Shown piece after piece: positions 1 through 62,954 of a stretch of 62,954 bases of DNA. Source of the DNA: Asterionella formosa. Taxonomy: Eukaryota. The position numbers and the translations under genes are program-made. The stretch spans positions 1-62,954 of the forward strand of contig NKIB01013182.1 in assembly GCA_002256025.1 (NCBI GenBank). The letters are read 5' to 3'. The notes under the pieces are model-generated. The model saw nothing but the letters and a program-made list of their open reading frames with translations. It had not been told where the DNA came from and searched no databases. Position 1 is the first letter of the stretch; every line of letters starts with the position of its first letter.

Positions 1-3000
1 GGCGTTGGTGTGGGCTTTTGAGTTGGCTCTGTTGTTGGGTATGAGGTTGGGTTTGCTGTGGGAGAAGCAGTTGGTGATGATGTCGGAACATCGGTTGGCG
101 ATGCCGTGGGCAGCTGTGTTGGCCCTGGAGTTAATGAAGAGCTAGGGTTCGTAGTTGGCACTGCTGTGGGAGATGGAGTTGTTGCCATAGTTGGTTCATG
201 GGTAGGAGATGCCGTGGGCAACTGCGAGGGCTCTGGAGTTGGTGAAGAGGTAGGGGTTGCAGTTGGCGATGCTGTGGGCGAAGCAGTTGGTGATGATGTC
301 GGAACATCGGTTGGCGATGCCGTGGGCAACTGTGTTGGCCCTGGAGTAGGTGAAGAGGTAGGGATTGCAGTTGGCGATGCTGTGGGCGAAGCAGTTGGTG
401 ATGATGTCGGAACATCGGTTGGCGATGCCGTGGGCAACTGTGTTGGCCCTGGAGTAGGTGAAAAGGTAGGGTTTGCAGATGGCGATGCTGTGGGAGAAGG
501 AGTTGGTGCCATAGTTGGTTCCTTGGTAGGAGATGCCGTGGGCAACTGCGAGGGCTCTGGAGTTGGTGAAGAGGTAGGGTTTGTAGTTGGCGATGCTGAT
601 GGCGATGCTGTGGGAGAAGCAGTTGGTGCCATAGTTGGTTCATTGGTAGGAGATGCCGTGGGCAACTGTGTTGGCCCTGGGGTTGGTGTACCAGTCGGAC
701 CAGGGGTTAGAGAGGCAGAAGGAGATCTAGTAAGGGTCTCGGTCGGGAATGCCGATGGCGTTCCAGGTATTTCTGTAGGCGACAACGTCGGGATTGTTAT
801 TGGTCCAGCAGTAGTAGGGTAGGCAGTAGGAGCTACAGTGGGTGGGAGACTTGGACGCCTGTCCACGAAATCATTGCTCAATGAGCTGCCAGAACTTGTG
901 TCAACGGCAATTGAATTGTTATTGCCACCATCACTGTCCCTGACATTGACGAAACCTGTCGGTGTCTTTTGTTCAATTATGTAGACACCTGGAGGGGTCG
1001 TAAAAGTAAAATTTCCGTTGCTGTTTGTCACAGTTGCCATCACAATGGTACCATCTGGATATTTAAGCTCCACAGTAACACCAGCAATTGGAACATCTCC
1101 TTTTGCATTGTTGTTAATATCCTCGAGAACCTGCCCTGCGATAATTAGTGATATAGTTGGTTTAAACGATGGAATTTCCGTAGTAAACCTAGATGGGGAC
1201 GATGAAGGTTCTGGTGTCGGTGCTAATGTTGTAGGTGACGATGTCGGAGAGACGCTTGGATCAGTAGTAGGAGAGTGTGTCAGAGCACTAGTTGGATCAG
1301 GCGTGGGAGCATTTGTAGGCGATTCAGTCGGACCAGGCGTTGGAGAATCAGTTGGGATTACAGATGGTGCATCTGTTGGGGATGCCGATGGGGTTCCAGG
1401 GAATACTGTAGGTGACGGTGTTGGTGGAACAATGGGATCAGGCGTGGGAGCATTTGTAGGTGATCGAGTCGGATCAGGTGTTGGAGAATCAGTTGGAAAT
1501 TCAGATGGTGCATTTGTTGGGGATGCCGATGGGGTTCCAGGGAATACATTAGGTGATGGTGTTGGTGAGACAGTTGGATCAGGCGTGGGAGCATTTGTAG
1601 GTGATTCAGTCGGAGCAGGTGTTGGAGAATCAGTTGGAAATTCAGATGGTGCATTTGTTGGGGATGCCGATGGGGTTCCAGGGAATACAGTAGGTGATGG
1701 TGTTGGCGGAACAGTTGGATCAGCCGTAGGAGCATTTGTAGACGCTTCAGTCGGATCAGGCATTGGAGAATCAGTTGGAATTCCAGATGGTGCATTTGTT
1801 GGGGATGCCGATGGGGTTCCAGGTACTACTATAGGTGATGGGGTTGGTGAGACAGTTGGATCAGCAGTAAGGGAGGTTGTAGGAGCTGCAGTCGGGAATG
1901 GACTTGGACGTTCATCTACAAACTCATTTCTCAACGAGCTGCCTGTGCTTGTATCAATGGCAATGGAGTCAGGAGTATTTCCGTCACTGTCTTGGATGTT
2001 GAGGAATTCTGATGGAGTCTTTTGGAAAATTGTGTAAATACCTGGAGGGGCGTCAAATGTGAATGTTCCATTGCTGTCCGTCGCAGTGGTCATTGCAACG
2101 GTTCCATTTGGATACTTAAGCTCAATGGACACACTTCCGATAGGAACGTCCCCGCTATCATTGTTATCAATATCTTCGAGTACCTGCCCGGCAATGGTGC
2201 GTAACCGTTCATCAATGAAGTCGCCAAGTGTCACGTTCTTACCACCCCCAAGCTGGACTGTGATTGTGCTATCGAACAAATCTCCATCAGGATCAGAAAC
2301 ATCAATGAGTCCATGAGGGTTAGTTTCTTTCACAACGTAGTTACCAGCTTGTAAGTTGTTGAAGACAAAGTGGCAAGCACCATCAGTCACAGTTGTAGCA
2401 ATGACATTGCCAGTATGGTCATATAGCGTCACAACCACTCCAACTAAGTTGGTATCACCACTGTCATTGTTGTCTGTATCCTCCTTAACACAGCCGGAAA
2501 TTGAGCCATATTTTTGTGCACTAGGAGCAGGACTGATGACAGGCATAAGACCTGGACGTTTGTCTACAAACTCATTGTTAAACGAGCTGCTGGATCTAAT
2601 CTCAATGTCGATTGAATTGATATCACCACCATCATTGTCCTTAACGTTGACGAATCCTGTCGTCGGGGTCTTCTGATCAATTGTGTATACACCTGGAGGG
2701 GCGTAAAAAATGAACTTTCCGGCACTGTCCGTTAACGTCGTCATTGCAATGGTACCATCTGGATATTTGAGTTCAATGGTAACACCACCAATTGGAACGT
2801 CCCCAGTATCATTGTTATCAATATCTTCAAGCACTTGGCCTGAAATGGTGCGTTTAATCAGGTCTTGACTTGGAGCAGGTGTTGGGGTGGTAGTTGGATT
2901 TGGTAAAGCGGGGGAAGAAGGGAATGAACTCGGGAAGTTGGTTTTGTCGGCAACTTGTGGGGGAGCGCCGAAAATTGGGGATTCTGTGGGTATGACAGTA

Positions 3001-3804
3001 GCTTGAGCAGGAGCAAAAGTTGGTGCCAAAGAGGGCTTGGTAGTTGTGGGAGGTTCTTGACAGTATCCGCAGGTGCGGTCATATTTGTAAGGACCGACAG
3101 TAGCAGTGTGAGTAGGTGTACATTTGCTCTCGTCGTACTCACTAAACTGATCTGGAACGACGAATTTTCCCAAAACCGGTAAACCGTGCGCCCCATCAAC
3201 AAAACCGGCAGGTCCTATTCCGCATGCAAGAAGCTTCTTATCAACGAAGAAACGCCATTTTGCGTCGATAGAAATATCAGTGCCATTCAACATTAGGAGA
3301 AATGGATTCCTACTCTCGTTGTAATTAGGAATGAACCAGCCACCGTTGTAGGTAGTGTCAGCGTCGTTCAAACTAACAGCAGGAGCGCCAGCAAAGGAAT
3401 ATGCCCACTGAGCGGGGGTGGGAGACTCGATCGTGGCAAAAAATGGACGCAATCTCTGAAATAGAAGTTTCCAATGGATAGTGGTGAGGCGTGAATTGAT
3501 GATGAAGTGCGAATAATGTGCCCCGCGAAAATCATTGTCTACGAGGAAGGCAAGAGAACAAAGACACGTGAAATGCACAAACACCACCAAAGACGAACAC
3601 AACGATGACCTTCCTAATCGATCCAACACAATTATGGTCGATGCAAGTTCACATTATGATTAGCAGATTCGCCTTGCGAAAGGATTCATGGGAGTACTGT
3701 GCGAACGAATTTAAGCGACCTCGAGGCAACGGGCGACATACCTGATCTGCTGAGCAACACGCACTCATGAAGAGCAGTGACGCGGAAGCGGCGCCAAACT
3801 TCAT
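1..3804 (-). CDS. Secreted cell-surface/adhesin-like protein with four SdrD-B/CnaB-like domains and Pro/Thr/Ser-rich mucin-like tandem repeats (3' end beyond window edge)
   Basis: Manual minus-strand translation; absent from the ORF track because no stop lies inside the window. Exon 1 (3804-3742) is [21 protein letters not shown] (signal peptide), followed by a GTATGT...TTCAG intron at 3741-3456, then an open frame to base 1. Four related ~100-aa domains at ~2855-2555, ~2510-2210, ~2205-1905 and ~1150-855, e.g. [63 protein letters not shown]...NNEFVD. Confidence 0.85.
64..700 (-). repeat. Coding tandem repeat, ~108-nt (36-aa) unit, two alternating variants, encoding a PT/PS-rich linker
   Basis: Units start at ~64, 172, 280, 388, 496 and 616 and share gatgccgtgggcaactg..ggccctggagt. 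Variant A contains gaagcagttggtgatgatgtcggaacatcg; variant B contains gttg(g/t)tgccatagttggttc. Confidence 0.85.
1291..1870 (-). repeat. Coding tandem repeat, 141-nt (47-aa) unit, ~4 copies
   Basis: ggatcagg/ccgt-containing unit starts recur at 1291, 1432, 1573, 1714 and 1855; each full unit contains gatgccgatggggttccagg. Confidence 0.9.
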
Positions 3805-6193
3805 GGTTTTCCTTGGATTAAAGGAAGACGAGGAGGAAATTGAAAATACTTAACGAATCAATGGAAATATGTTCATTGTTGGAGGAAGAGGAGTTCGGTC
3901 ATAATTCGTTAGCTGTTTATGCCAGTGTGGTCGTGTTCGGATCGTAGCAATCATATTACGTGCAGGTTATTTATATTTATTACTGTGCCTACTCGGTTAT
4001 ATCTTACCCGTACTGATATTATTACTGTTACTCTTTTTCCCGGTTTTATACACCGGGATATATATATATAACCATTTATGACTAGAGTCCTAGTTGTGAT
4101 ACGCTAAGGCCCCTAAGTTTCATGTCGCAGTTTCTTTTTTCAGAAACAGGAGTACCAGGCTACCGTGCGCTGTAGCACAGGTTAAAGTACCAGGTACCAG
4201 TTTGTCCGTTGCTTTCTATACCTGTTACCTGGTACTCCGTACCAGGGTACAGTGGCTGTCCGATGATATGGGTAACAATAGGTCAATACTGTTCAAAATT
4301 GCCGGGGTACTTGTGGAAGACTATTTATTAATCCGCCGTACATATTTTACGACCCAATTAATTTAAAAATTTAACAGCGAAATTGGAAACAACATGTGTA
4401 CATTTATCCTTATGTCATACAGAAATTGCCCCCTTCTTTTTCTTTTTGAATAGTAAAGGAAAGTGGAAACACGATATATACAGCTGCATTGCAAATCACG
4501 ACGAATCCAATCATTGCCGGACACAGAGAAAAACGTTTACCAAATGTTAATTCTACTAATGTGTGCTATATTATTAATTTCATACCCTGTTGGTTTTACT
4601 GCTGTCCGGTACCAGGTACCAGGTACCAGCCAGGTAGCTGTTGGCTGCCCGGTATAAATCCATGCATGGGTTGTTCAACATACATACCGGTATGTATTGG
4701 TTATACATATTTCCACCATACTGTGGTGCCTGTTCACCATTGAATGACTTTGCTTACCTGGGGCACGTTGTAATATTTCTCTGCTATGGAAACACCAACC
4801 TTTCAAGCACGCCAGGAGTAACAGTACCATGCACCAATCTTCTATATAGTGCAAGTACAGGTAGCTGGAACATTGGCAGGAAGAGGATTAAATTTTCAAG
4901 ATTGAAACTTCTTATCAGAGGGCAGTTGTTGTGATAGCTATTGCCCAAGTTTTCTAAACCCCCTTTTACAGGTACCTTTCTTGGAGGAGCTATCACTGTG
5001 TACAGCGTTATGTGTATGGCCCCACTGAAGAAGTGCTTTCACATACATCTGAAATTCCGCAGCAGTGAAGAAGGGCAAAGTGGCAGCGAATTCTCCCATG
5101 AATTAGCTGAATTACTTGCTTGACAAATGAGAATGTAGAAAAATAGCAAGTAATGCCAGCAGCAGTTTGCAATTGACAATAAGTTGTTGTCATTTTGCAT
5201 GAGATATGCTCAAAGAGCTCAAAAGAAGTGAAGAGCATAAAAAGAATTGTGGAAGAGAGGAAGTGAAGGTTGGCATAAGAGTTCAATGATCATCAACAAG
5301 CTAACAAGGACATCTTCGGGAATACGATTAACATGAGAAAGTGCAGTTCAGATAATACGAAGTCTTTGCTTTGGCCATGACCTTGTTGCCAAGGCTGCTG
5401 TGCTGGCTGTTTTAATATTGTCTATTTGACTCAATATTTTTCTGCATCCAAGATGATCATCCCTACCTTCGTCCTTGGTTTCCTCTCCATTTATTTTATT
5501 TTATAGACAAGAGTATTAATCTTCCTCTCCATCAACAGTTCCATGGTTCTGGCCACTTGAAATGCACAGCACCAGATATACCTCTCATTCCCTTTTCAGC
5601 TGCAACGCCCACACCAGTGGTGGCTCTCACATCTGACAAGTGCATTTTCTCTGTTCCTCTGCCAGAAGTGGTGTGATCTGAAGGATTTTCAATTTAGACA
5701 TTAGCAACATAATTTATCTCTTTCTTATGTTCATGATGAGGTGCGCTGTTCTGTCCTTCCCCACAATTATTTTCTCATTTTAACTGCAAAACAAAATTAG
5801 TAGCATCTGATATATGCATTTGTTTGAATGGACCAAAATGACATTTTGACAATTTATAGTATTAGGTGAATTAATGAGAAAGATTCAAAAAACTGGCACA
5901 CTCTGACACAATAAGGACAGCATTTATCCGTCATTGCAAAGGAAGATACAAGTGCCAGCAAGGTCAAAAAATCCCATCTTGAAACAACAACACTGATGAT
6001 CAATTTCAATTTGTGGCAACATCAGCCAGGCATCAACAGTCTGTACCCAACAGATACAGTACACAGCTACAACAGATCTATAAAAAGCCACCAAGCCCCC
6101 TAGATGCACAATGGAGAAGTAGTATGGTAATAACCATACGCTACTGTGACATTTAAGTATTTGCTATATGATGGTTAAAATTTTACCTTGGCT

Positions 6194-7138
6194 TTATTCT
6201 TCTTTCCTTTCAACAACAATCGGTAGCCTTCCCGTTGGAAACCGACGATCTTCTCGTTCATAGTCTTGCAATGTTTGGTAAGCTACGATTGGAGAGACTC
6301 CACTTACAGTATCATTTTCCAAAGAATCATCGTTAGGTATTTGTTTCATTCCTTCACATCCACCTCGTTCTTTGGACCAGTATGGAATGGATGCTTGTGT
6401 TTTGTCGTTGCTGGTAACACTGGGGTAGTGATCAGGAATACGCACTTCATTATTCCATTGCTGCTGAGAGGATAGGATATTCGTCCAAAACGGATATGTC
6501 GAACATTGTATTGGTCTAACTGGATATATTTGACATTGATTGGTCTGGTTGTTTAAAAAGATACAGTGATCCTTGTCATTATTGGTCAATTTCGCCCACA
6601 CCAACTCGTCCTTTTGTTCGACTTGATGACCAATCGTATGAGAGGCATACGTATCAATGAATGCCTTGGTTGACACTTGCAAATAGTCACTTGCGTCTTT
6701 CACTTCTTCAGGCGACATCCAAACATTTCCTTTGGTCTGACAACATTTACCACACGAAGTGCAACTAAATGGTAGAACGGCTTGATCTTTATACCATGTA
6801 TTTGATATGGCCTTTGTCTGTTGTTCCTGTTGTTGTTTTGCAAAATATACAGAAAGCTCATCATCATCATTATTATTATCATTATCATGCTCGTTGTCGT
6901 TGTTATTGCTGCTTCCTGATGCCAAGATATCCAGTCCAATACCAGTTGATATTGAGCGCCTACTATAATTGTTGTTTTGCACTCGTCGCATCGTTATTGC
7001 CATCATACGAAAGGAATGGCAATAATAGTTGTTCATCATCATTATCATCAAGGTGATGATAGCAGTCATCAAACTGCCACTGGGACAACAACAACAGCGA
7101 CCCCCACAAAAAGTCTTTCTTGTGTTTTGTAATGTCAT
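6194..7138 (-). CDS. YkgJ-family cysteine-cluster (CxxCxxCC) protein, probably plastid-targeted; paralog 1
   Basis: FSCTSCGKCC, HCIFL...CQIYPVRPIQCSTYPFW and a terminal GCEG. N-terminal hydrophobic stretch ending CHS-F. The start is probably 7138 or 7069 rather than the ORF-track start at 7354. Confidence 0.8.
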   Translation of the reverse strand: MTLQNTRKTFCGGRCCCCPSGSLMTAIITLMIMMMNNYYCHSFRMMAITMRRVQNNNYSRRSISTGIGLDILASGSSNNNDNEHDNDNNNDDDELSVYFAKQQQEQQTKAISNTWYKDQAVLPFSCTSCGKCCQTKGNVWMSPEEVKDASDYLQVSTKAFIDTYASHTIGHQVEQKDELVWAKLTNNDKDHCIFLNNQTNQCQIYPVRPIQCSTYPFWTNILSSQQQWNNEVRIPDHYPSVTSNDKTQASIPYWSKERGGCEGMKQIPNDDSLENDTVSGVSPIVAYQTLQDYEREDRRFPTGRLPIVVERKEE

Positions 7139-8075
7139 GATGAGAGATGGTGTATTGATGTGAATGTATAAATTCTCAAATGATATAATAATAGTGTAGT
7201 GTAGTGTATACAAGGAATCGATTGTATCATGTTGTACTCTGGTGGTAATCATGATATCCCCATCATCAAGCAAAAGTTCCTTGTGCAAGTAAGTACCTGA
7301 CCAGGTACCTGGTACCCTGGTAGACTGATGATACGCACTTGATGTCATGAGCATACCGGTACCGGTACCTTTTGCAAATTCATCTACCGGTATTTTATAG
7401 TGTACCTATAGTACGTACTGTGCGAGCAATGTAACGGTACTGCATGCAGGCCAGAGCTCATGACCTTCGTCCACCTCGCAGCCACATCAAATGATGCGTT
7501 AGGCAGTGGGTGATAATTGATACGAACTCTGGAGTGCTCACTTCTTTATAGTGTAGCTTATATTTATCATGATATCAATATGTACCAGTGCTGCACCTCC
7601 CTGTAAAATACACGAATGCCAGTACCTAGTACCTATAATAAGGACGATATATACTATGGTGCTCTGTATCAGCCCACTTAGTAACTAACGGTACCAGTAC
7701 AAGGGTACACCCATACCGGATTATAGGGACGTAAAGACATGATTAATTACCGGTGCAATGATAAATTGCTGTGCGTTCAAAAAAATATTATTACCATGTG
7801 GTACCGGCACCTGTTAACGTCTTAAGATATATCAATACATCATTGAATATAAATATATGTATATATCAAAAACTGTCTACCGGTAATCATACCGATATGT
7901 CAGTGTCAATTTCAAGCACCTGGTGCACTGCACTGATGTCGGTTACCGGTATATGAAATGCAAGAGAGACACTCATGCAGAAACAGAGTCATATGACATA
8001 AGCATACGGTGTAGCTTATGATTTGCTGTACTCGTAATTATCATCATTCTTTGCCATGAGCGATCCTCTCCAACA

Positions 8076-9638
8076 ATGATGATTCCACGAACAAGGAATG
8101 GTCCTCCATCAATCATCATGTCGTTGCTGGTTGTCAGCTTCCTTCTTCTTCTCTCATTGCATTCAATCTTTGTACAGACCATGGATCATCCTCATTATCA
8201 ATCGTCGGCATTCATTCATGCATTGGCGGATTCTGTTACCAGTAGCTCTGCCGGTACTACTAGTGCAACTACTGCAACCACTACTATCAACAGTAGCGGT
8301 AGTATCAACACTACCATCCAGGTTCAACCAAAGAATATCATCCACGACAGGACTGCCACCAGCAGCAGTGAATGCCAAGTATGGACGACGCCATTGGACA
8401 CTAAAACCGGTTCCCCCAGGACTGGGCTTGTTGTTACACTCCTACTAACATCTCACGAACCAAACTATCAAAGGATTATGAAATCATTACTATGCAATGC
8501 TATTCCATCACAATATACACATTTGTATGAACCCCAAGGATGGGATTTCTTACTTGTTCTTGAAAAAGACAATGACGATATTGACAATATTGCAAAGTTG
8601 CTTACTACGTGTTTGGAAGCAACGTTCCAAAAGCAACAACAACCTGTCGTATGGAACAACCTAGATGGTTCGACTCTTAGCACAATGGCATATTCAACTC
8701 CTCATGGTCGTACCATTTACGTGGGACGAACAACAGTATCGTATCCCAAGTATATACAAGACAATCCAAATGAGTATTTATTACGAAACATTACCCCAGA
8801 GACATGCAATGCTCCCAAATCATACATTCAGGGGACACGATGGTATACTGATGAATTATTACATTTACAAATCTTACAAGAGTATGATTATTTCATTAAA
8901 CTTGATTTGGATATATACTTTGAAAAAACGATGCCATTGGCATTATTAGATGATATGGATCATCGGGGTGCCATTTTTGCTCATACGGCAGAAATGGGGA
9001 ATGCCTTTGGGGGTGACACAGCGTGTTCGACTGGTATTTTGGAGGCCATTGATTTGTATGTCAAACACCACCACAACCACCACCATGTGCCATTATCTGC
9101 AAACAACAACAACAACAATAGTACCAACTATTTTTGCACCACACATTCATGGCCTTTCTTGAAAGCCAACACAGATTTGTATTATACCAACTTTATTATT
9201 GGCCGAGTTGCATTTTGGACTAGTCCACAAGTATTGTCCTTTGGGAAATTTTTATCCAATTATCCTCATGGATTCTTTTGGCATCGTTGGACAGATCAAA
9301 TATTTTGGCATTATGCCATGGCATTGTTTGTACAAGACTTTTACACATCAGGAGCTGTCGTGGACTATACTGAATTTCGATGTTCTCCGGAAGTCGATTG
9401 TTGGGAGGCAGTCTTTTTTGACAAATTGTACAGTGAGGAGGGCTCACCATCTTATTGCCAATGTACCAATGGTGGGCTCTTTTTGCATTACAAAGATCCA
9501 ACGAGGAAATGGAATAAAACAAAATCAGTAACAACATTGTGGAGGAGTGATACAGAAATATGGAATACGTCTTACAAAGCTGATTGTTTGAATGCCATTA
9601 GTAGGAAACGCAAGGAAAAAAATAAAGAAAAGCGGTAG
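8076..9638 (+). CDS. Type II membrane glycosyltransferase, GT15 (KRE2/Mnt1 alpha-1,2-mannosyltransferase)-like
   Basis: N-terminal TM anchor and Ser/Thr stem; YDYFIKLDLDIYF, YYTNFIIGRVAFW and GFFWHRWTDQ resemble the GT15 motifs YDYYWRVEPD, FWSNFEI and GFFYERWGD. Confidence 0.65.
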   Translation: MMIPRTRNGPPSIIMSLLVVSFLLLLSLHSIFVQTMDHPHYQSSAFIHALADSVTSSSAGTTSATTATTTINSSGSINTTIQVQPKNIIHDRTATSSSECQVWTTPLDTKTGSPRTGLVVTLLLTSHEPNYQRIMKSLLCNAIPSQYTHLYEPQGWDFLLVLEKDNDDIDNIAKLLTTCLEATFQKQQQPVVWNNLDGSTLSTMAYSTPHGRTIYVGRTTVSYPKYIQDNPNEYLLRNITPETCNAPKSYIQGTRWYTDELLHLQILQEYDYFIKLDLDIYFEKTMPLALLDDMDHRGAIFAHTAEMGNAFGGDTACSTGILEAIDLYVKHHHNHHHVPLSANNNNNNSTNYFCTTHSWPFLKANTDLYYTNFIIGRVAFWTSPQVLSFGKFLSNYPHGFFWHRWTDQIFWHYAMALFVQDFYTSGAVVDYTEFRCSPEVDCWEAVFFDKLYSEEGSPSYCQCTNGGLFLHYKDPTRKWNKTKSVTTLWRSDTEIWNTSYKADCLNAISRKRKEKNKEKR

Positions 9639-9678
9639 ACAATGACGAACAAAGCAACAACTGGTAAAAATCCATTTT

Positions 9679-10666
9679 TTATAATATAATACAAAAATTG
9701 GCTGTTTGATGCGCTGGCATAATTCCACACATCATCAAATTGGGTTGACACATGTTTGAAGCTTGTTCTTCTAATTCACGTTCCTTGGTTCGTTTATCCC
9801 GTCTTTGTTGCAGTTTGTGCTGCTGCTGTTTTTTCTTTGATGGCGTGTTTGTGGCAGTTGTCGACGTTGAATGCGACGATGACAGTGGTGGCATGGCAAC
9901 AGGCTCGTCCCCGTTCCCTTTAACGACCCTTCCATCTTGTACTTTTGCCCCTGGTGTCACTGGTATACGTTGTTTCCCTCCTTGTTGATATTCCAAGACA
10001 CGTTCCGTGACTTTCCTAAACAACTTCGTCACATTGGTATCCATCTTGGCGGACGTTTCCATAAACATGGCCCCCATGGCATATGCCAAGGTCTCTACTT
10101 CTTCATTCGACACAACTGAGGCTGCCAAGTCACATTTGGTAGCCACAATACAAATAACAATACTTCCAGCGGAAATGTTTCTTTGGACTTCTTCAATCCA
10201 TAGTTTCATACAATCATAGCTAGACCGAGAGGTGGTGTCGTAACAGATGAGTACCGCTGCTGCCGTTTGATAATACATTTTGCCCATGCGTTGGAATTGC
10301 GCTTGTCCTGCTGTATCCCAAATTTGTATTTTGCATGTCATGTTGGACACTTGGAGTCGCTTGGTAATGAAAAAGGCCCCTACAGTAGGAGCACGAGCGT
10401 TGGGGCGGAAGTGACCCTCGGCGAAGCGCAACACGAGTGATGTTTTACCAGTATTGGTGTCGCCCAGCATGACGACCTAGTTGTTGTTGTTGTGTGAGTT
10501 ATGAGTGAGTGAAATCTGAACTGAATGAAAGGAATAGCTAGCTAGATCTAAATGGCTGGCTAGCTAGCTAGCTATTAGCTGAGTAGCAAATAGGCGACAA
10601 CCAAGTGAAATTCATCCTGCAACGACGCACCTTGAATTCTGCTTGAGGGAGTTCCACATGAGGCAT
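9679..10666 (-). CDS. Rab-family small GTPase (Rab5/21/22/24-like group), 2 exons
   Basis: Exon 1 (10666-10631) MPHVELPQAEFK; intron 10630-10477 (GTGCGT...CTAG); exon 2 VVMLGDTNTGKTSL, PTVGAFF, WDTAGQ, ATKCD, ETSAK; C-terminal CIIL. Confidence 0.9.
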
Positions 10667-11568
10667 CGTTGCTTGTTCTCTATTCGTAGTTACTTAGCTA
10701 GCGAAACGATGGATTCAAGGATAGGTAAATGACAAGGCTGGTGAGAACGGTTGCAGTGCGATGCTTGTATTTGTATGTCATATATAACAACAACCATGAG
10801 AGGTTTTAATATCGTTCTCACAGGTCGTGATGGTGTCCAAAGAAAATATGTCGTCTCGTGCGTCTACATGTAAGGCAAATAGAAAATACGTAGAAAAGTA
10901 TGAAGTCTCTATTAGTTTAGCCGGCCAAGCGACATTGCATGATTTCTCTACATAACCGAATACATTTTAATATACATGATGGCTTTCTTCCGACGATTCG
11001 CCTGGGGGTTGTTGCAGTCTTTCCTGGACAGGCGAGGCGGCAGCTCCATTTTGGCGAGCGATGCTTGCAGGCTTGTATTTAGCTTTGTCATACAACAAGA
11101 GTGTATGTACGTACATGATACACATAATGTCCAATGCATTTGGGGATCTGGCATAGAAGAAATACCGGTACCGGCAGGTCTTTCACTCATTAAAAGTAGT
11201 ATGCACGACAGGGGCCGGGTGAATTTCCACATCGTTGGTACCAAGGTCAAGTTAAAGACGGAATGATCTTCGGTATTTACCAGGACCAAGTCGCCTGTAC
11301 TACCAAGTAGACTAAAATTGTTGCGCACAGGTAGTTACTCACTGGAAATGAGCTTGGTTGGTTGTGTAACCAAATAGCAGTTTTATGTCATTACAAAGGA
11401 GTTGCCTATATACATACGGGTAGTCGAATACCCCGTATACAGTATACAGATTACAAGGGAATGAATGACATTGCACTCAAGCATTTTTTACCATGTAACA
11501 TGCCCAAAATGTGTAAGTTTATTGGTCCTTAGGGACCAAGTCTCCATACAAACAATCTCTGAGTGTTT

Positions 11569-13617
11569 TTACAGCAAGGATGATTGATCCACAGTACTTT
11601 GACGATCAGCACGTGCCAATCGCCGTCGTTGTTTGGCACTTTCGGTAAAGTAGTAGTATACACCAACCACGACAATACCAAATGCAAAAATAATTGATGC
11701 TGGTCCAGACTCCGTCCCTTTGTTAGTGTTGATAAAATCAGCTACCATCAAGATGTAATCAAATGTCCCATGCAGAACAATGGCAGGGAACAGGGCTCGA
11801 CCTAGTTCAGAATTGCGTGACTTTTCCACATCTCGCTTCACAATGCCTATTGATTGAATAGCAGCACAAATGGGATGAACAGGAAAGATCATGCGAGCAA
11901 TCAAGACAGACGTTTCCATAGTGACAGAGTGGTCATTGTATAGAAAAATGTACAGCAAGTTCTCGCAACACGCAAAACCAAGTGCCACTGCCACCATGGT
12001 GACAGTGATCATAGCGCCTCGGACCGTTCGTGGACGGTCTTGGATTTCTGTGGGAATATCTTGTAGGATCGATAGTGCATCATGCTTTTGCTGGGTGTTT
12101 CGTCGATTCTGGAGTTCCTCTTGAGATAACCAAATGGCTCCTTCCAACTCAGATCGATCCCAAAAATCAGGATGGTCTGATACCATTCTAAAACCAAGAT
12201 ACCGAACAAGCTCTTCTATGAGGGCAGCTAAACAATAAGCTGCCAAGAGAAGATACAGGGCATACAAAAATGGATGATCCTGACTAAACACATCCAAATA
12301 ATCCCTACGGGTGGCAGAAGCCATGGCGAACCCTCCCGGCAAGCGAAATGAATTGAATTGTGAGTACCCGTCAGTAATGACTGACACTTGAACTCCTGTC
12401 ATGGCCAACATTACATCCATCAGAATTCGCAATGCCACACCAATCACGGTTTCCCAACAAATCGCCAGGGTTGTGCTCAAAAAGAATCCACAACTAAAGG
12501 CCTTGACAATCAAGTCAAAACTGACATCATGTCTGTACCAAATCCAGTGCACAAAACCCATAAAGACAAAGGCATGCAGAAAGGCTCCGAAGCACACCAG
12601 CACATGACCGTATGAAAATTTCAGATACGTTGTCAGTGCAATCATCACAATGAAGAAAACGAGCCATGCTTGCAATAGATGTATGGAAAGTTGGGAGAGT
12701 GTGAAGCATATTTCTCGTGCCATTCGTTTTCTCAAAATTGTGGGATAGTACATGGCCCAACTTTGCATTGTGATATAATCAATTCTGCGTCCATCACGTT
12801 CCATGATTGCTTCCAGTTCGCGAGCTTCTTGAGCAATCCCACACATGCCACATATTTGTAAATAACAGCCACATAATTTGCCACAACATAATTGTGTATA
12901 GAATCTCCACAGACATCCCATGAGGTCTCTTGGTGCCACATCAGGCAGTTCTTTCGGTTTGTCTTGTCTATAGCAGCCCATAAAGGCATGCACGCACATG
13001 ATATCCATATTCGATTGTCCTTGCATGTATACAGCCTCGTCGTCATTGTCGTCCGGCGTTTTCCCAGTCCTGAACCCATACGATCTCCACAACAGTTCTT
13101 GTCTAATTCCCGAGCGTTTCCAGCGTCCTTTGCAACATTGCATGACAAGAAAGACACACATGAGCGCCACCAATACAGTCGAGACCAATTGGTTGTAATA
13201 ACTATCTGAAATATTGGTGGCTGCCACACAGGCACAAGTGAACAAAAAAACGGGTAGGACAATATGATATGAAAAATGTAACAGGATCCGTCGAATACAG
13301 GAAGGGGGAGGAATTCCTGTAATTATATATCTGTCGCGGTCTGACTGCAAAATGCCACAGCAAACCAAGGAGCAAGTGTCTGTGCGCTCGCTGGATTTGG
13401 AAACATATTGATGCGATATTGAGGACGAAAAGCCTCTGTACATTGGTTTCAATGGGTCAACCTCTAAAGTTAGAGAGGGATAGTCTTGCTGTTGTTGTTG
13501 CTGCTGCTGTTGTTGATGTTCCTGTTGTGGTGGCTCAACTCGTGGCTGCTGAGTGATGCTCTTTTGCGACGACAGAACTGTGACAAGGGTTTTGAAACGA
13601 TTCATTATTCGGCTCAT
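11569..13617 (-). CDS. PrsW-family (M82) intramembrane protease with N-terminal PLAC8-like Cys-rich region
   Basis: PrsW motifs AALIEELVR (EExxK-like), GFACCEN (FxxxE), VHPIC and LHGTFD (HxxxD) within multiple TM helices. N-terminal CSLVCCG...RSGIRQ...CCGKLCGC..CGMCGIAQEARELE is PLAC8-like. Confidence 0.8.
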   Translation of the reverse strand: MSRIMNRFKTLVTVLSSQKSITQQPRVEPPQQEHQQQQQQQQQQDYPSLTLEVDPLKPMYRGFSSSISHQYVSKSSERTDTCSLVCCGILQSDRDRYIITGIPPPSCIRRILLHFSYHIVLPVFLFTCACVAATNISDSYYNQLVSTVLVALMCVFLVMQCCKGRWKRSGIRQELLWRSYGFRTGKTPDDNDDEAVYMQGQSNMDIMCVHAFMGCYRQDKPKELPDVAPRDLMGCLWRFYTQLCCGKLCGCYLQICGMCGIAQEARELEAIMERDGRRIDYITMQSWAMYYPTILRKRMAREICFTLSQLSIHLLQAWLVFFIVMIALTTYLKFSYGHVLVCFGAFLHAFVFMGFVHWIWYRHDVSFDLIVKAFSCGFFLSTTLAICWETVIGVALRILMDVMLAMTGVQVSVITDGYSQFNSFRLPGGFAMASATRRDYLDVFSQDHPFLYALYLLLAAYCLAALIEELVRYLGFRMVSDHPDFWDRSELEGAIWLSQEELQNRRNTQQKHDALSILQDIPTEIQDRPRTVRGAMITVTMVAVALGFACCENLLYIFLYNDHSVTMETSVLIARMIFPVHPICAAIQSIGIVKRDVEKSRNSELGRALFPAIVLHGTFDYILMVADFINTNKGTESGPASIIFAFGIVVVGVYYYFTESAKQRRRLARADRQSTVDQSSLL

Positions 13618-14407
13618 TTATTGGCCGTCCTGGCTGGAATTAGAACAGTTCTATATGGAGGATATGGGATCTTAAGGGTGCTGCTGATGAATATATCGTT
13701 GTGTATCTCAACTTCCAAATCCTCTGTTTGTAGTGTGATTGGAACGTCGAGTTGAACACCGGCCGCTATCAAATAATTATTTAATTTTTGATAATGGCAG
13801 GAGGATGCTCCAACAAAATATGAGCATTGAGAGTACTGGTACCAGGTAGAGTAGCAGGTACCTGGGACCTGATCTGGTTGGTACTGGTATCACCAAGGTA
13901 ATAAAGGCGGGAGGATTTCTGGACCTTTCTTGAATATATATACACACGAATATATATAAACATTTTTTGATTTATCTTTCTTAACAGTATATTGCATATT
14001 ACTAGCGGTAGTTCCACTACTCCTGTTAGGATATGCCGGTACTCGTACCAGTACCCTTCTGCATGCTGTGTTAGTTAACATCCTGGTACAAAATTGAAAT
14101 AAACTGTACGATTATACATACCTGCATGCCCCGTAATTGCCGGCCTGCGCGTGTGGCATTGCAATTGCTCCTGATTTTACATAAAGTTACATGCATGGTA
14201 TTCTACATGCATTTAGGTTCGAGGATAAACCGGAATGTGAGCACCGGGTACCTGTATTGTTAAAGATCTGCTCTACTGGTCTCAAGTCACACCAAATCAC
14301 ATCGTGATTTGATGTACATAGGATACTACTGGTAACATGTCTCGTCGTCACTTCTTTGCCATACTACCACTACAACTTGACTACCTGATACGACTCCTAC
14401 TCCTGAC

Positions 14408-15337
14408 ATGATTAGCATTGTTAGCATTTGCAGTCCAAGTACAACTACAAGAAGGGCTCTGCCATTCCTCGTCTTGATGATTGCAACAACAACACCATTG
14501 GTCTTGTCATTTTTTTCCTATCCTTATTATCATGGAAGCCAGTTTCCTTCTAGTGCTACTTTAGAATTGACGACAAGAAGAACGACAACGATTCTCAATC
14601 AACAAATTCCATCGACAGATTCTTGGTACACCACGCAATCATCACTTCCTTTTGAATGTACATCTTGTGGTAAATGTTGTCAAACCAAGGGGAGTGTTTG
14701 GATGTCTCCACAGGATGTACGTCAAGCAAGTGATTGGTTACAGATGGAAGAATCAACTTTTATTTCCAGATATGCATCACATACACTTGATCCAACCAGG
14801 ACGAATCAACTTACTACTACTACCACTGCTACCACTGCTACTAGTACTGCTACCACCACTAATAGCAATACCAGTCCATGGGTTCGATTACGAAATAATT
14901 CACAAGAGCATTGTATTTTTTTAACTATTGACAAAAAATGTCAAATATACCCAGTCCGGCCTATACAATGTAAAACATATCCATTTTGGACAAATGTCAT
15001 GTCATCCAAACAAAGTTGGAATGACGAAGTGAGATTACCGTATGATGATGACGATACCACTAGTACTACTACTAATAGTAATGACGATCTATCTCCTATT
15101 CCATATTGGACCAGTGATATGGGTGGATGTGAAGGAATGACTGAAATAGTGACACCATGGTCAACACCAAGATCAGTATCATCAAATGTCATCACCAGTA
15201 CTACTGCTGGTGTTGATCCAAGCATTGTTCTACAACAATTGATTTTGTATGAACAAAATGAACAACAATTTCCTAACCATGGGACAGTGGAAGCTATAGG
15301 AGATACGACTGAAAGTTGTTGGGATGACGACGAATAA
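14408..15337 (+). CDS. YkgJ-family cysteine-cluster (CxxCxxCC) protein, probably plastid-targeted; paralog 2
   Basis: FECTSCGKCCQTKG, HCIFL..KCQIYPVRPIQCKTYPFW and GGCEGM; signal-like N-terminus ending VLS-F. Confidence 0.85.
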   Translation: MISIVSICSPSTTTRRALPFLVLMIATTTPLVLSFFSYPYYHGSQFPSSATLELTTRRTTTILNQQIPSTDSWYTTQSSLPFECTSCGKCCQTKGSVWMSPQDVRQASDWLQMEESTFISRYASHTLDPTRTNQLTTTTTATTATSTATTTNSNTSPWVRLRNNSQEHCIFLTIDKKCQIYPVRPIQCKTYPFWTNVMSSKQSWNDEVRLPYDDDDTTSTTTNSNDDLSPIPYWTSDMGGCEGMTEIVTPWSTPRSVSSNVITSTTAGVDPSIVLQQLILYEQNEQQFPNHGTVEAIGDTTESCWDDDE

Positions 15338-16027
15338 TGTCACCCATGCTCGTGTTTGGGTCCATTCTAATTCTTGTGTTTTTTTTAAACCATTTGAGAC
15401 ACAACGCAACAGTGTATCACAAACTTTGCATATTTATGTACACAATGCCCATTTAAATATTATACTACCCTGGTACCTTTTTACATCGCATATGGTATAC
15501 CATACTCGTATTGTCTTATTGCACATCTATTCAAACCAAATACCGTACATTAAAAAACAATCCAATTGGATTTTCAATTAATACCATATCTTAACTTGGG
15601 CGTTGATCGAACCTATACTAGATTATGTGAATAAAATGTAAGGGAGATTGGAATATTTACATGACTGTGTCTCTGTGTTTAGCAGTAGATACATCAGTAC
15701 TTTCTCCATGGAAAGTAACAGTGTAAGTACCGTGTTATGATGATGATGATGATGATGATGTGTCATTTACTTAGTTTTGCCGGCCTTGGAGTTGAAAGCA
15801 GTAAGATTAAGGCGGCATAGGACAAACCTAATATAGCATGAAAGAAGGATAGCGTGCAAGGATAGTTGTGATTGAGACAATTTTGTGTGTGTGTGTGTTT
15901 GAAATGATAACATTGAGGTTGCGTATTGCATTTATACACTGACAAGGTCCTGTTGTTTGGGGCTGAGGGTAGTAAAGAGGTTGACAATTAAATTGAAGAA
16001 CAGTCTGCGAAGAAAGGGTAAGAAATG

Positions 16028-19000
16028 TTACAGCAGCTCACTACCGAACTGTCGTGATAGAGGGGGAGGAGAGAAACTGTTTAGTTCGTTCACGCATTGC
16101 AATTGTCTCCTCGATAAAAACTACGCTCAACTTACTCGTCGTTCGACAGACATGACAGATCGGACTTGCCCCAATTCGTCCATCAAACGTTGAAGGTGAC
16201 TCAACGAGTGCACTCGGACCAAGAACACCAATGTAGCGTGTTCTTGACTGGTCAACGAACCGGTTTTCATGATTTCGCAGTTTTCAGAAACGATTTCCGA
16301 ACAGTCGGCAAGGAGTAGCTTGCGATCTGAAGCTACTACAGCTACTTCGCAGGTGAAGTGTATTCTATCCACATCAGTATACTCAGACCACAAGAGTTTG
16401 ACTGGCAACTCCTCCTGAGGCGGAGTTGCACGGTTGGAAAATCGATTACCTTTCATAAGTCGAAGGGTGATACTATCGATTCGAGCTTGCATTGGGTTAA
16501 GAACTCCTTTCGGAATTCTAGCCTTGGCCGATGCAGCATTCAATGCGCGTTGAGCACGAGGACAGCCAACGCGGTGGACAACTGCGGTGCTGTCTCCGTT
16601 CACAGGTCGAGTACCGACGATTTCGTCGCCGTGAACCGGAAGACAGTCGGGACAAATATGCTCAGGGTCAGCATGCTCTACTGAAGAATTATCATCTCGA
16701 TTCAAAGAGAAGCGCTTCTGTCCGGCATCAACATCGGCCTTGGAGGTGACATTTTCCCTGACATTCTCTGTCACAGAAACATCCTCAGAATCTTCTGTAC
16801 CTTTGATAACGGCTGCAGCATCGAGAGCCTCTTGACGAATTACGTGAACAGCAGCAACCACACTGTTGGGTATCCCCGATTTGCGATTCGATTCAGCAGT
16901 TGCCAAGACCGATTGAGGTACATGAAAGATCTTTGCCATGGCATTGTGCAAAAATGATCGGTCGTGGCGCTTTCCAATGTCCGTAAGTAGCTCGTCAATA
17001 TCATCATACCGACCCTTACCAGGCAAAAAGGTTCGGAATTCATCAATATTCGTTGGTATTGTGAATTCATGATATAGATACGAGGACTTCTCAATCAATT
17101 GGCCATGCATCCTGAGGTAGTCCAGCACTAAAATTACGCCAGCTTCTCGGAGACTCTCCTTTTGCTTCATCCTAAAGTAGGCTCGTAACTTGGACCTTGT
17201 CGACCGGATTTTGGCATATCTCATCCAGTCTGTAGCAGGTTTCCCCCCTCCCGTCAAAACAGAAACGACGTCACCATTGTTCAATTCATATGAAAATGGA
17301 ACAGGCTTGCCATTGATTTCTACTCCATGCATGTTAAGGCCAATATCGGTGTGAATCTGAAACGCTGCATCGATCGCGGTCGCACCTCGGGCTAAATTGA
17401 GAATCTTACCGTTCCGTAAAAAGACAAAGACTCTCTTGCCGAGTAACTCTCGGCGGACACTATCCACAAAGTCTCGAGAGTTGATAAAGTCATGCTGCCA
17501 TTCTTTGATACTCGACAACCAGGGGGTTATAAACAAATCCTCATTAGGACCTGATGTAGACGACGATTTGCGTTTCTTTCTGTCTGAATAGGCCCAGTGC
17601 GACGCCATGCCATATTCAGCTACTTGGTGCATTGAGGATGTGCGAATTTGAACTTCAATGGTTTGTCCATTCCACATGAGCGCGGTATGCAATGATTGAT
17701 ATCCGTTTGGCTTGGGAAATGAAATATAGTCCTTGACTCGGGTAGGGACAGGCTGAAATCCCGGCAAATGTTGGACGAGTCCAAGAACATGATAACACAA
17801 CCACACACCACGGTCGGCTGGTGGTTCTGCTTCGTCCAATAGTCGTTCCATTTCCTTGGGCTTAATAATAACACGAAGGGCCACCACATCAACAATATGA
17901 TCCAAATTCTGTTCCTCTCTGATTTCCATCTTGTGCCAAAGTGAGTAAATTTCTTTCGTTCTACCATACACCTGAATGTCGGCTACTTGCTCTCGTAGTG
18001 TTGGGTCACTAGCTAGTGTAGTACGCATAATTTCCTGCGATTTGTCGAGTGTCTCTCTAAATTTCGATTGATGAAGTCGTAACTTCCGATTCAGACTCTT
18101 GTATTCCTGTGGATAGAGGTACATAAAGGCAATATCTTCCAACTCTGACTTGAATTGCCAAATCCCCATACGATGTGCCAGTGGAGCAAATATATCTAGA
18201 GTTTCTCTCGAAATTTTAATTTGTTTTTCCGGTTTCATATGTCGCAACGTCCTCATGTTGTGTAGGCGATCTGCCAGTTTCACAATAATGATGCGATAAT
18301 CATCAGTCATGGCCACAAACATTTGTCGCAAATTTTCTGCTTGCTCATCTGCGTAGTCACTAAAGGCCAATTTTGGCAATTTCGACACCTTTGTTTCTCC
18401 TTCGACAATCGACCGTACCACTTGTCCAAAAATCCCTTCCACTTGTGCAAATGTCAAGTCCGTGTCTTCTACGGTATCATGTAAGAGTCCCGCCATGATG
18501 GTTTCGGAATCCATCTTTAGGCCAGACAATAGCAATGCCACTTCGACAGGATGAATGATATATGGATCACCACTTTTTCGCATTTGTCCTCGGTGAGCTC
18601 GATATGCAACTCTTAATGCCCGGTATATTTTGCAGACATTTTCCGTACCCAGATAGGACACTGTAGGAAGGAGTCGATCCCAATAGACGTCCACTTGTTG
18701 GATGTCATATTCACTCATGTCTTTCAAGTCTTGATAAATCTTTTCCACGTTATGATCATCGTCCATTAAGAAATTTTTGGACATTATGTTTGTCCACTTG
18801 TTCACTTCTGGTGCAGTAGGAGACGAATCGGTGTAGTACGTAACAGCAGCAGCCGCAGCAACAGCGGGAGGAACTTGCGTAATTTCCGAGGGTGGTTGTG
18901 AGTAGGAGTGGTATTCCATGTTGGGAGCCCCGTTCGTAATAGTAGAGGAGATCCGTTTTTCTCCGTTTGCAATAAAAGTAGAAGCAGTAGCTCCATTCAT

Positions 19001-19327
19001 TGTGGCGATCGCGCCGTTAATGAGTGTTTGATTGTTTCCTGCATCAGCCTTGGAGTTGTAATCTGAATCAAACAGAGCCAACCGTCGATCATGTGTTCTG
19101 CCTTTTGAAGTAATAGCAGGGACAAATCCCAGTGTTTCTCGGTAGGCGCATGCGAGCAGGACAACAAGAAGAGTACCGGTGGTTGCGCTGTTACGCCATT
19201 GTATCGTCCTTCTCCTTGTTCGAATAGCGCATCTTGCAGAATCGTTTCTGAAACAAATGTTAGGACTGAAATTGATACAACAGTCTTCTTTCCTGCCACC
19301 AATTGATGCTCGCTCCTTCTCTTGCAT
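16028..19327 (-). CDS. RSH: Long RelA/SpoT homolog (RSH), bifunctional (p)ppGpp synthetase/hydrolase, plastid-targeted
   Basis: HD hydrolase (PYIIHP, LLHDTVED, KLADRLHNMRTL); synthetase (GRTKEIYS, RVKDYISFPKPNGYQSLHT, EVQIRT); TGS (DAAFQIHTDIG); zinc-finger-like CPDCLPVHGDEIVG..HRVGC; ACT. Signal-like LLVVLLACAYRETLG-F. A final intron at 16135-16049 (GTAAGT...CAG) joins VERR to FGSELL* (16048-16028). Confidence 0.93.
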
Positions 19328-21569
19328 ATTCGTCTATGTAAGTTACGAACGACGAGCTTTGGGTTTGTATTGCTGTTGCGAGCAAGAAGGAATGGGTCTA
19401 TGTAATAGCGATAATGATGAATATTTGTGTTCCTCGGATGGGTCCTCTTTTTTTCGGCTTGAGCTGTGAATGCCGGTATATCCAAGGGAACAAACGAATG
19501 TAAAAACCGGTATCGGTATTCTGTGCGTAAATATTTGTATGTACCGTTTGACCAAAAGTTACGTCACTCAGGATCGTCGTGAAAATTGAAAACGGGCCTA
19601 AAACAAAGAGAAACTATCAAAATCCCGTCACGACAGAACCAACCGCTTGTGTCACCAAAAAGCTGTCAATAAAAGACCGAGCTATCCACGAAAGTACACA
19701 AAAAGGATAGATAGTCAGCCCTCTCGTTTCCTGGGAATCAATTGAAACAAGCACAAGCAGCGGACGAGGTCAATCAAAGCAAGCTGTCGTTTCAAGAAAA
19801 ATCGAGATGAGATGATAGACATTTGTCGTTGCCTTTTTTTGTATCGTTTCTGTCAAACCAAGCTCGAAACGACTCAAATGATAGTAATGCTACATAGGGG
19901 CGAATGGCCAACGCGGCGAAAAGAAATAGAGAGAAGCATTCTTCGTGTCAAGAATTAGGAGGCTCATCAGTAGGCAGGTAAATACCGGTTTTGTTCAGTA
20001 TTTTAAGTCAGGGAGTACGTTCTCTGCCTTCTCGCTAGAAGGTTATCGTATCTGACTGGTACCTGGTACTTGTACTCTGGTACAATTCCTGATACCAAGT
20101 ACTATACCACATGTATGGTGTTCTAGATACCAATTACTATACTGCATGTATGGAGTTCTAGATGGTACATCCTATACTTGCGGATGTACCAAGAATAGTA
20201 ACAACTGAAGAATGCTTCCTCAACGATCAACGCGGGCCTCGCTTGCTCTATTGACGTCATAACTGCCTGTACATACTAATGTTTCCGTGTGCTGTGCTCC
20301 CAGCTCATAAAAATTGAGAATATACACATGCATTTTTGAAACAGAAAATATGTGAAAAGCATGGATAACTGAATATAATTATTGCCATTAACACATGCAA
20401 ACAATGCACCTATGTCTTCAAAAATTTCCAGTTTTCCGGGTTTGTTATACTAGTTTCTCTGAGTTTTTTAACGATGCTTATCAACAAAACCCAATAGTAC
20501 GCTCCAAGTAAATATTCATGGTAACCATTGGTCAATCACATTTTTTGTTATTGAAATGTGATTGATTTGTTACGACCCCTAAAAATCAATCAAGACACAT
20601 GACAAAAAACCATGGTGGTAACTTTCAAGACCATGATGGATCTAAAAACAACCTTTAAAGGGTTCATTGGAGACTTTGCATGACTGTTACAGTAAATGGG
20701 TGAGTTAGGGACCAGAATTTACTAGTTTCATTATATATTTTTAATTAATCATGGTTTATCATGATGTCATATTTGCTAGAAAAGCTGTACTATTTCTTGT
20801 CGAAAATCAATCAAACAATCAAATCACCATTGAAGTAACAATGTAAAGGAGTAGAATTTTTCATGCTAACAATATATTTCCTTATGAATTCATAGATGTG
20901 ATTATCATTATGCCTTGTGCTGTTGTGTTGGTTCTTGGGTAGTGAGATCTTCCAGTACCATTGTGGTTGTTGGTTGTTGTGGTGGGCGCCTGTGCGTTGT
21001 TTTGAAAACAGCTAGTCTTGTGCTTGATTTTGTAAATGACATTGCTGTTGCAGCACTAATTCTGCCTTTTGTTGGCTGGTTCTTGGCAGTGAGATCGGCC
21101 AGTATTGTTATCACTATGGTGCTTGTATGATTGTTAGTTGTTGTGGGTGCTTGTGTGGAGGAATAAAAATAATTCGTTGCTGATGTGGCGCTTGTTTTAT
21201 GATAGTATTTGATCCTTTGGGGGCTGACATTTCCATTGCAGAAGTGGGTCCAGAAGCTGCATTCAATTACAGACAACTCTTGTTCGATTTATTTCTGTTA
21301 GTAATTAGTAGCACTGCCTCATGGAATGACATTAATGTATATCGAGGTCAACAGCACTGTGGAATAGTGGAGCAAAAAAGCCCAGTTAGCAATCATGATA
21401 GAGTAATTGCTGATTGAATCAAGCTTATCAAGCTCTCATCATTGCGATATTCCTGTTTTGTATATATGTGTACTAGCTTCCTCATGATGAAACTACTTCT
21501 ACATGCTGTTTTTACGTGAAAACATCATACCAGACCTTAAAGTCCAAAAAACTTTGCAATTTTCAACTT

Positions 21570-21668
21570 CTTTGTCTCTCAGCCAACCCTGGTCACATTT
21601 CAGATTAGCTTAAGTTTGAATGCAAGCTTAAGTTTGAAATGTGACCAGGATTAGCAGGGAAATAAAGG
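21570..21668. repeat. Imperfect inverted repeat (~33-bp arms) enclosing a short direct repeat
   Basis: cctggtcacatttca (ending 21602) pairs perfectly with tgaaatgtgaccagg (starting 21635), with imperfect extension outward; the loop contains agcttaagtttgaa twice. Confidence 0.7.
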
Positions 21669-22189
21669 ATATCGATTTCCGACCAACCCCTAGTAATGTA
21701 CTTTCTCTTGATCGAAGCGACTGACAAAATAAATTTGGCTGTAAACAATGAGAAGAACTTAGAATTCTTTTTACCACCAAAATCAATTGCCCTTTAAGTC
21801 ACATCTAGTTTTTATCACATTATGTTGCAAGTGAAATAATTGAATAATTTGTAACATTTGAACATTGAACAACCCTTTTCTTCAACACCATGAACAACAA
21901 TATTCCTAAAGAAATTCATCTCTTATTTTTCCTTTATGTTGGTCCAAAATAATTAATAATGCCATGCCTTCATGTACATAGTAATGGTCTTTGATCCTTC
22001 CACCAACTACACCTGCCCATCTAGTTGACTACCATGATCCACCTTGAAACTAGATAGAAATCATGGCATTGGAAACACATCATAAGCAAAACTTGCACAA
22101 ATTAGCTATCAAATCGTAAATTGCAATAGTTTAAGATTTCCCATTCAATAATCACCACCTTACAACAGATATGCACATTCACATTGTGA

Positions 22190-23341
22190 TTACCTTCCAC
22201 CTTGACGCCCTGGCGTACCCGGGCGTGCTTGATGAATGTTGGCACCTCTCTGCTGTGCGGCACTGGCAGGTTTCAAGATTTGGAATGAGCACATGAGTGT
22301 ATCATCGACTGTCATCATGGCCCCCGCGTTATCGAATTCCCCACAATAATTAGGAGCGGAGAAGACAGTTACCAATTCTCGCCCAGCAAAGAATTCATAC
22401 CCATCTTCCACCACTTGATGAGCACGAACAACCAGATCAAGATCATGCCGACGTAGGAATTGACGAACCACGTCACCACCAAAGGTAAAGGAGACACCAC
22501 GGTCATTTTCACCCCAACCCTAATGTGGATTAAGAACGAGCTGGTTAGCAAGAATGGGCAAATATGAAACGGTGAATGCGTGAGAACTTACGGTAATACT
22601 CGGATCCGGATCAGCCCAAAGAATATCACAAAGCAACCCAGTATCGGGAACATCACAAGGACGTTGAATGTTAGCAATTTGTTCCATCTGACTCAATTCA
22701 GGCGACAAGCCACCATGCATACAAATAATTTTATCGTCAATGACAGCACAGCACGGAAGGCAGTTGAAAGTGTTGCAAAATTGCTTCCACATTTTGACTG
22801 AGAATCGACGACGGCATTCATCGTAAAATCCGTAGATTCTGTTAATTCCCGCGCACTCGTGGTTTCCTCTGAGGAGGAAGAAATTCTCGGGGTATTTGAT
22901 CTTGTAGGCGAACAGGAGACATACAACTTCCAAGGATTGCTTGCCACGGTCCACGTAATCTCCAAGGAACAGGTAGTTGGCCTAGGTTGATAAAAACAGG
23001 GAGGGGGATGAGCATGTGCTACTGCTAGCTAGGGTGCGTGTCCTAGCGTGGTGTCCTGCCGTAAAACTCACCTCTGGGGGGAATCCCCCGTACTCAAACA
23101 GTCTCAGCAAGTCCGTGTATTGTCCATGCACATCTCCGCATATCTTAATGGGCGCTCCGAGCTCCAACAGCATGGGCTGCGACAGAAACACCTCTCGCGC
23201 CTGATTGCACAACGTCGTCGCGTCTTGCACGGAGATCTCCACAGGCGTGCCTGGCTTCTTATTCCGAGCCTGCAACAGCTGGTCGATCATGCCGTCTATC
23301 CAGGAATCATCTTGCGGCGCGGCGCCTACTTGTCTCATCAT
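22190..23341 (-). CDS. PP1: Serine/threonine protein phosphatase PP1 catalytic subunit, 3 exons
   Basis: [32 protein letters not shown]. Exons 23341-23072, 22981-22592 and 22519-22190; introns GTGAGT..CTAG (90 nt) and GTAAGT..TTAG (72 nt) restore one frame. Confidence 0.96.
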
Positions 23342-23974
23342 TTTGATAGCGCTGGTATTTTTGACTTTTTGCTGCTGGGCCAGACGGCGGACGTACGGAC
23401 GGACAGACAGACAGGACATTGGTCAGCATTTTTGGCAAGGCGAGAATTTGATACCTCCGGCATCGCTCGTTCGCGTGCTTCTGCGGAACCGTTTGCATCG
23501 GCTGCGGTGCATCTCCAAACTCTATGCTTCGGGGAAAACCATCGCTGCAACAGGATGTGGACTTACCCTTTCAATGGAATGACAATTCTTTAACAATAAC
23601 TTGCTTGGGCCAAATGTTCAAACTGCTTGCTTTTTGTTCCTCACTTTTGTGGCGACCAGTGAACCGGGCCATTATACTGCACCCTCACGTAGAACGCTGT
23701 TCGGCGATGACCTCACATAAGGGGCCATGCAGGTGTGACTTGCGAGCTCCGCGCTCTCTAACGTCCGGCCGGTCTGTTTTCAGTAGCAGGATTGAAGTGA
23801 CAAGTGATGGATGGATCTGATCGGTGGTATCCAATGAGGTTCACGATAATATACACTACTTATTCATATCTGTATAGATCATGAACAACCATTTCCAAGT
23901 GTCATCATTCATTGAGATTTGCGGTCAGTAAAGGTTCTCGAATCAATTTTTCTTCCGGCCCTACAAACTCGGCC

Positions 23975-25137
23975 ATGACGAGCTCCTCACAACTCCTTCG
24001 TGTCACCACCACCCTTTGGCTGATACTAGCCACAGTGCATGCATTTGCTGTAGTGACTCCACCGAATGGATCACAATTAAAGACATCCTCTGAGTTGAAT
24101 GCTGCGAAAAGCGCTTCCTTGACTTTATTCTCGCCCTGCAAAATCAATCTTTTCCTTAGAATTCTTGGAAAGCGTGATGACGGCTACCATGATTTGGCAT
24201 CCTTGTTTCAAGCTGTAGGTTTTGGTGATACATTGGACTTGACCGTCGTTAACGAAGACTCGGATATATTTACTTGCAACATGCCAGGCGTCCCAGTCGA
24301 TGAAACGAATCTTGTCCTTCGAGCATTGGCACTCATGAGACTCAAGACAGGAGTTCGCATGTATTTCAATGCCAATCTTTACAAGGAATGTCCAGCACAA
24401 GCTGGCTTGGGAGGTGGATCAGCTAATGCTGCAACTGCCATGTATGCGGCTAATGAACTAATGGGAAAGCCAGCTACGTTGGAACAGGTGAGTCTTTCGG
24501 TGTGTATTATTGTCTATATCGTTTGTTGTTTATACATGTATATACAACGAACGTACAAGTATTGTGTCATTGACGTACCTTTGATGTTTTCTCATCATTT
24601 ACAAATTCAATTATACAGCTTGTTGATTGGAGTGCAGCATTGGGAAGTGACATTACATTTTTCCTTTCACGGGGCACAGCATATTGCACTGGACGAGGGG
24701 AAATTATGACCCCCATTGACCCACCCCTCCCCGCTGGGACTAAACTTGTGATTTGTAAACCAAATGTGGGACTTTCAACACCAGCTGTCTTTAAATCATT
24801 GGACTATGACTTACTCAGCACTGTGGATCCACAACATTTATTGCATGAATTTACAACAAAGGGCGTGGAGGACGTATCCTCGTCCCTGTATATCAATGAC
24901 TTGGAACCACCTGCCTTTAGTAACCTACCAACTCTCAAGTCTCTCAAGGAGGAATTGTTACAAGTGGAGGGATTTCAACATGTCATGATGTCTGGATCAG
25001 GTACTAGTATCTTTTGCATAGGTGACCCGAAGGATCGGGCAGCATTTGAAACAACATTTGGCAATCGAGATGACCTGCAAGTGTTTTTCTCAGAATTCAT
25101 CAATCGTCCAGAAGGTGTATGGTTTGAACGCCCATGA
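23975..25137 (+). CDS. ispE: 4-diphosphocytidyl-2-C-methyl-D-erythritol kinase (MEP pathway), plastid-targeted, 2 exons
   Basis: SPCKINLFLRI, YHDLASLFQ, PAQAGLGGGSANAA, LGSDITFF, NDLE, MMSGSGTSIF. Intron 24488-24618 (GTGAGT..ACAG). Bipartite presequence with VHA-F. Confidence 0.95.
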
Positions 25138-25239
25138 ACGATACATGAATATTTAGTTGCAAGGTTAACAAACTGTATACGGGGATATCTGTATTTTCCA
25201 AAAATTTATGATACATGTTTGCTATTATACCTTTGCTTA

Positions 25240-27021
25240 TTATGGATATGAATTGTTGGACATACCACTGATACGCTCGTATCCAAAAGCTCGAAAATCA
25301 TCATGATACATCGTTTCAATTAACTGAACCACATCGGGTGATAAATCCTTGACACCCAAATTCTTGATGGTCTTGCGGACGTGGTCCCTTGATATGGGCG
25401 GCAATGTTAGATTCAACTTGTACATGGCCATCAATTCTTGGAAATCCTCTTGCAACCGTTCAAATTTCAGGACATGATGAATCACCTTTCGGCTTCCTTC
25501 ATAGACATAATCATATTGAGGAATGTAATGACCAGCCGAGATAAAATATTCCCTTGAACCTGTAATATTCTTGGATATATCTCCCTTGGTGCCATGACGT
25601 ACAAAACCCAACAATTTCGTTATCCATTGATTAAGGTAAGCTGCCGTCAAATTTATTTTTCCCTTGCTTCTCCTTTTCAACGACATATTGCTGAACGTAA
25701 AAAAACTCTGAAATGAATCGATCGTATGGATTCCTCACAACACAAAATAATTTGGCATTTTGGTAGGGATTGTTAGGAAAGATGGACAATTCAAAGTATT
25801 GAGGTGGCAAGTGCCAATGAGGACACGTATGAATGGTTTGACCATACAATAGTGTCCATGGGGCCAAACCAGGACACAAGGTATTATTTTCAGATATTTC
25901 AGCAGCAGTCCTTGGTGGTGTAAAATGACAAATGGACCATCGAATGCCAGCCTTGGCGGCAATGGATTCAATAATGGTACCTCCAGTTTTTGGAATATGA
26001 ACAAACTCGAGTCGGGGAGGATGCGTCTCAGTGAGCGATGGAGGTGTGTCTTTTCTGATTTGACTTTGTATCGGATAGTCCAAGGCGGTAAAGTCTTTTG
26101 CATAAAGTTCTTCGATCCTACGGATGGTCGTAATATCTAGGTCCTTCGCAGTGAACAAGTCCTTACCCCAAAACAACTCATGGTCTGGCAGTGTGGCAGT
26201 GTAATCGGTTGCAACCCATACTTTTTCATAAGTTTGGGAAACGTGTCTCGCAATGTTTCCATTTTGAGTGTATAATTGACAACCTTCTTTTCTCCACCAT
26301 TTTCAAAAACGTAGTTGACTTGAGGTACAAGCCACCCTCCACTACCCGCAGAGCATGATGATACGATTTCTTGTTTTGCTTTCAATTCCATTTGTAAAAA
26401 ATGATTCATGTGTTCTTTTGTCAGGTCCTCATATGATATATCGCGCAACAAGCGTCGTCCAGCAAGCAGATAGAATTGAATCATGCGAGCATATGGATTT
26501 GAAATCAAAACAAAGGTATCTGCATTGTGATATGGATTTTTGCTAGAATTGTTTTTGTGAAAATGATGAATGTGCCATTGCCAAATAGGACAAGAAGGTT
26601 GGGTTGGTGGTGGTGCATATTGTCGCGCATCTATTTTGTCTAATGGTGGGCATTTGAACTGAATGTTTGTCATGTTGTACTCCAACGTTGGTCGAACAAA
26701 CTTGCAGATACCCCAAGGAATTCCTATTCTACTCGCTGAGGCTTCCATGAATGTTCCTCGTGAAGCACTTGGAATATGAACAAATTCAAGGCGACGATGA
26801 TGATTGGTGATGGTTCTTCTTTGAGATGAATTAATAATAGCATTCCCTTTCTGTGATTGTAAAGGAGGAGGATTTGAATCTGTTTTGGTGGGGTTGCTTT
26901 TGTCGATGAGGAACGACATTTGTAGCGAAAGGAAAGTTCCAAAGAAAGAAATAAGCGACATTACTGAGGCGACAAAAATGACAAGCTTGCTAGACATTCG
27001 CTGTTTCGAAAGGCATCCCAT
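25240..27021 (-). pseudogene. Tandem two-domain Golgi sulfotransferase (Sulfotransfer_2-like), broken by two frameshifts
   Basis: N-terminal TM anchor. Domain 1: LEFVHIPSA, ISNPYARMI, PQVNYV, YAKDF. Domain 2: LEFVHIPKTGGT, VVRNPYDRFISEF, HYIPQYDYV, YHDDFRAFGY. Split over three ORFs by an 8-bp duplication at 26187-26202 and a +1 shift at ~25655. Confidence 0.75.
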
Positions 27022-27393
27022 GCTGATATATGATACTTGTGCGGCGATCAACAAATACTCCAAGTTGTAATAGTTACAGTCACTGTTTTGCTGATTATGA
27101 GATGGTGTGGGACAACTAATACTTATAGCAGGAGACCTCACTTTACTCCTTACTTAAAATAGGAAGAGGAAGGTTTGTTCGTTCGTCTGTTCAGGTGTGG
27201 ATTTTCCATTTATGATCACATACAATGCCGTGATTTGTGGTTCTGCCCTTGCAAAGATTTGATGAGAAGATGTGGAAGCAAAATGTACGGCTCTATTTTG
27301 CTCTAATTTTATGACGGACAACAGAGGAGGATGAGGATTTTTCACGGTCGAATTAGAAAAATATACTCCGAGTAAATGGTACCCCTGCGGTAT

Positions 27394-27428
27394 GGTACCA
27401 GGTACCAGGTACCAGGTACCAGGTACAA
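27394..27428. repeat. (GGTACCA)n heptamer microsatellite, longest of many intergenic copies
   Basis: Four perfect GGTACCA plus one variant. Similar runs at 4608-4628, ~4188-4200, ~7292-7321, ~13837-13866, ~53230-53258 and ~62682-62716. Confidence 0.85.
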
Positions 27429-27746
27429 GGGCACCGGGTATAAGACTTAATTTGATCAACGAATATCGCGCTTTTTTTTTTATGCATCCAGTTCATTCTC
27501 TGTGCTGATAAAAAAATCTAGTGATGTAATGCTGCTTGCTGTACACATATTTTATCATGATAGATACAAACATTACATTGTTTTATCTATGATTTGGCGA
27601 TGGCCAGCTATAGGGGGTTGCTAGTAACTGCCATTTTTCAACTGACACAGCTACTGATGTGGTCACATTTCATTTCCATTGTCAAAACCTGACTGATATT
27701 ACTAATGTATTCTACAGTATTTCTAACCAAACTCATGAATGAGGGG

Positions 27747-28832
27747 TCATGAGATGACCAGTAGACCAATACATTGCAAAAGACAAAATGCCAATTCCAG
27801 TCGTGCTGAAGCTCCAACAAATGGATTAAGACTTGCACCTTCCAAGGTCCATATAGCCTTTAGACATGGGATGGACATTGGGATAGTCAGGAGTGGCAAG
27901 AGACTTGTCCACTGTGAAGTAATAGTTGCAGTTGCAGTAATTGTCCATAGGACCACTCCATAACTTGATAAAAGCAAGAGTGTATATTCCATTTGACAAA
28001 ATCTAGGACCAAATCGTACTGCCAAAGTCTTTTTATGAGCCAAAACATCAGTATGACGATCGCGCAAGTTGTTGACAACTAATATATTGGTAGATAGAAA
28101 TCCCATGGGCAAGGCTTGGATCAGTGCAGGAAACAATGTTGTTCTCAAGAGCTGGAATGCATGAACAAAGTCTCCACTACCAGCACTGCTGCTGTTGCTG
28201 CTGTAGTCATTCCGTATGGCCAAATAAGGAAGTACCATTGTAGCAACTATCCCAAAGTATATAAAGCACATAATATCTCCCATTCCTGAATAGGCGATGG
28301 AAACATGTTCCAATCCAATATACCCCAATGGAAACGGTCCACCAGTGTAGGCCACTGCATTGAAACAACTGGTAAGGAGGACTCCTTTCATGACGTAATC
28401 GTCATTTCCCAACAGGGGCAATCCTACAGCCAGTGCCAGCACGAGACACACAGTGGCTCCAGTGGCTGTTTGATTGGCAGTCAACCACCCCTTTTGTGTG
28501 GCACGGGGTTGTCCAACTCTAGCCCCAGTGTCGGCGCCTTTCACAAAGTCAGCATAGTCATTATGGAGGTTGGTAGCCAATTGAATGAATACACAAAAGG
28601 CAATCCATGAACAGGTAGTAGTGGTAGTGGCACTGGTAGTTGAGTATGAGGGAGGCGTGGCAGTGGTTTGGAGTGTCGAGGGATGTAAGAGATTGCGAGC
28701 GAGGCAGTGCCCCAAGAGACAAGGTGCAATGGAGGCAGTCAGAGTATGTGGTCGACATGCCAAGATCCAGACCTTGTAGAATGGTGGCTTGGGCTCCTTG
28801 TTTGTCGTTGTTGTCATTGTTGTTGCTGCCAT
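27747..28832 (-). CDS. menA: 1,4-dihydroxy-2-naphthoate prenyltransferase (UbiA family)
   Basis: WILACRPHTLTAS, NLHNDYADFVKGADT, YTGGPFPLGY.G.GD and NNLRDRHTDVLAHKKTLAVRFG; multiple TM helices. Confidence 0.9.
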   Translation of the reverse strand: MAATTMTTTTNKEPKPPFYKVWILACRPHTLTASIAPCLLGHCLARNLLHPSTLQTTATPPSYSTTSATTTTTCSWIAFCVFIQLATNLHNDYADFVKGADTGARVGQPRATQKGWLTANQTATGATVCLVLALAVGLPLLGNDDYVMKGVLLTSCFNAVAYTGGPFPLGYIGLEHVSIAYSGMGDIMCFIYFGIVATMVLPYLAIRNDYSSNSSSAGSGDFVHAFQLLRTTLFPALIQALPMGFLSTNILVVNNLRDRHTDVLAHKKTLAVRFGPRFCQMEYTLLLLSSYGVVLWTITATATITSQWTSLLPLLTIPMSIPCLKAIWTLEGASLNPFVGASARLELAFCLLQCIGLLVIS

Positions 28833-29328
28833 GATGAATTTCTGTAGTAAATGTTGGAGAGCATTGATGATGTGCTATGTGCTGTGTTGATCAATTCATT
28901 AATACGGCATGTATGACTTTCTAATGACAAGTTTTCGTACCAAGTACCGGTATGTAGCTGTTCTTTACTACGGTACCTGGTACGTACAGCTTCGTCACCC
29001 ATGATATCTTGTGTTTGTTGTTCCAGGTGGAATCCTCTCGTAAGTTTGCCTTTCTTGCATGTCAATACACACACAATGTTGCATACGTAGATACCGTTTG
29101 CGACCGATGACACATAGTAGCCATGAAGTACCGGGTATGTACCGGCATGGACAGGGACAAGCCACAAAAACCTCATCCTCATCAGCCACTCCACATTTAG
29201 CCATCACCATCAACCTCGTCAGTTTGTTCTCTATTACACTATTACATAGTTCCTTATCATTTGATTGTGTAATTTTGTGCTTTGTCCTTGTGTATAATTT
29301 CCGGTATTTAGATTGATGCAACGACAAG

Positions 29329-29458
29329 ATGCAACGACTTCCGGTGCTACTGCTATCATTATTCATTAGTACTAGTACTACTACAACCTCTATCCTTGTC
29401 AATGGATTACTACGTGCTAGTCCTCCACTAATCCGTCGAGGAATACCATTGGCAATAC

Positions 29459-29489
<31 letters not shown>

Positions 29490-32400
29490 GTCATCACGAC
29501 AAGGACCATCACGAAATCGTGACTTGATTGTAGTCAACAAGGCAAAAGAGGATGCTTCCTTTATGGAATCAGAAACAACCGCTTGTTCGTCTTTCGACAG
29601 TAGTAGTAACAACAATACTGCTACTATTATTGCACCCTTACCAACAACACGAGCTGTGGTCACGACGAAAAAGAAGAAGCAACAACAACAACAAGCTCCA
29701 TGGAGTTATGCTTGGCTAAAAGGGTCTCGGAAACGAAAAGTACAAGATTTGACTTGGGATCTTTCCCAAACTCATTTTCTATCGAATACTACTAACATGG
29801 ACGATTGGTGGAATACTGGGCTTGACATTTTAATCCAATGGGCTAAATTAGGTCAAGGTGACGAATGTCAAGAATTTTGTCGACAGCTACTAGCGGATCG
29901 AGGAACACGAACAAGCGCCAATTCTACTGCTGCTGCTGACTTTTGCAAAGCAAATCGAATTGTATTGCATGCGTATATTAATCAATATTTTAACATCACA
30001 TGGGATCATTCTACACGTAAACCAATGGTCCTTTCGACATTGGAATCGGAGCAAGTCAAAGCTGCAGCCAGTGCCATTATCAAGGCGGATGAAATATTGC
30101 AACGAATGGAACAACAAAATCGAATTCATGCCGTCATGCTGTTGAAAAAGGTTGAAATAATGAAGGACGATGATACCATGATGTTGAAACCTACAAATGC
30201 AAACCAAAGGGTAGCTCCATTGATGAGTGCTGAGGACTATACAGACTTAATTTTGGCATATGCACGATTGGGACAAGTCGTGCCTGCATTAATTGGGTTA
30301 CGAAGAATTGAAAGTTTGTACAAATCCAGTCAAAACAACCCACGGTTAAAGCCGAGTGTAAGTGTCTATTCACCATTGGTTAAGGCATTGATTGCTTCAT
30401 CGCCTAAAGTCTTGTATGAAAGATTGGGGGTCAAGTATGCAGCATATGAAATGGCTGTCATGGTGGGAAAGGATGGAGTAGAAGCATTTCGTCGAGACAA
30501 GAAGAAACCACCTGTACATTTGTACAATCACATGCTCAATGCCTATAGTCGTGTCATACCACCACCATCCTCAACCCTCACAACGGACAACAAAAGCAAC
30601 AACAACCACCCATCCCTCAAACACACCATTTTTGTGGATGAATCTATTCGACAAAAACAAGATCAAGTAGCATCAGGTGCAGATGATGTTTTGAATCAAA
30701 TGTTACAAGATGAAGTTGAACCAAATGCGAAAACGTTTACAGCATTGATATATACATTTACAAAATCAAATTGGTTGCCAGAGGCTCACGCTATGATGGA
30801 AGGATTGATGGACCATTTATTCAATGCTTCGGCTTCTGGAGTGGACAAGTTGGAAATGGTGGATATCAGATGTGTGAGGCTATTGGCCAATGCCTTGGCC
30901 AAGGAAGGGGCTGCCGACCAAGTTCAACAAATTATTTTTTATTTGTGGGCGTTGCATGAAAAAGGATATTATGATGTGGAACCCGATATCTTTTTATATA
31001 CTACCGCCTTGACGGCATGGTCGCATGTGGACAATTCCGTGGATCATGCCATGGCCTTGATGGATGATTTGAAACAACGGGGATTGGTTCCTGATGTTTT
31101 CACCTATAATGCATTATTGAATGTTATCGCCAAACAAACGGACTACCCGGACGCTGCCGAAAAGGCTGGAGCGCTTGTCGTGGAGATGCAAAAGGCAAAA
31201 TTGAGCCCTGATATTGTCACTTACAATACGCTCATGGCAGCTTGTTTAAAAATTACTGGGGGCCAAGAAAAGGCAGATCAAACATTGCAATGGATGATCC
31301 AGATTGGTAAACCCAAGCCAGATGCTCGGTCCTATATGGACCTCATACGAGCATACCTTCCCACAGACATGGTCAAGGCGGAACGTTGGCTGGATCGAAT
31401 GGAAGAACGATTTACGCCCCCACGTAAACTGTACGAGTCGCTTATTTTGCAATGGTGTCAAGTACCGAATCAAGCGGGACGAGCTCAAGCATTGTTGGAA
31501 CGGATGGAAGAATTATACAAGGCACAACCGGTTCTTATCCAAGGTCAAGAAACATTAAAACCGAAACGATCACTATACAATGCAGTGATACGGGCATGTC
31601 AAAATCAGGAAAAGGATGAATTGGCGGGTATAGTCAGGCTAGCACGGAACGGTCTATATTCAGATTCAACTGTCGAATCGGTGAAGTATACGAGTAATGG
31701 ACAAGTTTTTGCACTTCTGGAAAAGTTGGACCAAGATGTGGGATCGATTGACAATCCGGCTGGTACAACGGTGAACTTCAACGTTATGCTGGAGTATTTG
31801 GCAAAATGCGGTGAGGTTTGGGCTGGTCAACGAGCTGAAGATGTGTTGAATTACATGTTGGAGTTGCACCTGAAAAGAGGCAATAATGCGGCCCGTCCGA
31901 ACATTGTCACATTCAACAAAGTCATGGCGGCGTGGGCCAAGAGTTCTCATCCAGACGCCGGCGACAAAGCCGTCGCTACATTGAGCAAGCTGAACGAACT
32001 GCACAAAATGGGCTTACTCGAAGATGTGCAAGCTGATCGTGTAACGTACAATACAATCATGAATGCATATGCAAAGTCAGAGGCATCGGATTCAGCGGGA
32101 ATGGCCGAAAATTTCTTCAACGAGTTACAAGGAAGATACGATGCAACTGGTGATGAAAAACTCCAACCGGATATCATCAGCTTTACAACTCTATTGAATG
32201 CATATGCAACCAGTAGGGCGCCAGGGTCGGCGAAGCGTGCTGAAGATATCCTACTCCAAATGAATAAATCTTATCAGGCCGATCATTCAAAAGTGAAGCC
32301 AAATACTTTGTGTTTTAATGAAGTTTTGTTTGCCTGGGCTAATTCACGAGATCCAGATTCTTTGGAACGGGCTGAAATGGTGCTTCGACTGATGGAAGAC

Positions 32401-33543
32401 ATGTACGATGCCGGCAACGATGACGTAAGACCAAGCACCCGATCTTTTAATATTGTCCTCCTTGCTGCTGCAAGCGGTGCTAAGCAAGATGCTTCGATTC
32501 GAGCTCAACTCTTTTTTGACCGCATGAAAGAATCAGATTACATTGTTCCCGACGCTATCAGTTATAATACATTAATCGAGGCATATGCGAAGAATGGAGG
32601 TGACGACACTCTTGATTCAATTTCCAATCTTGTCGAAGAAGCTTACAATGCCGAGGGAGTTTTACTGAATTCAATTTTTTTCAGTGGTGTAATATCGTCA
32701 TTGTCACGTTTCGGGTTGCGTGGTGCCGTGGCGGCTGCCGAGAAAATTGTCCAGGAGATCAAAAGTAAACATGATGATGGCAAACTCAGTATGACCGTAG
32801 ATACGAACATCTATAATGCATTGATCAACAGCTGGGCCAAGAGCGCTGAAATTGATGCTCCCATACGCGCGGAAGAAATTTTGACTTTAATGGAAAGCGA
32901 AGCTACCAATGGTAACAATATGTTGAAACCGAATGTTCAAACGTATACTTCCGTTGCCGATTGCTGGGCGAAGAGCAAGGACCCTAATGCTGCATATCGT
33001 GCTGAGGCCTTACTTGATAGAATGGTACGATATGTCCGACCTAGCGTTAGAACCTACACTACCGTTATTCAAGCCTTTGCCCGAAGCCAGCTCCCTGACA
33101 AGGCAGTCCGAGCTCAAGCAATTTTGACACGAATGAAGGAAGATTTTCGAACAAACCCAGCAGCTCAACCTACCATTGTGGCATACAACGCACTTATGAA
33201 TGCGTGCGAGTTCACTTTTGGGGATGCCAATGATATTGAAGAAGCGTTCAAGGTAGCGTGTCTAGCATTTGACGAAATGCGCTCAGCTCCAGACCTCAAA
33301 CTGGACTATATTACGTACGGTTCATTCCTTGGTGTCATCAACGAGCTTGTGCCGAAGAGCGAAATGCGGAATGAAATGGTTCGCTTGGTGTTCAACCGAT
33401 GCTGCACTGATGGGCAGCTCGGATCGTTGACTTTGAAGAAATTCAAAGACACAGCTGGTCCTTCACTTTATCGTGAGTGCCTCACTGGTATTCGGGAAAA
33501 CGACCTCCCTGCATCCTGGAGTTGCAATGTTAATGAGAAATAG
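29329..33543 (+). CDS. Pentatricopeptide-repeat (PPR) protein, probably organelle (plastid)-targeted
   Basis: Many 35-aa-type repeats (PDVFTYNALLNVIAK, PDIVTYNTLMAAC, PNIVTFNKVMAAWAKS, PDIISFTTLLNAYA, PNVQTYTSVADCWAKS); hydrophobic N-terminus followed by a Ser/Arg-rich transit-like region. Confidence 0.93.
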
Positions 33544-33810
33544 ACTATATATATTAATATATGTATAAAGGCATAGTCATTACATAATGGCTATAGCTAC
33601 CTCGTGCACTCTGGAGGACTCGGATACAGATGCTTCGACATTACTGTACTTGCTCATCACACAAGCCTTGGATTCCGATTTTATAATCAATCAATTCGCC
33701 ATCGGTACAAGCCGTATTTTTAATCAACTTAAAAATGTATGCCTACGGAGCGCGATAATCCATAAACTACTCTGCGAAGTAAAAGTCCATGTCAATCGTA
33801 AAGAGCTATT

Positions 33811-36800
33811 CTATTTAGTGTTTCCATCTTTCTCCAAACGAGTTTGCATTCGATCTTTGTGCCGTTGTAGAGCCTGCTGAGATCGATGCTGAAGGGAAGT
33901 AGTTGCAGTTGACTGCGATCCCCCTCGTTCATATCGTTGCTTCATTTTCTCAACTAACAAGTGTTCCTTCCCCTTGAACTTCTCCATGATAATATCGATC
34001 CGATCCACCTTGGAAATGTCGTACTTTTCCAACAGACTCAATACTTCCTCCCTAACTGAATCAATATCCGCAGTTGGCGACGATAGTGGCGAGATACTTG
34101 GTGGTGATTTAGGCGATGTAGTTGCTGATCGACCACTTCTTGACCCGATTACTTGAGCCTTACGAGCTCGGAGATTGGCAGCCGATGAGGCGTCCTTCGC
34201 CAATCTAACATCTTTCGAGGCTTGAGAAAGAGCAGACTCCTTTGCCTCCAACTTCTTTGCTAGACTATCTCGTTCTCGTGTTACCTCGGAGATGTCGGTC
34301 TGCTTTTTGATCAACTCCAACTTTAGCTTCTCAACTTCTTCAATGGTTTTCTCTCGCATAGTCTTCTCCTGCTGCCATCGTGCAGCCATCTCGTTGTTGT
34401 TCTTTCGGAGTACCTCCAACGTTCGAGATTCGGATTGTGCCTTTGTACGCTGAGTCGAGATTGTTTGCAAGCGTTCTTGAATACGTAAGTTATCTTTTTT
34501 CAGAACGTTAAGTTGTGATTCTGACTTTTCCTTGGATTTGGCCAGTTGTTTCATTTCTGTTGTCAACGCTTTGACGGTCTCTTCAAGATTTTTGGATGTG
34601 ACATTGCGTTGAGCTGTACCAATCTGGATACGTCGTACGCGAGTAGCGAACTGAAGGGCATGGACGGATTCATCGAATGCATTGTCGATTGGGCAGACTG
34701 TAACTACCATCATGGTTCTAGAGTTACCTCCCAAGGAGTCTTGGAGGAGGTAGGTTAGCTTGGAATCACGATATGGCACATGTGAAGCCTTGCGGTCCAG
34801 GGCTTCCATAACATTACCCAGTGCCGACAAACTCTTATTAATAAAACCAGCTTCCTTGAGCTGATCACCATCAACTTTGCTCTTACGGACACGTTCGGAA
34901 CCCGCCAAATCTACCAAGTAAAGTGTGCCCTTGTTGCCAGGCTGGCCATCCAGACCAGACGAAACTTCAACAGCCAGGACCATATGCGAACGACTTGAGC
35001 GCTCGTTTAGGTTTGTTGTCGCGGTAGCCCGATGCGAGTTTCCCTTCTTTAAGAGAATCATAACATCATTGATACTATTCACTGGCTCCTTTGTCAATTC
35101 TGGTACTTCTACAGCACCATCAGCATTACGGCGAATATCTAACCTTGGCATGCCACCTCCGACCTTGTGCTTTTCAGCATTTGTGGGTGATTTGCCCGTG
35201 TTGATTGGAGAGAGCAAGTCGTAGCATTCATCATTGTAAATTTCCAACATTCCCAATTCAAGTTTAAAATTGAACTCAGCAGCCTTTTCTTCCTGGTTCA
35301 AAACTGATGCCGCCCGTTGTTGTTGCGACCGAAGATTCAAAAGGTGGAAAATTTTTTGAATGGTTCTATACGAAATACCATAGTCGTTGTCTTTCTCTGA
35401 CCCCTCCATGGTAAAAGTCTTTCCTGAACCAGTTTGTCCGTACGCAAAAATGCAGGCGTTGAAGCCGTCCACTACACTCAAGGCCAGTGGTTCCACATCT
35501 TGGAAAATCGCTTGTTGTGACTGATCGGGACCCCACACCTTATCAAAGCTGAAGGACTTCCACTTATTAATTCTTCCATCAAAGCACCCTAATTCAGTCT
35601 CGCTCAAGGCTTCGACGACATTCTTGTGGCCTGCATGAACTTCTGAGATACGCATGGGTCGAACACGGGCACAAACTTGAATGCTACCTTGGAGTGAAAG
35701 GATTTTCGACAGCAATTGTGCATTGTATTCGCGCTGCTGGGCCGATTTGCGTTCGAGTGCCTTGTATTCTTCTGAAATTTTCTTCATATCTCCAGTCATC
35801 AAAACCTCCTCCGCTGATAGCATGAGATTGCCAGTCATCGCATCGTCCACTTTGCCGTTTCTTGGCATCGCCAGGGCGCTAATTCTTGACATCTGCGTTA
35901 CAACTCCGGCAGCACCACCACTAGAATCAAATAATTGTGTCTGAAGGACCTTCAAGTCATCCTCGAGTCGTTTCACCTTCTTGTGTTCCATGATATGTTG
36001 AGTTATCAACTCTTCTAATTTCTTCTCCAATAATACCTTCGTCTTTTCTGCCTCGTCTGCTTGCACCTGGATTCGTTGACGAGTCGTAGGCGACGAGGAA
36101 CGAGTTCTTCGTCGTCCAGTTCGAATGCGTCTCGACAGAGCGTGGGATTGACCAAAATCTGAGAGAGGCCCAAGATCGTCACATGATTCGTCAAAGGAAT
36201 CCTCAGGTTTGGTGGCAGCCATTGGTGGCATATTCCTTCGCTTCGGTTCCTTACCAGGTGGGGGCGGTGGTGGAACAGCTGCGGCAGCAGCTGCTCGGGC
36301 TTTTTCTCGCTTGCTGACAATCAAGTGTGCTTCGGCTTCGGCCAGCTTGCCTTTGGTGGCAGACAGGTCCTTTTCAAGTCTCGAAACATCTCTTTCTGCT
36401 TGAACAATTCTCGTTTCTAATTCATTTTTCAAGTCAGTTAAATCCTGTTCTCGCTTGACCAAGTCATCTTTCGCGCGCATCAATTGATCTTGCAACTTCT
36501 TGACAGTTTCACTTTCCATATTCTGCACCTTGGCGAGCCTCAATTGTTCTTTCAACTCCTTGACAATCTCGCTTTCAGCACTGTCCTTAGCTGGAACTTT
36601 GGCCACTACAGCAACTGCATCCTTTGCTTGAGCCAGTTTGACTTCAGCATCGTCCAATTGTTGTTGCAACTTGAAATTATCTTGTTCTATATCCTTGATA
36701 CGTGTCTTCAGAAGAATGATCTCGCCTGTCTGGGCTCCCGCCAAGAGAGCCGATGCTTCTTCCTTTGCGGCTTGACGTCCAGCTTGTTCTGCTTCCTTAA

Positions 36801-38059
36801 TCGCTTCGTCGAATCGTTGATCGACTTCCAAGAGCGCGACTTCCGCCTTGGCCCGGTCCGATTTCGCGTTCTCTAGGGCTTCCTCGAGGTTCGCCACTTC
36901 AATTTTCAAGGATTCAACCTGATCGACCGTTTTTTCAAGTTTTATTGTCAATTCGCTAAAATCCTTTCCTCCTTCCGTGCGTGCCCTTGACAGTTCATCA
37001 CGGTGTTCGGCCTTGCATGCATCAAGCTTGAGTTCAAATGCCTTGACATCTTCTTCTGCAGCACGCAATTCTTCTTGTGTCAATTGCAGTTCCTCGTGGG
37101 TCAGTTCCAATTCAGATGCAAGTTTCTGCATTTTCTCGATAGTGGTAAAGTGCTCTTGACGGAGCGTACCAAGTTCTGCCAGTAGTTCTTCCCTCTGTTT
37201 GTCGTTCTTGGGAGCATGGTTCCCGTTGCTATCTGGCACCTTTTGTGATTCAGCAATGATTGCGTAAGCGTCCGAGAGCTTCTGCTCTGTTTCAATCAAT
37301 TGCTCCGTAACTAACTCCAATTCATCTTCCAATCGCTTGACATAATCATTATCTTCTTTTGGGATACCATCATCATCATCATCATCATCCGGCGAGGGGA
37401 ATCCATCTTCATCTGCAAAGGACGCAATAATTGGCTCTGGCCTTATTACATGGCCATTAGTTGTAGGCTCGTGATCGAACAGTAGCATGGTTTGCTGATG
37501 CTTGGTGGTCAAAATCTCCAACTCATCTTGTAATTCTTCCAATTCAACTCTCCCTCGTTCACGTTCCACTTCCAGTTCCAATCTCGTTTCTTCCAATTCC
37601 GATTCCTTGAATGCCAATTCTTCATGTGCCGCATCACATTCTTCTTGCAAGGTCCCCACCAATCCCTCGGCTTCTCTCAATCTGGCTTGTGATTCATCTT
37701 GCATGGATTCCGCATCCCGTCGTAATTGCTGCTCGACGGACAGTTTGTACGTTGTATCATGAAGTGCCTTTTCGAGCGAGGCAAGTTGGGGTGCAATGTT
37801 TTCCAATTGAGAGGACAATGCGGCATTGGCAGCGGAACTGTCGGCCAACTTTTCTTCTGAAAATGTATGGAATGGAACCATGTCAATGGAACACGTTGAT
37901 GCATGTACATGTATAAATATTTAGTATACTAATATTGTACTTACGCATCTTGGCGATTTCAGAATCCAGTTCCTCCTCCAGTTCTCGACTGGAAGTAATG
38001 TATTCATCAAAGGCAGATTGCAGAGCTACTAGCTCAGCTTCGCGTTCAGCGATGGACAT
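33811..38059 (-). CDS. Kinesin-14-like motor with long N-terminal coiled coil beginning with a NudE/NDE1-like segment, 2 exons (~1386 aa)
   Basis: Neck LSLQGSIQVCARVRP; FAYGQTGSGKTFTM, NERSSRSH, LVDLAGSER, HVPYRDSKLT. Exon 1 (38059-37945) MSIAEREAELVALQSAFDEYITSSRELEEELDSEIAKM; intron 37944-37857 (GTAAGT..TTCAG) gives in-frame QEKLADSS. Confidence 0.92.
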
Positions 38060-38676
38060 GGAATGCAGTTCAATGGAATGGAATAGTAAAGAGTATCGGG
38101 TTGCTTCTATTTGCAATTATTCAACAAGAGCAATGCTTTGCCTGTGCTTCCAGTACGATTGATTGGCTGCTACTACAATGCCTGAGGTTGATACTGTAAT
38201 TGCAATCGTGAGCGATTGCAAATGGGAGAAGGAGCCTTCAAATATATACCAGTAGTCTCTCTCCTCACGACAACGAGACGAATCGTCTCAATCAGCAAAT
38301 GGCTATAATAGTATGTAGGTGGGTAAATTGCATTGTAGGAGTAAAATTACCTGGTGGGTGTCCTGGTACCGGTACTGCTTTTGCTACCTTGAACCACGTA
38401 CCTGTACAGATAGCATTGTTGCATTTTACAAATGAATATATCATATATCCCCGGATATTTCAAGAAGGAAAAGTAGACTGCCGGTACTGTCAAATTGTCA
38501 ACGGTCCGATTATTTCCTAATTACTTCTAGCTTGTTTCGTCCATAATTTTCTAAATATTTAGTTAGCTACCTGTAAGTTTTCAAAAAAAGAGTGACAATA
38601 TCGCCTACCGGTATTTCATGCCATGGAACTCCTCCTCGTCATCGTTTTAATAAGGAGGTAGGTTACACACTATACA

Positions 38677-40037
38677 CTACTTCCAAAGTCTCTGCAGACT
38701 AATATTGGCATCACTATCCTTCTTCATAACCTTGGCCACAGCCATTTCGAAGTCTTCTTGTGTGACATGGACTCGTCGTTCACGCAAAGCAAACATGCCC
38801 GCTTCCGTACACACAGCCTTGCATTCTGCTCCACTCCCATTAATGAGCTTCTCCGCAATGATTTTCAGGTCAATGCCACGCAACAAATTCATTTTCCGTG
38901 AATGAATCTTCATGATGGAAATACGATTTTCCACATTGGGGTTGGGGAATTCAATTTTCCTATCAATGCGACCAGGACGCAACAGTGCCGCGTCGAGAAT
39001 GTCAATGCGATTGGTAGCCATAATGACTTTAATATTTTGAGCTGGTTCGAATCCGTCAAGTTGATTGAGTAGTTCAAGCATGGTACGTTGTACTTCTGAG
39101 TCGCCTCCACCATCACCACGCGAGGAGCCGATGGAGTCAATTTCGTCCATGAAAATGATACTGGGCGACGCTTCTCGTGCCATGACAAAAAGCTCTCTCA
39201 CCATGCGACTTCCTTCTCCAATGTATTTTTGTACCAGCTCAGCGCCTGATACCCGAATGAAGGTGCAATCGGTGTGATGTGCCACAGCTCGTGCCAGCAG
39301 GGTTTTGCCAGTTCCGGGTGGGCCATAGAGGAGAACTCCCTTGGGCTGCGCCACTCCCAGTGATTCAAATAATTCCGGATGCTTGATCGGCAATTCAATC
39401 ACTTCCTTGATCTCCATGACTTGCTTTTCTAGTCCTCCAATCATATCATACGTTGAATCAGGGACTGCCTCTACCTTCATCAAGCTGACGAGCGGGTCGA
39501 CCTTAGTAGGCAGGATCTTGTGCAGTTTGTAACTATCATTTCTCAGTGCCACTCGTGTGTTTGGCTTCAAGTCCTTAATGTCAATACCCGTGTCTAAATC
39601 CACAACGTACTTCCCCTCCGGATTGATCTTGACTAGCACCTTGTTCTGTCCCATTTGCTTCACCACTTCGCCGACGTAGGATCCTGGCTCTTGCAGGTGC
39701 TGCAGTTCTTCTCGCAGCATGCGGACCTTTGCATTCAGTTCATTGCGTCGAGCCTTTAATCGTTGGAGATCTGCGAGTCGTTCTTGTGCCGTCTATTGTA
39801 GCCATGAGTGAGGAGGAGTTTTGTTAGTATATGCTTATATATATATTTGCACACGAATAATCGATATACTGCTAAATAAATTGACACGACGAACAAGCCG
39901 CACTGACAAAGCACGCCATGGAAGCAATATAGGAACTTTGCTTCCCTTCTCATCCTTCTCACCTCACTCAACTCTCCAACCTTGGAGGCGTAGTATTGCG
40001 ACATGGAGGACTGCGTTGGAGCTATTGCTGTTGTCAT
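38677..40037 (-). CDS. RPT6: 26S proteasome regulatory AAA-ATPase subunit Rpt6 (PSMC5), 2 exons
   Basis: [49 protein letters not shown]-terminal LWK. Exon 1 40037-39963; intron 39962-39793. Confidence 0.96.
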
Positions 40038-40692
40038 GGTACAATGATTTGCTCTTCTTGACAAAAGTGAATGAAAAATAGAATTTAGTTGGATATACGG
40101 TATTGTAGAAGGAATTTACCTGGTAGTTAGCAGCTGGTACCCATGTACCGGCACTCCGATTGGAGTGACGAGCATGAACCGTAAAGAATACTGTAAAACC
40201 AGTACATGAGGATTTGGACAATCACGTCCTAAAATGTTGAGGAACTTTCGCTTGGCTTCGACGACGGTCTGTCCTTCCTGCGATGGAAATCAACGCGACA
40301 TCTTACTTTTTTGACCGTCGATGTAGGTATTAACATACGCCTGATAGCAGGGACCAGTCCCCTGGTAGCTGATGATGGTACAAGGTACCAGGGTACAGTA
40401 TCGTACTAACTACTGGTAGGCCTGGGGTGCGTAAGATACTGTATCGTAAGAAGATTCGAAATTCTACCAGTGCTACATACAGTATGCACTTTGCGTTTGG
40501 GAAAAGTGGATGTGACATGCATCATGCAAGAAAGCCATGGTAAAAAGTTAACTATTCTTATTCTTATTTTGTACATAAAATAAGTAGTCAGTCTACCGGA
40601 GGCATCTTGGGAGGTAGAGAATATCGAAAGATTTCATTGATATTCGTGTAACTTCCATCTCACAGCAGATTGATTAATTCACATCGTTCCAC

Positions 40693-43600
40693 ATGACAAC
40701 GGAAGCAACAGCAACACAGCCACCAGCAACATCTTGCTGTGGCCCGTCGTGTACCTGCGGCATTCATTGCCAATGCACAGAGTCTCTGTGCTTCTGTGCC
40801 GCGGCAAAGGTCATGAACAGTCTAGTCAGTCCCGCCGCTACCGCTACCGCACCAGCACTTGAGCTGCACTGTTACATGGCCTCATGGAAGATCGAAATGA
40901 CCTGCCATGGATGCGTTCAGACTGCCATGGGAGTGTTGGGAGACACCGCCACAGTCACCTTGGCCACGCAAGCAGCGACCCGGCCAGTTCCTTCCATGGC
41001 TGTCGCCAAGGCTCTGACAGAGGAACTGGAAGACGTCGGATTGGCAGCTGCGCTGGTAGCACTGGAAGAGGTACTGCCAAACGATGACGCTATCAAGGCT
41101 CACAGAGAGGAACGGATGAATTCGCAACTGCTGAATGCCGGGGCAGGGACTGCTACTACTGACTCGATCTGTGACGCACCGCAACCAGCAGCGACTCAGT
41201 CCCAGACCGTGGAACTCATGGTTGGAGGGATGACATGTGCCATGTGTTCGCGAGCCATTACACAATCCCTCTTGGCACTGCCAGGAGTGATCAATGTGGC
41301 AGTTTCATTGGCGACCAATGTTGCCACAGTGGAATACACAACAACGGGATCAGCAACCGCAACGCAAGCGTCGGAACAAATGAAAGTTGCCATTGAATCG
41401 GTAGGATATGAAGTTACACAAATTCTGTCCAAACGACAAGATACAAAATTAGAGCAATTGACTCAACGACAACAACAAGATGTGGGACTCAAAAAATCTG
41501 CCTTTCTATGGTCCTTGGTGGGGACAATCCCAATTATGACCATGACTATGATATTGCCTCATGCGCTCGCCAACTCATCAGGACTGCTAACATGGCTACA
41601 TACCACAGTAGCTGTATTCAAACAACAAATTATGCGAGAGTCTTTAATGTTGTTGGGATTGGCTTCACTGGTACAATTTGGATCTGGATACACGTTTTAT
41701 CGAACATCATATCACAATGTAAAGTCAGGTCAACTTGGAATGGACGTGCTGGTGGCATTGGGAACAACAGCCAGTTACCTGTATGCATGCAATGAGGCAT
41801 GGACTGGCAAAGAAGCACATTTCTTTGAAACATCGTCGGTGTTGATTGCCTTTGTCTTGTTGGGGAAATGGATGAATTCATTGGCTGTTAGGCGAACATC
41901 AGATGCATTGACTCAACTAATGCAACTTCAATCCAAGACAGCCATTCAGATCATACCCAAGGATCAGTCAAAAATCATGTGGAATCCACAAGCATCACTT
42001 CCCACAAGCGCTATCATGACGCTAGATACATCTACGTTTGACCCCATGGTTGATGCCTACACAGAACAAATTGTTTCAGTGGATTTCATTCATCCTAAAG
42101 ATACTGTTAAAGTCTTGAGAGGAGCTTCCATTCCTGCTGATGGTGTTGTCTCGCACGGGGAAATGACTGTCGATGAAAGTATGATTACCGGGGAATCGGT
42201 TCCAGTCTTAAAATCTCCAGGATCACTTGTCTTGGGCGGAACTGTTTGTCAAGAAACTACAGGAGCATTTGTATCCGTCACGGGTGTAGGGGCATCCACG
42301 GCATTAGCACAAATTGTCCAGCTGGTACAAGATGCACAGACACGACAAGTCCCGATACAATTCTTGGCAGACACTATATCCAGTGTATTTGTTCCCACTA
42401 TATGTATACTTTCTGTCATAACATACATGACGTGGTATGCACTATGCATGACGGGTGTTGTTCCCGCAGAATGGTTTCAAGAGGAAGGGCCCGGAACTTT
42501 TTCACTCATGTTTGGAATAGCTTGTTTGGTCATTTCTTGTCCATGTGCCTTGGGATTGGCTACTCCTACAGCAGTCATGGTTGGGACTGGCATTGGAGCC
42601 AAACATGGGATTTTGATGAAGGGAGGGGAAGCACTAGAGGCTGCATCCAAAGTTGATGCAGTCGTTTTTGACAAGACGGGAACATTAACCAAGGGAAATC
42701 CCGGTATTACTGACTTTTGGCAAGTAGATGAGGCAATATGGGACAAGGAATATTTTCTTTGGATGCTAGGATCTTTGGAGAGGAATTCCGAACACCCCTT
42801 GGCAATTGCTGTTGTTGCGTATACAGAACGAGAGATAGGCTCGTATCTGGAGAAAAATCCATTCCTCCAGCCAAAGAAATTTAAAGCTGTTACGGGCCGT
42901 GGAGCTTCAGGAACGATTGATGGGGTAAAGGTTGCTGTTGGCAACAGATCATTTTGTGACATGAAACATATATCCATATCATCTGAGGTGGAAAGACAGA
43001 TGGCATTTCTTGAACATGCGGGTAAAACTGCAATAATTGCTGCCATTGAAGGGAAGATTGCTGGTGTCATGGGAATTGCCGATGTGCTCAAGTCAGATGC
43101 AGTCGCATCATTGGCATATCTTCAAAATCAAATGGGTGTGGAGGTTTGGATGGTGACCGGTGACAATGCTCGAACAGCAAGGGCCATTTCAAAACTGCTC
43201 GGCCTATCACCTGACAGGGTCATTTCCGAAGCACTGCCAGCTGCCAAGGTTCAACAAGTAAAGAAACTTCAAGCAGAAGGCAAAATTGTAGCAATGATTG
43301 GCGATGGAATCAATGACTCTCCTGCATTAGCACAAGCAGATGTTGGGATGAGCTTGGGCACAGGAGCTGAAATCGCCGCAGAAGCAGCAGATATGGTTTT
43401 GGTTCGTGGACATGTTCAAGATGTTTGTACAGCATTGGATTTGAGCCGAGTCATTTTCCGACGAATACAGTTAAATTTATTTCTGTCACTTGTGTATAAC
43501 TGTCTTGGAATTCCGGTTGCAGCTGGAGTGTTTTATCCATTTATTCGTACCCGGCTGCCACCAACACTGGCTGCAGTTGCGATGGCATTGAGTTCTTTCA

Positions 43601-43785
43601 GTGTTGTTTCAAGTAGTCTGGCTTTAAGGCTATACAAACCACCCAAGGTGGAAGTGCTTCAGCAGGAATCGTTTGTGAGCCAAAGTGTGGAGCCCACAAG
43701 TTCAGTTAACGACAATGATTTGACACAACCTCTGCTTCATAATCGACATGATGATGCAGAATTGAGAATGGAAGAGGGCTTGTAA
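40693..43785 (+). CDS. P1B-1 type Cu(I)-transporting ATPase (ATP7/CopA/HMA5-like)
   Basis: HMA motifs MTCHGC and GMTCAMC; TGES; CPC; DKTGT; SEHP; GDGINDSPALA; YN; MALSS. Confidence 0.95.
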   Translation: MTTEATATQPPATSCCGPSCTCGIHCQCTESLCFCAAAKVMNSLVSPAATATAPALELHCYMASWKIEMTCHGCVQTAMGVLGDTATVTLATQAATRPVPSMAVAKALTEELEDVGLAAALVALEEVLPNDDAIKAHREERMNSQLLNAGAGTATTDSICDAPQPAATQSQTVELMVGGMTCAMCSRAITQSLLALPGVINVAVSLATNVATVEYTTTGSATATQASEQMKVAIESVGYEVTQILSKRQDTKLEQLTQRQQQDVGLKKSAFLWSLVGTIPIMTMTMILPHALANSSGLLTWLHTTVAVFKQQIMRESLMLLGLASLVQFGSGYTFYRTSYHNVKSGQLGMDVLVALGTTASYLYACNEAWTGKEAHFFETSSVLIAFVLLGKWMNSLAVRRTSDALTQLMQLQSKTAIQIIPKDQSKIMWNPQASLPTSAIMTLDTSTFDPMVDAYTEQIVSVDFIHPKDTVKVLRGASIPADGVVSHGEMTVDESMITGESVPVLKSPGSLVLGGTVCQETTGAFVSVTGVGASTALAQIVQLVQDAQTRQVPIQFLADTISSVFVPTICILSVITYMTWYALCMTGVVPAEWFQEEGPGTFSLMFGIACLVISCPCALGLATPTAVMVGTGIGAKHGILMKGGEALEAASKVDAVVFDKTGTLTKGNPGITDFWQVDEAIWDKEYFLWMLGSLERNSEHPLAIAVVAYTEREIGSYLEKNPFLQPKKFKAVTGRGASGTIDGVKVAVGNRSFCDMKHISISSEVERQMAFLEHAGKTAIIAAIEGKIAGVMGIADVLKSDAVASLAYLQNQMGVEVWMVTGDNARTARAISKLLGLSPDRVISEALPAAKVQQVKKLQAEGKIVAMIGDGINDSPALAQADVGMSLGTGAEIAAEAADMVLVRGHVQDVCTALDLSRVIFRRIQLNLFLSLVYNCLGIPVAAGVFYPFIRTRLPPTLAAVAMALSSFSVVSSSLALRLYKPPKVEVLQQESFVSQSVEPTSSVNDNDLTQPLLHNRHDDAELRMEEGL

Positions 43786-44483
43786 ACAACAGGATGCTGT
43801 GTTTTAGTTGAAAATGGATCAACTCACCAGCTTTGTAAAAAGGACTTCTCTTATTTTTATTCCATTGATAATAGGTTTTCTATTCTAAAAACCAATCGTA
43901 ATGCATACATCTGCTCATAAATCATAGTGATGCTCCAATTGGCTCCATTTCTTAAAACAATTCCTTCTTGTCGATGACAATCCTCAACCTCTCTACTCCA
44001 TTCATTTCCCCTCGCTTCTTCTTTGTCTCTAGCACTTTGGAGTTTCTTGGCATCACAAGAAAAGACAAGAGGACCGTTAATTTGATACCCGAATTTTCTT
44101 GAGCATTTTGGTTGCCTTTCCAGCAATACTTGTCCCGATTTGTGTTGGGCGTGTCGTCATAGTCACCATGGACGATTCTCGAATTGCTCTTTGTGGCTCC
44201 TTGTGAAACATCATCAGCAGCCTCTAGCCAGAGAATGGCTAGCTTGTATCTGGATAGTTCCCTAGTAAAAGCAGCTCCGATACAACCCGAATTAATGATG
44301 AGTACATTGTAGGTTCAATCTGGTTTGGTTTCTGTTTTTCTGGACTGGCTGCGAGGACAAAAAGCAGGGCAGGAGAATCTTCTGTCTTCAATGTCAAGCC
44401 ATTCGCCGCCTCGCTTAATATAATCACTCCCTTGAAAAAAGCATTTTATCTTTTGGGTATAAGTTCAAAATTCTTCATCGCTC

Positions 44484-44712
44484 ATCCTATATAGAGATGT
44501 GTCGTCGCTAAAAAAGGGAAAATGAGGGACCGTGATATTCTCCGAATTCGACCGTCGAAGGATCGTAATTAAGTCATTATCCGGTATTATGGAATATCAT
44601 CCTAAATAGAGTTGTGTCGTCGCTAAACAGGAGAATGAGGTTGGTACTCATTGTAAACGCAAACCGTGATATTCTCCGAATTAGAACGTCGAAGGATGGT
44701 AATTACGTCATT
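44484..44712. repeat. Imperfect direct duplication (~95 bp x2) in the region upstream of the 44892 gene
   Basis: atccta(t/a)atagag(a/t)tgtgtcgtcgctaaa...accgtgatattctccgaatt..cgtcgaaggat.gtaatta.gtcatt occurs at ~44484-44578 and ~44598-44712; the second copy has a ~20-bp insertion. Confidence 0.8.
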
Positions 44713-44891
44713 GTGGCAATCGCTGAAATTCATTATATCATACGTACTTGTATATCGTAAACAAGGCGACAAACTCTGTTTGTCAATGGGCATTAACCGT
44801 TAAACAGCCTCACAAAATTCTGTAAAACCACTTCGCTCATATCATGTTACAGGTATTTGCATAATAGCGCACAGTTCTGTAACTGGATAAC

Positions 44892-47800
44892 ATGGTGCAA
44901 AATGCATTCGTCGACAATGTCGAAATTTGCGTCATGTGCGTGTGCGATAAGCCTCCAAGGTTGCCACTCAGAGAAGAGCTTGTCTCGCTTGGCGTAGAGG
45001 TTATTCGCAATGCAAAAGGCACTGGAGTAAATGCAATAAAGTCGGCAGTGAAAGAGACTGTCAAGGGTTTTCGCAAAACTATAAAGGATCGCGAGAAGAA
45101 AAGGTTTCGATTCTTTCCCAGGGTAGCGAAACAGAAGGAATTGGAGCGCGATCTTCGACAAGGAAGGAAGTCTATCACGTATCATGACTACGCCAGAAAG
45201 CTTCTTGAGCAAACAAGCTCAGAAGATTCAAGCTCTTTGTCCAGTTGCGGAAGCATTTTTACATCGGAAAATGAGATGCAACCAGGTCAAGGTCAGCCTG
45301 GACTGCCCACAAGTGCTGAAGCCAAGGTAGCAGGAAAGGATCAAAGGGATGTGCAGCAACAAACAATTGATTCTGCTTGGGCTAAATTTACTGCATCAGA
45401 CCAGGAACTGGAAGCCAAGGAGATACTAAGGTTTCCAGAGCAGGGTGGAGTTCTGACGAATGTTGTATCCGGGTGGAGACATGGATGGGATGAAAGGGAT
45501 TCTAACCTTGCTTTTGCTGTATTTTCTCAAGACAATCAAGGACTTAAAACCAAGGTCACTGGCGATATCGATGCCAGTTTCAGCTGGTCATCAGAACCCA
45601 AGTATGCCTTCCCCACTGAAACATACTGCACTAGCGATGAGCGAGACACCTCAAATGACTTCAATAACCCGTTTAGTTTTACAAACGAAACCCCCTTTAA
45701 TGATGAAGATGATGCAGATAGAACTTCCATTCATGGATTGTCTGAGCTTTTTGGTACTGAATCATATACAAATAGAAATCTTCCGTGGTATGAAAATTTT
45801 GAGATGAATATGACTACCGGAAGTCCAGTCATTGCCAATATGAATAAGCTCGAGATGCCACTCATTCCATCCAATGTACCATCAGTTCTAACAGAACAAG
45901 AAAAAAGGCAGATAGGCAGCAGGAACTGGGCTATATCAACCTTCAATGGCATTGCCGATGGAATCTATGAAGTCACCTCTTCCAATGAATCAGAAACTTT
46001 CAAGGAACCAATTGAGGATAATAGAAATCATACTTCCAGTGTCAATGATCTCTTGAGGGTTTCTGCTGCATGTGTTAATGGTACTGGCTCTGCTTGCGCT
46101 GCTTTTCAATCCAATACAACCAAGAAGGAGTTTTTTACCACTCTTAACAAAGTATTTGCAGTTCCCGAAGAAATCCAAACAATACTCAATGGACAGCCAG
46201 AATTAGCCAAGGCGAAAATGCGAACTGATGGCAGACTAGCTCTCCATGTAGCTTGCAACCGATGTTTTCCGGATCGATTCAGGAAGAAGAAAACTACTGA
46301 TCTTTTGAGTATTTTAGATCACCTTATTAATGATATCAGCATGTTCCGTTCTATCATTGAAATTGTTGCAAGGGCATTTAAGGAAGCATGTGCAGTGCCC
46401 GATAAGAACAGTGATCTTCCTGTGCACTTGTTAGCCCGTCGCCTTCTTGAGTGGGAGTCAGAGTGGCATTTTAAATTTGAAAATGGAAGTATTTTAAGTG
46501 GCGAAAACATGGCAAAGCTCACTCGGCTGCATCGAGAAATGGCACTTTCCATTGATATTGTATTGGAGCCGATTGCTGTTACTCGTGCATCATGTTGTCG
46601 AAGAGGCAGCGTGGGAAGAATTTTACCACTTCATATTGCGTCAATCTTTATTGTTCAGTACAACACACTTGAAAAAGTTCTAGCAACCTATCCAGAGGCA
46701 GCTACTGTCCCTTGCAATCTCAATGGGCTGCAGTCTGTCTTCAAAAGTGATGCCCTCCCATTGGAACTACTTGAAAGTCGTAGAAATCAGAATGTGTCTG
46801 ATGAATTAGTTAAACATGACCAAAAGGCTAAAAAGGGAAAATATGGTGTAAAGTGGACCCAATCTGTGTTGGACAATGGAAGTCATGCGGAAGACCTTGT
46901 ATGCAGGTCTGACCTCATCTTTGCCTTTTATCCAAGTATTCTTCCTTTCCGCAAAGATGCTGATCGAATGCAGCGTATTGAGTCCCTCATTTGTACTGAG
47001 GCCAAATTCCAGGCTGTTATGTCTGATTTTGACGATAGTTTGTTTGATCCAGCAGTTCGATCTGCTTGGGTCTGGATGTGTACATTTGATGAGTCCACGG
47101 CTGACGAGAAAGACAGCTATGTCCCAAGTGTTGAACATATTGTTAACTCGCTTGATTTGAACGCCGTGAAGAAATTGTCAGCAATGAAAACTTTCAGGGG
47201 ACAGAAAGTATTAGATATCGCAATCTCACCCTGTGCAGAAGTCATCCGATCCCGATTAGACGGCAACAACATGACGACACAGAAATTTTCACCTTCTGAT
47301 AGCATGCTATCAATTTCATCTTCACTATTGTCAAGACGGTCTATTCTGAGAAATACGAAATTAAGCCAACACTATCGATCTCAGCGAGCAACTCTACATG
47401 TGAGTTCATTAGCCAAACAAGTTTTCAATGTTAAAACAAGTGCCTTTCCGACAAGCTTTGTTATCTTGCCCTATAAGTTGAAGAGGAATCAGGATGGCTC
47501 CTTGTCACTTGAGTCAGCGGCTTCCGCAAATACAGCTGCAAAGTTCGCAAATTTGCTTTTAGAATTTACTCAACCCAGAAATATCCATCACATTCTTGAA
47601 AGGAAGGCCAATCAATTCTCAGAGAGACAGGTTGAGGATATGCATACAGATGGCTGGGCATTCAATGAGGTGACGCTTAATCTTCTTACAAATGATCTCC
47701 TTAGTCTTTTTCGGAAACAAAAATGTGGCTTCTTGTATCTTCTCGATGAAGCTAGTGGAGTGCCCGTAGTGCCCTCTGAGACTGACAGTCATTTATCATT

Positions 47801-48953
47801 CCCTATTCCAGTGCTAAATCCAAAAGAGACCATCAAGAATCTGCTTCCTTTGATGATGATGGGAATGGTTCTTATGCGGGGAGAAAAGGCCTTGTCGATC
47901 CTCGCAGCATCAATGTTGGAAGAAGTCGATCAGGTTCCAGAGAATTGGATCGCTTCTTCGCAGGAGATTATTGGGTATTTATTCTCCCAGAATGCCAAAA
48001 ACTCATTGATTCCAGGTATTGCGGATGCAATGATGATGAAGGAAGATCTCATCGATTTCGTTTCCAGAGCCACTGAGGTAACCTACACCCGACACCAGGA
48101 GTTACACAATGGAAATGATTGGAACGGGGAACTATCTTTCCTGAGCCACTTGTTGGAACGGTATGATCCTCGACGCTCATTTTCTGGTTTGAAAGCTAAG
48201 TGGTTTTTAAATGGAAACGTAGTTTGGTCTGTCCCAAATTATGAGGGACAGAAAGAAGCGCCTTCTGTAAGTCCAGCTCTTCAGCGACTAGAAGAAAATT
48301 ACATAATGTGCCCTTTTGGAATTGAATCACAGACCATGATCCCAGATCAGCAAAGTAGTGCATCTGCAGGGGTTAGTATCCTCAAAAGCACATCCATGTT
48401 CAGCGAGATGACTGAACCAAAAAATTTCTTTGAAGGAGAAGACGAAAGCTGGGATATGCAATCTTTGGGGATTCGCAATGGAATTCCCCCTGAAAGACAT
48501 GTGTGCCTAAGTGTGACTCCAACGTTGGTAGACCATCCAGATAATCAGACATTGTCGACAGCATCACTTACTTCACAAGAGACGTCTGACTTGGCTATCA
48601 ATAAAGCCTGGCAACAAAATTTAGTTTTTCAGGAAACACATCTAAACGGGAACCTGGAGAAACTGAAAATACTGGATTTTGACGAACAGAACATGATTCA
48701 AGGCGAACCAACGTTAAGCCAACTTGGCCATGATGATACTTTCTATGATGAGAGCACAGTTTGTTCTTTTGGTTTGGACACTGGAAGCTATTCAAAACAA
48801 GGCAAAATTGACGTGTCAAACAGGGTTCTCCAACAGCTGTGTAGTTTAGAAGAACGGCTTCTTAGTCGAGAAATTGAACTTCAGCAGCTCAAGTCAGATC
48901 TTAATGCATTTACACAGGAAGCGATGAAGCAAAAGCAACTAGCAAAAAAATAA
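44892..48953 (+). CDS. Large hypothetical protein with degenerate ankyrin-like (LPLH-type) repeats and C-terminal coiled coil
   Basis: 1353-aa intronless ORF; GRLALHVAC, SDLPVHLLAR, RILPLHIAS, ALPLELL; C-terminal LEERLLSREIELQQLKSDL. Confidence 0.7.
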   Translation: MVQNAFVDNVEICVMCVCDKPPRLPLREELVSLGVEVIRNAKGTGVNAIKSAVKETVKGFRKTIKDREKKRFRFFPRVAKQKELERDLRQGRKSITYHDYARKLLEQTSSEDSSSLSSCGSIFTSENEMQPGQGQPGLPTSAEAKVAGKDQRDVQQQTIDSAWAKFTASDQELEAKEILRFPEQGGVLTNVVSGWRHGWDERDSNLAFAVFSQDNQGLKTKVTGDIDASFSWSSEPKYAFPTETYCTSDERDTSNDFNNPFSFTNETPFNDEDDADRTSIHGLSELFGTESYTNRNLPWYENFEMNMTTGSPVIANMNKLEMPLIPSNVPSVLTEQEKRQIGSRNWAISTFNGIADGIYEVTSSNESETFKEPIEDNRNHTSSVNDLLRVSAACVNGTGSACAAFQSNTTKKEFFTTLNKVFAVPEEIQTILNGQPELAKAKMRTDGRLALHVACNRCFPDRFRKKKTTDLLSILDHLINDISMFRSIIEIVARAFKEACAVPDKNSDLPVHLLARRLLEWESEWHFKFENGSILSGENMAKLTRLHREMALSIDIVLEPIAVTRASCCRRGSVGRILPLHIASIFIVQYNTLEKVLATYPEAATVPCNLNGLQSVFKSDALPLELLESRRNQNVSDELVKHDQKAKKGKYGVKWTQSVLDNGSHAEDLVCRSDLIFAFYPSILPFRKDADRMQRIESLICTEAKFQAVMSDFDDSLFDPAVRSAWVWMCTFDESTADEKDSYVPSVEHIVNSLDLNAVKKLSAMKTFRGQKVLDIAISPCAEVIRSRLDGNNMTTQKFSPSDSMLSISSSLLSRRSILRNTKLSQHYRSQRATLHVSSLAKQVFNVKTSAFPTSFVILPYKLKRNQDGSLSLESAASANTAAKFANLLLEFTQPRNIHHILERKANQFSERQVEDMHTDGWAFNEVTLNLLTNDLLSLFRKQKCGFLYLLDEASGVPVVPSETDSHLSFPIPVLNPKETIKNLLPLMMMGMVLMRGEKALSILAASMLEEVDQVPENWIASSQEIIGYLFSQNAKNSLIPGIADAMMMKEDLIDFVSRATEVTYTRHQELHNGNDWNGELSFLSHLLERYDPRRSFSGLKAKWFLNGNVVWSVPNYEGQKEAPSVSPALQRLEENYIMCPFGIESQTMIPDQQSSASAGVSILKSTSMFSEMTEPKNFFEGEDESWDMQSLGIRNGIPPERHVCLSVTPTLVDHPDNQTLSTASLTSQETSDLAINKAWQQNLVFQETHLNGNLEKLKILDFDEQNMIQGEPTLSQLGHDDTFYDESTVCSFGLDTGSYSKQGKIDVSNRVLQQLCSLEERLLSREIELQQLKSDLNAFTQEAMKQKQLAKK

Positions 48954-50640
48954 ATGGAGAAATAAGAAAATATGGGGATCGAGGCAGTATTACATAACAT
49001 GTGATAACGACGAGGCTAGCATGCTAATAATAGAACAAAGTTTATGGGGCACAAAATCCTTTCCTTGTAATTTTCCCTTTCTTGTTTTCAGGTCCTCCTG
49101 ATCCTCCTTCTTATCATCATCCATCCAACGATGAATCAAGGTGGAAGAAGCAGGCCATGGGCAACCAACCTCCAACTTGATTCATTGCAACGCCATTGAT
49201 TTTCTTGTGCAATGATGGCTCGAACGCGTCCCTCACAGCAATAATTATCGGGATCCCCTTGACAAAGTCCCATCGCAATCGGGATCGATTGATGCATCGC
49301 TTGAACAACCTCTAGTTCGGTACCCTTTTGACATTTAAATACGAAATTGCAAACCATCATCGTATCATTGTGTCCGACCATCGGAATTGCCTTTGCCGAC
49401 TGGTCCCATTTTGAGACCTTTCTGTGATGCCATTCTTGAGTGTGATGATCAGAGCATACCGGTAGTTTGGATGAAACAAAACATTCTTGGATGTTCCACA
49501 ACCAGCTTCGTGCAGCAATCGCACCACTTCCAGGACTATGGATTGCTGGAGATCCTGCTAGCTAATCCAGGAGAATCAATGCCCGCAACATGAATAAATT
49601 TGCCATTTGTCAGCGCCCATGGTACAAAAACCCAATCCCACTGTAGGCATTGTGTATACCGGGTACTTACTTTTTTGTATGTATGTAGAAAAATGTCGGC
49701 TGACCTCACGATCCAATTCAAAAATTCAAAATCTACTGCTGGTATCCATGACCCGATCGAGCATGGAATCTAAATGTAGTACCGGTATGTTGGATCAACG
49801 ACATGGGGCTTTTCTATCGTGGGACAGGGCAAAATATTCATCGCCAGCCCGCCAAAATGAATGCAAGCAAGACAAGGACACACAAGACCCCCAAAAAAAT
49901 GATGTATTCATGACTTAATACAAACATACAATATAGTATTCCCAAGATCATCTGTTTGCATAAATAAGTGCTAATAAATAACTATGTGGTCCCTTTTTGG
50001 ACTACCGGTAGGTATGCAGTTGAGCATGATGATGGGTACCTGGTACAGGGACAGGATTTGCTACATAGGTTCTGTATCGAAGGTACCATGGTACTTCCAT
50101 GAGCTCTCACTACCATCCTTACAGAGGGGTAGACTTGCATTTAAGAAAATCGACTATCCAATTAATAGTTATCCATCTAAATTAGTCGATTCGTCCTACA
50201 AGTACGAGTAATGAATTCCATGCATACCACATGCATGACGTTTCTTTTGTTCTCGACTTGTTGAATTTTTTTTTCGTTTTGTCGGAAAATTCGTTCAAGA
50301 CAAGAAAGAAGTGCACCATGTGTGCCACACTTTTTACTCGTATCTGTATTAGTCAGTATACTCGTAATATACCACACTGCCACACAGTACATTTTTTCAT
50401 CATTTTTACCTTGCTTACTATTCCGTCATACTACCGGTAATCATTACGCCTTGACATGTATGACACAAACATTAGTCTACGAGTACCTAACACCACCAGG
50501 TACCATACCCGGCAATAAAATATATATGTGTGTAAACTACCGGTATGAGTATGAGTATTAGGATAATACTGGTATCGGTATTCTCAAGCAGATTCATTTC
50601 CGTTCTCATCATTTGAACCTCCCTTTCCGACTTTGTTGCA

Positions 50641-50673
<33 letters not shown>

Positions 50674-50777
50674 CGGGGGGGGGGGGGGGGGGGTGGGGGG
50701 GGGGGGGGTGGGGNNNNNNNNNNCCCCCCCCCCCCCCCCCCCCCCCCCCCCCTTCCTCCCCCCCCCCCCCCCCCCCC
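50641..50777. other. Scaffold gap flanked by poly-G / poly-C sequencing artefact
   Basis: ~70 G, then 10 N, then ~55 C; typical of no-signal poly-G read tails joined across a gap. Confidence 0.9.
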
Positions 50778-50877
50778 ACAAAGTCTCCTGACATACATCA
50801 GCTCACAACCAGTAGCTATAATCCATATGTATATTGGATAGATACGAAAGCAACCTTAATACAGCTACAATACCAAA

Positions 50878-52194
50878 ATGGTTCGTTTTGTTGTTGTTGT
50901 TGCCATGGTGATTGTCCAGTTCAGTTCTTGCCATTCAGCAGCAGTAGCAGCAGCAGATGTTGCCAGAAGTAGCAGCGATCGAAACACAATTACAACACCC
51001 AAATCACGTCGGGATCGATTCCCTTCCATTGACGAACGGGTTCAATTGTACATGTCCAATTGGTATGCGCCTCCATGTTCGAAACGAGATGAATTCCCCA
51101 TTTCCGTTCTTGGCGACACTCTGACCGTGGCCAACACTACCTTTGGGTCGGACGTTATTCCTGATCAAGTCTTTTGGGTACGACCCAATGTCATTTTCGA
51201 TTGTGCACGATCAGAAGCACAAGTCGAACAAGTAACGTACCCAGAGACGGAATCAAAGATTAAATTTCGTCAGAATATGCGCATGTATTGTTTTGATGTA
51301 CTGGAAATGATGGATTTGGTACATCATGTGGGACACCCTCAGTTACCATTACTGGTGCAATTTGGAGATTTGAAACATTCACATGTCTATGGAGACGTGC
51401 CCTTTCCTCACATGAAGAAGTTCCGTTCGGGGACACCTAGTTTACCTCTGGTGCTGTCCAAGGACTGTTATACACAAACGTCTCGACGGGTGTTGCAGAC
51501 ATTTCATTCCACGACTATCCTACAACCTATTATTTGGAAATTGGCCACTCATCGGCATTACAGGAATTTAGAAAAAGTATGTCGACATGATACCGAATGG
51601 GATCATAAAGTACCACGTGCGGTTTGGAAAGGTCAATTGACGGGGTCGGCGCAGGGATTTGATAAAACCAAGACACCCTTGCAAAATTGTCTGTCGTTGC
51701 GTCGGTGTCGATTGGTGTACCAATCCCACAACTCGACCTTGGTGGATGCTCAATTAACTACAACACGTAATCGACTGCCCAACATTCTCAATGAAGTACC
51801 ATTGGTTAGCCCAAAGGTGACTATTCAAGATTTGATGAAATACAAGGCACTCATCATGTTGGAAGGTAATGATGTAGCATCGGGTCTGAAATGGGCACTC
51901 TTGTCACAATCGGTTGTTTTAATGCCACCACCAAAACATACATCTTGGGCTATGGAGGAATGGCTCATCCCGTGGGTACATTATATTCCTCTACTGGATG
52001 ATATTTCTGATGTGGAACAACAGATGCAATGGGTTGTGGATCATGATGATGAAGCACGACGTATATCGGAACGTGCCACATTGTGGATGGAAGATTTATG
52101 CTTTCATCCTGATGCAAAACAAGACGATCGATTGATTATGGAAGATATGTTGAGACGATATTCCGCGCATTTTGACATGAGGCACATTCAGTAG
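50878..52194 (+). CDS. Glycosyltransferase family 90 (CAP10/Rumi-like) protein
   Basis: Signal peptide; W..K.PRAVWKGQLTG, KYKALIMLEGNDVASGLKWALLSQSVVLMP, LIPWVHYIPL, ARRISERA. Confidence 0.85.
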   Translation: MVRFVVVVAMVIVQFSSCHSAAVAAADVARSSSDRNTITTPKSRRDRFPSIDERVQLYMSNWYAPPCSKRDEFPISVLGDTLTVANTTFGSDVIPDQVFWVRPNVIFDCARSEAQVEQVTYPETESKIKFRQNMRMYCFDVLEMMDLVHHVGHPQLPLLVQFGDLKHSHVYGDVPFPHMKKFRSGTPSLPLVLSKDCYTQTSRRVLQTFHSTTILQPIIWKLATHRHYRNLEKVCRHDTEWDHKVPRAVWKGQLTGSAQGFDKTKTPLQNCLSLRRCRLVYQSHNSTLVDAQLTTTRNRLPNILNEVPLVSPKVTIQDLMKYKALIMLEGNDVASGLKWALLSQSVVLMPPPKHTSWAMEEWLIPWVHYIPLLDDISDVEQQMQWVVDHDDEARRISERATLWMEDLCFHPDAKQDDRLIMEDMLRRYSAHFDMRHIQ

Positions 52195-54187
52195 CTATGG
52201 TAGTGTGATCGAGGGGATATCCAGTGCAGCCTATGGTTTTCGTTTCACACTTTGTAAATTATCATCAATTCAAGTAACAGTGATGATGGTTGCGAAACTG
52301 CTCTGTTCCATTTATGTGTATTGGCTTTGACATGTATGTAATATCTTGAATCATGGATTGCCTACGATGCAAGAGTTCATAATGTTGGTCAACTTTATCC
52401 ATTTGTTCGAGTACCACAGACTTTTAATACATACTTTTTAAGTAATGAGTTCCATGTCTGGTACTTAATGCACAAATCACCCTTTAATAATATCATTCCA
52501 GCATGTGTTCATATACAGGTAGCTAAGGAATGTGCCTACTATGAGCAATGTCCAAGCCAATCCATAATTTGTAGTAAAGGGAAATTGATCAGGATAGTTC
52601 ACCTATCCAGAAAACATTGCATCTGTTTTGATACAGTCATTGAAAGTACTGGATAAAACAGGAAAATTTTTGAATCATATCCTATGATATTATGACGACT
52701 ACTTATCTATAAGTGTAACCAATAATAGTCCCTTCATATTTGTCCACTGAAGGATAACATTGCAAATTCTGTGGTATCAGAATATATGCTGTATGGGTTG
52801 CCTGTAATAATGGATCTAGAAATTCTTGGATAGCTGTTTTTCCTTCATTACTCCCCTTGATTCAAGGTGATGATAGATGTCATTGCAATAGCTCTATCTT
52901 GAAGAGGCCTGGCTGATACTCTGTGTTATTTGATTTGATGGCACTTCATCCTTGTGCACAAATGAATTCTATTTTAATCAGGATGCTATGTGGAGTTGAC
53001 CCATATGTTCCCATACTTTGACCAATGACTGTATCTTATCATATGCAAAGGGTGTCCAATGGTGAAAGCTCTGAGTATAGCAGTGTAATATATATTTTTA
53101 CTTTATTTCTTTGTTGAAATGTGTGTTAGATTACTTTGAATGTGTCGTATGCACATGAAGAAAGGCCTACCACATGCATGATGGTAATTCTGTAGAACAT
53201 ATATATTTGGTATCGTACCGGTATTACCGGTACTGGTACCAGGGTACCAGGTACCTGGTGACTTCAGGAAATATCACACTACCGGAACCGGGTAACCCAC
53301 ATTACAGTACGACAGAAGGAAGGCCGCAGCAAAATCAAGGCAGTCCGTGTTTCGGCTGGAGGATGTGTGTTGTCTACCGGCATTGTATTCATGGGAAAAC
53401 AAGGAGGGTGCCAACTCGCTTCAAAACCATCCTCAGTCGACCAGGGGGGCAAGATTGGTCGTGGGTGGTGCTGCTACATAGCTAAAATTCTTTGTGCCAG
53501 GTACCGCAGAAAGAATTGTTTATAGATGTAAAGATGCTTTGTAAGATTTTATTGCTGTCTTGATATGAATATCCGGTGTACATGATACAGTCGTATGCAT
53601 TACTTACTTCCACATGATGGATTCTCTGCATCAAAGCCGATATCCCAGCATGTTCGGAAGAGCTCGTTGATGACAGAAGACCGCACAAGAACCAGTGCCA
53701 TGAAAAGCAAATGAATGCATTGTGTTACAATGCTCCCATGTGTCTACTGGCTGTAGCACAATCAAAAACCTGGTTCCTGGTCTCGGACTCCTATATACTT
53801 GCAACTATTTGTATGTTTAACATCAAAACTGAATCGCATCCTCCGGAATACCTTATTAATACAGTACATATTTATTAGGTAAACTTCTCTACTTGGTGAG
53901 AACCACGAGAACAATAACTGGATCAGATATGACATAGGTAAAGATTTTCCCATGGAATGTGCCTTGACTTGGATTTTTCCAATACCAGGTTTTCGTGTAT
54001 TCCGATGAGTATTGAATTGCACCATACTGTAGGATGAATGAAAATTTCATTCTCTCGTGGATTGACCAACCAAGTGTAAATGCGAACTGTTCCAAATGTT
54101 TCTATCCTTTCTTGCTTGAACCCACAAGTTCGAGTTTAGAGTTTTGGATCCATACACAGTCCTTTTGCATTTCTTGCTTCAACAGAC

Positions 54188-57100
54188 ATGGTCTTGAGCA
54201 CACAAGATGCAGAGTCTGTGGAGTTCTATGAGGAGACCTTTGACATTCAGATCCCAACTATTATTTCCCATAATGATCCGTTTGCTACGGCCAATTCCGC
54301 GGTGGAAGATGACAATGATAATGATTCCTCGGTTCTGTCAAGAGTGGGCACAGATGGTAACGCAGTGGAGGTGGAAGACGCGTCCGATTCATTACTCATT
54401 ATCCCTATGGACATTGACGAGGAACCAGTAATCATGTGTACTCCTGTGATGGAGAATGTGGCACGACCTGTATCAAACAATGACCCGATGGAAATTGACA
54501 CTGATGTCTCGTTAGTTGAGAATATTAAAGACGTCCCACCTGCAACCCCGTTCAATGATGCATCGAATCCTAATCAGATCAAAACAGTTGCTCAAGATGA
54601 CTCGGTCCAGGAAACAACACCTGTGAGTAAGAATGTACATATCACTTTGAATCGAGAATGTTTGTCTCACCAACATGTTTATTTTCAATTCAGATTCTAG
54701 TTGAGAATGATGGCGTTCCTATTTCAGCTACCATCCAAAAATCGGAATGTGATGATGCTCCGGATGAACACCAAAGAATTTCACCTTTGAGCTTCAAAAC
54801 TGATGATGACGTGAACTTACCTGAATGCGCAGAAACAACTCTTGTGAAACTTGTGGATCTTCTTTCCTCCATCAAGAACTCTGACAATCCGGAACAACGT
54901 GCAAAGATTGAGGCTTCTCTCGCTCTTTTGACAAAGCAGCTTGGAGGAAACGTGGTCAACCCTGAAATTGACAGCTTATTGGACCAATTACAAACACCTA
55001 ACCTCGGTTATTCTGAACTTCTTGCCTTGACTACTAAGATGCTCACTTTGCTCCGACCTGTTGATTTGAATAGACTCTACTGTCTACTGACTGCGAATCA
55101 TTCGACTGGCAATAGCATTGCTGACAAGGACATTATACTTCTATTAGGAGGTACAGGTTCAGGAAAAACCACAACTCTCTTGTTTCTCGCTGGCTGCGAC
55201 TTTATTGAGCAGGAAATAAATGGTTTTGACCATCTTTTCCCAGTTGTTGACGAGAAGAATGCCCAACTTGCTTTATTTTCTACTTCGCATCGGGCTTGCT
55301 CGGAAACCCGAACGATTCAAGCCGTTGAACTCTCTGTAGATGGAAAAACTGTCTATGTTTGTGATACTCCCGGCTTTGGCGACACTGGAGGCGTGGAATA
55401 TGAGATCGCCAATGGAATTGGGATAGTCCGCGCGTTGCATCGAGCCAAAACAGTGAGACCGGTGTTGATTCTGAGCGAGAAGGGAATGGGAGATCGCTTT
55501 CAAGGCGTTTCAGAAATATTGACCACTATTACTCGATTGCTTGGCGACAATTTTGAGATCGGTGCCTTTCAATATGCTTTCACAAAATATGAACCTCGAC
55601 TTCGAGAAAGACTATGTCGGCAATTTACAGCTAAGTGCGATGACCTCAATGGTATCGAAGGTACTCATGAGATGTTCGGTGCATTTGTTAATGATATAAT
55701 TCGAAAGACCACACCGATTGCCAACCTAGTCCTTCCCATGGAGCGCAACGGTGATAAACTACTTCATACATTGATGAGTGGTACTTCAGTGGAAAAGCCG
55801 AATGAGAAATTTGTTCCCTTCATGTCTGAGGCCTCCAGCAATAAATTGAAGCTTCAGCTGAGTTACACTCTTGATTCATTTCATTGTTGTTTTGCTGCAG
55901 AAATGCTGGCCGAATCGTTCTACTATCTCGGACTGCTCAAGGACCTGAGTAGTGTTCTTCCAGAAGCTCAAGAAGCTGCAAGCAAGGCATCACAAGAAAT
56001 GGAACAGTACGTTTCCGAAAAACGGCAGAAGCTGAGCCAGTCGTTAACCAAGTGCTTGGAAGTGAGGGATCACTCAAGATTGTTTGAGGGCGAGATTTTG
56101 GTGGTTGAATCGGAAATGAAATGCTTGATCAGATTCGATGCATTACTGGGAGGAAATTCCAATCTAGAGTTTTCTCTTCAGAAAGTAAAGGATACAATGC
56201 TTTTACTTGGAGAATGCATTCTTCGTATTGATGAAGAAAATACCCCTTTTGGCTATGTGATATCTCAAGGTAATGCCATTGTGGCTTCCCTAGTTCAAAC
56301 CATGGTTCTTAGTAATCTTGTGGACCGTATCAGCCTCTCGGGTCATGCAGTAAACTCTGCGGTGGCAGACATACACGTGCGATGTTGCCATGTGGTTCAT
56401 TCTATTTTACAGGGGGCTGTCAAGGGAGCTGAACTTCGCGAACAACAAATCTGGAAGCCCACTTCAACTGAGCGCTCGTTGAAAGAACTAGTGGCCAACA
56501 TGATTTTCATTCGAAAGGTACTTCGGCCCGCGAAAGATTGCTATTCGATGAAGGCGGATGACCTCGAAGCTAGCTGGAAAGAATTCAAAAGCCACCTGGA
56601 AACTGAACTAATAATGCACATTGAAAAAGTATCCACCTCCCTTCGCTTTCACGTTGACAATTGGAATATCGAGGCTTTACTGGGAATCGATACCACATTG
56701 ATTGTGGCTGACTATCAAAAACTGGTTTTGAATTTTTAGCATTTCCAGAAATGTTTGATGGTCTCTATCGGATGAAATATTGTGATGCAGAAAAGGCTCG
56801 TGAGAAAGCTGAATCGGGAATCATTGAATTGTCTATTCATTTGGCACAAGGTTGTCTTAAGTTGAGGAATGATTTGACCGATGTCTGCGGCTTGCCTGAG
56901 GTTCAGATTTTACTCGAAACTACTGCTCGTATCTCACATATTCTTAAGACATTGAAAAGTGGTTCTGACAAAATCGGATCTGATTGCGGTGTGTGGCATG
57001 GTCGTGTGGTTGCAATGGAAAATTCCCTCCAAGAGCAGTTCATTTTACTTGAGTGCGCGGCAGACAAAGTTGTTGTGGACGCAATTTCTCATGGCGAGAA

Positions 57101-60100
57101 ATGTCTCGCCGATTTTCAAAGTGGTAGTATCCAAATTTCGCTGAAGAACCTTTCCAATGCTTGGGACTCTTTGAGTAAACTATTTATTGTTTCACCTGTG
57201 AAGAAAGGGAAGAAGTCTTGGTTTCCAAATTTTTTCTGGTCGCCTCCAGCGGATCCTTCAAGCAATCCAGCAGTTCGCGACCGACATAAATCACAGATTT
57301 CAAAACTTATGGATTGTATTGCACGTACGGTTATGAAATGTTTGCAGTCTGCGATGCATTTGATAACTGCAACGCCCTGGGCTTCTGGAGATGGCATCTT
57401 GGAACCTTTCCGGTCCGCTGTATTTTCAAACGAAGCTATTTTCTTCTTGGCGTTCCTTAATATTCACGAAAACGGCTCGTTGCTTACTAAAAGCATAATG
57501 TATACAAGTGGTCACCCTCATTTGATCCATCCAACAATTCTAAAAAGATCCATTGCAGCCATGACTGCCTTCTTTAGCAAATGGGCAAATACGTGGTCAC
57601 ATTCGATGAAATTGAACAATTACATGCTTCTGGCAAGCATGCTTAATATTCTACGCGATGACAGTTGGGGATTTTGGAAATTCATGTTTGAACTTGATCC
57701 CTGCAACTTTGACTCCTAACACTTACGTCCAAGAAAGGAAGTCTTCAATTTAATCATAGGAATCCAACAATGCAAGAATTTCGACGACAGCAATGCATCG
57801 ATCCTTGCGAGCCTACTCCAAATCCAAGACAAAACTTGTCACGTTTCATTTCTTTTGAGAAATGAGACCCAAACGGCGAACGAAGATGACCTGAATGCAT
57901 TCTATAAGGGTTTAGTAGACTCGATTGAATCTACCAATGGCATTGAGTGCCTCCAAGGCATTGTAGATTCTTCTGTCATTGACATCATCACACTTCAATC
58001 ACATGGAAAAGCTAATATAATGGCACAGGCAAAGGCCATTGGTCATCGTGTTATCACTCTACTCGAAGCATTTCCAAACAACCGGGAGGCATGTAAGAAT
58101 ATCTACATTTGGATGGGCAACATGACTTCTATGGAGATTTGTTTCTCAGCCGTGCTTGTTGAAGTTGCGAACTTAATCAAGGAACTGAAGCAGCAAGCCC
58201 AACAATCCCTAACTGATCGCATGAATGGAGATTTGAGACATTTCCTTTCAAGTCTTACTAGGGTCATACACAAGGAGTTGGTTATGCACTTGATAATGTT
58301 GAAGAAAGCAACGTTGGAGATTCCTTGTTGGCGAGTTGAAATAAATTCCATGATTAGTAACGTTATATCAAAAATGGCTGATCAAACAAACAACAAAGAC
58401 CGATTCGTGCTAACACTCTTGTTGGAGCTTCAAAATATCCAAGATAATGACTCCTCAATTGCCAAGCAAATAATATCCGAACATGAATGTTTCAAAGGTG
58501 CAACGAATGCTGTTTTTAATTCCGCCACCAAATGTCAAGGAATCGACTATGTACTGAGATGCTTGAAACTGCCTCAAGGTAGTGATGCGGAAACCTCCCT
58601 CAAGGAAATGTACCATCAATTTCAGAAGGAGTATAACTTGTACGTGGACGAGGGAATCGGGATATTCCTTGCCATCGATAGCAGCGCAGATGACATGGAT
58701 AATTTGTTTGAGCGAATTGTTCATGAAGCCACCCGGATCGCCAGGGACTTTAGCATTGCTTATCGTTCGCAAATTGTCAGTATATGCGCCAATGTGTTTG
58801 CGTATTGGACATTAGTGAACTCCACGAGCTCACTGCAGACATATTCACCTGGTGAATCATTCCCTGCTGACGAAGGGCATGAGAAAATAATGAGACCCCA
58901 TGCAGCTCAAGTCGTTGGAATTTGGTCTCTTTTGAACTACAAAGAAGCTGAAGTTTGCGATCTACAGAATCAACTGGTGGAAGTCTTGACAGGAGAAGGA
59001 AAATCCATTGTTCTTGGAGTAACTGCCATTGTGCTTGCGTTGTTCAATTGTACGGTTGAGTGTGTTTGTTACAGTACCTATTTAAGTGACCGCGATGAAT
59101 GCGCTTTCTCCGAAATGTTCAAGCAATTCGGAGTTGAGGAGTTTATCAATTATGGGACAATTGATTCAATGATGGAACGATTTGTGAATCAGGACGGATG
59201 TATTCGTGATCTAACTGCTAAACTGGCTTTCACCAGTGCAAGTATCAATTCGAAGAGAAAAGAAGGAGAAATGGACGAGACAAAGCGAAGAGTGTTCCTT
59301 GTTGATGAAGTTGATGTGTTTTTTAAGGACGACTTTTACGGTATCACACACAATCTCGGAGCGTCAATGCACCATGAAAGGATTCAGTCCCTTTTTCAAA
59401 ATGCTTGGGAGTGCGGAAACAAAGGCAATACAAAACCTGGACCAAAATGGGATCAATGTGTCAACCTTTTTCGCAACGAACTACATCCTCTCATGAAGAG
59501 TGAGTTTCTCAAAATGTTTAGGGAAGCTAAGGAAGCGAATTGTCATCATTATTTGGTGTCAGATGGAAAGATTGCCTACAAAAACCTTGACGGACTCACG
59601 ACGTCACGTTATTATTCCTATTTCACTGCCTTTGCCTATATCAAGGAATATGAAAAAGATTCAGTCACGCACTCTGAAATGCTCAGAAATCTTAATATTC
59701 ACCTGTCTTGCGGAACATTATCGTATGCTGAAATACCGGTTCACTTTGATGTCATCATTGGGGTAACGGGTACACTCAAAGGTATATCGGAACAAGAATG
59801 GGGCATTTTACAGTCCTGCTACGATATTTGGAAAGTGCGATGCAGCTTTTTGCCATCTGTGTATGGAGACAACAAACTCCGATTTGCTGGCGACTCTGAA
59901 AGAGGTAAGTGCTGTGTCCCACAAAAACACAGTCGCTCCACACATTTTTAATTCTCACATTTTTTCTAAAGACGTGAAACTTTGCAGAGACGAGGACTCT
60001 TTCTTTCTTGATCTTGTCCATGAGATTGAAGCAAGGCGACGACCAGAAAGTCCAGGATACGATATTAAGCGTCCAGTGATGGTTTTCTTTGAGTCATCGA

Positions 60101-61251
60101 AAACGCTCCTTGAATTTTATCAGTCCGAGCAAATGGAATTTCTTCGATCAAGTTCACGGACGATAACAGAGAGCATTCTTCCAACCGACAAAGAGGGTGC
60201 ATTCCTTCAAGCAACGTCCGCTGGGGCCATTACACTAATGATTCGAGAATATGGACGAGGAACCGATTTCAAATGCTTTGACAGCACAGTTCTGGATGCT
60301 GGTGGGGTACATGTTATTCAGGCATTCTTTTCGAAGGAAATTTCCGAAGAGATCCAGCTTAAAGGGCGAGCAGCAAGACAAGGAACCAGTGGATCGTTCA
60401 GGTAAGCACGATACTATGGAGACAGTGATCACAAACCTCTGATCGCATATTTTTCTCATCATTTTTTTTTCTTTGTCACGAAACCTTGTTGCAGCATGGT
60501 TTTGCTTGAAAAACAGCTTGTGAGGGATCTGTGTGTCAGTGCCCCAGAGTTGCAGACTATGCGTCTCAAGTCAGAATATTGCACTTTCTTGGATCGCAAA
60601 CGATCAGAACTAGCCAGCGTGAAGTGTTTGGAAATGGAAAACAAAGTCAAGAATGCTGAGACGAAACATTATAAAACATTGAGATACAAGCAAGCCTTGA
60701 TGAACAATGAAGATGATGTTGCAATTGCTTATCTTTACGAAGCCAACAATTGTCATAACGGTTCTCGTCTACGTGTTCAAGGGCTTTCTAAGCAAGAGTT
60801 CATCGCCAAGAAACGCGAACGTTACTTTAACTTTCTTATCGATGAAAAGGTTAAGAGGCAAATAGCTGCTCAACATAATAAGCCTTTCGTGTCACCAAAG
60901 GTGGCTATTCTGCAGCTGAAGAATGAAAAGGAGGAAGATTTTTATGAGCTCCTTGGTGTGAAACGCGATGCCACTTCTAAGGAGATTTCCATCGCCTACA
61001 GAAAACAAGCAAAGCGCCATCACCCAGACAAGGTTGTCAATCGCAAGGTATGTCCTTGATACAAGTTACTCGCTGTATAGAAAATGTGCTGATATGTCAT
61101 CCCAGCTAACTGTATATTTACCAAGAAGAAAACCCTTTCCACTAAACGATTGCAGCTGTTGAACGAAGCCAAGGAAACACTGTCGTGTCCAGACAAACGA
61201 GCCGAGTACAATGTGACACTGTTAAATAAGGCCACGGCGAAGAAGGGTTAG
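54188..61251 (+). pseudogene. Giant multidomain gene: acidic N-terminus, P-loop GTPase, helical region, SecA-like SF2 ATPase, C-terminal J-domain; one frameshift and one in-frame stop in this assembly
   Basis: Introns 54623-54693, 59905-59971, 60402-60494 and 61048-61125 join the ORFs in frame. GTPase: LLLGGTGSGKTT, VCDTPGFGDTGG, FTKYE. SecA-like: MRPHAAQ, EVLTGEGKS, STYLSDRD, INYGT, LVDEVD, GVTGTL, YGRGTDF, GGVHVI, QLKGRAARQGTSGS. J-domain: DFYELLGVKRDATSKEISIAYRKQAKRHHPDK...LNEAKETLSCPDKRAEYN. Lesions at ~56735 (frameshift) and 57717-57719 (TAA). The true start may lie upstream (AACAG acceptor just before 54188). Confidence 0.8.
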
Positions 61252-61423
61252 GAAGTCATGATGTCTCTCGTGGGATTCCATCAACTTCAGACCTATGATG
61301 ATTGAATTGTTTGTGAATGCCTTCCAATATATAGTTATATTCATTGCACATTAGTGTTTATGTGGCCTACTATTTGGAACAAAAAAAATCATTGATAGGT
61401 AATTTTATTGCAGCAAGCTATCT

Positions 61424-62062
61424 TTAGCTACCATATCCATCATTCTCTCCACCACTTCCAAGTTTCTTTCCAAGACGAATAAGGTTTGGCAAAAAGAATG
61501 GCAAGGAAAGCGCTACACTCCCCACCAAACCAGCAGCTACAAGGTTCTTTCCACTGTCTGCATTGTTCTTTGCATCTTGTTCTTCCTTGAGTTTCTTGGC
61601 TTTGGCAGCAACATTGGCAGCTTCACTATTGGCAGCAATACGTCGGACCATGGCAGCAGAATCTTCATTGGCGTCCACAAGTGCCAATGCAGTCGTTGGT
61701 GTTACTGTTGCCATGACTGACATTGTTGTAAATCCAACAAGAATGGCAGAGCGCCGAGATGACAAATTGTCTGACGTTGTAGGGGGCGGTGTTACGGACA
61801 ACAATAGTGCTACCAGTATGTGTGTGTTTGTGTGTATATATATAATACATAATATATATTTGTGTTAGAAGAGGGAATACAAAATGCGCAGTACTACCTA
61901 GTATGGTGGACGACATTACAAACCAATATGAGACAAGAATGTAATTCACAAAATCAACTCACCACTTTTGGAGGATCGAATTGTAACGACAGGAATGGTA
62001 AAGGCATTAGAAGATGTTGAAACTAGAGCCACAGCGGCAACGATGGTGGCAAGGACTTTCAT
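61424..62062 (-). CDS. Small nuclear-encoded thylakoid protein with tripartite (signal + transit + twin-arginine) presequence and C-terminal TM anchor, 2 exons
   Basis: Exon 1 (62062-61963) MKVLATIVAAVALVSTSSNA-FTIPVVTIRSSKS; intron 61962-61810 (GTGAGT..GGTAG); exon 2 ...SSRRSAILVGFTTMSVMATVTPTTALA-LVDANED...LVAAGLVGSVALSLPFFLPNLIRLGKK. Confidence 0.8.
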
Positions 62063-62954
62063 AATGATGTGGATAGATGCTGATCTGTTGATGAAAGCGA
62101 TTTATGTGATCCATATTACAATTCATCGTCACCACAGCATTGATTTATACTACACCGTAATCGATCATCATTATCATCATCATGTGAGCGAGCGAACAAT
62201 CAGCATGGATATATATGTATGTATATATATAGCTATTGCTTATTTGCTACCAGTGGCTGGCCATTTTCATCAGTGGGACCACGGTGAGATGCTTGCTGGC
62301 ATAGAAATCCTGCCTGTACTGGTAGTTTGGTGACTCCTTGAATTGACTCTATCTACCGGTATAAGATAGTACTACGGTAGCTACACTGTATCATGAATTG
62401 GTACAGTACATAGACTACACGAAGGAAAAATGAATTCACACCAGCAGCATCAGTCACCACAGAATTAATTGCTCGCCGGCCGTGTGATGCGTATGAAATA
62501 CCGGCAGCAACTCCAAATAAAAGAAAGCAAACGACACTGACGCATCAAAATCAAAACTTGATTCCAACAAAATATCCTTCGTCGTTCACTACATACATAC
62601 GTGATACTGTACCATGGTACTCCATGGTACTGTGCGTGCGTGGACGACACACAGAATCATAACTGCAACAATCACCAAAGGCCAGGTACCAGGTACCAGT
62701 ACATATACCTGGTACCACTTAAAAACTGTAAGCCACCGCTATTTTACTCTATCTTTCGACTAAAAATATTTATGTAATTCAACGATCAAAACTTGACGCA
62801 AGTACAAAGCTTATGTTAGACAATGCTCTCTGCTATACTATTAAGGAATCAGTTTTGATTCAGTGTATCTAGCCATGAAGAAATAATTTTTCCAAAGTCA
62901 CTAAGATTATTGCATAGCGGTGGCTTACAGTGCATATTTTTCTATCTGTACATG

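Follow-up and report, generated by a model that had tools for sequence, protein, structure and literature searches.

A NudE-like coiled-coil module at the N-terminus of a kinesin-14-type protein in diatoms

Cytoplasmic dynein has NudE/NDEL1 and LIS1 among its core regulators. The NudE family, which includes the fungal NUDE/RO-11 and the yeast Ndl1, carries a LIS1- and dynein-binding coiled coil in its N-terminal part. Pfam has no model for this coiled coil, and PF04880 (NUDE_C) represents the C-terminal region of the family. Kinesin-14s are the other minus-end-directed motors, and they overlap with dynein in the focusing of spindle poles. Some of them, such as KIFC3, KCBP and the plant internal-motor kinesin-14s, have their motor domain inside the polypeptide. 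In fungi, the delivery of dynein, LIS1 and NudE is kinesin-dependent (Kip2/Bik1/Pac1/Ndl1 in yeast, kinesin-1 in filamentous fungi).

Here we describe a gene from the diatom Asterionella formosa, whose predicted product combines a NudE-like N-terminal module with a kinesin-14-like motor. The window analysed was a stretch of 62,954 nucleotides, contig NKIB01013182.1. The gene lies on its minus strand and has two exons, encoding a product of 1386 aa:

37945..38059, minus strand: exon 1, with the ATG at 38059, coding for M1 to M38 and the first base of Q39 (from translation and RNA contigs)
37857..37944, minus strand: intron of 88 nt, GT..AG, phase 1, absent from the contigs of RNA runs X1, X3 and X5
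33811..37856, minus strand: exon 2, with the stop codon at 33811-33813; together with exon 1 it gives the 1386-aa protein P0003

The 38 codons of exon 1 (38059-37946) are translated to MSIAEREAELVALQSAFDEYITSSRELEEELDSEIAKM. The exon ends at a GTAAGT donor, followed 88 nt later by a TTTTCAG acceptor in phase with an ORF of 1347 codons. From 37854 on, this ORF reads EKLADSS...QLASLEKAL...RRDAESMQDE...DAAHEELAFKESELEE...ELEELQDEL, and all residues quoted in a first-pass annotation of this DNA were found, either here or in exon 1. The same annotation had placed an intron at 37944-37857 and had joined exon 1 to the kinesin ORF. RNA contigs of three runs proved both exact: in single contigs of 4459, 4469 and 1073 nt (runs X1, X3 and X5; studies P1 and P3), position 37856 was joined to 37945, with precisely 37857-37944 missing. 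The skipped 88 nt are bounded by CT..AC on the plus strand, and so by GT..AG when read along the coding strand. X1 is a polyA transcriptome, X3 and X5 are metatranscriptomes, and all contigs were from Logan. In a contig from a fourth RNA run, X7 (95-99% alike), the intron was retained. Upstream of exon 1 the RNA contigs were colinear with the genome, from 37945 to ~38300, and an in-frame stop was found 57 nt before the ATG. Therefore, we take 38059 as the start of the protein.

The spliced 1386-aa protein was already on record as P0003, predicted on the 4459-nt contig. It contains ...EIAKMQEKLADSS... and was 100% identical over a 200-residue query from exon 2. Transcriptome-derived orthologues from several diatoms had the same ...AKMQEKLA... 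junction. The N-terminus of P0004 is a read-through of the intron. From the 281 matches collected, 84 ended at the exon-1 boundary and 78 began at the exon-2 boundary, indicating that the intron position is widely conserved and that exon 1 is often lost in gene models. Exon 1 thus escapes ORF calling, as had been suspected, both in P0004 and in the many database entries that stop or start at the intron position. The putative dynein-binding motif is located in exon 1.

The protein P0003 starts with the NudE-like module, followed by a stalk of ~570 aa, the kinesin motor and a coiled-coil tail of ~270 aa. The features recognized were:

37504..38041, minus strand: NudE-like coiled-coil module, residues ~7-156, with the intron inside (hhalign 97.0%; HMMER with 2V71, E=4.3e-9)
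37964..37993, minus strand: SSRELEEELD, residues 23-32, aligned to NDEL1 GSRELEAELE
37675..37719, minus strand: segment R85..E88..R99, aligned to NDEL1 R116..E119..R130
37285..37344, minus strand: second conserved motif, Y210-x3-LEDELExVTxQLIxxE, located behind an acidic linker that contains a poly-Asp run
34627..35667, minus strand: kinesin motor domain, residues 769-1115, with the neck sequence ...LSLQGSIQVCARVRP in front of it
33931..34053, minus strand: C-terminal motif ...VLSLLEKYD..KVDRIDIIMEKFKGKE..L..KM..RY, residues ~1307-1347, at the end of the tail

The motor domain matched PF00225 over the full model (positions 1-327, E=2e-100) and PF16796 (Microtub_bd, E=6e-26, 91.7 bits). Its translation had intact GQTGSGKT, SSRSH and DLAGSE sequences, which we take to be the P-loop, switch I and switch II, respectively. 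The three best matches among the PDB sequences were all kinesin-14s, namely KIFC3 (5WDE, 240 bits) and KCBP (3H4S, 231 bits; 1SDM, 226 bits). The best match outside the kinesin-14s was KIF3B, with 196 bits. Judged by these match scores, the motor groups with kinesin-14s of the KIFC3/KCBP type. The coiled-coil stalk reaches ...LSLQGSIQVCARVRP directly before the motor, with ...GSIQVCARVRP at the neck/motor junction, so that the neck would precede the motor. A further ~270 aa lie beyond the motor, which is thus internal in this kinesin-14-type protein. Its motion would presumably be minus-end-directed, as deduced from family membership only.

Two further motifs were conserved outside the module and the motor, with invariant columns determined on 10 full-length orthologues. 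In the second motif these were Y210, L214, E215, D216, E217, L218, E219, V221, T222, Q224, L225, I226 and E229. In the C-terminal motif they were R1307, V1310, L1314, D1318, I1325, D1326, M1329, F1332, G1334, E1336, L1339, K1342 and Y1347. The C-terminal motif had no match to a Pfam family in the Pfam scan.

Searches with the single N-terminal sequence gave no sign of NudE. With phmmer against the PDB, the N-terminus, with or without exon 1, retrieved no NudE chain at E<=10, only weak generic matches. In the Pfam scan there were only sub-threshold coiled-coil families, and the feature search in the ESM Atlas returned only generic coiled-coil clusters, with scores of 0.86 or less. For the profile searches of the PDB we used three sets: eight diatom N-termini (A1), 18 N-termini including more divergent diatom sequences (A2), and four short stand-alone proteins (A3). 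Against 177,635 distinct PDB sequences, A1 retrieved the NDEL1 chain 2V71 as the first match (E=3e-4, 24.1 bits), with 2V66 (NDEL1) on rank 2 and 7E1T (NDE1) on rank 4. When A2 was compared with the same 177,635 sequences by HMMER, 2V71 was again first (E=4.3e-9, 39.7 bits), and NDEL1/NDE1 chains occupied the ranks 1, 2 and 6. In this match, the profile positions 21-156 were aligned to the chain positions 33-178 with a single gap of 11 residues. The best unrelated coiled coil was a lamin, with 23.8 bits, 16 bits below 2V71. With A3 alone, no NDEL1 chain was retrieved from the PDB at E<=1.

A search of a word-indexed set of 5.8 billion proteins with the A4 profile, limited to scoring the 8000 candidates with the most shared words, gave 19 matches at E<=10. 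Sixteen belonged to the diatom family. The other three, all recorded as carrying PF04880 NUDE_C, were P0279 (E=1.2e-4), P0280 (3e-3), which comes from a lichenised ascomycete, and P0281 (0.19). Our own Pfam scan found NUDE_C with 130.5 bits in P0280 and 74.1 bits in P0281; in P0279 it scored 19.4 bits, under the Pfam cutoff of 30.9. When the diatom profile was aligned with these three proteins by hhalign, the probability was 97.7% over 150 columns, and A3, too, gave 96.4% with them. In the reverse direction, the NudE profile was aligned to 10 full-length diatom kinesins, an alignment of 1373 match columns that are mostly other coiled coil, and it picked the residues 7-156 of P0003, with 97.0%. 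The residues 1-160 of the protein from the window alone gave 95.4%. As controls from the same protein, the 521-aa stalk gave 2.1% and the 269-aa tail 1.0%. The similarity is therefore specific to the N-terminus and is not a generic coiled-coil effect. It exceeds by a wide margin what chance would give.

The identity to NudE was only 20-24%, and as coiled coils the sequences have a biased composition (27.8 bits of HMMER bias). The first-pass annotation had named five NudE blocks, and the correspondences it drew are those of the HMMER and hhalign alignments. The profile matches went beyond generic coiled coils, with 2V71 leading the PDB sequences, NUDE_C proteins among the wider matches, and hhalign probabilities of 97-98%. 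The kinesin-14 motor of that annotation was likewise kinesin-14-like by both Pfam and PDB sequence matches. Its interpretation was largely supported, the N-terminal module being very probably homologous to the NudE coiled coil, judging by these alignments. The NUDE_C region is absent: the Pfam scan of P0003 and of the short diatom paralogues gave no PF04880 at E<=10. We recognize a NudE-like N-terminal module in a protein with no NUDE_C, and therefore do not call it a NudE orthologue.

Residues required for partner binding have been mapped in Ndel1. According to PMC3101096, E48A/E52A abolished the dynein pull-down by the coiled coil and E36A/E39A reduced it, and E119A/R130A eliminated two side chains that LIS1 binding requires. 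All four glutamates mentioned there fall on glutamates of 2V71_A at an offset of 4, which fixed the NDEL1 numbering. In the HMMER alignments, NDEL1 E48 corresponded to E28 of the diatom protein, E52 to D32, E39 to E19, E119 to E88, R130 to R99 and R116 to R85. In the set of 18 diverse diatom sequences, the residues E28 and E88 were invariant and R99 was conserved in at least 90%. D32, R85, E88 and R99 were invariant in closer diatom sets, the position of D32 being E or D elsewhere. NDEL1 E36, a secondary dynein-binding residue, was aligned to a non-acidic position in the diatoms. The R..E...DD.E...R signature was also kept in the three NudE proteins P0279, P0280 and P0281. As aligned, the positions that NDEL1 requires for binding dynein (E48/E52) and LIS1 (E119/R130) are conserved across diatoms.

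A kinesin domain was present in 119 of the 120 relatives listed for the first 200 residues. The organisms named were diatoms (Grammatophora oceanica, Cylindrotheca, Nitzschia, Pseudo-nitzschia, Fragilaria, Attheya and Eucampia). One source name was not that of a diatom, the dinoflagellate Kryptoperidinium foliaceum, which harbours a diatom endosymbiont. An exhaustive representative search gave 256 proteins at E<=1e-3. From the best 150 of these, 47 longer matches were scanned against Pfam: the Kinesin family was found in 15 and NUDE_C in none. In the databases, the diatom proteins are named “kinesin family member C2/C3”, “chromosome segregation ATPase” and similar, with NudE in none of the names. 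On sequence evidence, the NudE-kinesin fusion is present across diatoms.

The module also occurs in proteins lacking a kinesin domain. Long coiled-coil proteins of 1005-2108 aa (P0161, P0197, P0234 and P0254) were seen, for example, in Nitzschia inconspicua and Cylindrotheca closterium. They also carry the second motif (..LDELExVTEQL..), and the second half of their module, equivalent to HEELAFKESELEE, has diverged. Short proteins of 280-366 aa (P0149, P0153, P0156 and P0216) carry a basic C-terminal motif, KRKRG..VRKLGKK. A module tree was calculated from 50 sequences, consisting of all rows not classed as kinesin-fused and every third kinesin-fused row; it omits 43 of the 93 distinct rows, is based on ~160 coiled-coil columns, and serves as a sketch only. 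The tree put the three NudE proteins and the 47 diatom rows on opposite sides of a split (100/100). Several deep diatom clades contained kinesin-fused forms. The short family formed its own clade (88/88), and the long kinesin-less family was inside a pennate kinesin clade (99/99, with long branches).

We propose that the protein is a diatom kinesin-14 with a tail descended from NudE, which has conserved the binding residues, retained the binding of LIS1 and/or dynein, and couples it to the motor. To this statement as a whole we give a probability of roughly 0.58. The module would dimerise as a parallel coiled coil, as in 2V71, and would bind LIS1 and/or the intermediate chain of cytoplasmic dynein-1. 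The kinesin, bound to microtubules and presumably minus-end-directed, would thereby carry or anchor a LIS1-dynein regulatory (loading) step. As a result, LIS1 and dynein might be concentrated at minus ends, at spindle poles or at the diatom microtubule centre; alternatively, the two minus-end motor systems might be coupled on the same microtubules. For the binding itself, taken as a separate claim, we see even odds that the module still contacts LIS1 and/or dynein. PMC2239267 reports a canonical cytoplasmic dynein-1 heavy chain, DYNC1H1, encoded by T. pseudonana, and on that account dynein-1 exists in diatoms.

A more far-reaching version, which we put forward tentatively, is that the LIS1/dynein recruitment of NudE has been built into the diatom kinesin-14, and that the module family may replace a NUDE_C-bearing NudE. 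One polypeptide would then carry LIS1 and/or dynein-1 and either move to minus ends or be anchored there, and the co-operation of kinesin-14 and dynein would be hard-wired at the spindle pole or the microtubule centre. The module would have radiated into a small diatom-specific family of motor-fused, long coiled-coil and short stand-alone forms.

The main rival to the proposed coupling accepts the descent from NudE and assigns the module another function: it would be a coiled coil for dimerisation or cargo binding whose partners differ from LIS1 and dynein, with its residues conserved for a new, diatom-specific interaction. Repurposing of this kind is plausible because of the kinesin-less paralogues and the loss of NUDE_C. 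The module heads at least two other diatom architectures that have no motor, the long and the short proteins, where it may have gained lineage-specific partners, and in the long paralogues its second half has drifted from the common sequence. Yet the set of invariant or near-invariant residues in the 18 sequences includes the equivalents of NDEL1-critical positions (E28, E88 and R99), and diatoms possess cytoplasmic dynein-1. On balance we consider repurposing rather unlikely, but the strongest competitor of retained binding.

Two other explanations would remove the NudE connection altogether. The resemblance could be convergent, the product of a heptad pattern and an E/L/R-rich composition with no common descent. 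This would account for the low identity and high compositional bias, for the PDB searches with single sequences that found no NudE, for the generic coiled coils from the Atlas, and for the failure of the short proteins alone (A3) to reach NDEL1 in the PDB at E<=1. It fits poorly with the top ranks of NDEL1/NDE1 (1, 2 and 4, then 1, 2 and 6) in a set of PDB sequences that includes many coiled coils, and with the gain from 24.1 to 39.7 bits on going from A1 to the broader A2. Nor does it explain why all three A4 matches from outside the diatom family had NUDE_C on record, why ~140 residues are collinear with matching signature residues, or why hhalign gave 95-98% at the N-terminus and 1-2% over the 790 residues of coiled-coil stalk and tail. 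Alternatively, exon 1 could belong to another transcript, with the kinesin starting downstream, as the database entries with exon 1 missing or alone (78 and 84 of 281) and the intron-retaining contig from the X7 RNA library might suggest. This gene-model artefact is ruled out by three RNA runs whose contigs (4459, 4469 and 1073 nt) join the exons precisely, and the ...AKMQEKLA... junction in the transcriptome-derived orthologues from several diatoms likewise speaks against it. Considering the hhalign controls together with the RNA contigs, we regard convergence as improbable and the artefact as having next to no chance of being true.

In the full-text literature searched, which comprised papers other than subscription-only ones, neither a NudE-kinesin fusion nor diatom NudE-like proteins were described. 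A 2006 kinesin survey that includes T. pseudonana contains neither “NudE” nor “Lis1”. The fusion appears to be a lineage-wide new domain combination of known parts, and we have not found a NudE-like module reported for any kinesin. The NudE N-terminal domain, having no Pfam model of its own, stays unannotated outside animals and fungi, and in the diatoms its conserved intron means that exon 1 is frequently dropped from gene models. If the module does bind LIS1 or dynein, the fusion would be direct evolutionary evidence that the dynein and kinesin-14 systems act on the same structures. It would also offer a simple handle on dynein regulation, and on the unusual spindle and microtubule centre of diatoms. 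For motor and spindle biologists we expect the interest to be moderate to high, with the coupling being a proposal.

Compared with NudE, NDE1 and NDEL1 (2V71, 2V66 and 7E1T), the diatom protein has a collinear match over ~150 residues, and in both the module sits at the extreme N-terminus. Signatures common to both are F/Y-x2-SSRELExEL(E/D), R-x2-E-x3-D(D/E)xE-x3-R and A(F)xExEL(D/E)E. Between its conserved halves, the diatom module is shorter by 11 residues, and whereas NudE continues with a short phospho-regulated C-terminus, the diatom protein continues with stalk, motor and tail. With KIFC3 and KCBP (kinesin-14B-like) it shares the closest motor sequence, the combination of Kinesin and Microtub_bd domains, and a presumed coiled-coil neck N-terminal to the motor. 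It differs from them in that its N-terminal tail opens with the NudE-like module, and in that the motor is followed by a coiled-coil tail of ~270 aa with a conserved terminal motif. The fungal delivery systems are a precedent for a kinesin that positions the dynein-LIS1-NudE machinery along microtubules. There, each component is a polypeptide of its own and the kinesin moves to plus ends, whereas in the diatoms a single covalent chain holds the NudE-like part and a motor that is presumably minus-end-directed.

Beyond the NudE-like module (an N-terminal coiled coil resembling NDE1/NDEL1/NudE), P0003, the spliced product of the kinesin-14 gene, carried two further conserved motifs. These and the neighbouring genes lay in the window as follows:

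29317-33543 (+): open frame, 1408 codons from stop to stop, with PPR-protein-like repeats on reading of the translation
33931-34053 (-): conserved tail motif ...VLSLLEKYD..KVDRIDIIMEKFKGKE..L..KM..RY, P0003 residues about 1307-1347
37285-37344 (-): second motif DYVKRLEDELELVTEQLIETE, P0003 residues about 207-232, strongly conserved
38677-39792 (-): ORF upstream of the kinesin gene, with GPPGTGKT... in its translation

The PPR-like frame is convergent with the kinesin gene, leaving a gap of ~270 bp to the 3' end of the latter. Both kinesin and PPR Pfam domains were found in P0060 (2051 aa, Nitzschia sp. Nitz4), which suggests a merged gene model and a conserved synteny of the two genes. Judging by its motifs, the upstream ORF presumably encodes an Rpt-type (26S proteasome regulatory) AAA-ATPase. 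The tail motif with KVDRIDIIMEKFKGKE had no match in the Pfam scan, and might serve the tail in cargo binding or regulation.

One metatranscriptome contig from run X7, covering window positions 37580-38296, kept the 88-nt intron. It differed from the window at 18 positions and had 6 gaps. Either unspliced RNA or carried-over DNA of a related strain could account for this contig.

The NudE-like module was also seen in other proteins. A short, motor-less diatom family of 280-366 aa (P0149, P0153, P0156 and P0216), recovered from Logan contigs, reached 96.4% against NudE with hhalign. Its members, candidate stand-alone NudE-like proteins of diatoms, had an IAAELKAL extension at the N-terminus and a basic KRKRG..VRKLGKK..WFR motif at the C-terminus. 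In P0144 (425 aa) a ClpS domain (PF02617, E=3.7e-11, Pfam) came after the module, probably the result of a chimeric gene model or contig.

The long paralogues P0161 (2108 aa, Nitzschia inconspicua), P0197 (1721 aa, Cylindrotheca closterium), P0254 and P0234 were coiled-coil proteins having a NudE-like N-terminus and the second motif, without a kinesin domain. The source name of P0161, ‘copper amine oxidase’, is apparently a mis-annotation.

The second motif, DYVKRLEDELELVTEQLIETE, was common to the kinesin-fused proteins and the long kinesin-less paralogues. In P0003 it was found past an acidic linker, ~50 residues C-terminal of the NudE-like module. The region is reminiscent of the NUDE_C helix of NudE in layout, that is, a coiled coil, a disordered linker and a short conserved helix.

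Follow-up and report, generated by a model that had tools for sequence, protein, structure and literature searches.

In textbooks, SecA is the motor that bacteria and plastids use for export. Sacsin offers a different likeness, one of logic, to the protein described here: as far as the available descriptions go, it is giant, has ATPase modules of its own and carries a J-domain near its C-terminus. Those ATPase modules are Hsp90-like and, to our knowledge, sacsin has neither a GTPase nor an SF2 motor. The SecA domain of Wolbachia phage WO is placed nearer to invertebrate than to bacterial proteins in the available sections of one report (PMC5062602); the 'eukaryotic-like SecA' of the prophage WO eukaryotic association module (wHa_3920 and wHa_3930) is a candidate relative of our motor. 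Giant proteins with divergent SecA_DEAD domains have been reported from Omnitrophota and Actinobacteria (bioRxiv 10.1101/2023.11.21.568195) and, as described in the accessible part of that paper, they too are very large multidomain proteins whose SecA-like motor lacks scaffold and wing, but those of Omnitrophota differ by their numerous membrane helices and by an assumed self-export. For effectors of Amoebophilus, an intracellular symbiont, another paper names GIMAP-type GTPase domains together with SecA-like ones (PMC3482391, available in part). The eukaryotic architecture of GTPase, linker, motor and VWA or J-domain is not given in the accessible sections of the Omnitrophota and Amoebophilus papers, and a search of the full-text literature found no functional study of the family, with its domains named only in passing.

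Here we describe a diatom gene of this architecture on contig NKIB01013182.1 of the Asterionella formosa assembly GCA_002256025.1, the whole of which (62,954 nucleotides) is referred to as the window. The family is of a known but uncharacterised kind, and we regard its diatom J-domain form as new. An initial annotation, made from the sequence alone, had offered the locus as a candidate undescribed module; this went too far, as the architecture belongs to a family of hundreds of clusters and its domains are already mentioned in papers.

A spliced gene with three modules

Six open reading frames on the forward strand (54140-54700, 54631-56739, 56712-57719, 57720-59951, 59767-60405 and 60406-61059) cover the locus. 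The initial annotation had joined them through four introns into one gene; the frames and all four GT..AG introns were recovered, the latter as joints in RNA, whereas the two remaining junctions are lesions. Of the runs named below, X5 and X10 are from RNA and X1 and X2 from DNA. Exon 1 (54188..54622) begins at the first in-frame ATG and encodes an acidic N-terminus of 145 residues (32 D/E versus 4 K/R); intron 1 (54623..54693, 71 nt) follows, with its joint 54622>54694 in an X5 RNA contig. The long exon after it carries a helical lead-in, the G domain and the start of a linker up to a frameshift (54694..56727), 329 codons of helical linker in the shifted frame (56730..57716) and, beyond an in-frame TAA, a conserved helical region followed by the first nucleotide-binding domain, NBD1 (57720..59904). 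The first two segments are supported by P0001, a 97%-identical relative that is either a transcript or a predicted gene model: the counterpart of its residues 1-516 is 55180-56727 (99.8% identity), and its residues from 517 onward correspond to the shifted frame. The third is supported by the Pfam SecA_DEAD match and 36 long relatives.

Introns 2 (59905..59971, 67 nt), 3 (60402..60494, 93 nt) and 4 (61048..61125, 78 nt) each have joints in both X5 and X10. Between them lie an exon with the second nucleotide-binding domain, NBD2 (59972..60401; 38-58% identity to family members), and an exon (60495..61047) that runs from the long helix behind NBD2 through a tail of low model confidence into the J-domain, whose first half lies at 60937-61047. 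RNA joints place the acceptor of intron 4 at 61125, not 61155, and P0001 uses the same acceptor. The last exon (61126..61251) supplies the second half of the J-domain and the stop codon TAG at 61249-61251, so that the coding total, when read through the lesions, is 2,250 codons plus this stop. Four of the five X5 RNA contigs span 53900-55749, 55962-56889, 56959-57680 and 57753-61500, and no single RNA contig of the strain covers the gene from end to end.

The G domain (55129..55710) holds a P-loop GGTGSGKT (55147-55170), switch-I SETRT (55300-55314), DTPG (55363-55374) and FTKYE (55579-55593). Its structure model (pLDDT 85) has GIMAP7 as top Foldseek match (E 5e-8, TM 0.45-0.51), with GIMAP5, GIMAP1, GIMAP2 and Toc34 also among the nearest folds, and its neighbours in the ESM Atlas are MMR_HSR1/AIG1 clusters. 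It differs from GIMAP/AIG1 proteins in being one part of a giant protein, in a Pfam AIG1 match that stays below the gathering cut-off (16.6 bits, E 0.005; cut-off 27) and in the aspartate after TK, which is not conserved. Across the family, the G and GK of the P-loop, the switch-I threonine and DxxG are invariant and FTK is conserved, while the residue two places on is E, D, S, P or K; without a conserved G4 aspartate, guanine specificity is uncertain. A phmmer search of the G-domain exon against the PDB returned ABC transporters alone, matched through their P-loops (E ≥ 0.012). The linker ahead of the motor gave no lead in the ESM Atlas (best score 0.78), and a Pfam APC1_C match in the middle region (E 0.0045, below cut-off) was taken as chance.

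In the motor, NBD1 (58890..59774) is marked by MRPHAAQ (58890), the Walker A motif EVLTGEGKS (58980-59006), YLSDRD (59079), DEVD (59304-59315) and motif III GVTGT (59760-59774), and NBD2 by GRGTDF (60253-60270) and QLKGRAARQG (60355-60384). Pfam SecA_DEAD matches NBD1 at 40.7 bits (E 2.3e-10; cut-off 24.6); P-loop_SecA matches NBD2 below its cut-off of 27 (20.1 bits, E 5e-4), and this lobe aligns structurally to SecA by both Foldseek and VIA. With the motor model (pLDDT 75), SecA or SecA2 takes each of the first 35 Foldseek ranks (E 1e-19 to 6e-10), followed by Hna (7.6e-9), and VIA gives SecA Z scores of 18-24 over 421-523 residues, against about 16 over about 320 for DEAD-box proteins. Walker B and motif III are set apart by an insert of about 148 residues (59316..59759; model elements 203-345), which sits where SecA has its preprotein-binding domain, although Pfam SecA_PP_bind is absent at E ≤ 0.1; in VIA, 437 residues aligned to SecA-N68 versus 354 to the bare motor. 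After NBD2 the model shows a long helix (567-608) and one short helix before confidence is lost.

With canonical SecA and SecA2 the motor shares two RecA-like lobes, SecA-type motifs, a long helix behind NBD2 and the presence of an insert that separates Walker B from motif III. It differs in being embedded at about residues 1,560-2,070 of 2,250, in a protein without SecA_PP_bind or SecA_SW by Pfam and without the SecA C-terminus, a targeting signal or a membrane segment. The scaffold/wing domain SecA_SW had no Pfam match in the window pieces or in 38 relatives scanned, and the SecA C-terminus was not found in the window protein; for these reasons the motor is not the complete SecA-type motor of the initial annotation. 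The SecA motifs quoted there are all present, and the fold is nearest to SecA.

Pfam DnaJ matches the exon 60495-61047 alone at 41.8 bits (E 1.2e-10; cut-off 27.8), with an intact HPD at 61021-61029, and the last exon matches DnaJ positions 46-63 (E 0.029 on 61156-61248). DnaJ 1-63 is complete in P0001 and in a second relative, P0002; the J-domain part of our structure model has low confidence. A homologue search with the tail and J region of P0001 returned P0001 itself as sole match. The three modules named in the initial annotation (GTPase, SecA-like motor and J-domain with its HPD) are borne out by the SecA_DEAD and DnaJ matches and the GIMAP-like fold model, and every motif it quoted lies at the position given.

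A family shared by eukaryotes and intracellular bacteria

A library of cluster representatives yielded 1,430 matching proteins at E ≤ 1e-3, of which 995 reach 1e-10 and 479 reach 1e-30; a profile search with A4 was crowded out and returned 11 matches only. The relatives come from a diatom, rotifers (with many paralogues), ciliates, Hexamita, Diplonema and Reticulomyxa and, among bacteria, from Legionellales, Chlamydiae and Wolbachia, at up to 38% identity; an orthologue is present in Thalassiosira exigua. Both the G region and the motor were matched in 29 of the 36 long relatives and TGEGKS in 34, and the order from G domain to motor is the same in P0002, P0041 and P0068. TGEGKS, GVTGT, GRGTDF and QxKGRxARQG are the motor motifs of the family. 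Its members start with a GIMAP-like G domain, continue through a helical linker of roughly 1,000-1,700 residues to a SecA-like ATPase of two lobes, which has an insert where SecA binds preprotein, and end in a putative adaptor, VWA in most members and a J-domain in a small diatom clade. One transcript ORF of 3,101 aa in MMETSP contains the G domain, the motor and the start of a VWA domain.

Giant SecA-like ORFs of Legionellales, Chlamydiae and Rickettsiales have a homologous motor (28-38% identity over about 600 residues) but differ from the diatom gene in being intron-free and in their tail, which is VWA or none recognised, with no J-domain. At five bacterial loci (L001, L002, L008, L016 and L018) the G domain, motor and VWA lie in one ORF, and tblastn found no G domain in the Wolbachia ORFs of L012. 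The gene neighbourhood of three bacterial homologues is not conserved (an Ank+PARP protein, a pentapeptide/AAA protein and NadA). Bacteria with family members also have an ordinary SecA of 878-936 aa.

The initial annotation had suggested looking for variable C-terminal domains in relatives and placing the motor in a phylogeny with SecA. The C-terminal domain does differ between relatives. Among the 92 of 179 collected members that retain motif VI, which were scored for their tails, 78 end in a VWA-like domain and 3 in a J-domain; the window gene, P0001, P0002 and P0041 end in a J-domain, not the majority VWA. In a quick tree search with three canonical SecA sequences as outgroup, plastid SecA not among them, a family clade of 40 rows was recovered (SH-aLRT 100, stem 1.77) that contains P0001, the 97% proxy for the window gene, and leaves the canonical sequences outside; the diatom J-domain trio within it is supported at 100. 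The family makes up a distinct and very large branch of SecA-like motors. In protists and rotifers these motors are joined to a GIMAP-like GTPase within giant soluble proteins; copies are also present in Legionellales, Chlamydiae and Wolbachia, which live inside such hosts, and the way the family is distributed has a bearing on the exchange of genes between host and endosymbiont.

A transcribed null allele

Two lesions separate the window copy from P0001, which is open at both sites. At 56726..56729, a T-run carries two T more than the P0001 frame (KLV|EFLAF), which shifts the frame into a stop codon TAG at 56737-56739; the X5 RNA contig 55962-56889 and the X2 DNA contig 54575-59879 are identical to the window here. 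At 57717..57719, an in-frame TAA replaces a Q of P0001, with identical sequence in X1 DNA (57003-58400), the same X2 DNA contig and X10 RNA (57692-57910). X5 is silent on the TAA, since the four contigs listed above leave out 57681-57752. Because the frameshift and the TAA are borne by DNA of two samples and by RNA, this copy is unable to make the 2,250-residue protein, and the window as it stands has no single ORF of 2,250 codons; the initial annotation spoke of lesions only among its suggested checks. This copy is a null allele that is still transcribed; a 2-base frameshift and a nonsense codon disable it.

Other explanations of the two interruptions were set aside. GT..AG candidates for a short intron at the frameshift are no longer than 16-45 nt, and RNA of X5 (contig 55962-56889) is colinear with the genomic sequence; around the TAA, no GT..AG pair encloses an interval whose length is a multiple of three, and RNA of X10 (contig 57692-57910) is again colinear. 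Reassignment of TAA to Q was put aside, as P0001, translated by the standard code, has Q at that position. Of the 21 substitutions that separate the window copy from P0001, 14 fall inside the NBD1 insert (59316-59759).

Lake samples hold a further variant that lacks 5,235 bases (54603..59837), its joint present in contigs of X2 DNA and X10 RNA. The deleted segment ends in CG..TG and is therefore not an intron. Reading across the junction goes out of frame and meets a stop after 158 residues, and the frame of NBD2 and the J-domain is open for 420 codons.

Readings of the gene and its motor

Our preferred reading, to which we give a probability of about 0.6, is that the window gene is a nuclear, intron-bearing diatom member of the giant GTPase/SecA-like family, present here as a disabled copy with a near-identical open form elsewhere, and that its motor threads polypeptide to Hsp70. 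Proteins of the family would be cytosolic. In the intact protein the G domain may gate assembly or activation, the SecA-like motor would spend ATP on gripping a polypeptide and on moving or unfolding it, and the J-domain would pass the client to Hsp70; a role in host-symbiont or host-pathogen conflict is possible.

It is hardly credible that the locus is instead a plastid or secretory SecA translocase, or misassembled bacterial DNA. The SecA_DEAD match and the bacterial homologues at up to 38% identity would fit such an origin, but polyA RNA from the locus carries four spliced GT..AG introns, neither a signal or transit peptide nor a membrane helix was seen in the composition of exon 1 or in a hydropathy scan of the protein (whose peak 19-residue value, 2.09, lies inside the core of NBD1), phmmer against solved SecA gave only E 0.45, and canonical SecA falls outside the family clade. 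From the missing targeting signal, this E value and the separate clade we conclude that the gene is not the plastid translocase, in agreement with the initial annotation, which had likewise seen no signal or transit peptide. We also consider it improbable that the locus works as it is, through an 826-residue GTPase-only product or through downstream re-initiation or recoding, with lesions that are tolerated or regulatory. The lesions do not keep the locus from yielding correctly spliced mRNA, the first frame retains an intact G domain, and the deletion variant keeps its 420-codon frame open; P0001 and 29 of 36 relatives, on the other hand, have G domain and motor in one frame, no ATG occurs for about 100 codons past the TAA, and no recoding signal was seen.

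The nature of the substrate is a separate matter. The SecA-like lobes are SF2 helicase folds, which leaves room for nucleic acid, and SF2 helicases and sensors (Hna, DinG, XPD, DDX21, RIG-I and MDA5) are the structural matches that rank next after SecA. The module might accordingly belong to a GTPase-switched RNA or DNA sensor or helicase of innate-immunity type, with VWA or J as output, and genes under conflict would fit the rotifer paralogues, the null and deletion alleles in one population and the acquisition by intracellular bacteria. This is unlikely in our view: the motifs are of SecA type, the insert occupies the preprotein-binding position and, in VIA, the alignments to SecA chains are 100-200 residues longer than those to helicases.

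Returning to the polypeptide motor, a broader extension is doubtful but worth stating, namely that eukaryotes and intracellular bacteria may share cytosolic GTP-gated SecA-type polypeptide motors used in host-symbiont or host-pathogen conflict, with the client-binding insert diversifying fast, alleles repeatedly lost and diatoms having swapped VWA for Hsp70 recruitment. If true, SecA-like protein threading would be a eukaryotic cytosolic activity, beyond bacterial and plastid export. The diatom J-domain form yields a testable hypothesis, that of a motor feeding clients to Hsp70, and lake samples offer natural loss-of-function material, with alleles in three states (frameshift and stop together, 5.2-kb deletion and P0001-like). 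Among the X2 contigs, the deletion form has a depth of 156 and the full-length form 14.8, depths that are not shares of cells.

Gene structure and allelic forms

The gene at 54188-61251 on the forward strand combines a GTPase, a SecA-like motor and a J-domain, and the architecture proposed for it in the initial annotation is correct; all of the quoted motifs lie at their expected positions in the window. Six long stop-to-stop frames lie at 54140-61059 on the forward strand. Direct reading of their junctions, followed by placement of public contigs onto this stretch, confirmed four GT..AG introns on the same strand. RNA contigs bridge each of them: intron 1 (54623-54693, 71 nt) in X5, a polyA library, and introns 2 (59905-59971, 67 nt), 3 (60402-60494, 93 nt) and 4 (61048-61125, 78 nt) in both X5 and the lake metatranscriptome X10. 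With its acceptor at 61125, intron 4 leaves J-domain helix III at normal length. The claim that six ORFs join into one gene of about 2,250 codons holds for the introns and for the length if read through (2,250 codons, then TAG at 61249-61251), but two of the junctions are lesions.

At the first lesion the window carries a run of four T (56726-56729), where P0001, a 97%-identical relative open at both sites, reads KLV/EFLAF and needs two T fewer; the shifted frame meets a TAG at 56737-56739. At the second, the window has TAA (57717-57719) and P0001 has Q. An assembly slip at either site is ruled out by four identical, gapless contigs: one from lake DNA (X2; 54575-59879, 5,305 bases) matching across both lesions, one from DNA sample X1 (57003-58400) and one from X10 RNA (57692-57910) spanning the TAA, and one from X5 RNA (55962-56889) spanning the frameshift, none with a differing letter. 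Because identical lesions recur in DNA (X1, X2) and RNA (X5, X10), the window copy is transcribed and spliced yet unable to give the full protein. It yields at most an 826-residue product, G domain included, and is a pseudogene or null allele.

Two further forms occur in the lake samples X2 (DNA) and X10 (RNA). One lacks 54603-59837 (5,235 bases) and, given its CG..TG ends, is a genomic deletion rather than an intron; its joint has a 2-base overlap and disrupts the reading frame, which then runs into a stop after 158 residues, and both flanks carry SNPs relative to the window. Low-depth contigs from the same samples carry ten SNPs at 59236-59450, nine of which change an amino acid and give exactly the residue differences of P0001, so that a P0001-like third form is present there. 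A comparison of P0001 with the window over 1,574 positions shows 22 differences, stop counted, of which only 2 lie in the first 845 residues and 14 in the 143-residue motor insert. The differences are concentrated at 59235-59700, in the first nucleotide-binding domain (NBD1) and its insert; this cluster could reflect a client-binding insert that is hypervariable, or an allele produced by recombination.

Domains of the gene product

Pfam searches of the window pieces placed the G domain below cut-off (AIG1, E 0.005; MMR_HSR1, E 0.012). A structural model built on a 27-row family alignment (pLDDT 85, pTM 0.83) has its best Foldseek matches in GIMAP7 (E 5e-8), GIMAP5, GIMAP1, GIMAP2 and Toc34; Nog1 and GBP1 come next. 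Invariant across the family alignment are the P-loop G and GK, the switch-I T and DxxG; FTK is conserved and the aspartate after it is not.

SecA_DEAD (E 2.3e-10) and DnaJ (E 1.2e-10) scored above cut-off in the window pieces and P-loop_SecA (E 5e-4) below. A motor model of P0001 residues 1180-1951, also from a 27-row alignment (pLDDT 75, pTM 0.70), is confident over residues 60-620 and poor in the tail and J-domain. Its Foldseek ranks 1-35 are SecA or SecA2 only (E 1.1e-19 to 6.1e-10), the first other match being Hna (E 7.6e-9). The main rival to a polypeptide-moving role is a nucleic acid substrate. In VIA structure comparisons, DEAD-box proteins score Z about 16 over about 320 residues. SecA chains align at Z 17.9-23.8 over 421-523 residues, the bare E. 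coli motor over 354 and SecA-N68 over 437; these longer alignments indicate that the stretch inserted between DEVD and GVTGT, like the long helix that follows the second lobe, adds to the likeness to SecA. The motor had been called a complete SecA type: its motifs and nearest folds are those of SecA/SecA2, but neither a preprotein-binding nor a scaffold/wing domain was matched by Pfam in this gene or the 38 relatives scanned. As anticipated, the product has no signal peptide; it has no membrane helix either.

Family, bacterial relatives and proposed mechanism

A search among long proteins gave 36 relatives of 1,291-3,388 residues, among them proteins of Thalassiosira exigua, Rotaria, Adineta, Hexamita, Reticulomyxa, Diplonema and Tetrahymena; G region and motor were both matched in 29 and TGEGKS was present in 34. 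When 1.84 billion representatives were searched exhaustively with HMMER, 1,430 proteins matched at E ≤ 1e-3, 995 at E ≤ 1e-10 and 479 at E ≤ 1e-30. Motif VI is kept in 92 of 179 family proteins collected, and the variable C-terminal domains that the initial annotation had proposed looking for are a VWA-like tail in 78 of these 92 and a J-domain in three (P0001, P0002 and P0041); VWA was found in all 71 with tails of at least 250 residues. The window architecture recurs in P0002 (T. exigua, 2,106 aa) and P0041, and an MMETSP transcript ORF of 3,101 aa (P0068) joins a G domain to a motor and the beginning of a VWA, supporting the fused architecture at transcript level. This large family is functionally unexplored, and its J-domain form is a diatom variant.

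The rows of a quick maximum-likelihood tree (LG+G4, 67 rows, 527 columns) were 32 of 117 proteins whose motor is complete (18 of them chosen and 14 drawn at random) and all 35 locus motors passing a motif filter (58 loci, 23 giving none); three canonical SecA sequences are its outgroup. The family forms one clade separate from these (SH-aLRT 100, 40 rows, stem length 1.77), and the three diatom J-domain proteins group as a monophyletic trio (support 100). Bacterial rows lie at the base of the clade (L019; L002, L003, L014, L016) and inside it (L001, L008). Since the search was short and drew one long-branch warning, and organism names are absent for most protein rows, the tree is taken to show only that the family stands apart from SecA and that the trio belongs together, not the direction of transfer.

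Scanning prokaryotes, one genome per species, with patterns from family alignment A1 matched 133 stretches, 48 of them confirmed, giving 40 loci. Judged by title, most belong to lineages that are intracellular in eukaryotes (Chlamydiae, Parachlamydiaceae, Simkaniaceae, Legionellales, Coxiellaceae, Aquirickettsiella, Wolbachia, Candidatus Bandiella); the remainder are MAGs with the broad labels Gamma-/Alphaproteobacteria and Pseudomonadota, and one locus each under the titles Actinomycetota, Bacteroidota, Bacteroidaceae and Margulisiibacteriota. In five loci (L001, L002, L008, L016, L018) a single unbroken ORF contains the G domain, the motor and a VWA, and in L008 Pfam matched both MMR_HSR1 and SecA_DEAD. 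Ordinary SecA (878-936 aa) stands alongside giant SecA_DEAD ORFs (1,257-3,913 aa) in three of five genomes searched.

Full-text literature searches yielded no study of a GTPase-linker-SecA-like motor architecture in eukaryotes. PMC5062602 places 'SecA' (wHa_3920, wHa_3930) among phage WO domains nearer invertebrates than bacteria, and PMC9203015 uses 'eukaryotic-like secA'. Amoebophilus effector domains described in PMC3482391 include a GIMAP-type GTPase and a SecA-like, helicase-related one. Other papers describe giant Omnitrophota and actinobacterial proteins with divergent SecA_DEAD and no scaffold or wing (bioRxiv 10.1101/2023.11.21.568195), secondary SecA_DEAD proteins of bacteria (PMC4452313) and giant toxins of actinobacteria that include a SecA-like ATPase (PMC8195603).

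Among individual loci, a Wolbachia contig (L012) carries two adjoining giant SecA-like ORFs (3361-7890, 1,509 aa; 7900-13827, at least 1,976 aa). SecA_DEAD matches the second of them at E 4e-32; the pair resembles the WO prophage gene pair named in PMC5062602. The Legionella genome of L027 (G005) has four giant ORFs of 2,418-3,788 aa with SecA_DEAD matches (L048, L053, L055, L057) and an ordinary 920-aa SecA. The Legionellales homologue at L008 adjoins a gene for an ankyrin and PARP-domain protein.

GIMAP-like GTPases gate or assemble, and the G domain here would do likewise for its own protein. The SecA-like lobes, with the insert at the clamp position, would then hydrolyse ATP to grip and move a polypeptide, and the C-terminal adaptor would link the machine to partners, with contact predicted to be metal-dependent through VWA in most members and to Hsp70 through HPD in diatoms. 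The observations establish which parts are present, in what order and how they are conserved; the three steps are inferred. Spread into intracellular bacteria, the many rotifer paralogues, two different disabled gene forms in lake samples and the clustering of substitutions in the motor insert suggest a role for the family in conflict.

Elsewhere in the window

Tandem repeats at 54-688 and 1290-1864 (periods 108 and 141; 5.8 and 4.1 copies) lie where the sequence is rich in G (GC skew 0.405 for 1-2000) and may encode a Gly/Val/Ala-rich repetitive protein. A 1,356-residue open frame at 44883-48950 (forward strand) has no Pfam match at E ≤ 0.001. An assembly gap of 10 N (50714-50723) sits just upstream of the ORF at 50860-52194, whose 444-residue frame (50860-52191, forward strand) contains a Glyco_transf_90 domain (E 5e-17).
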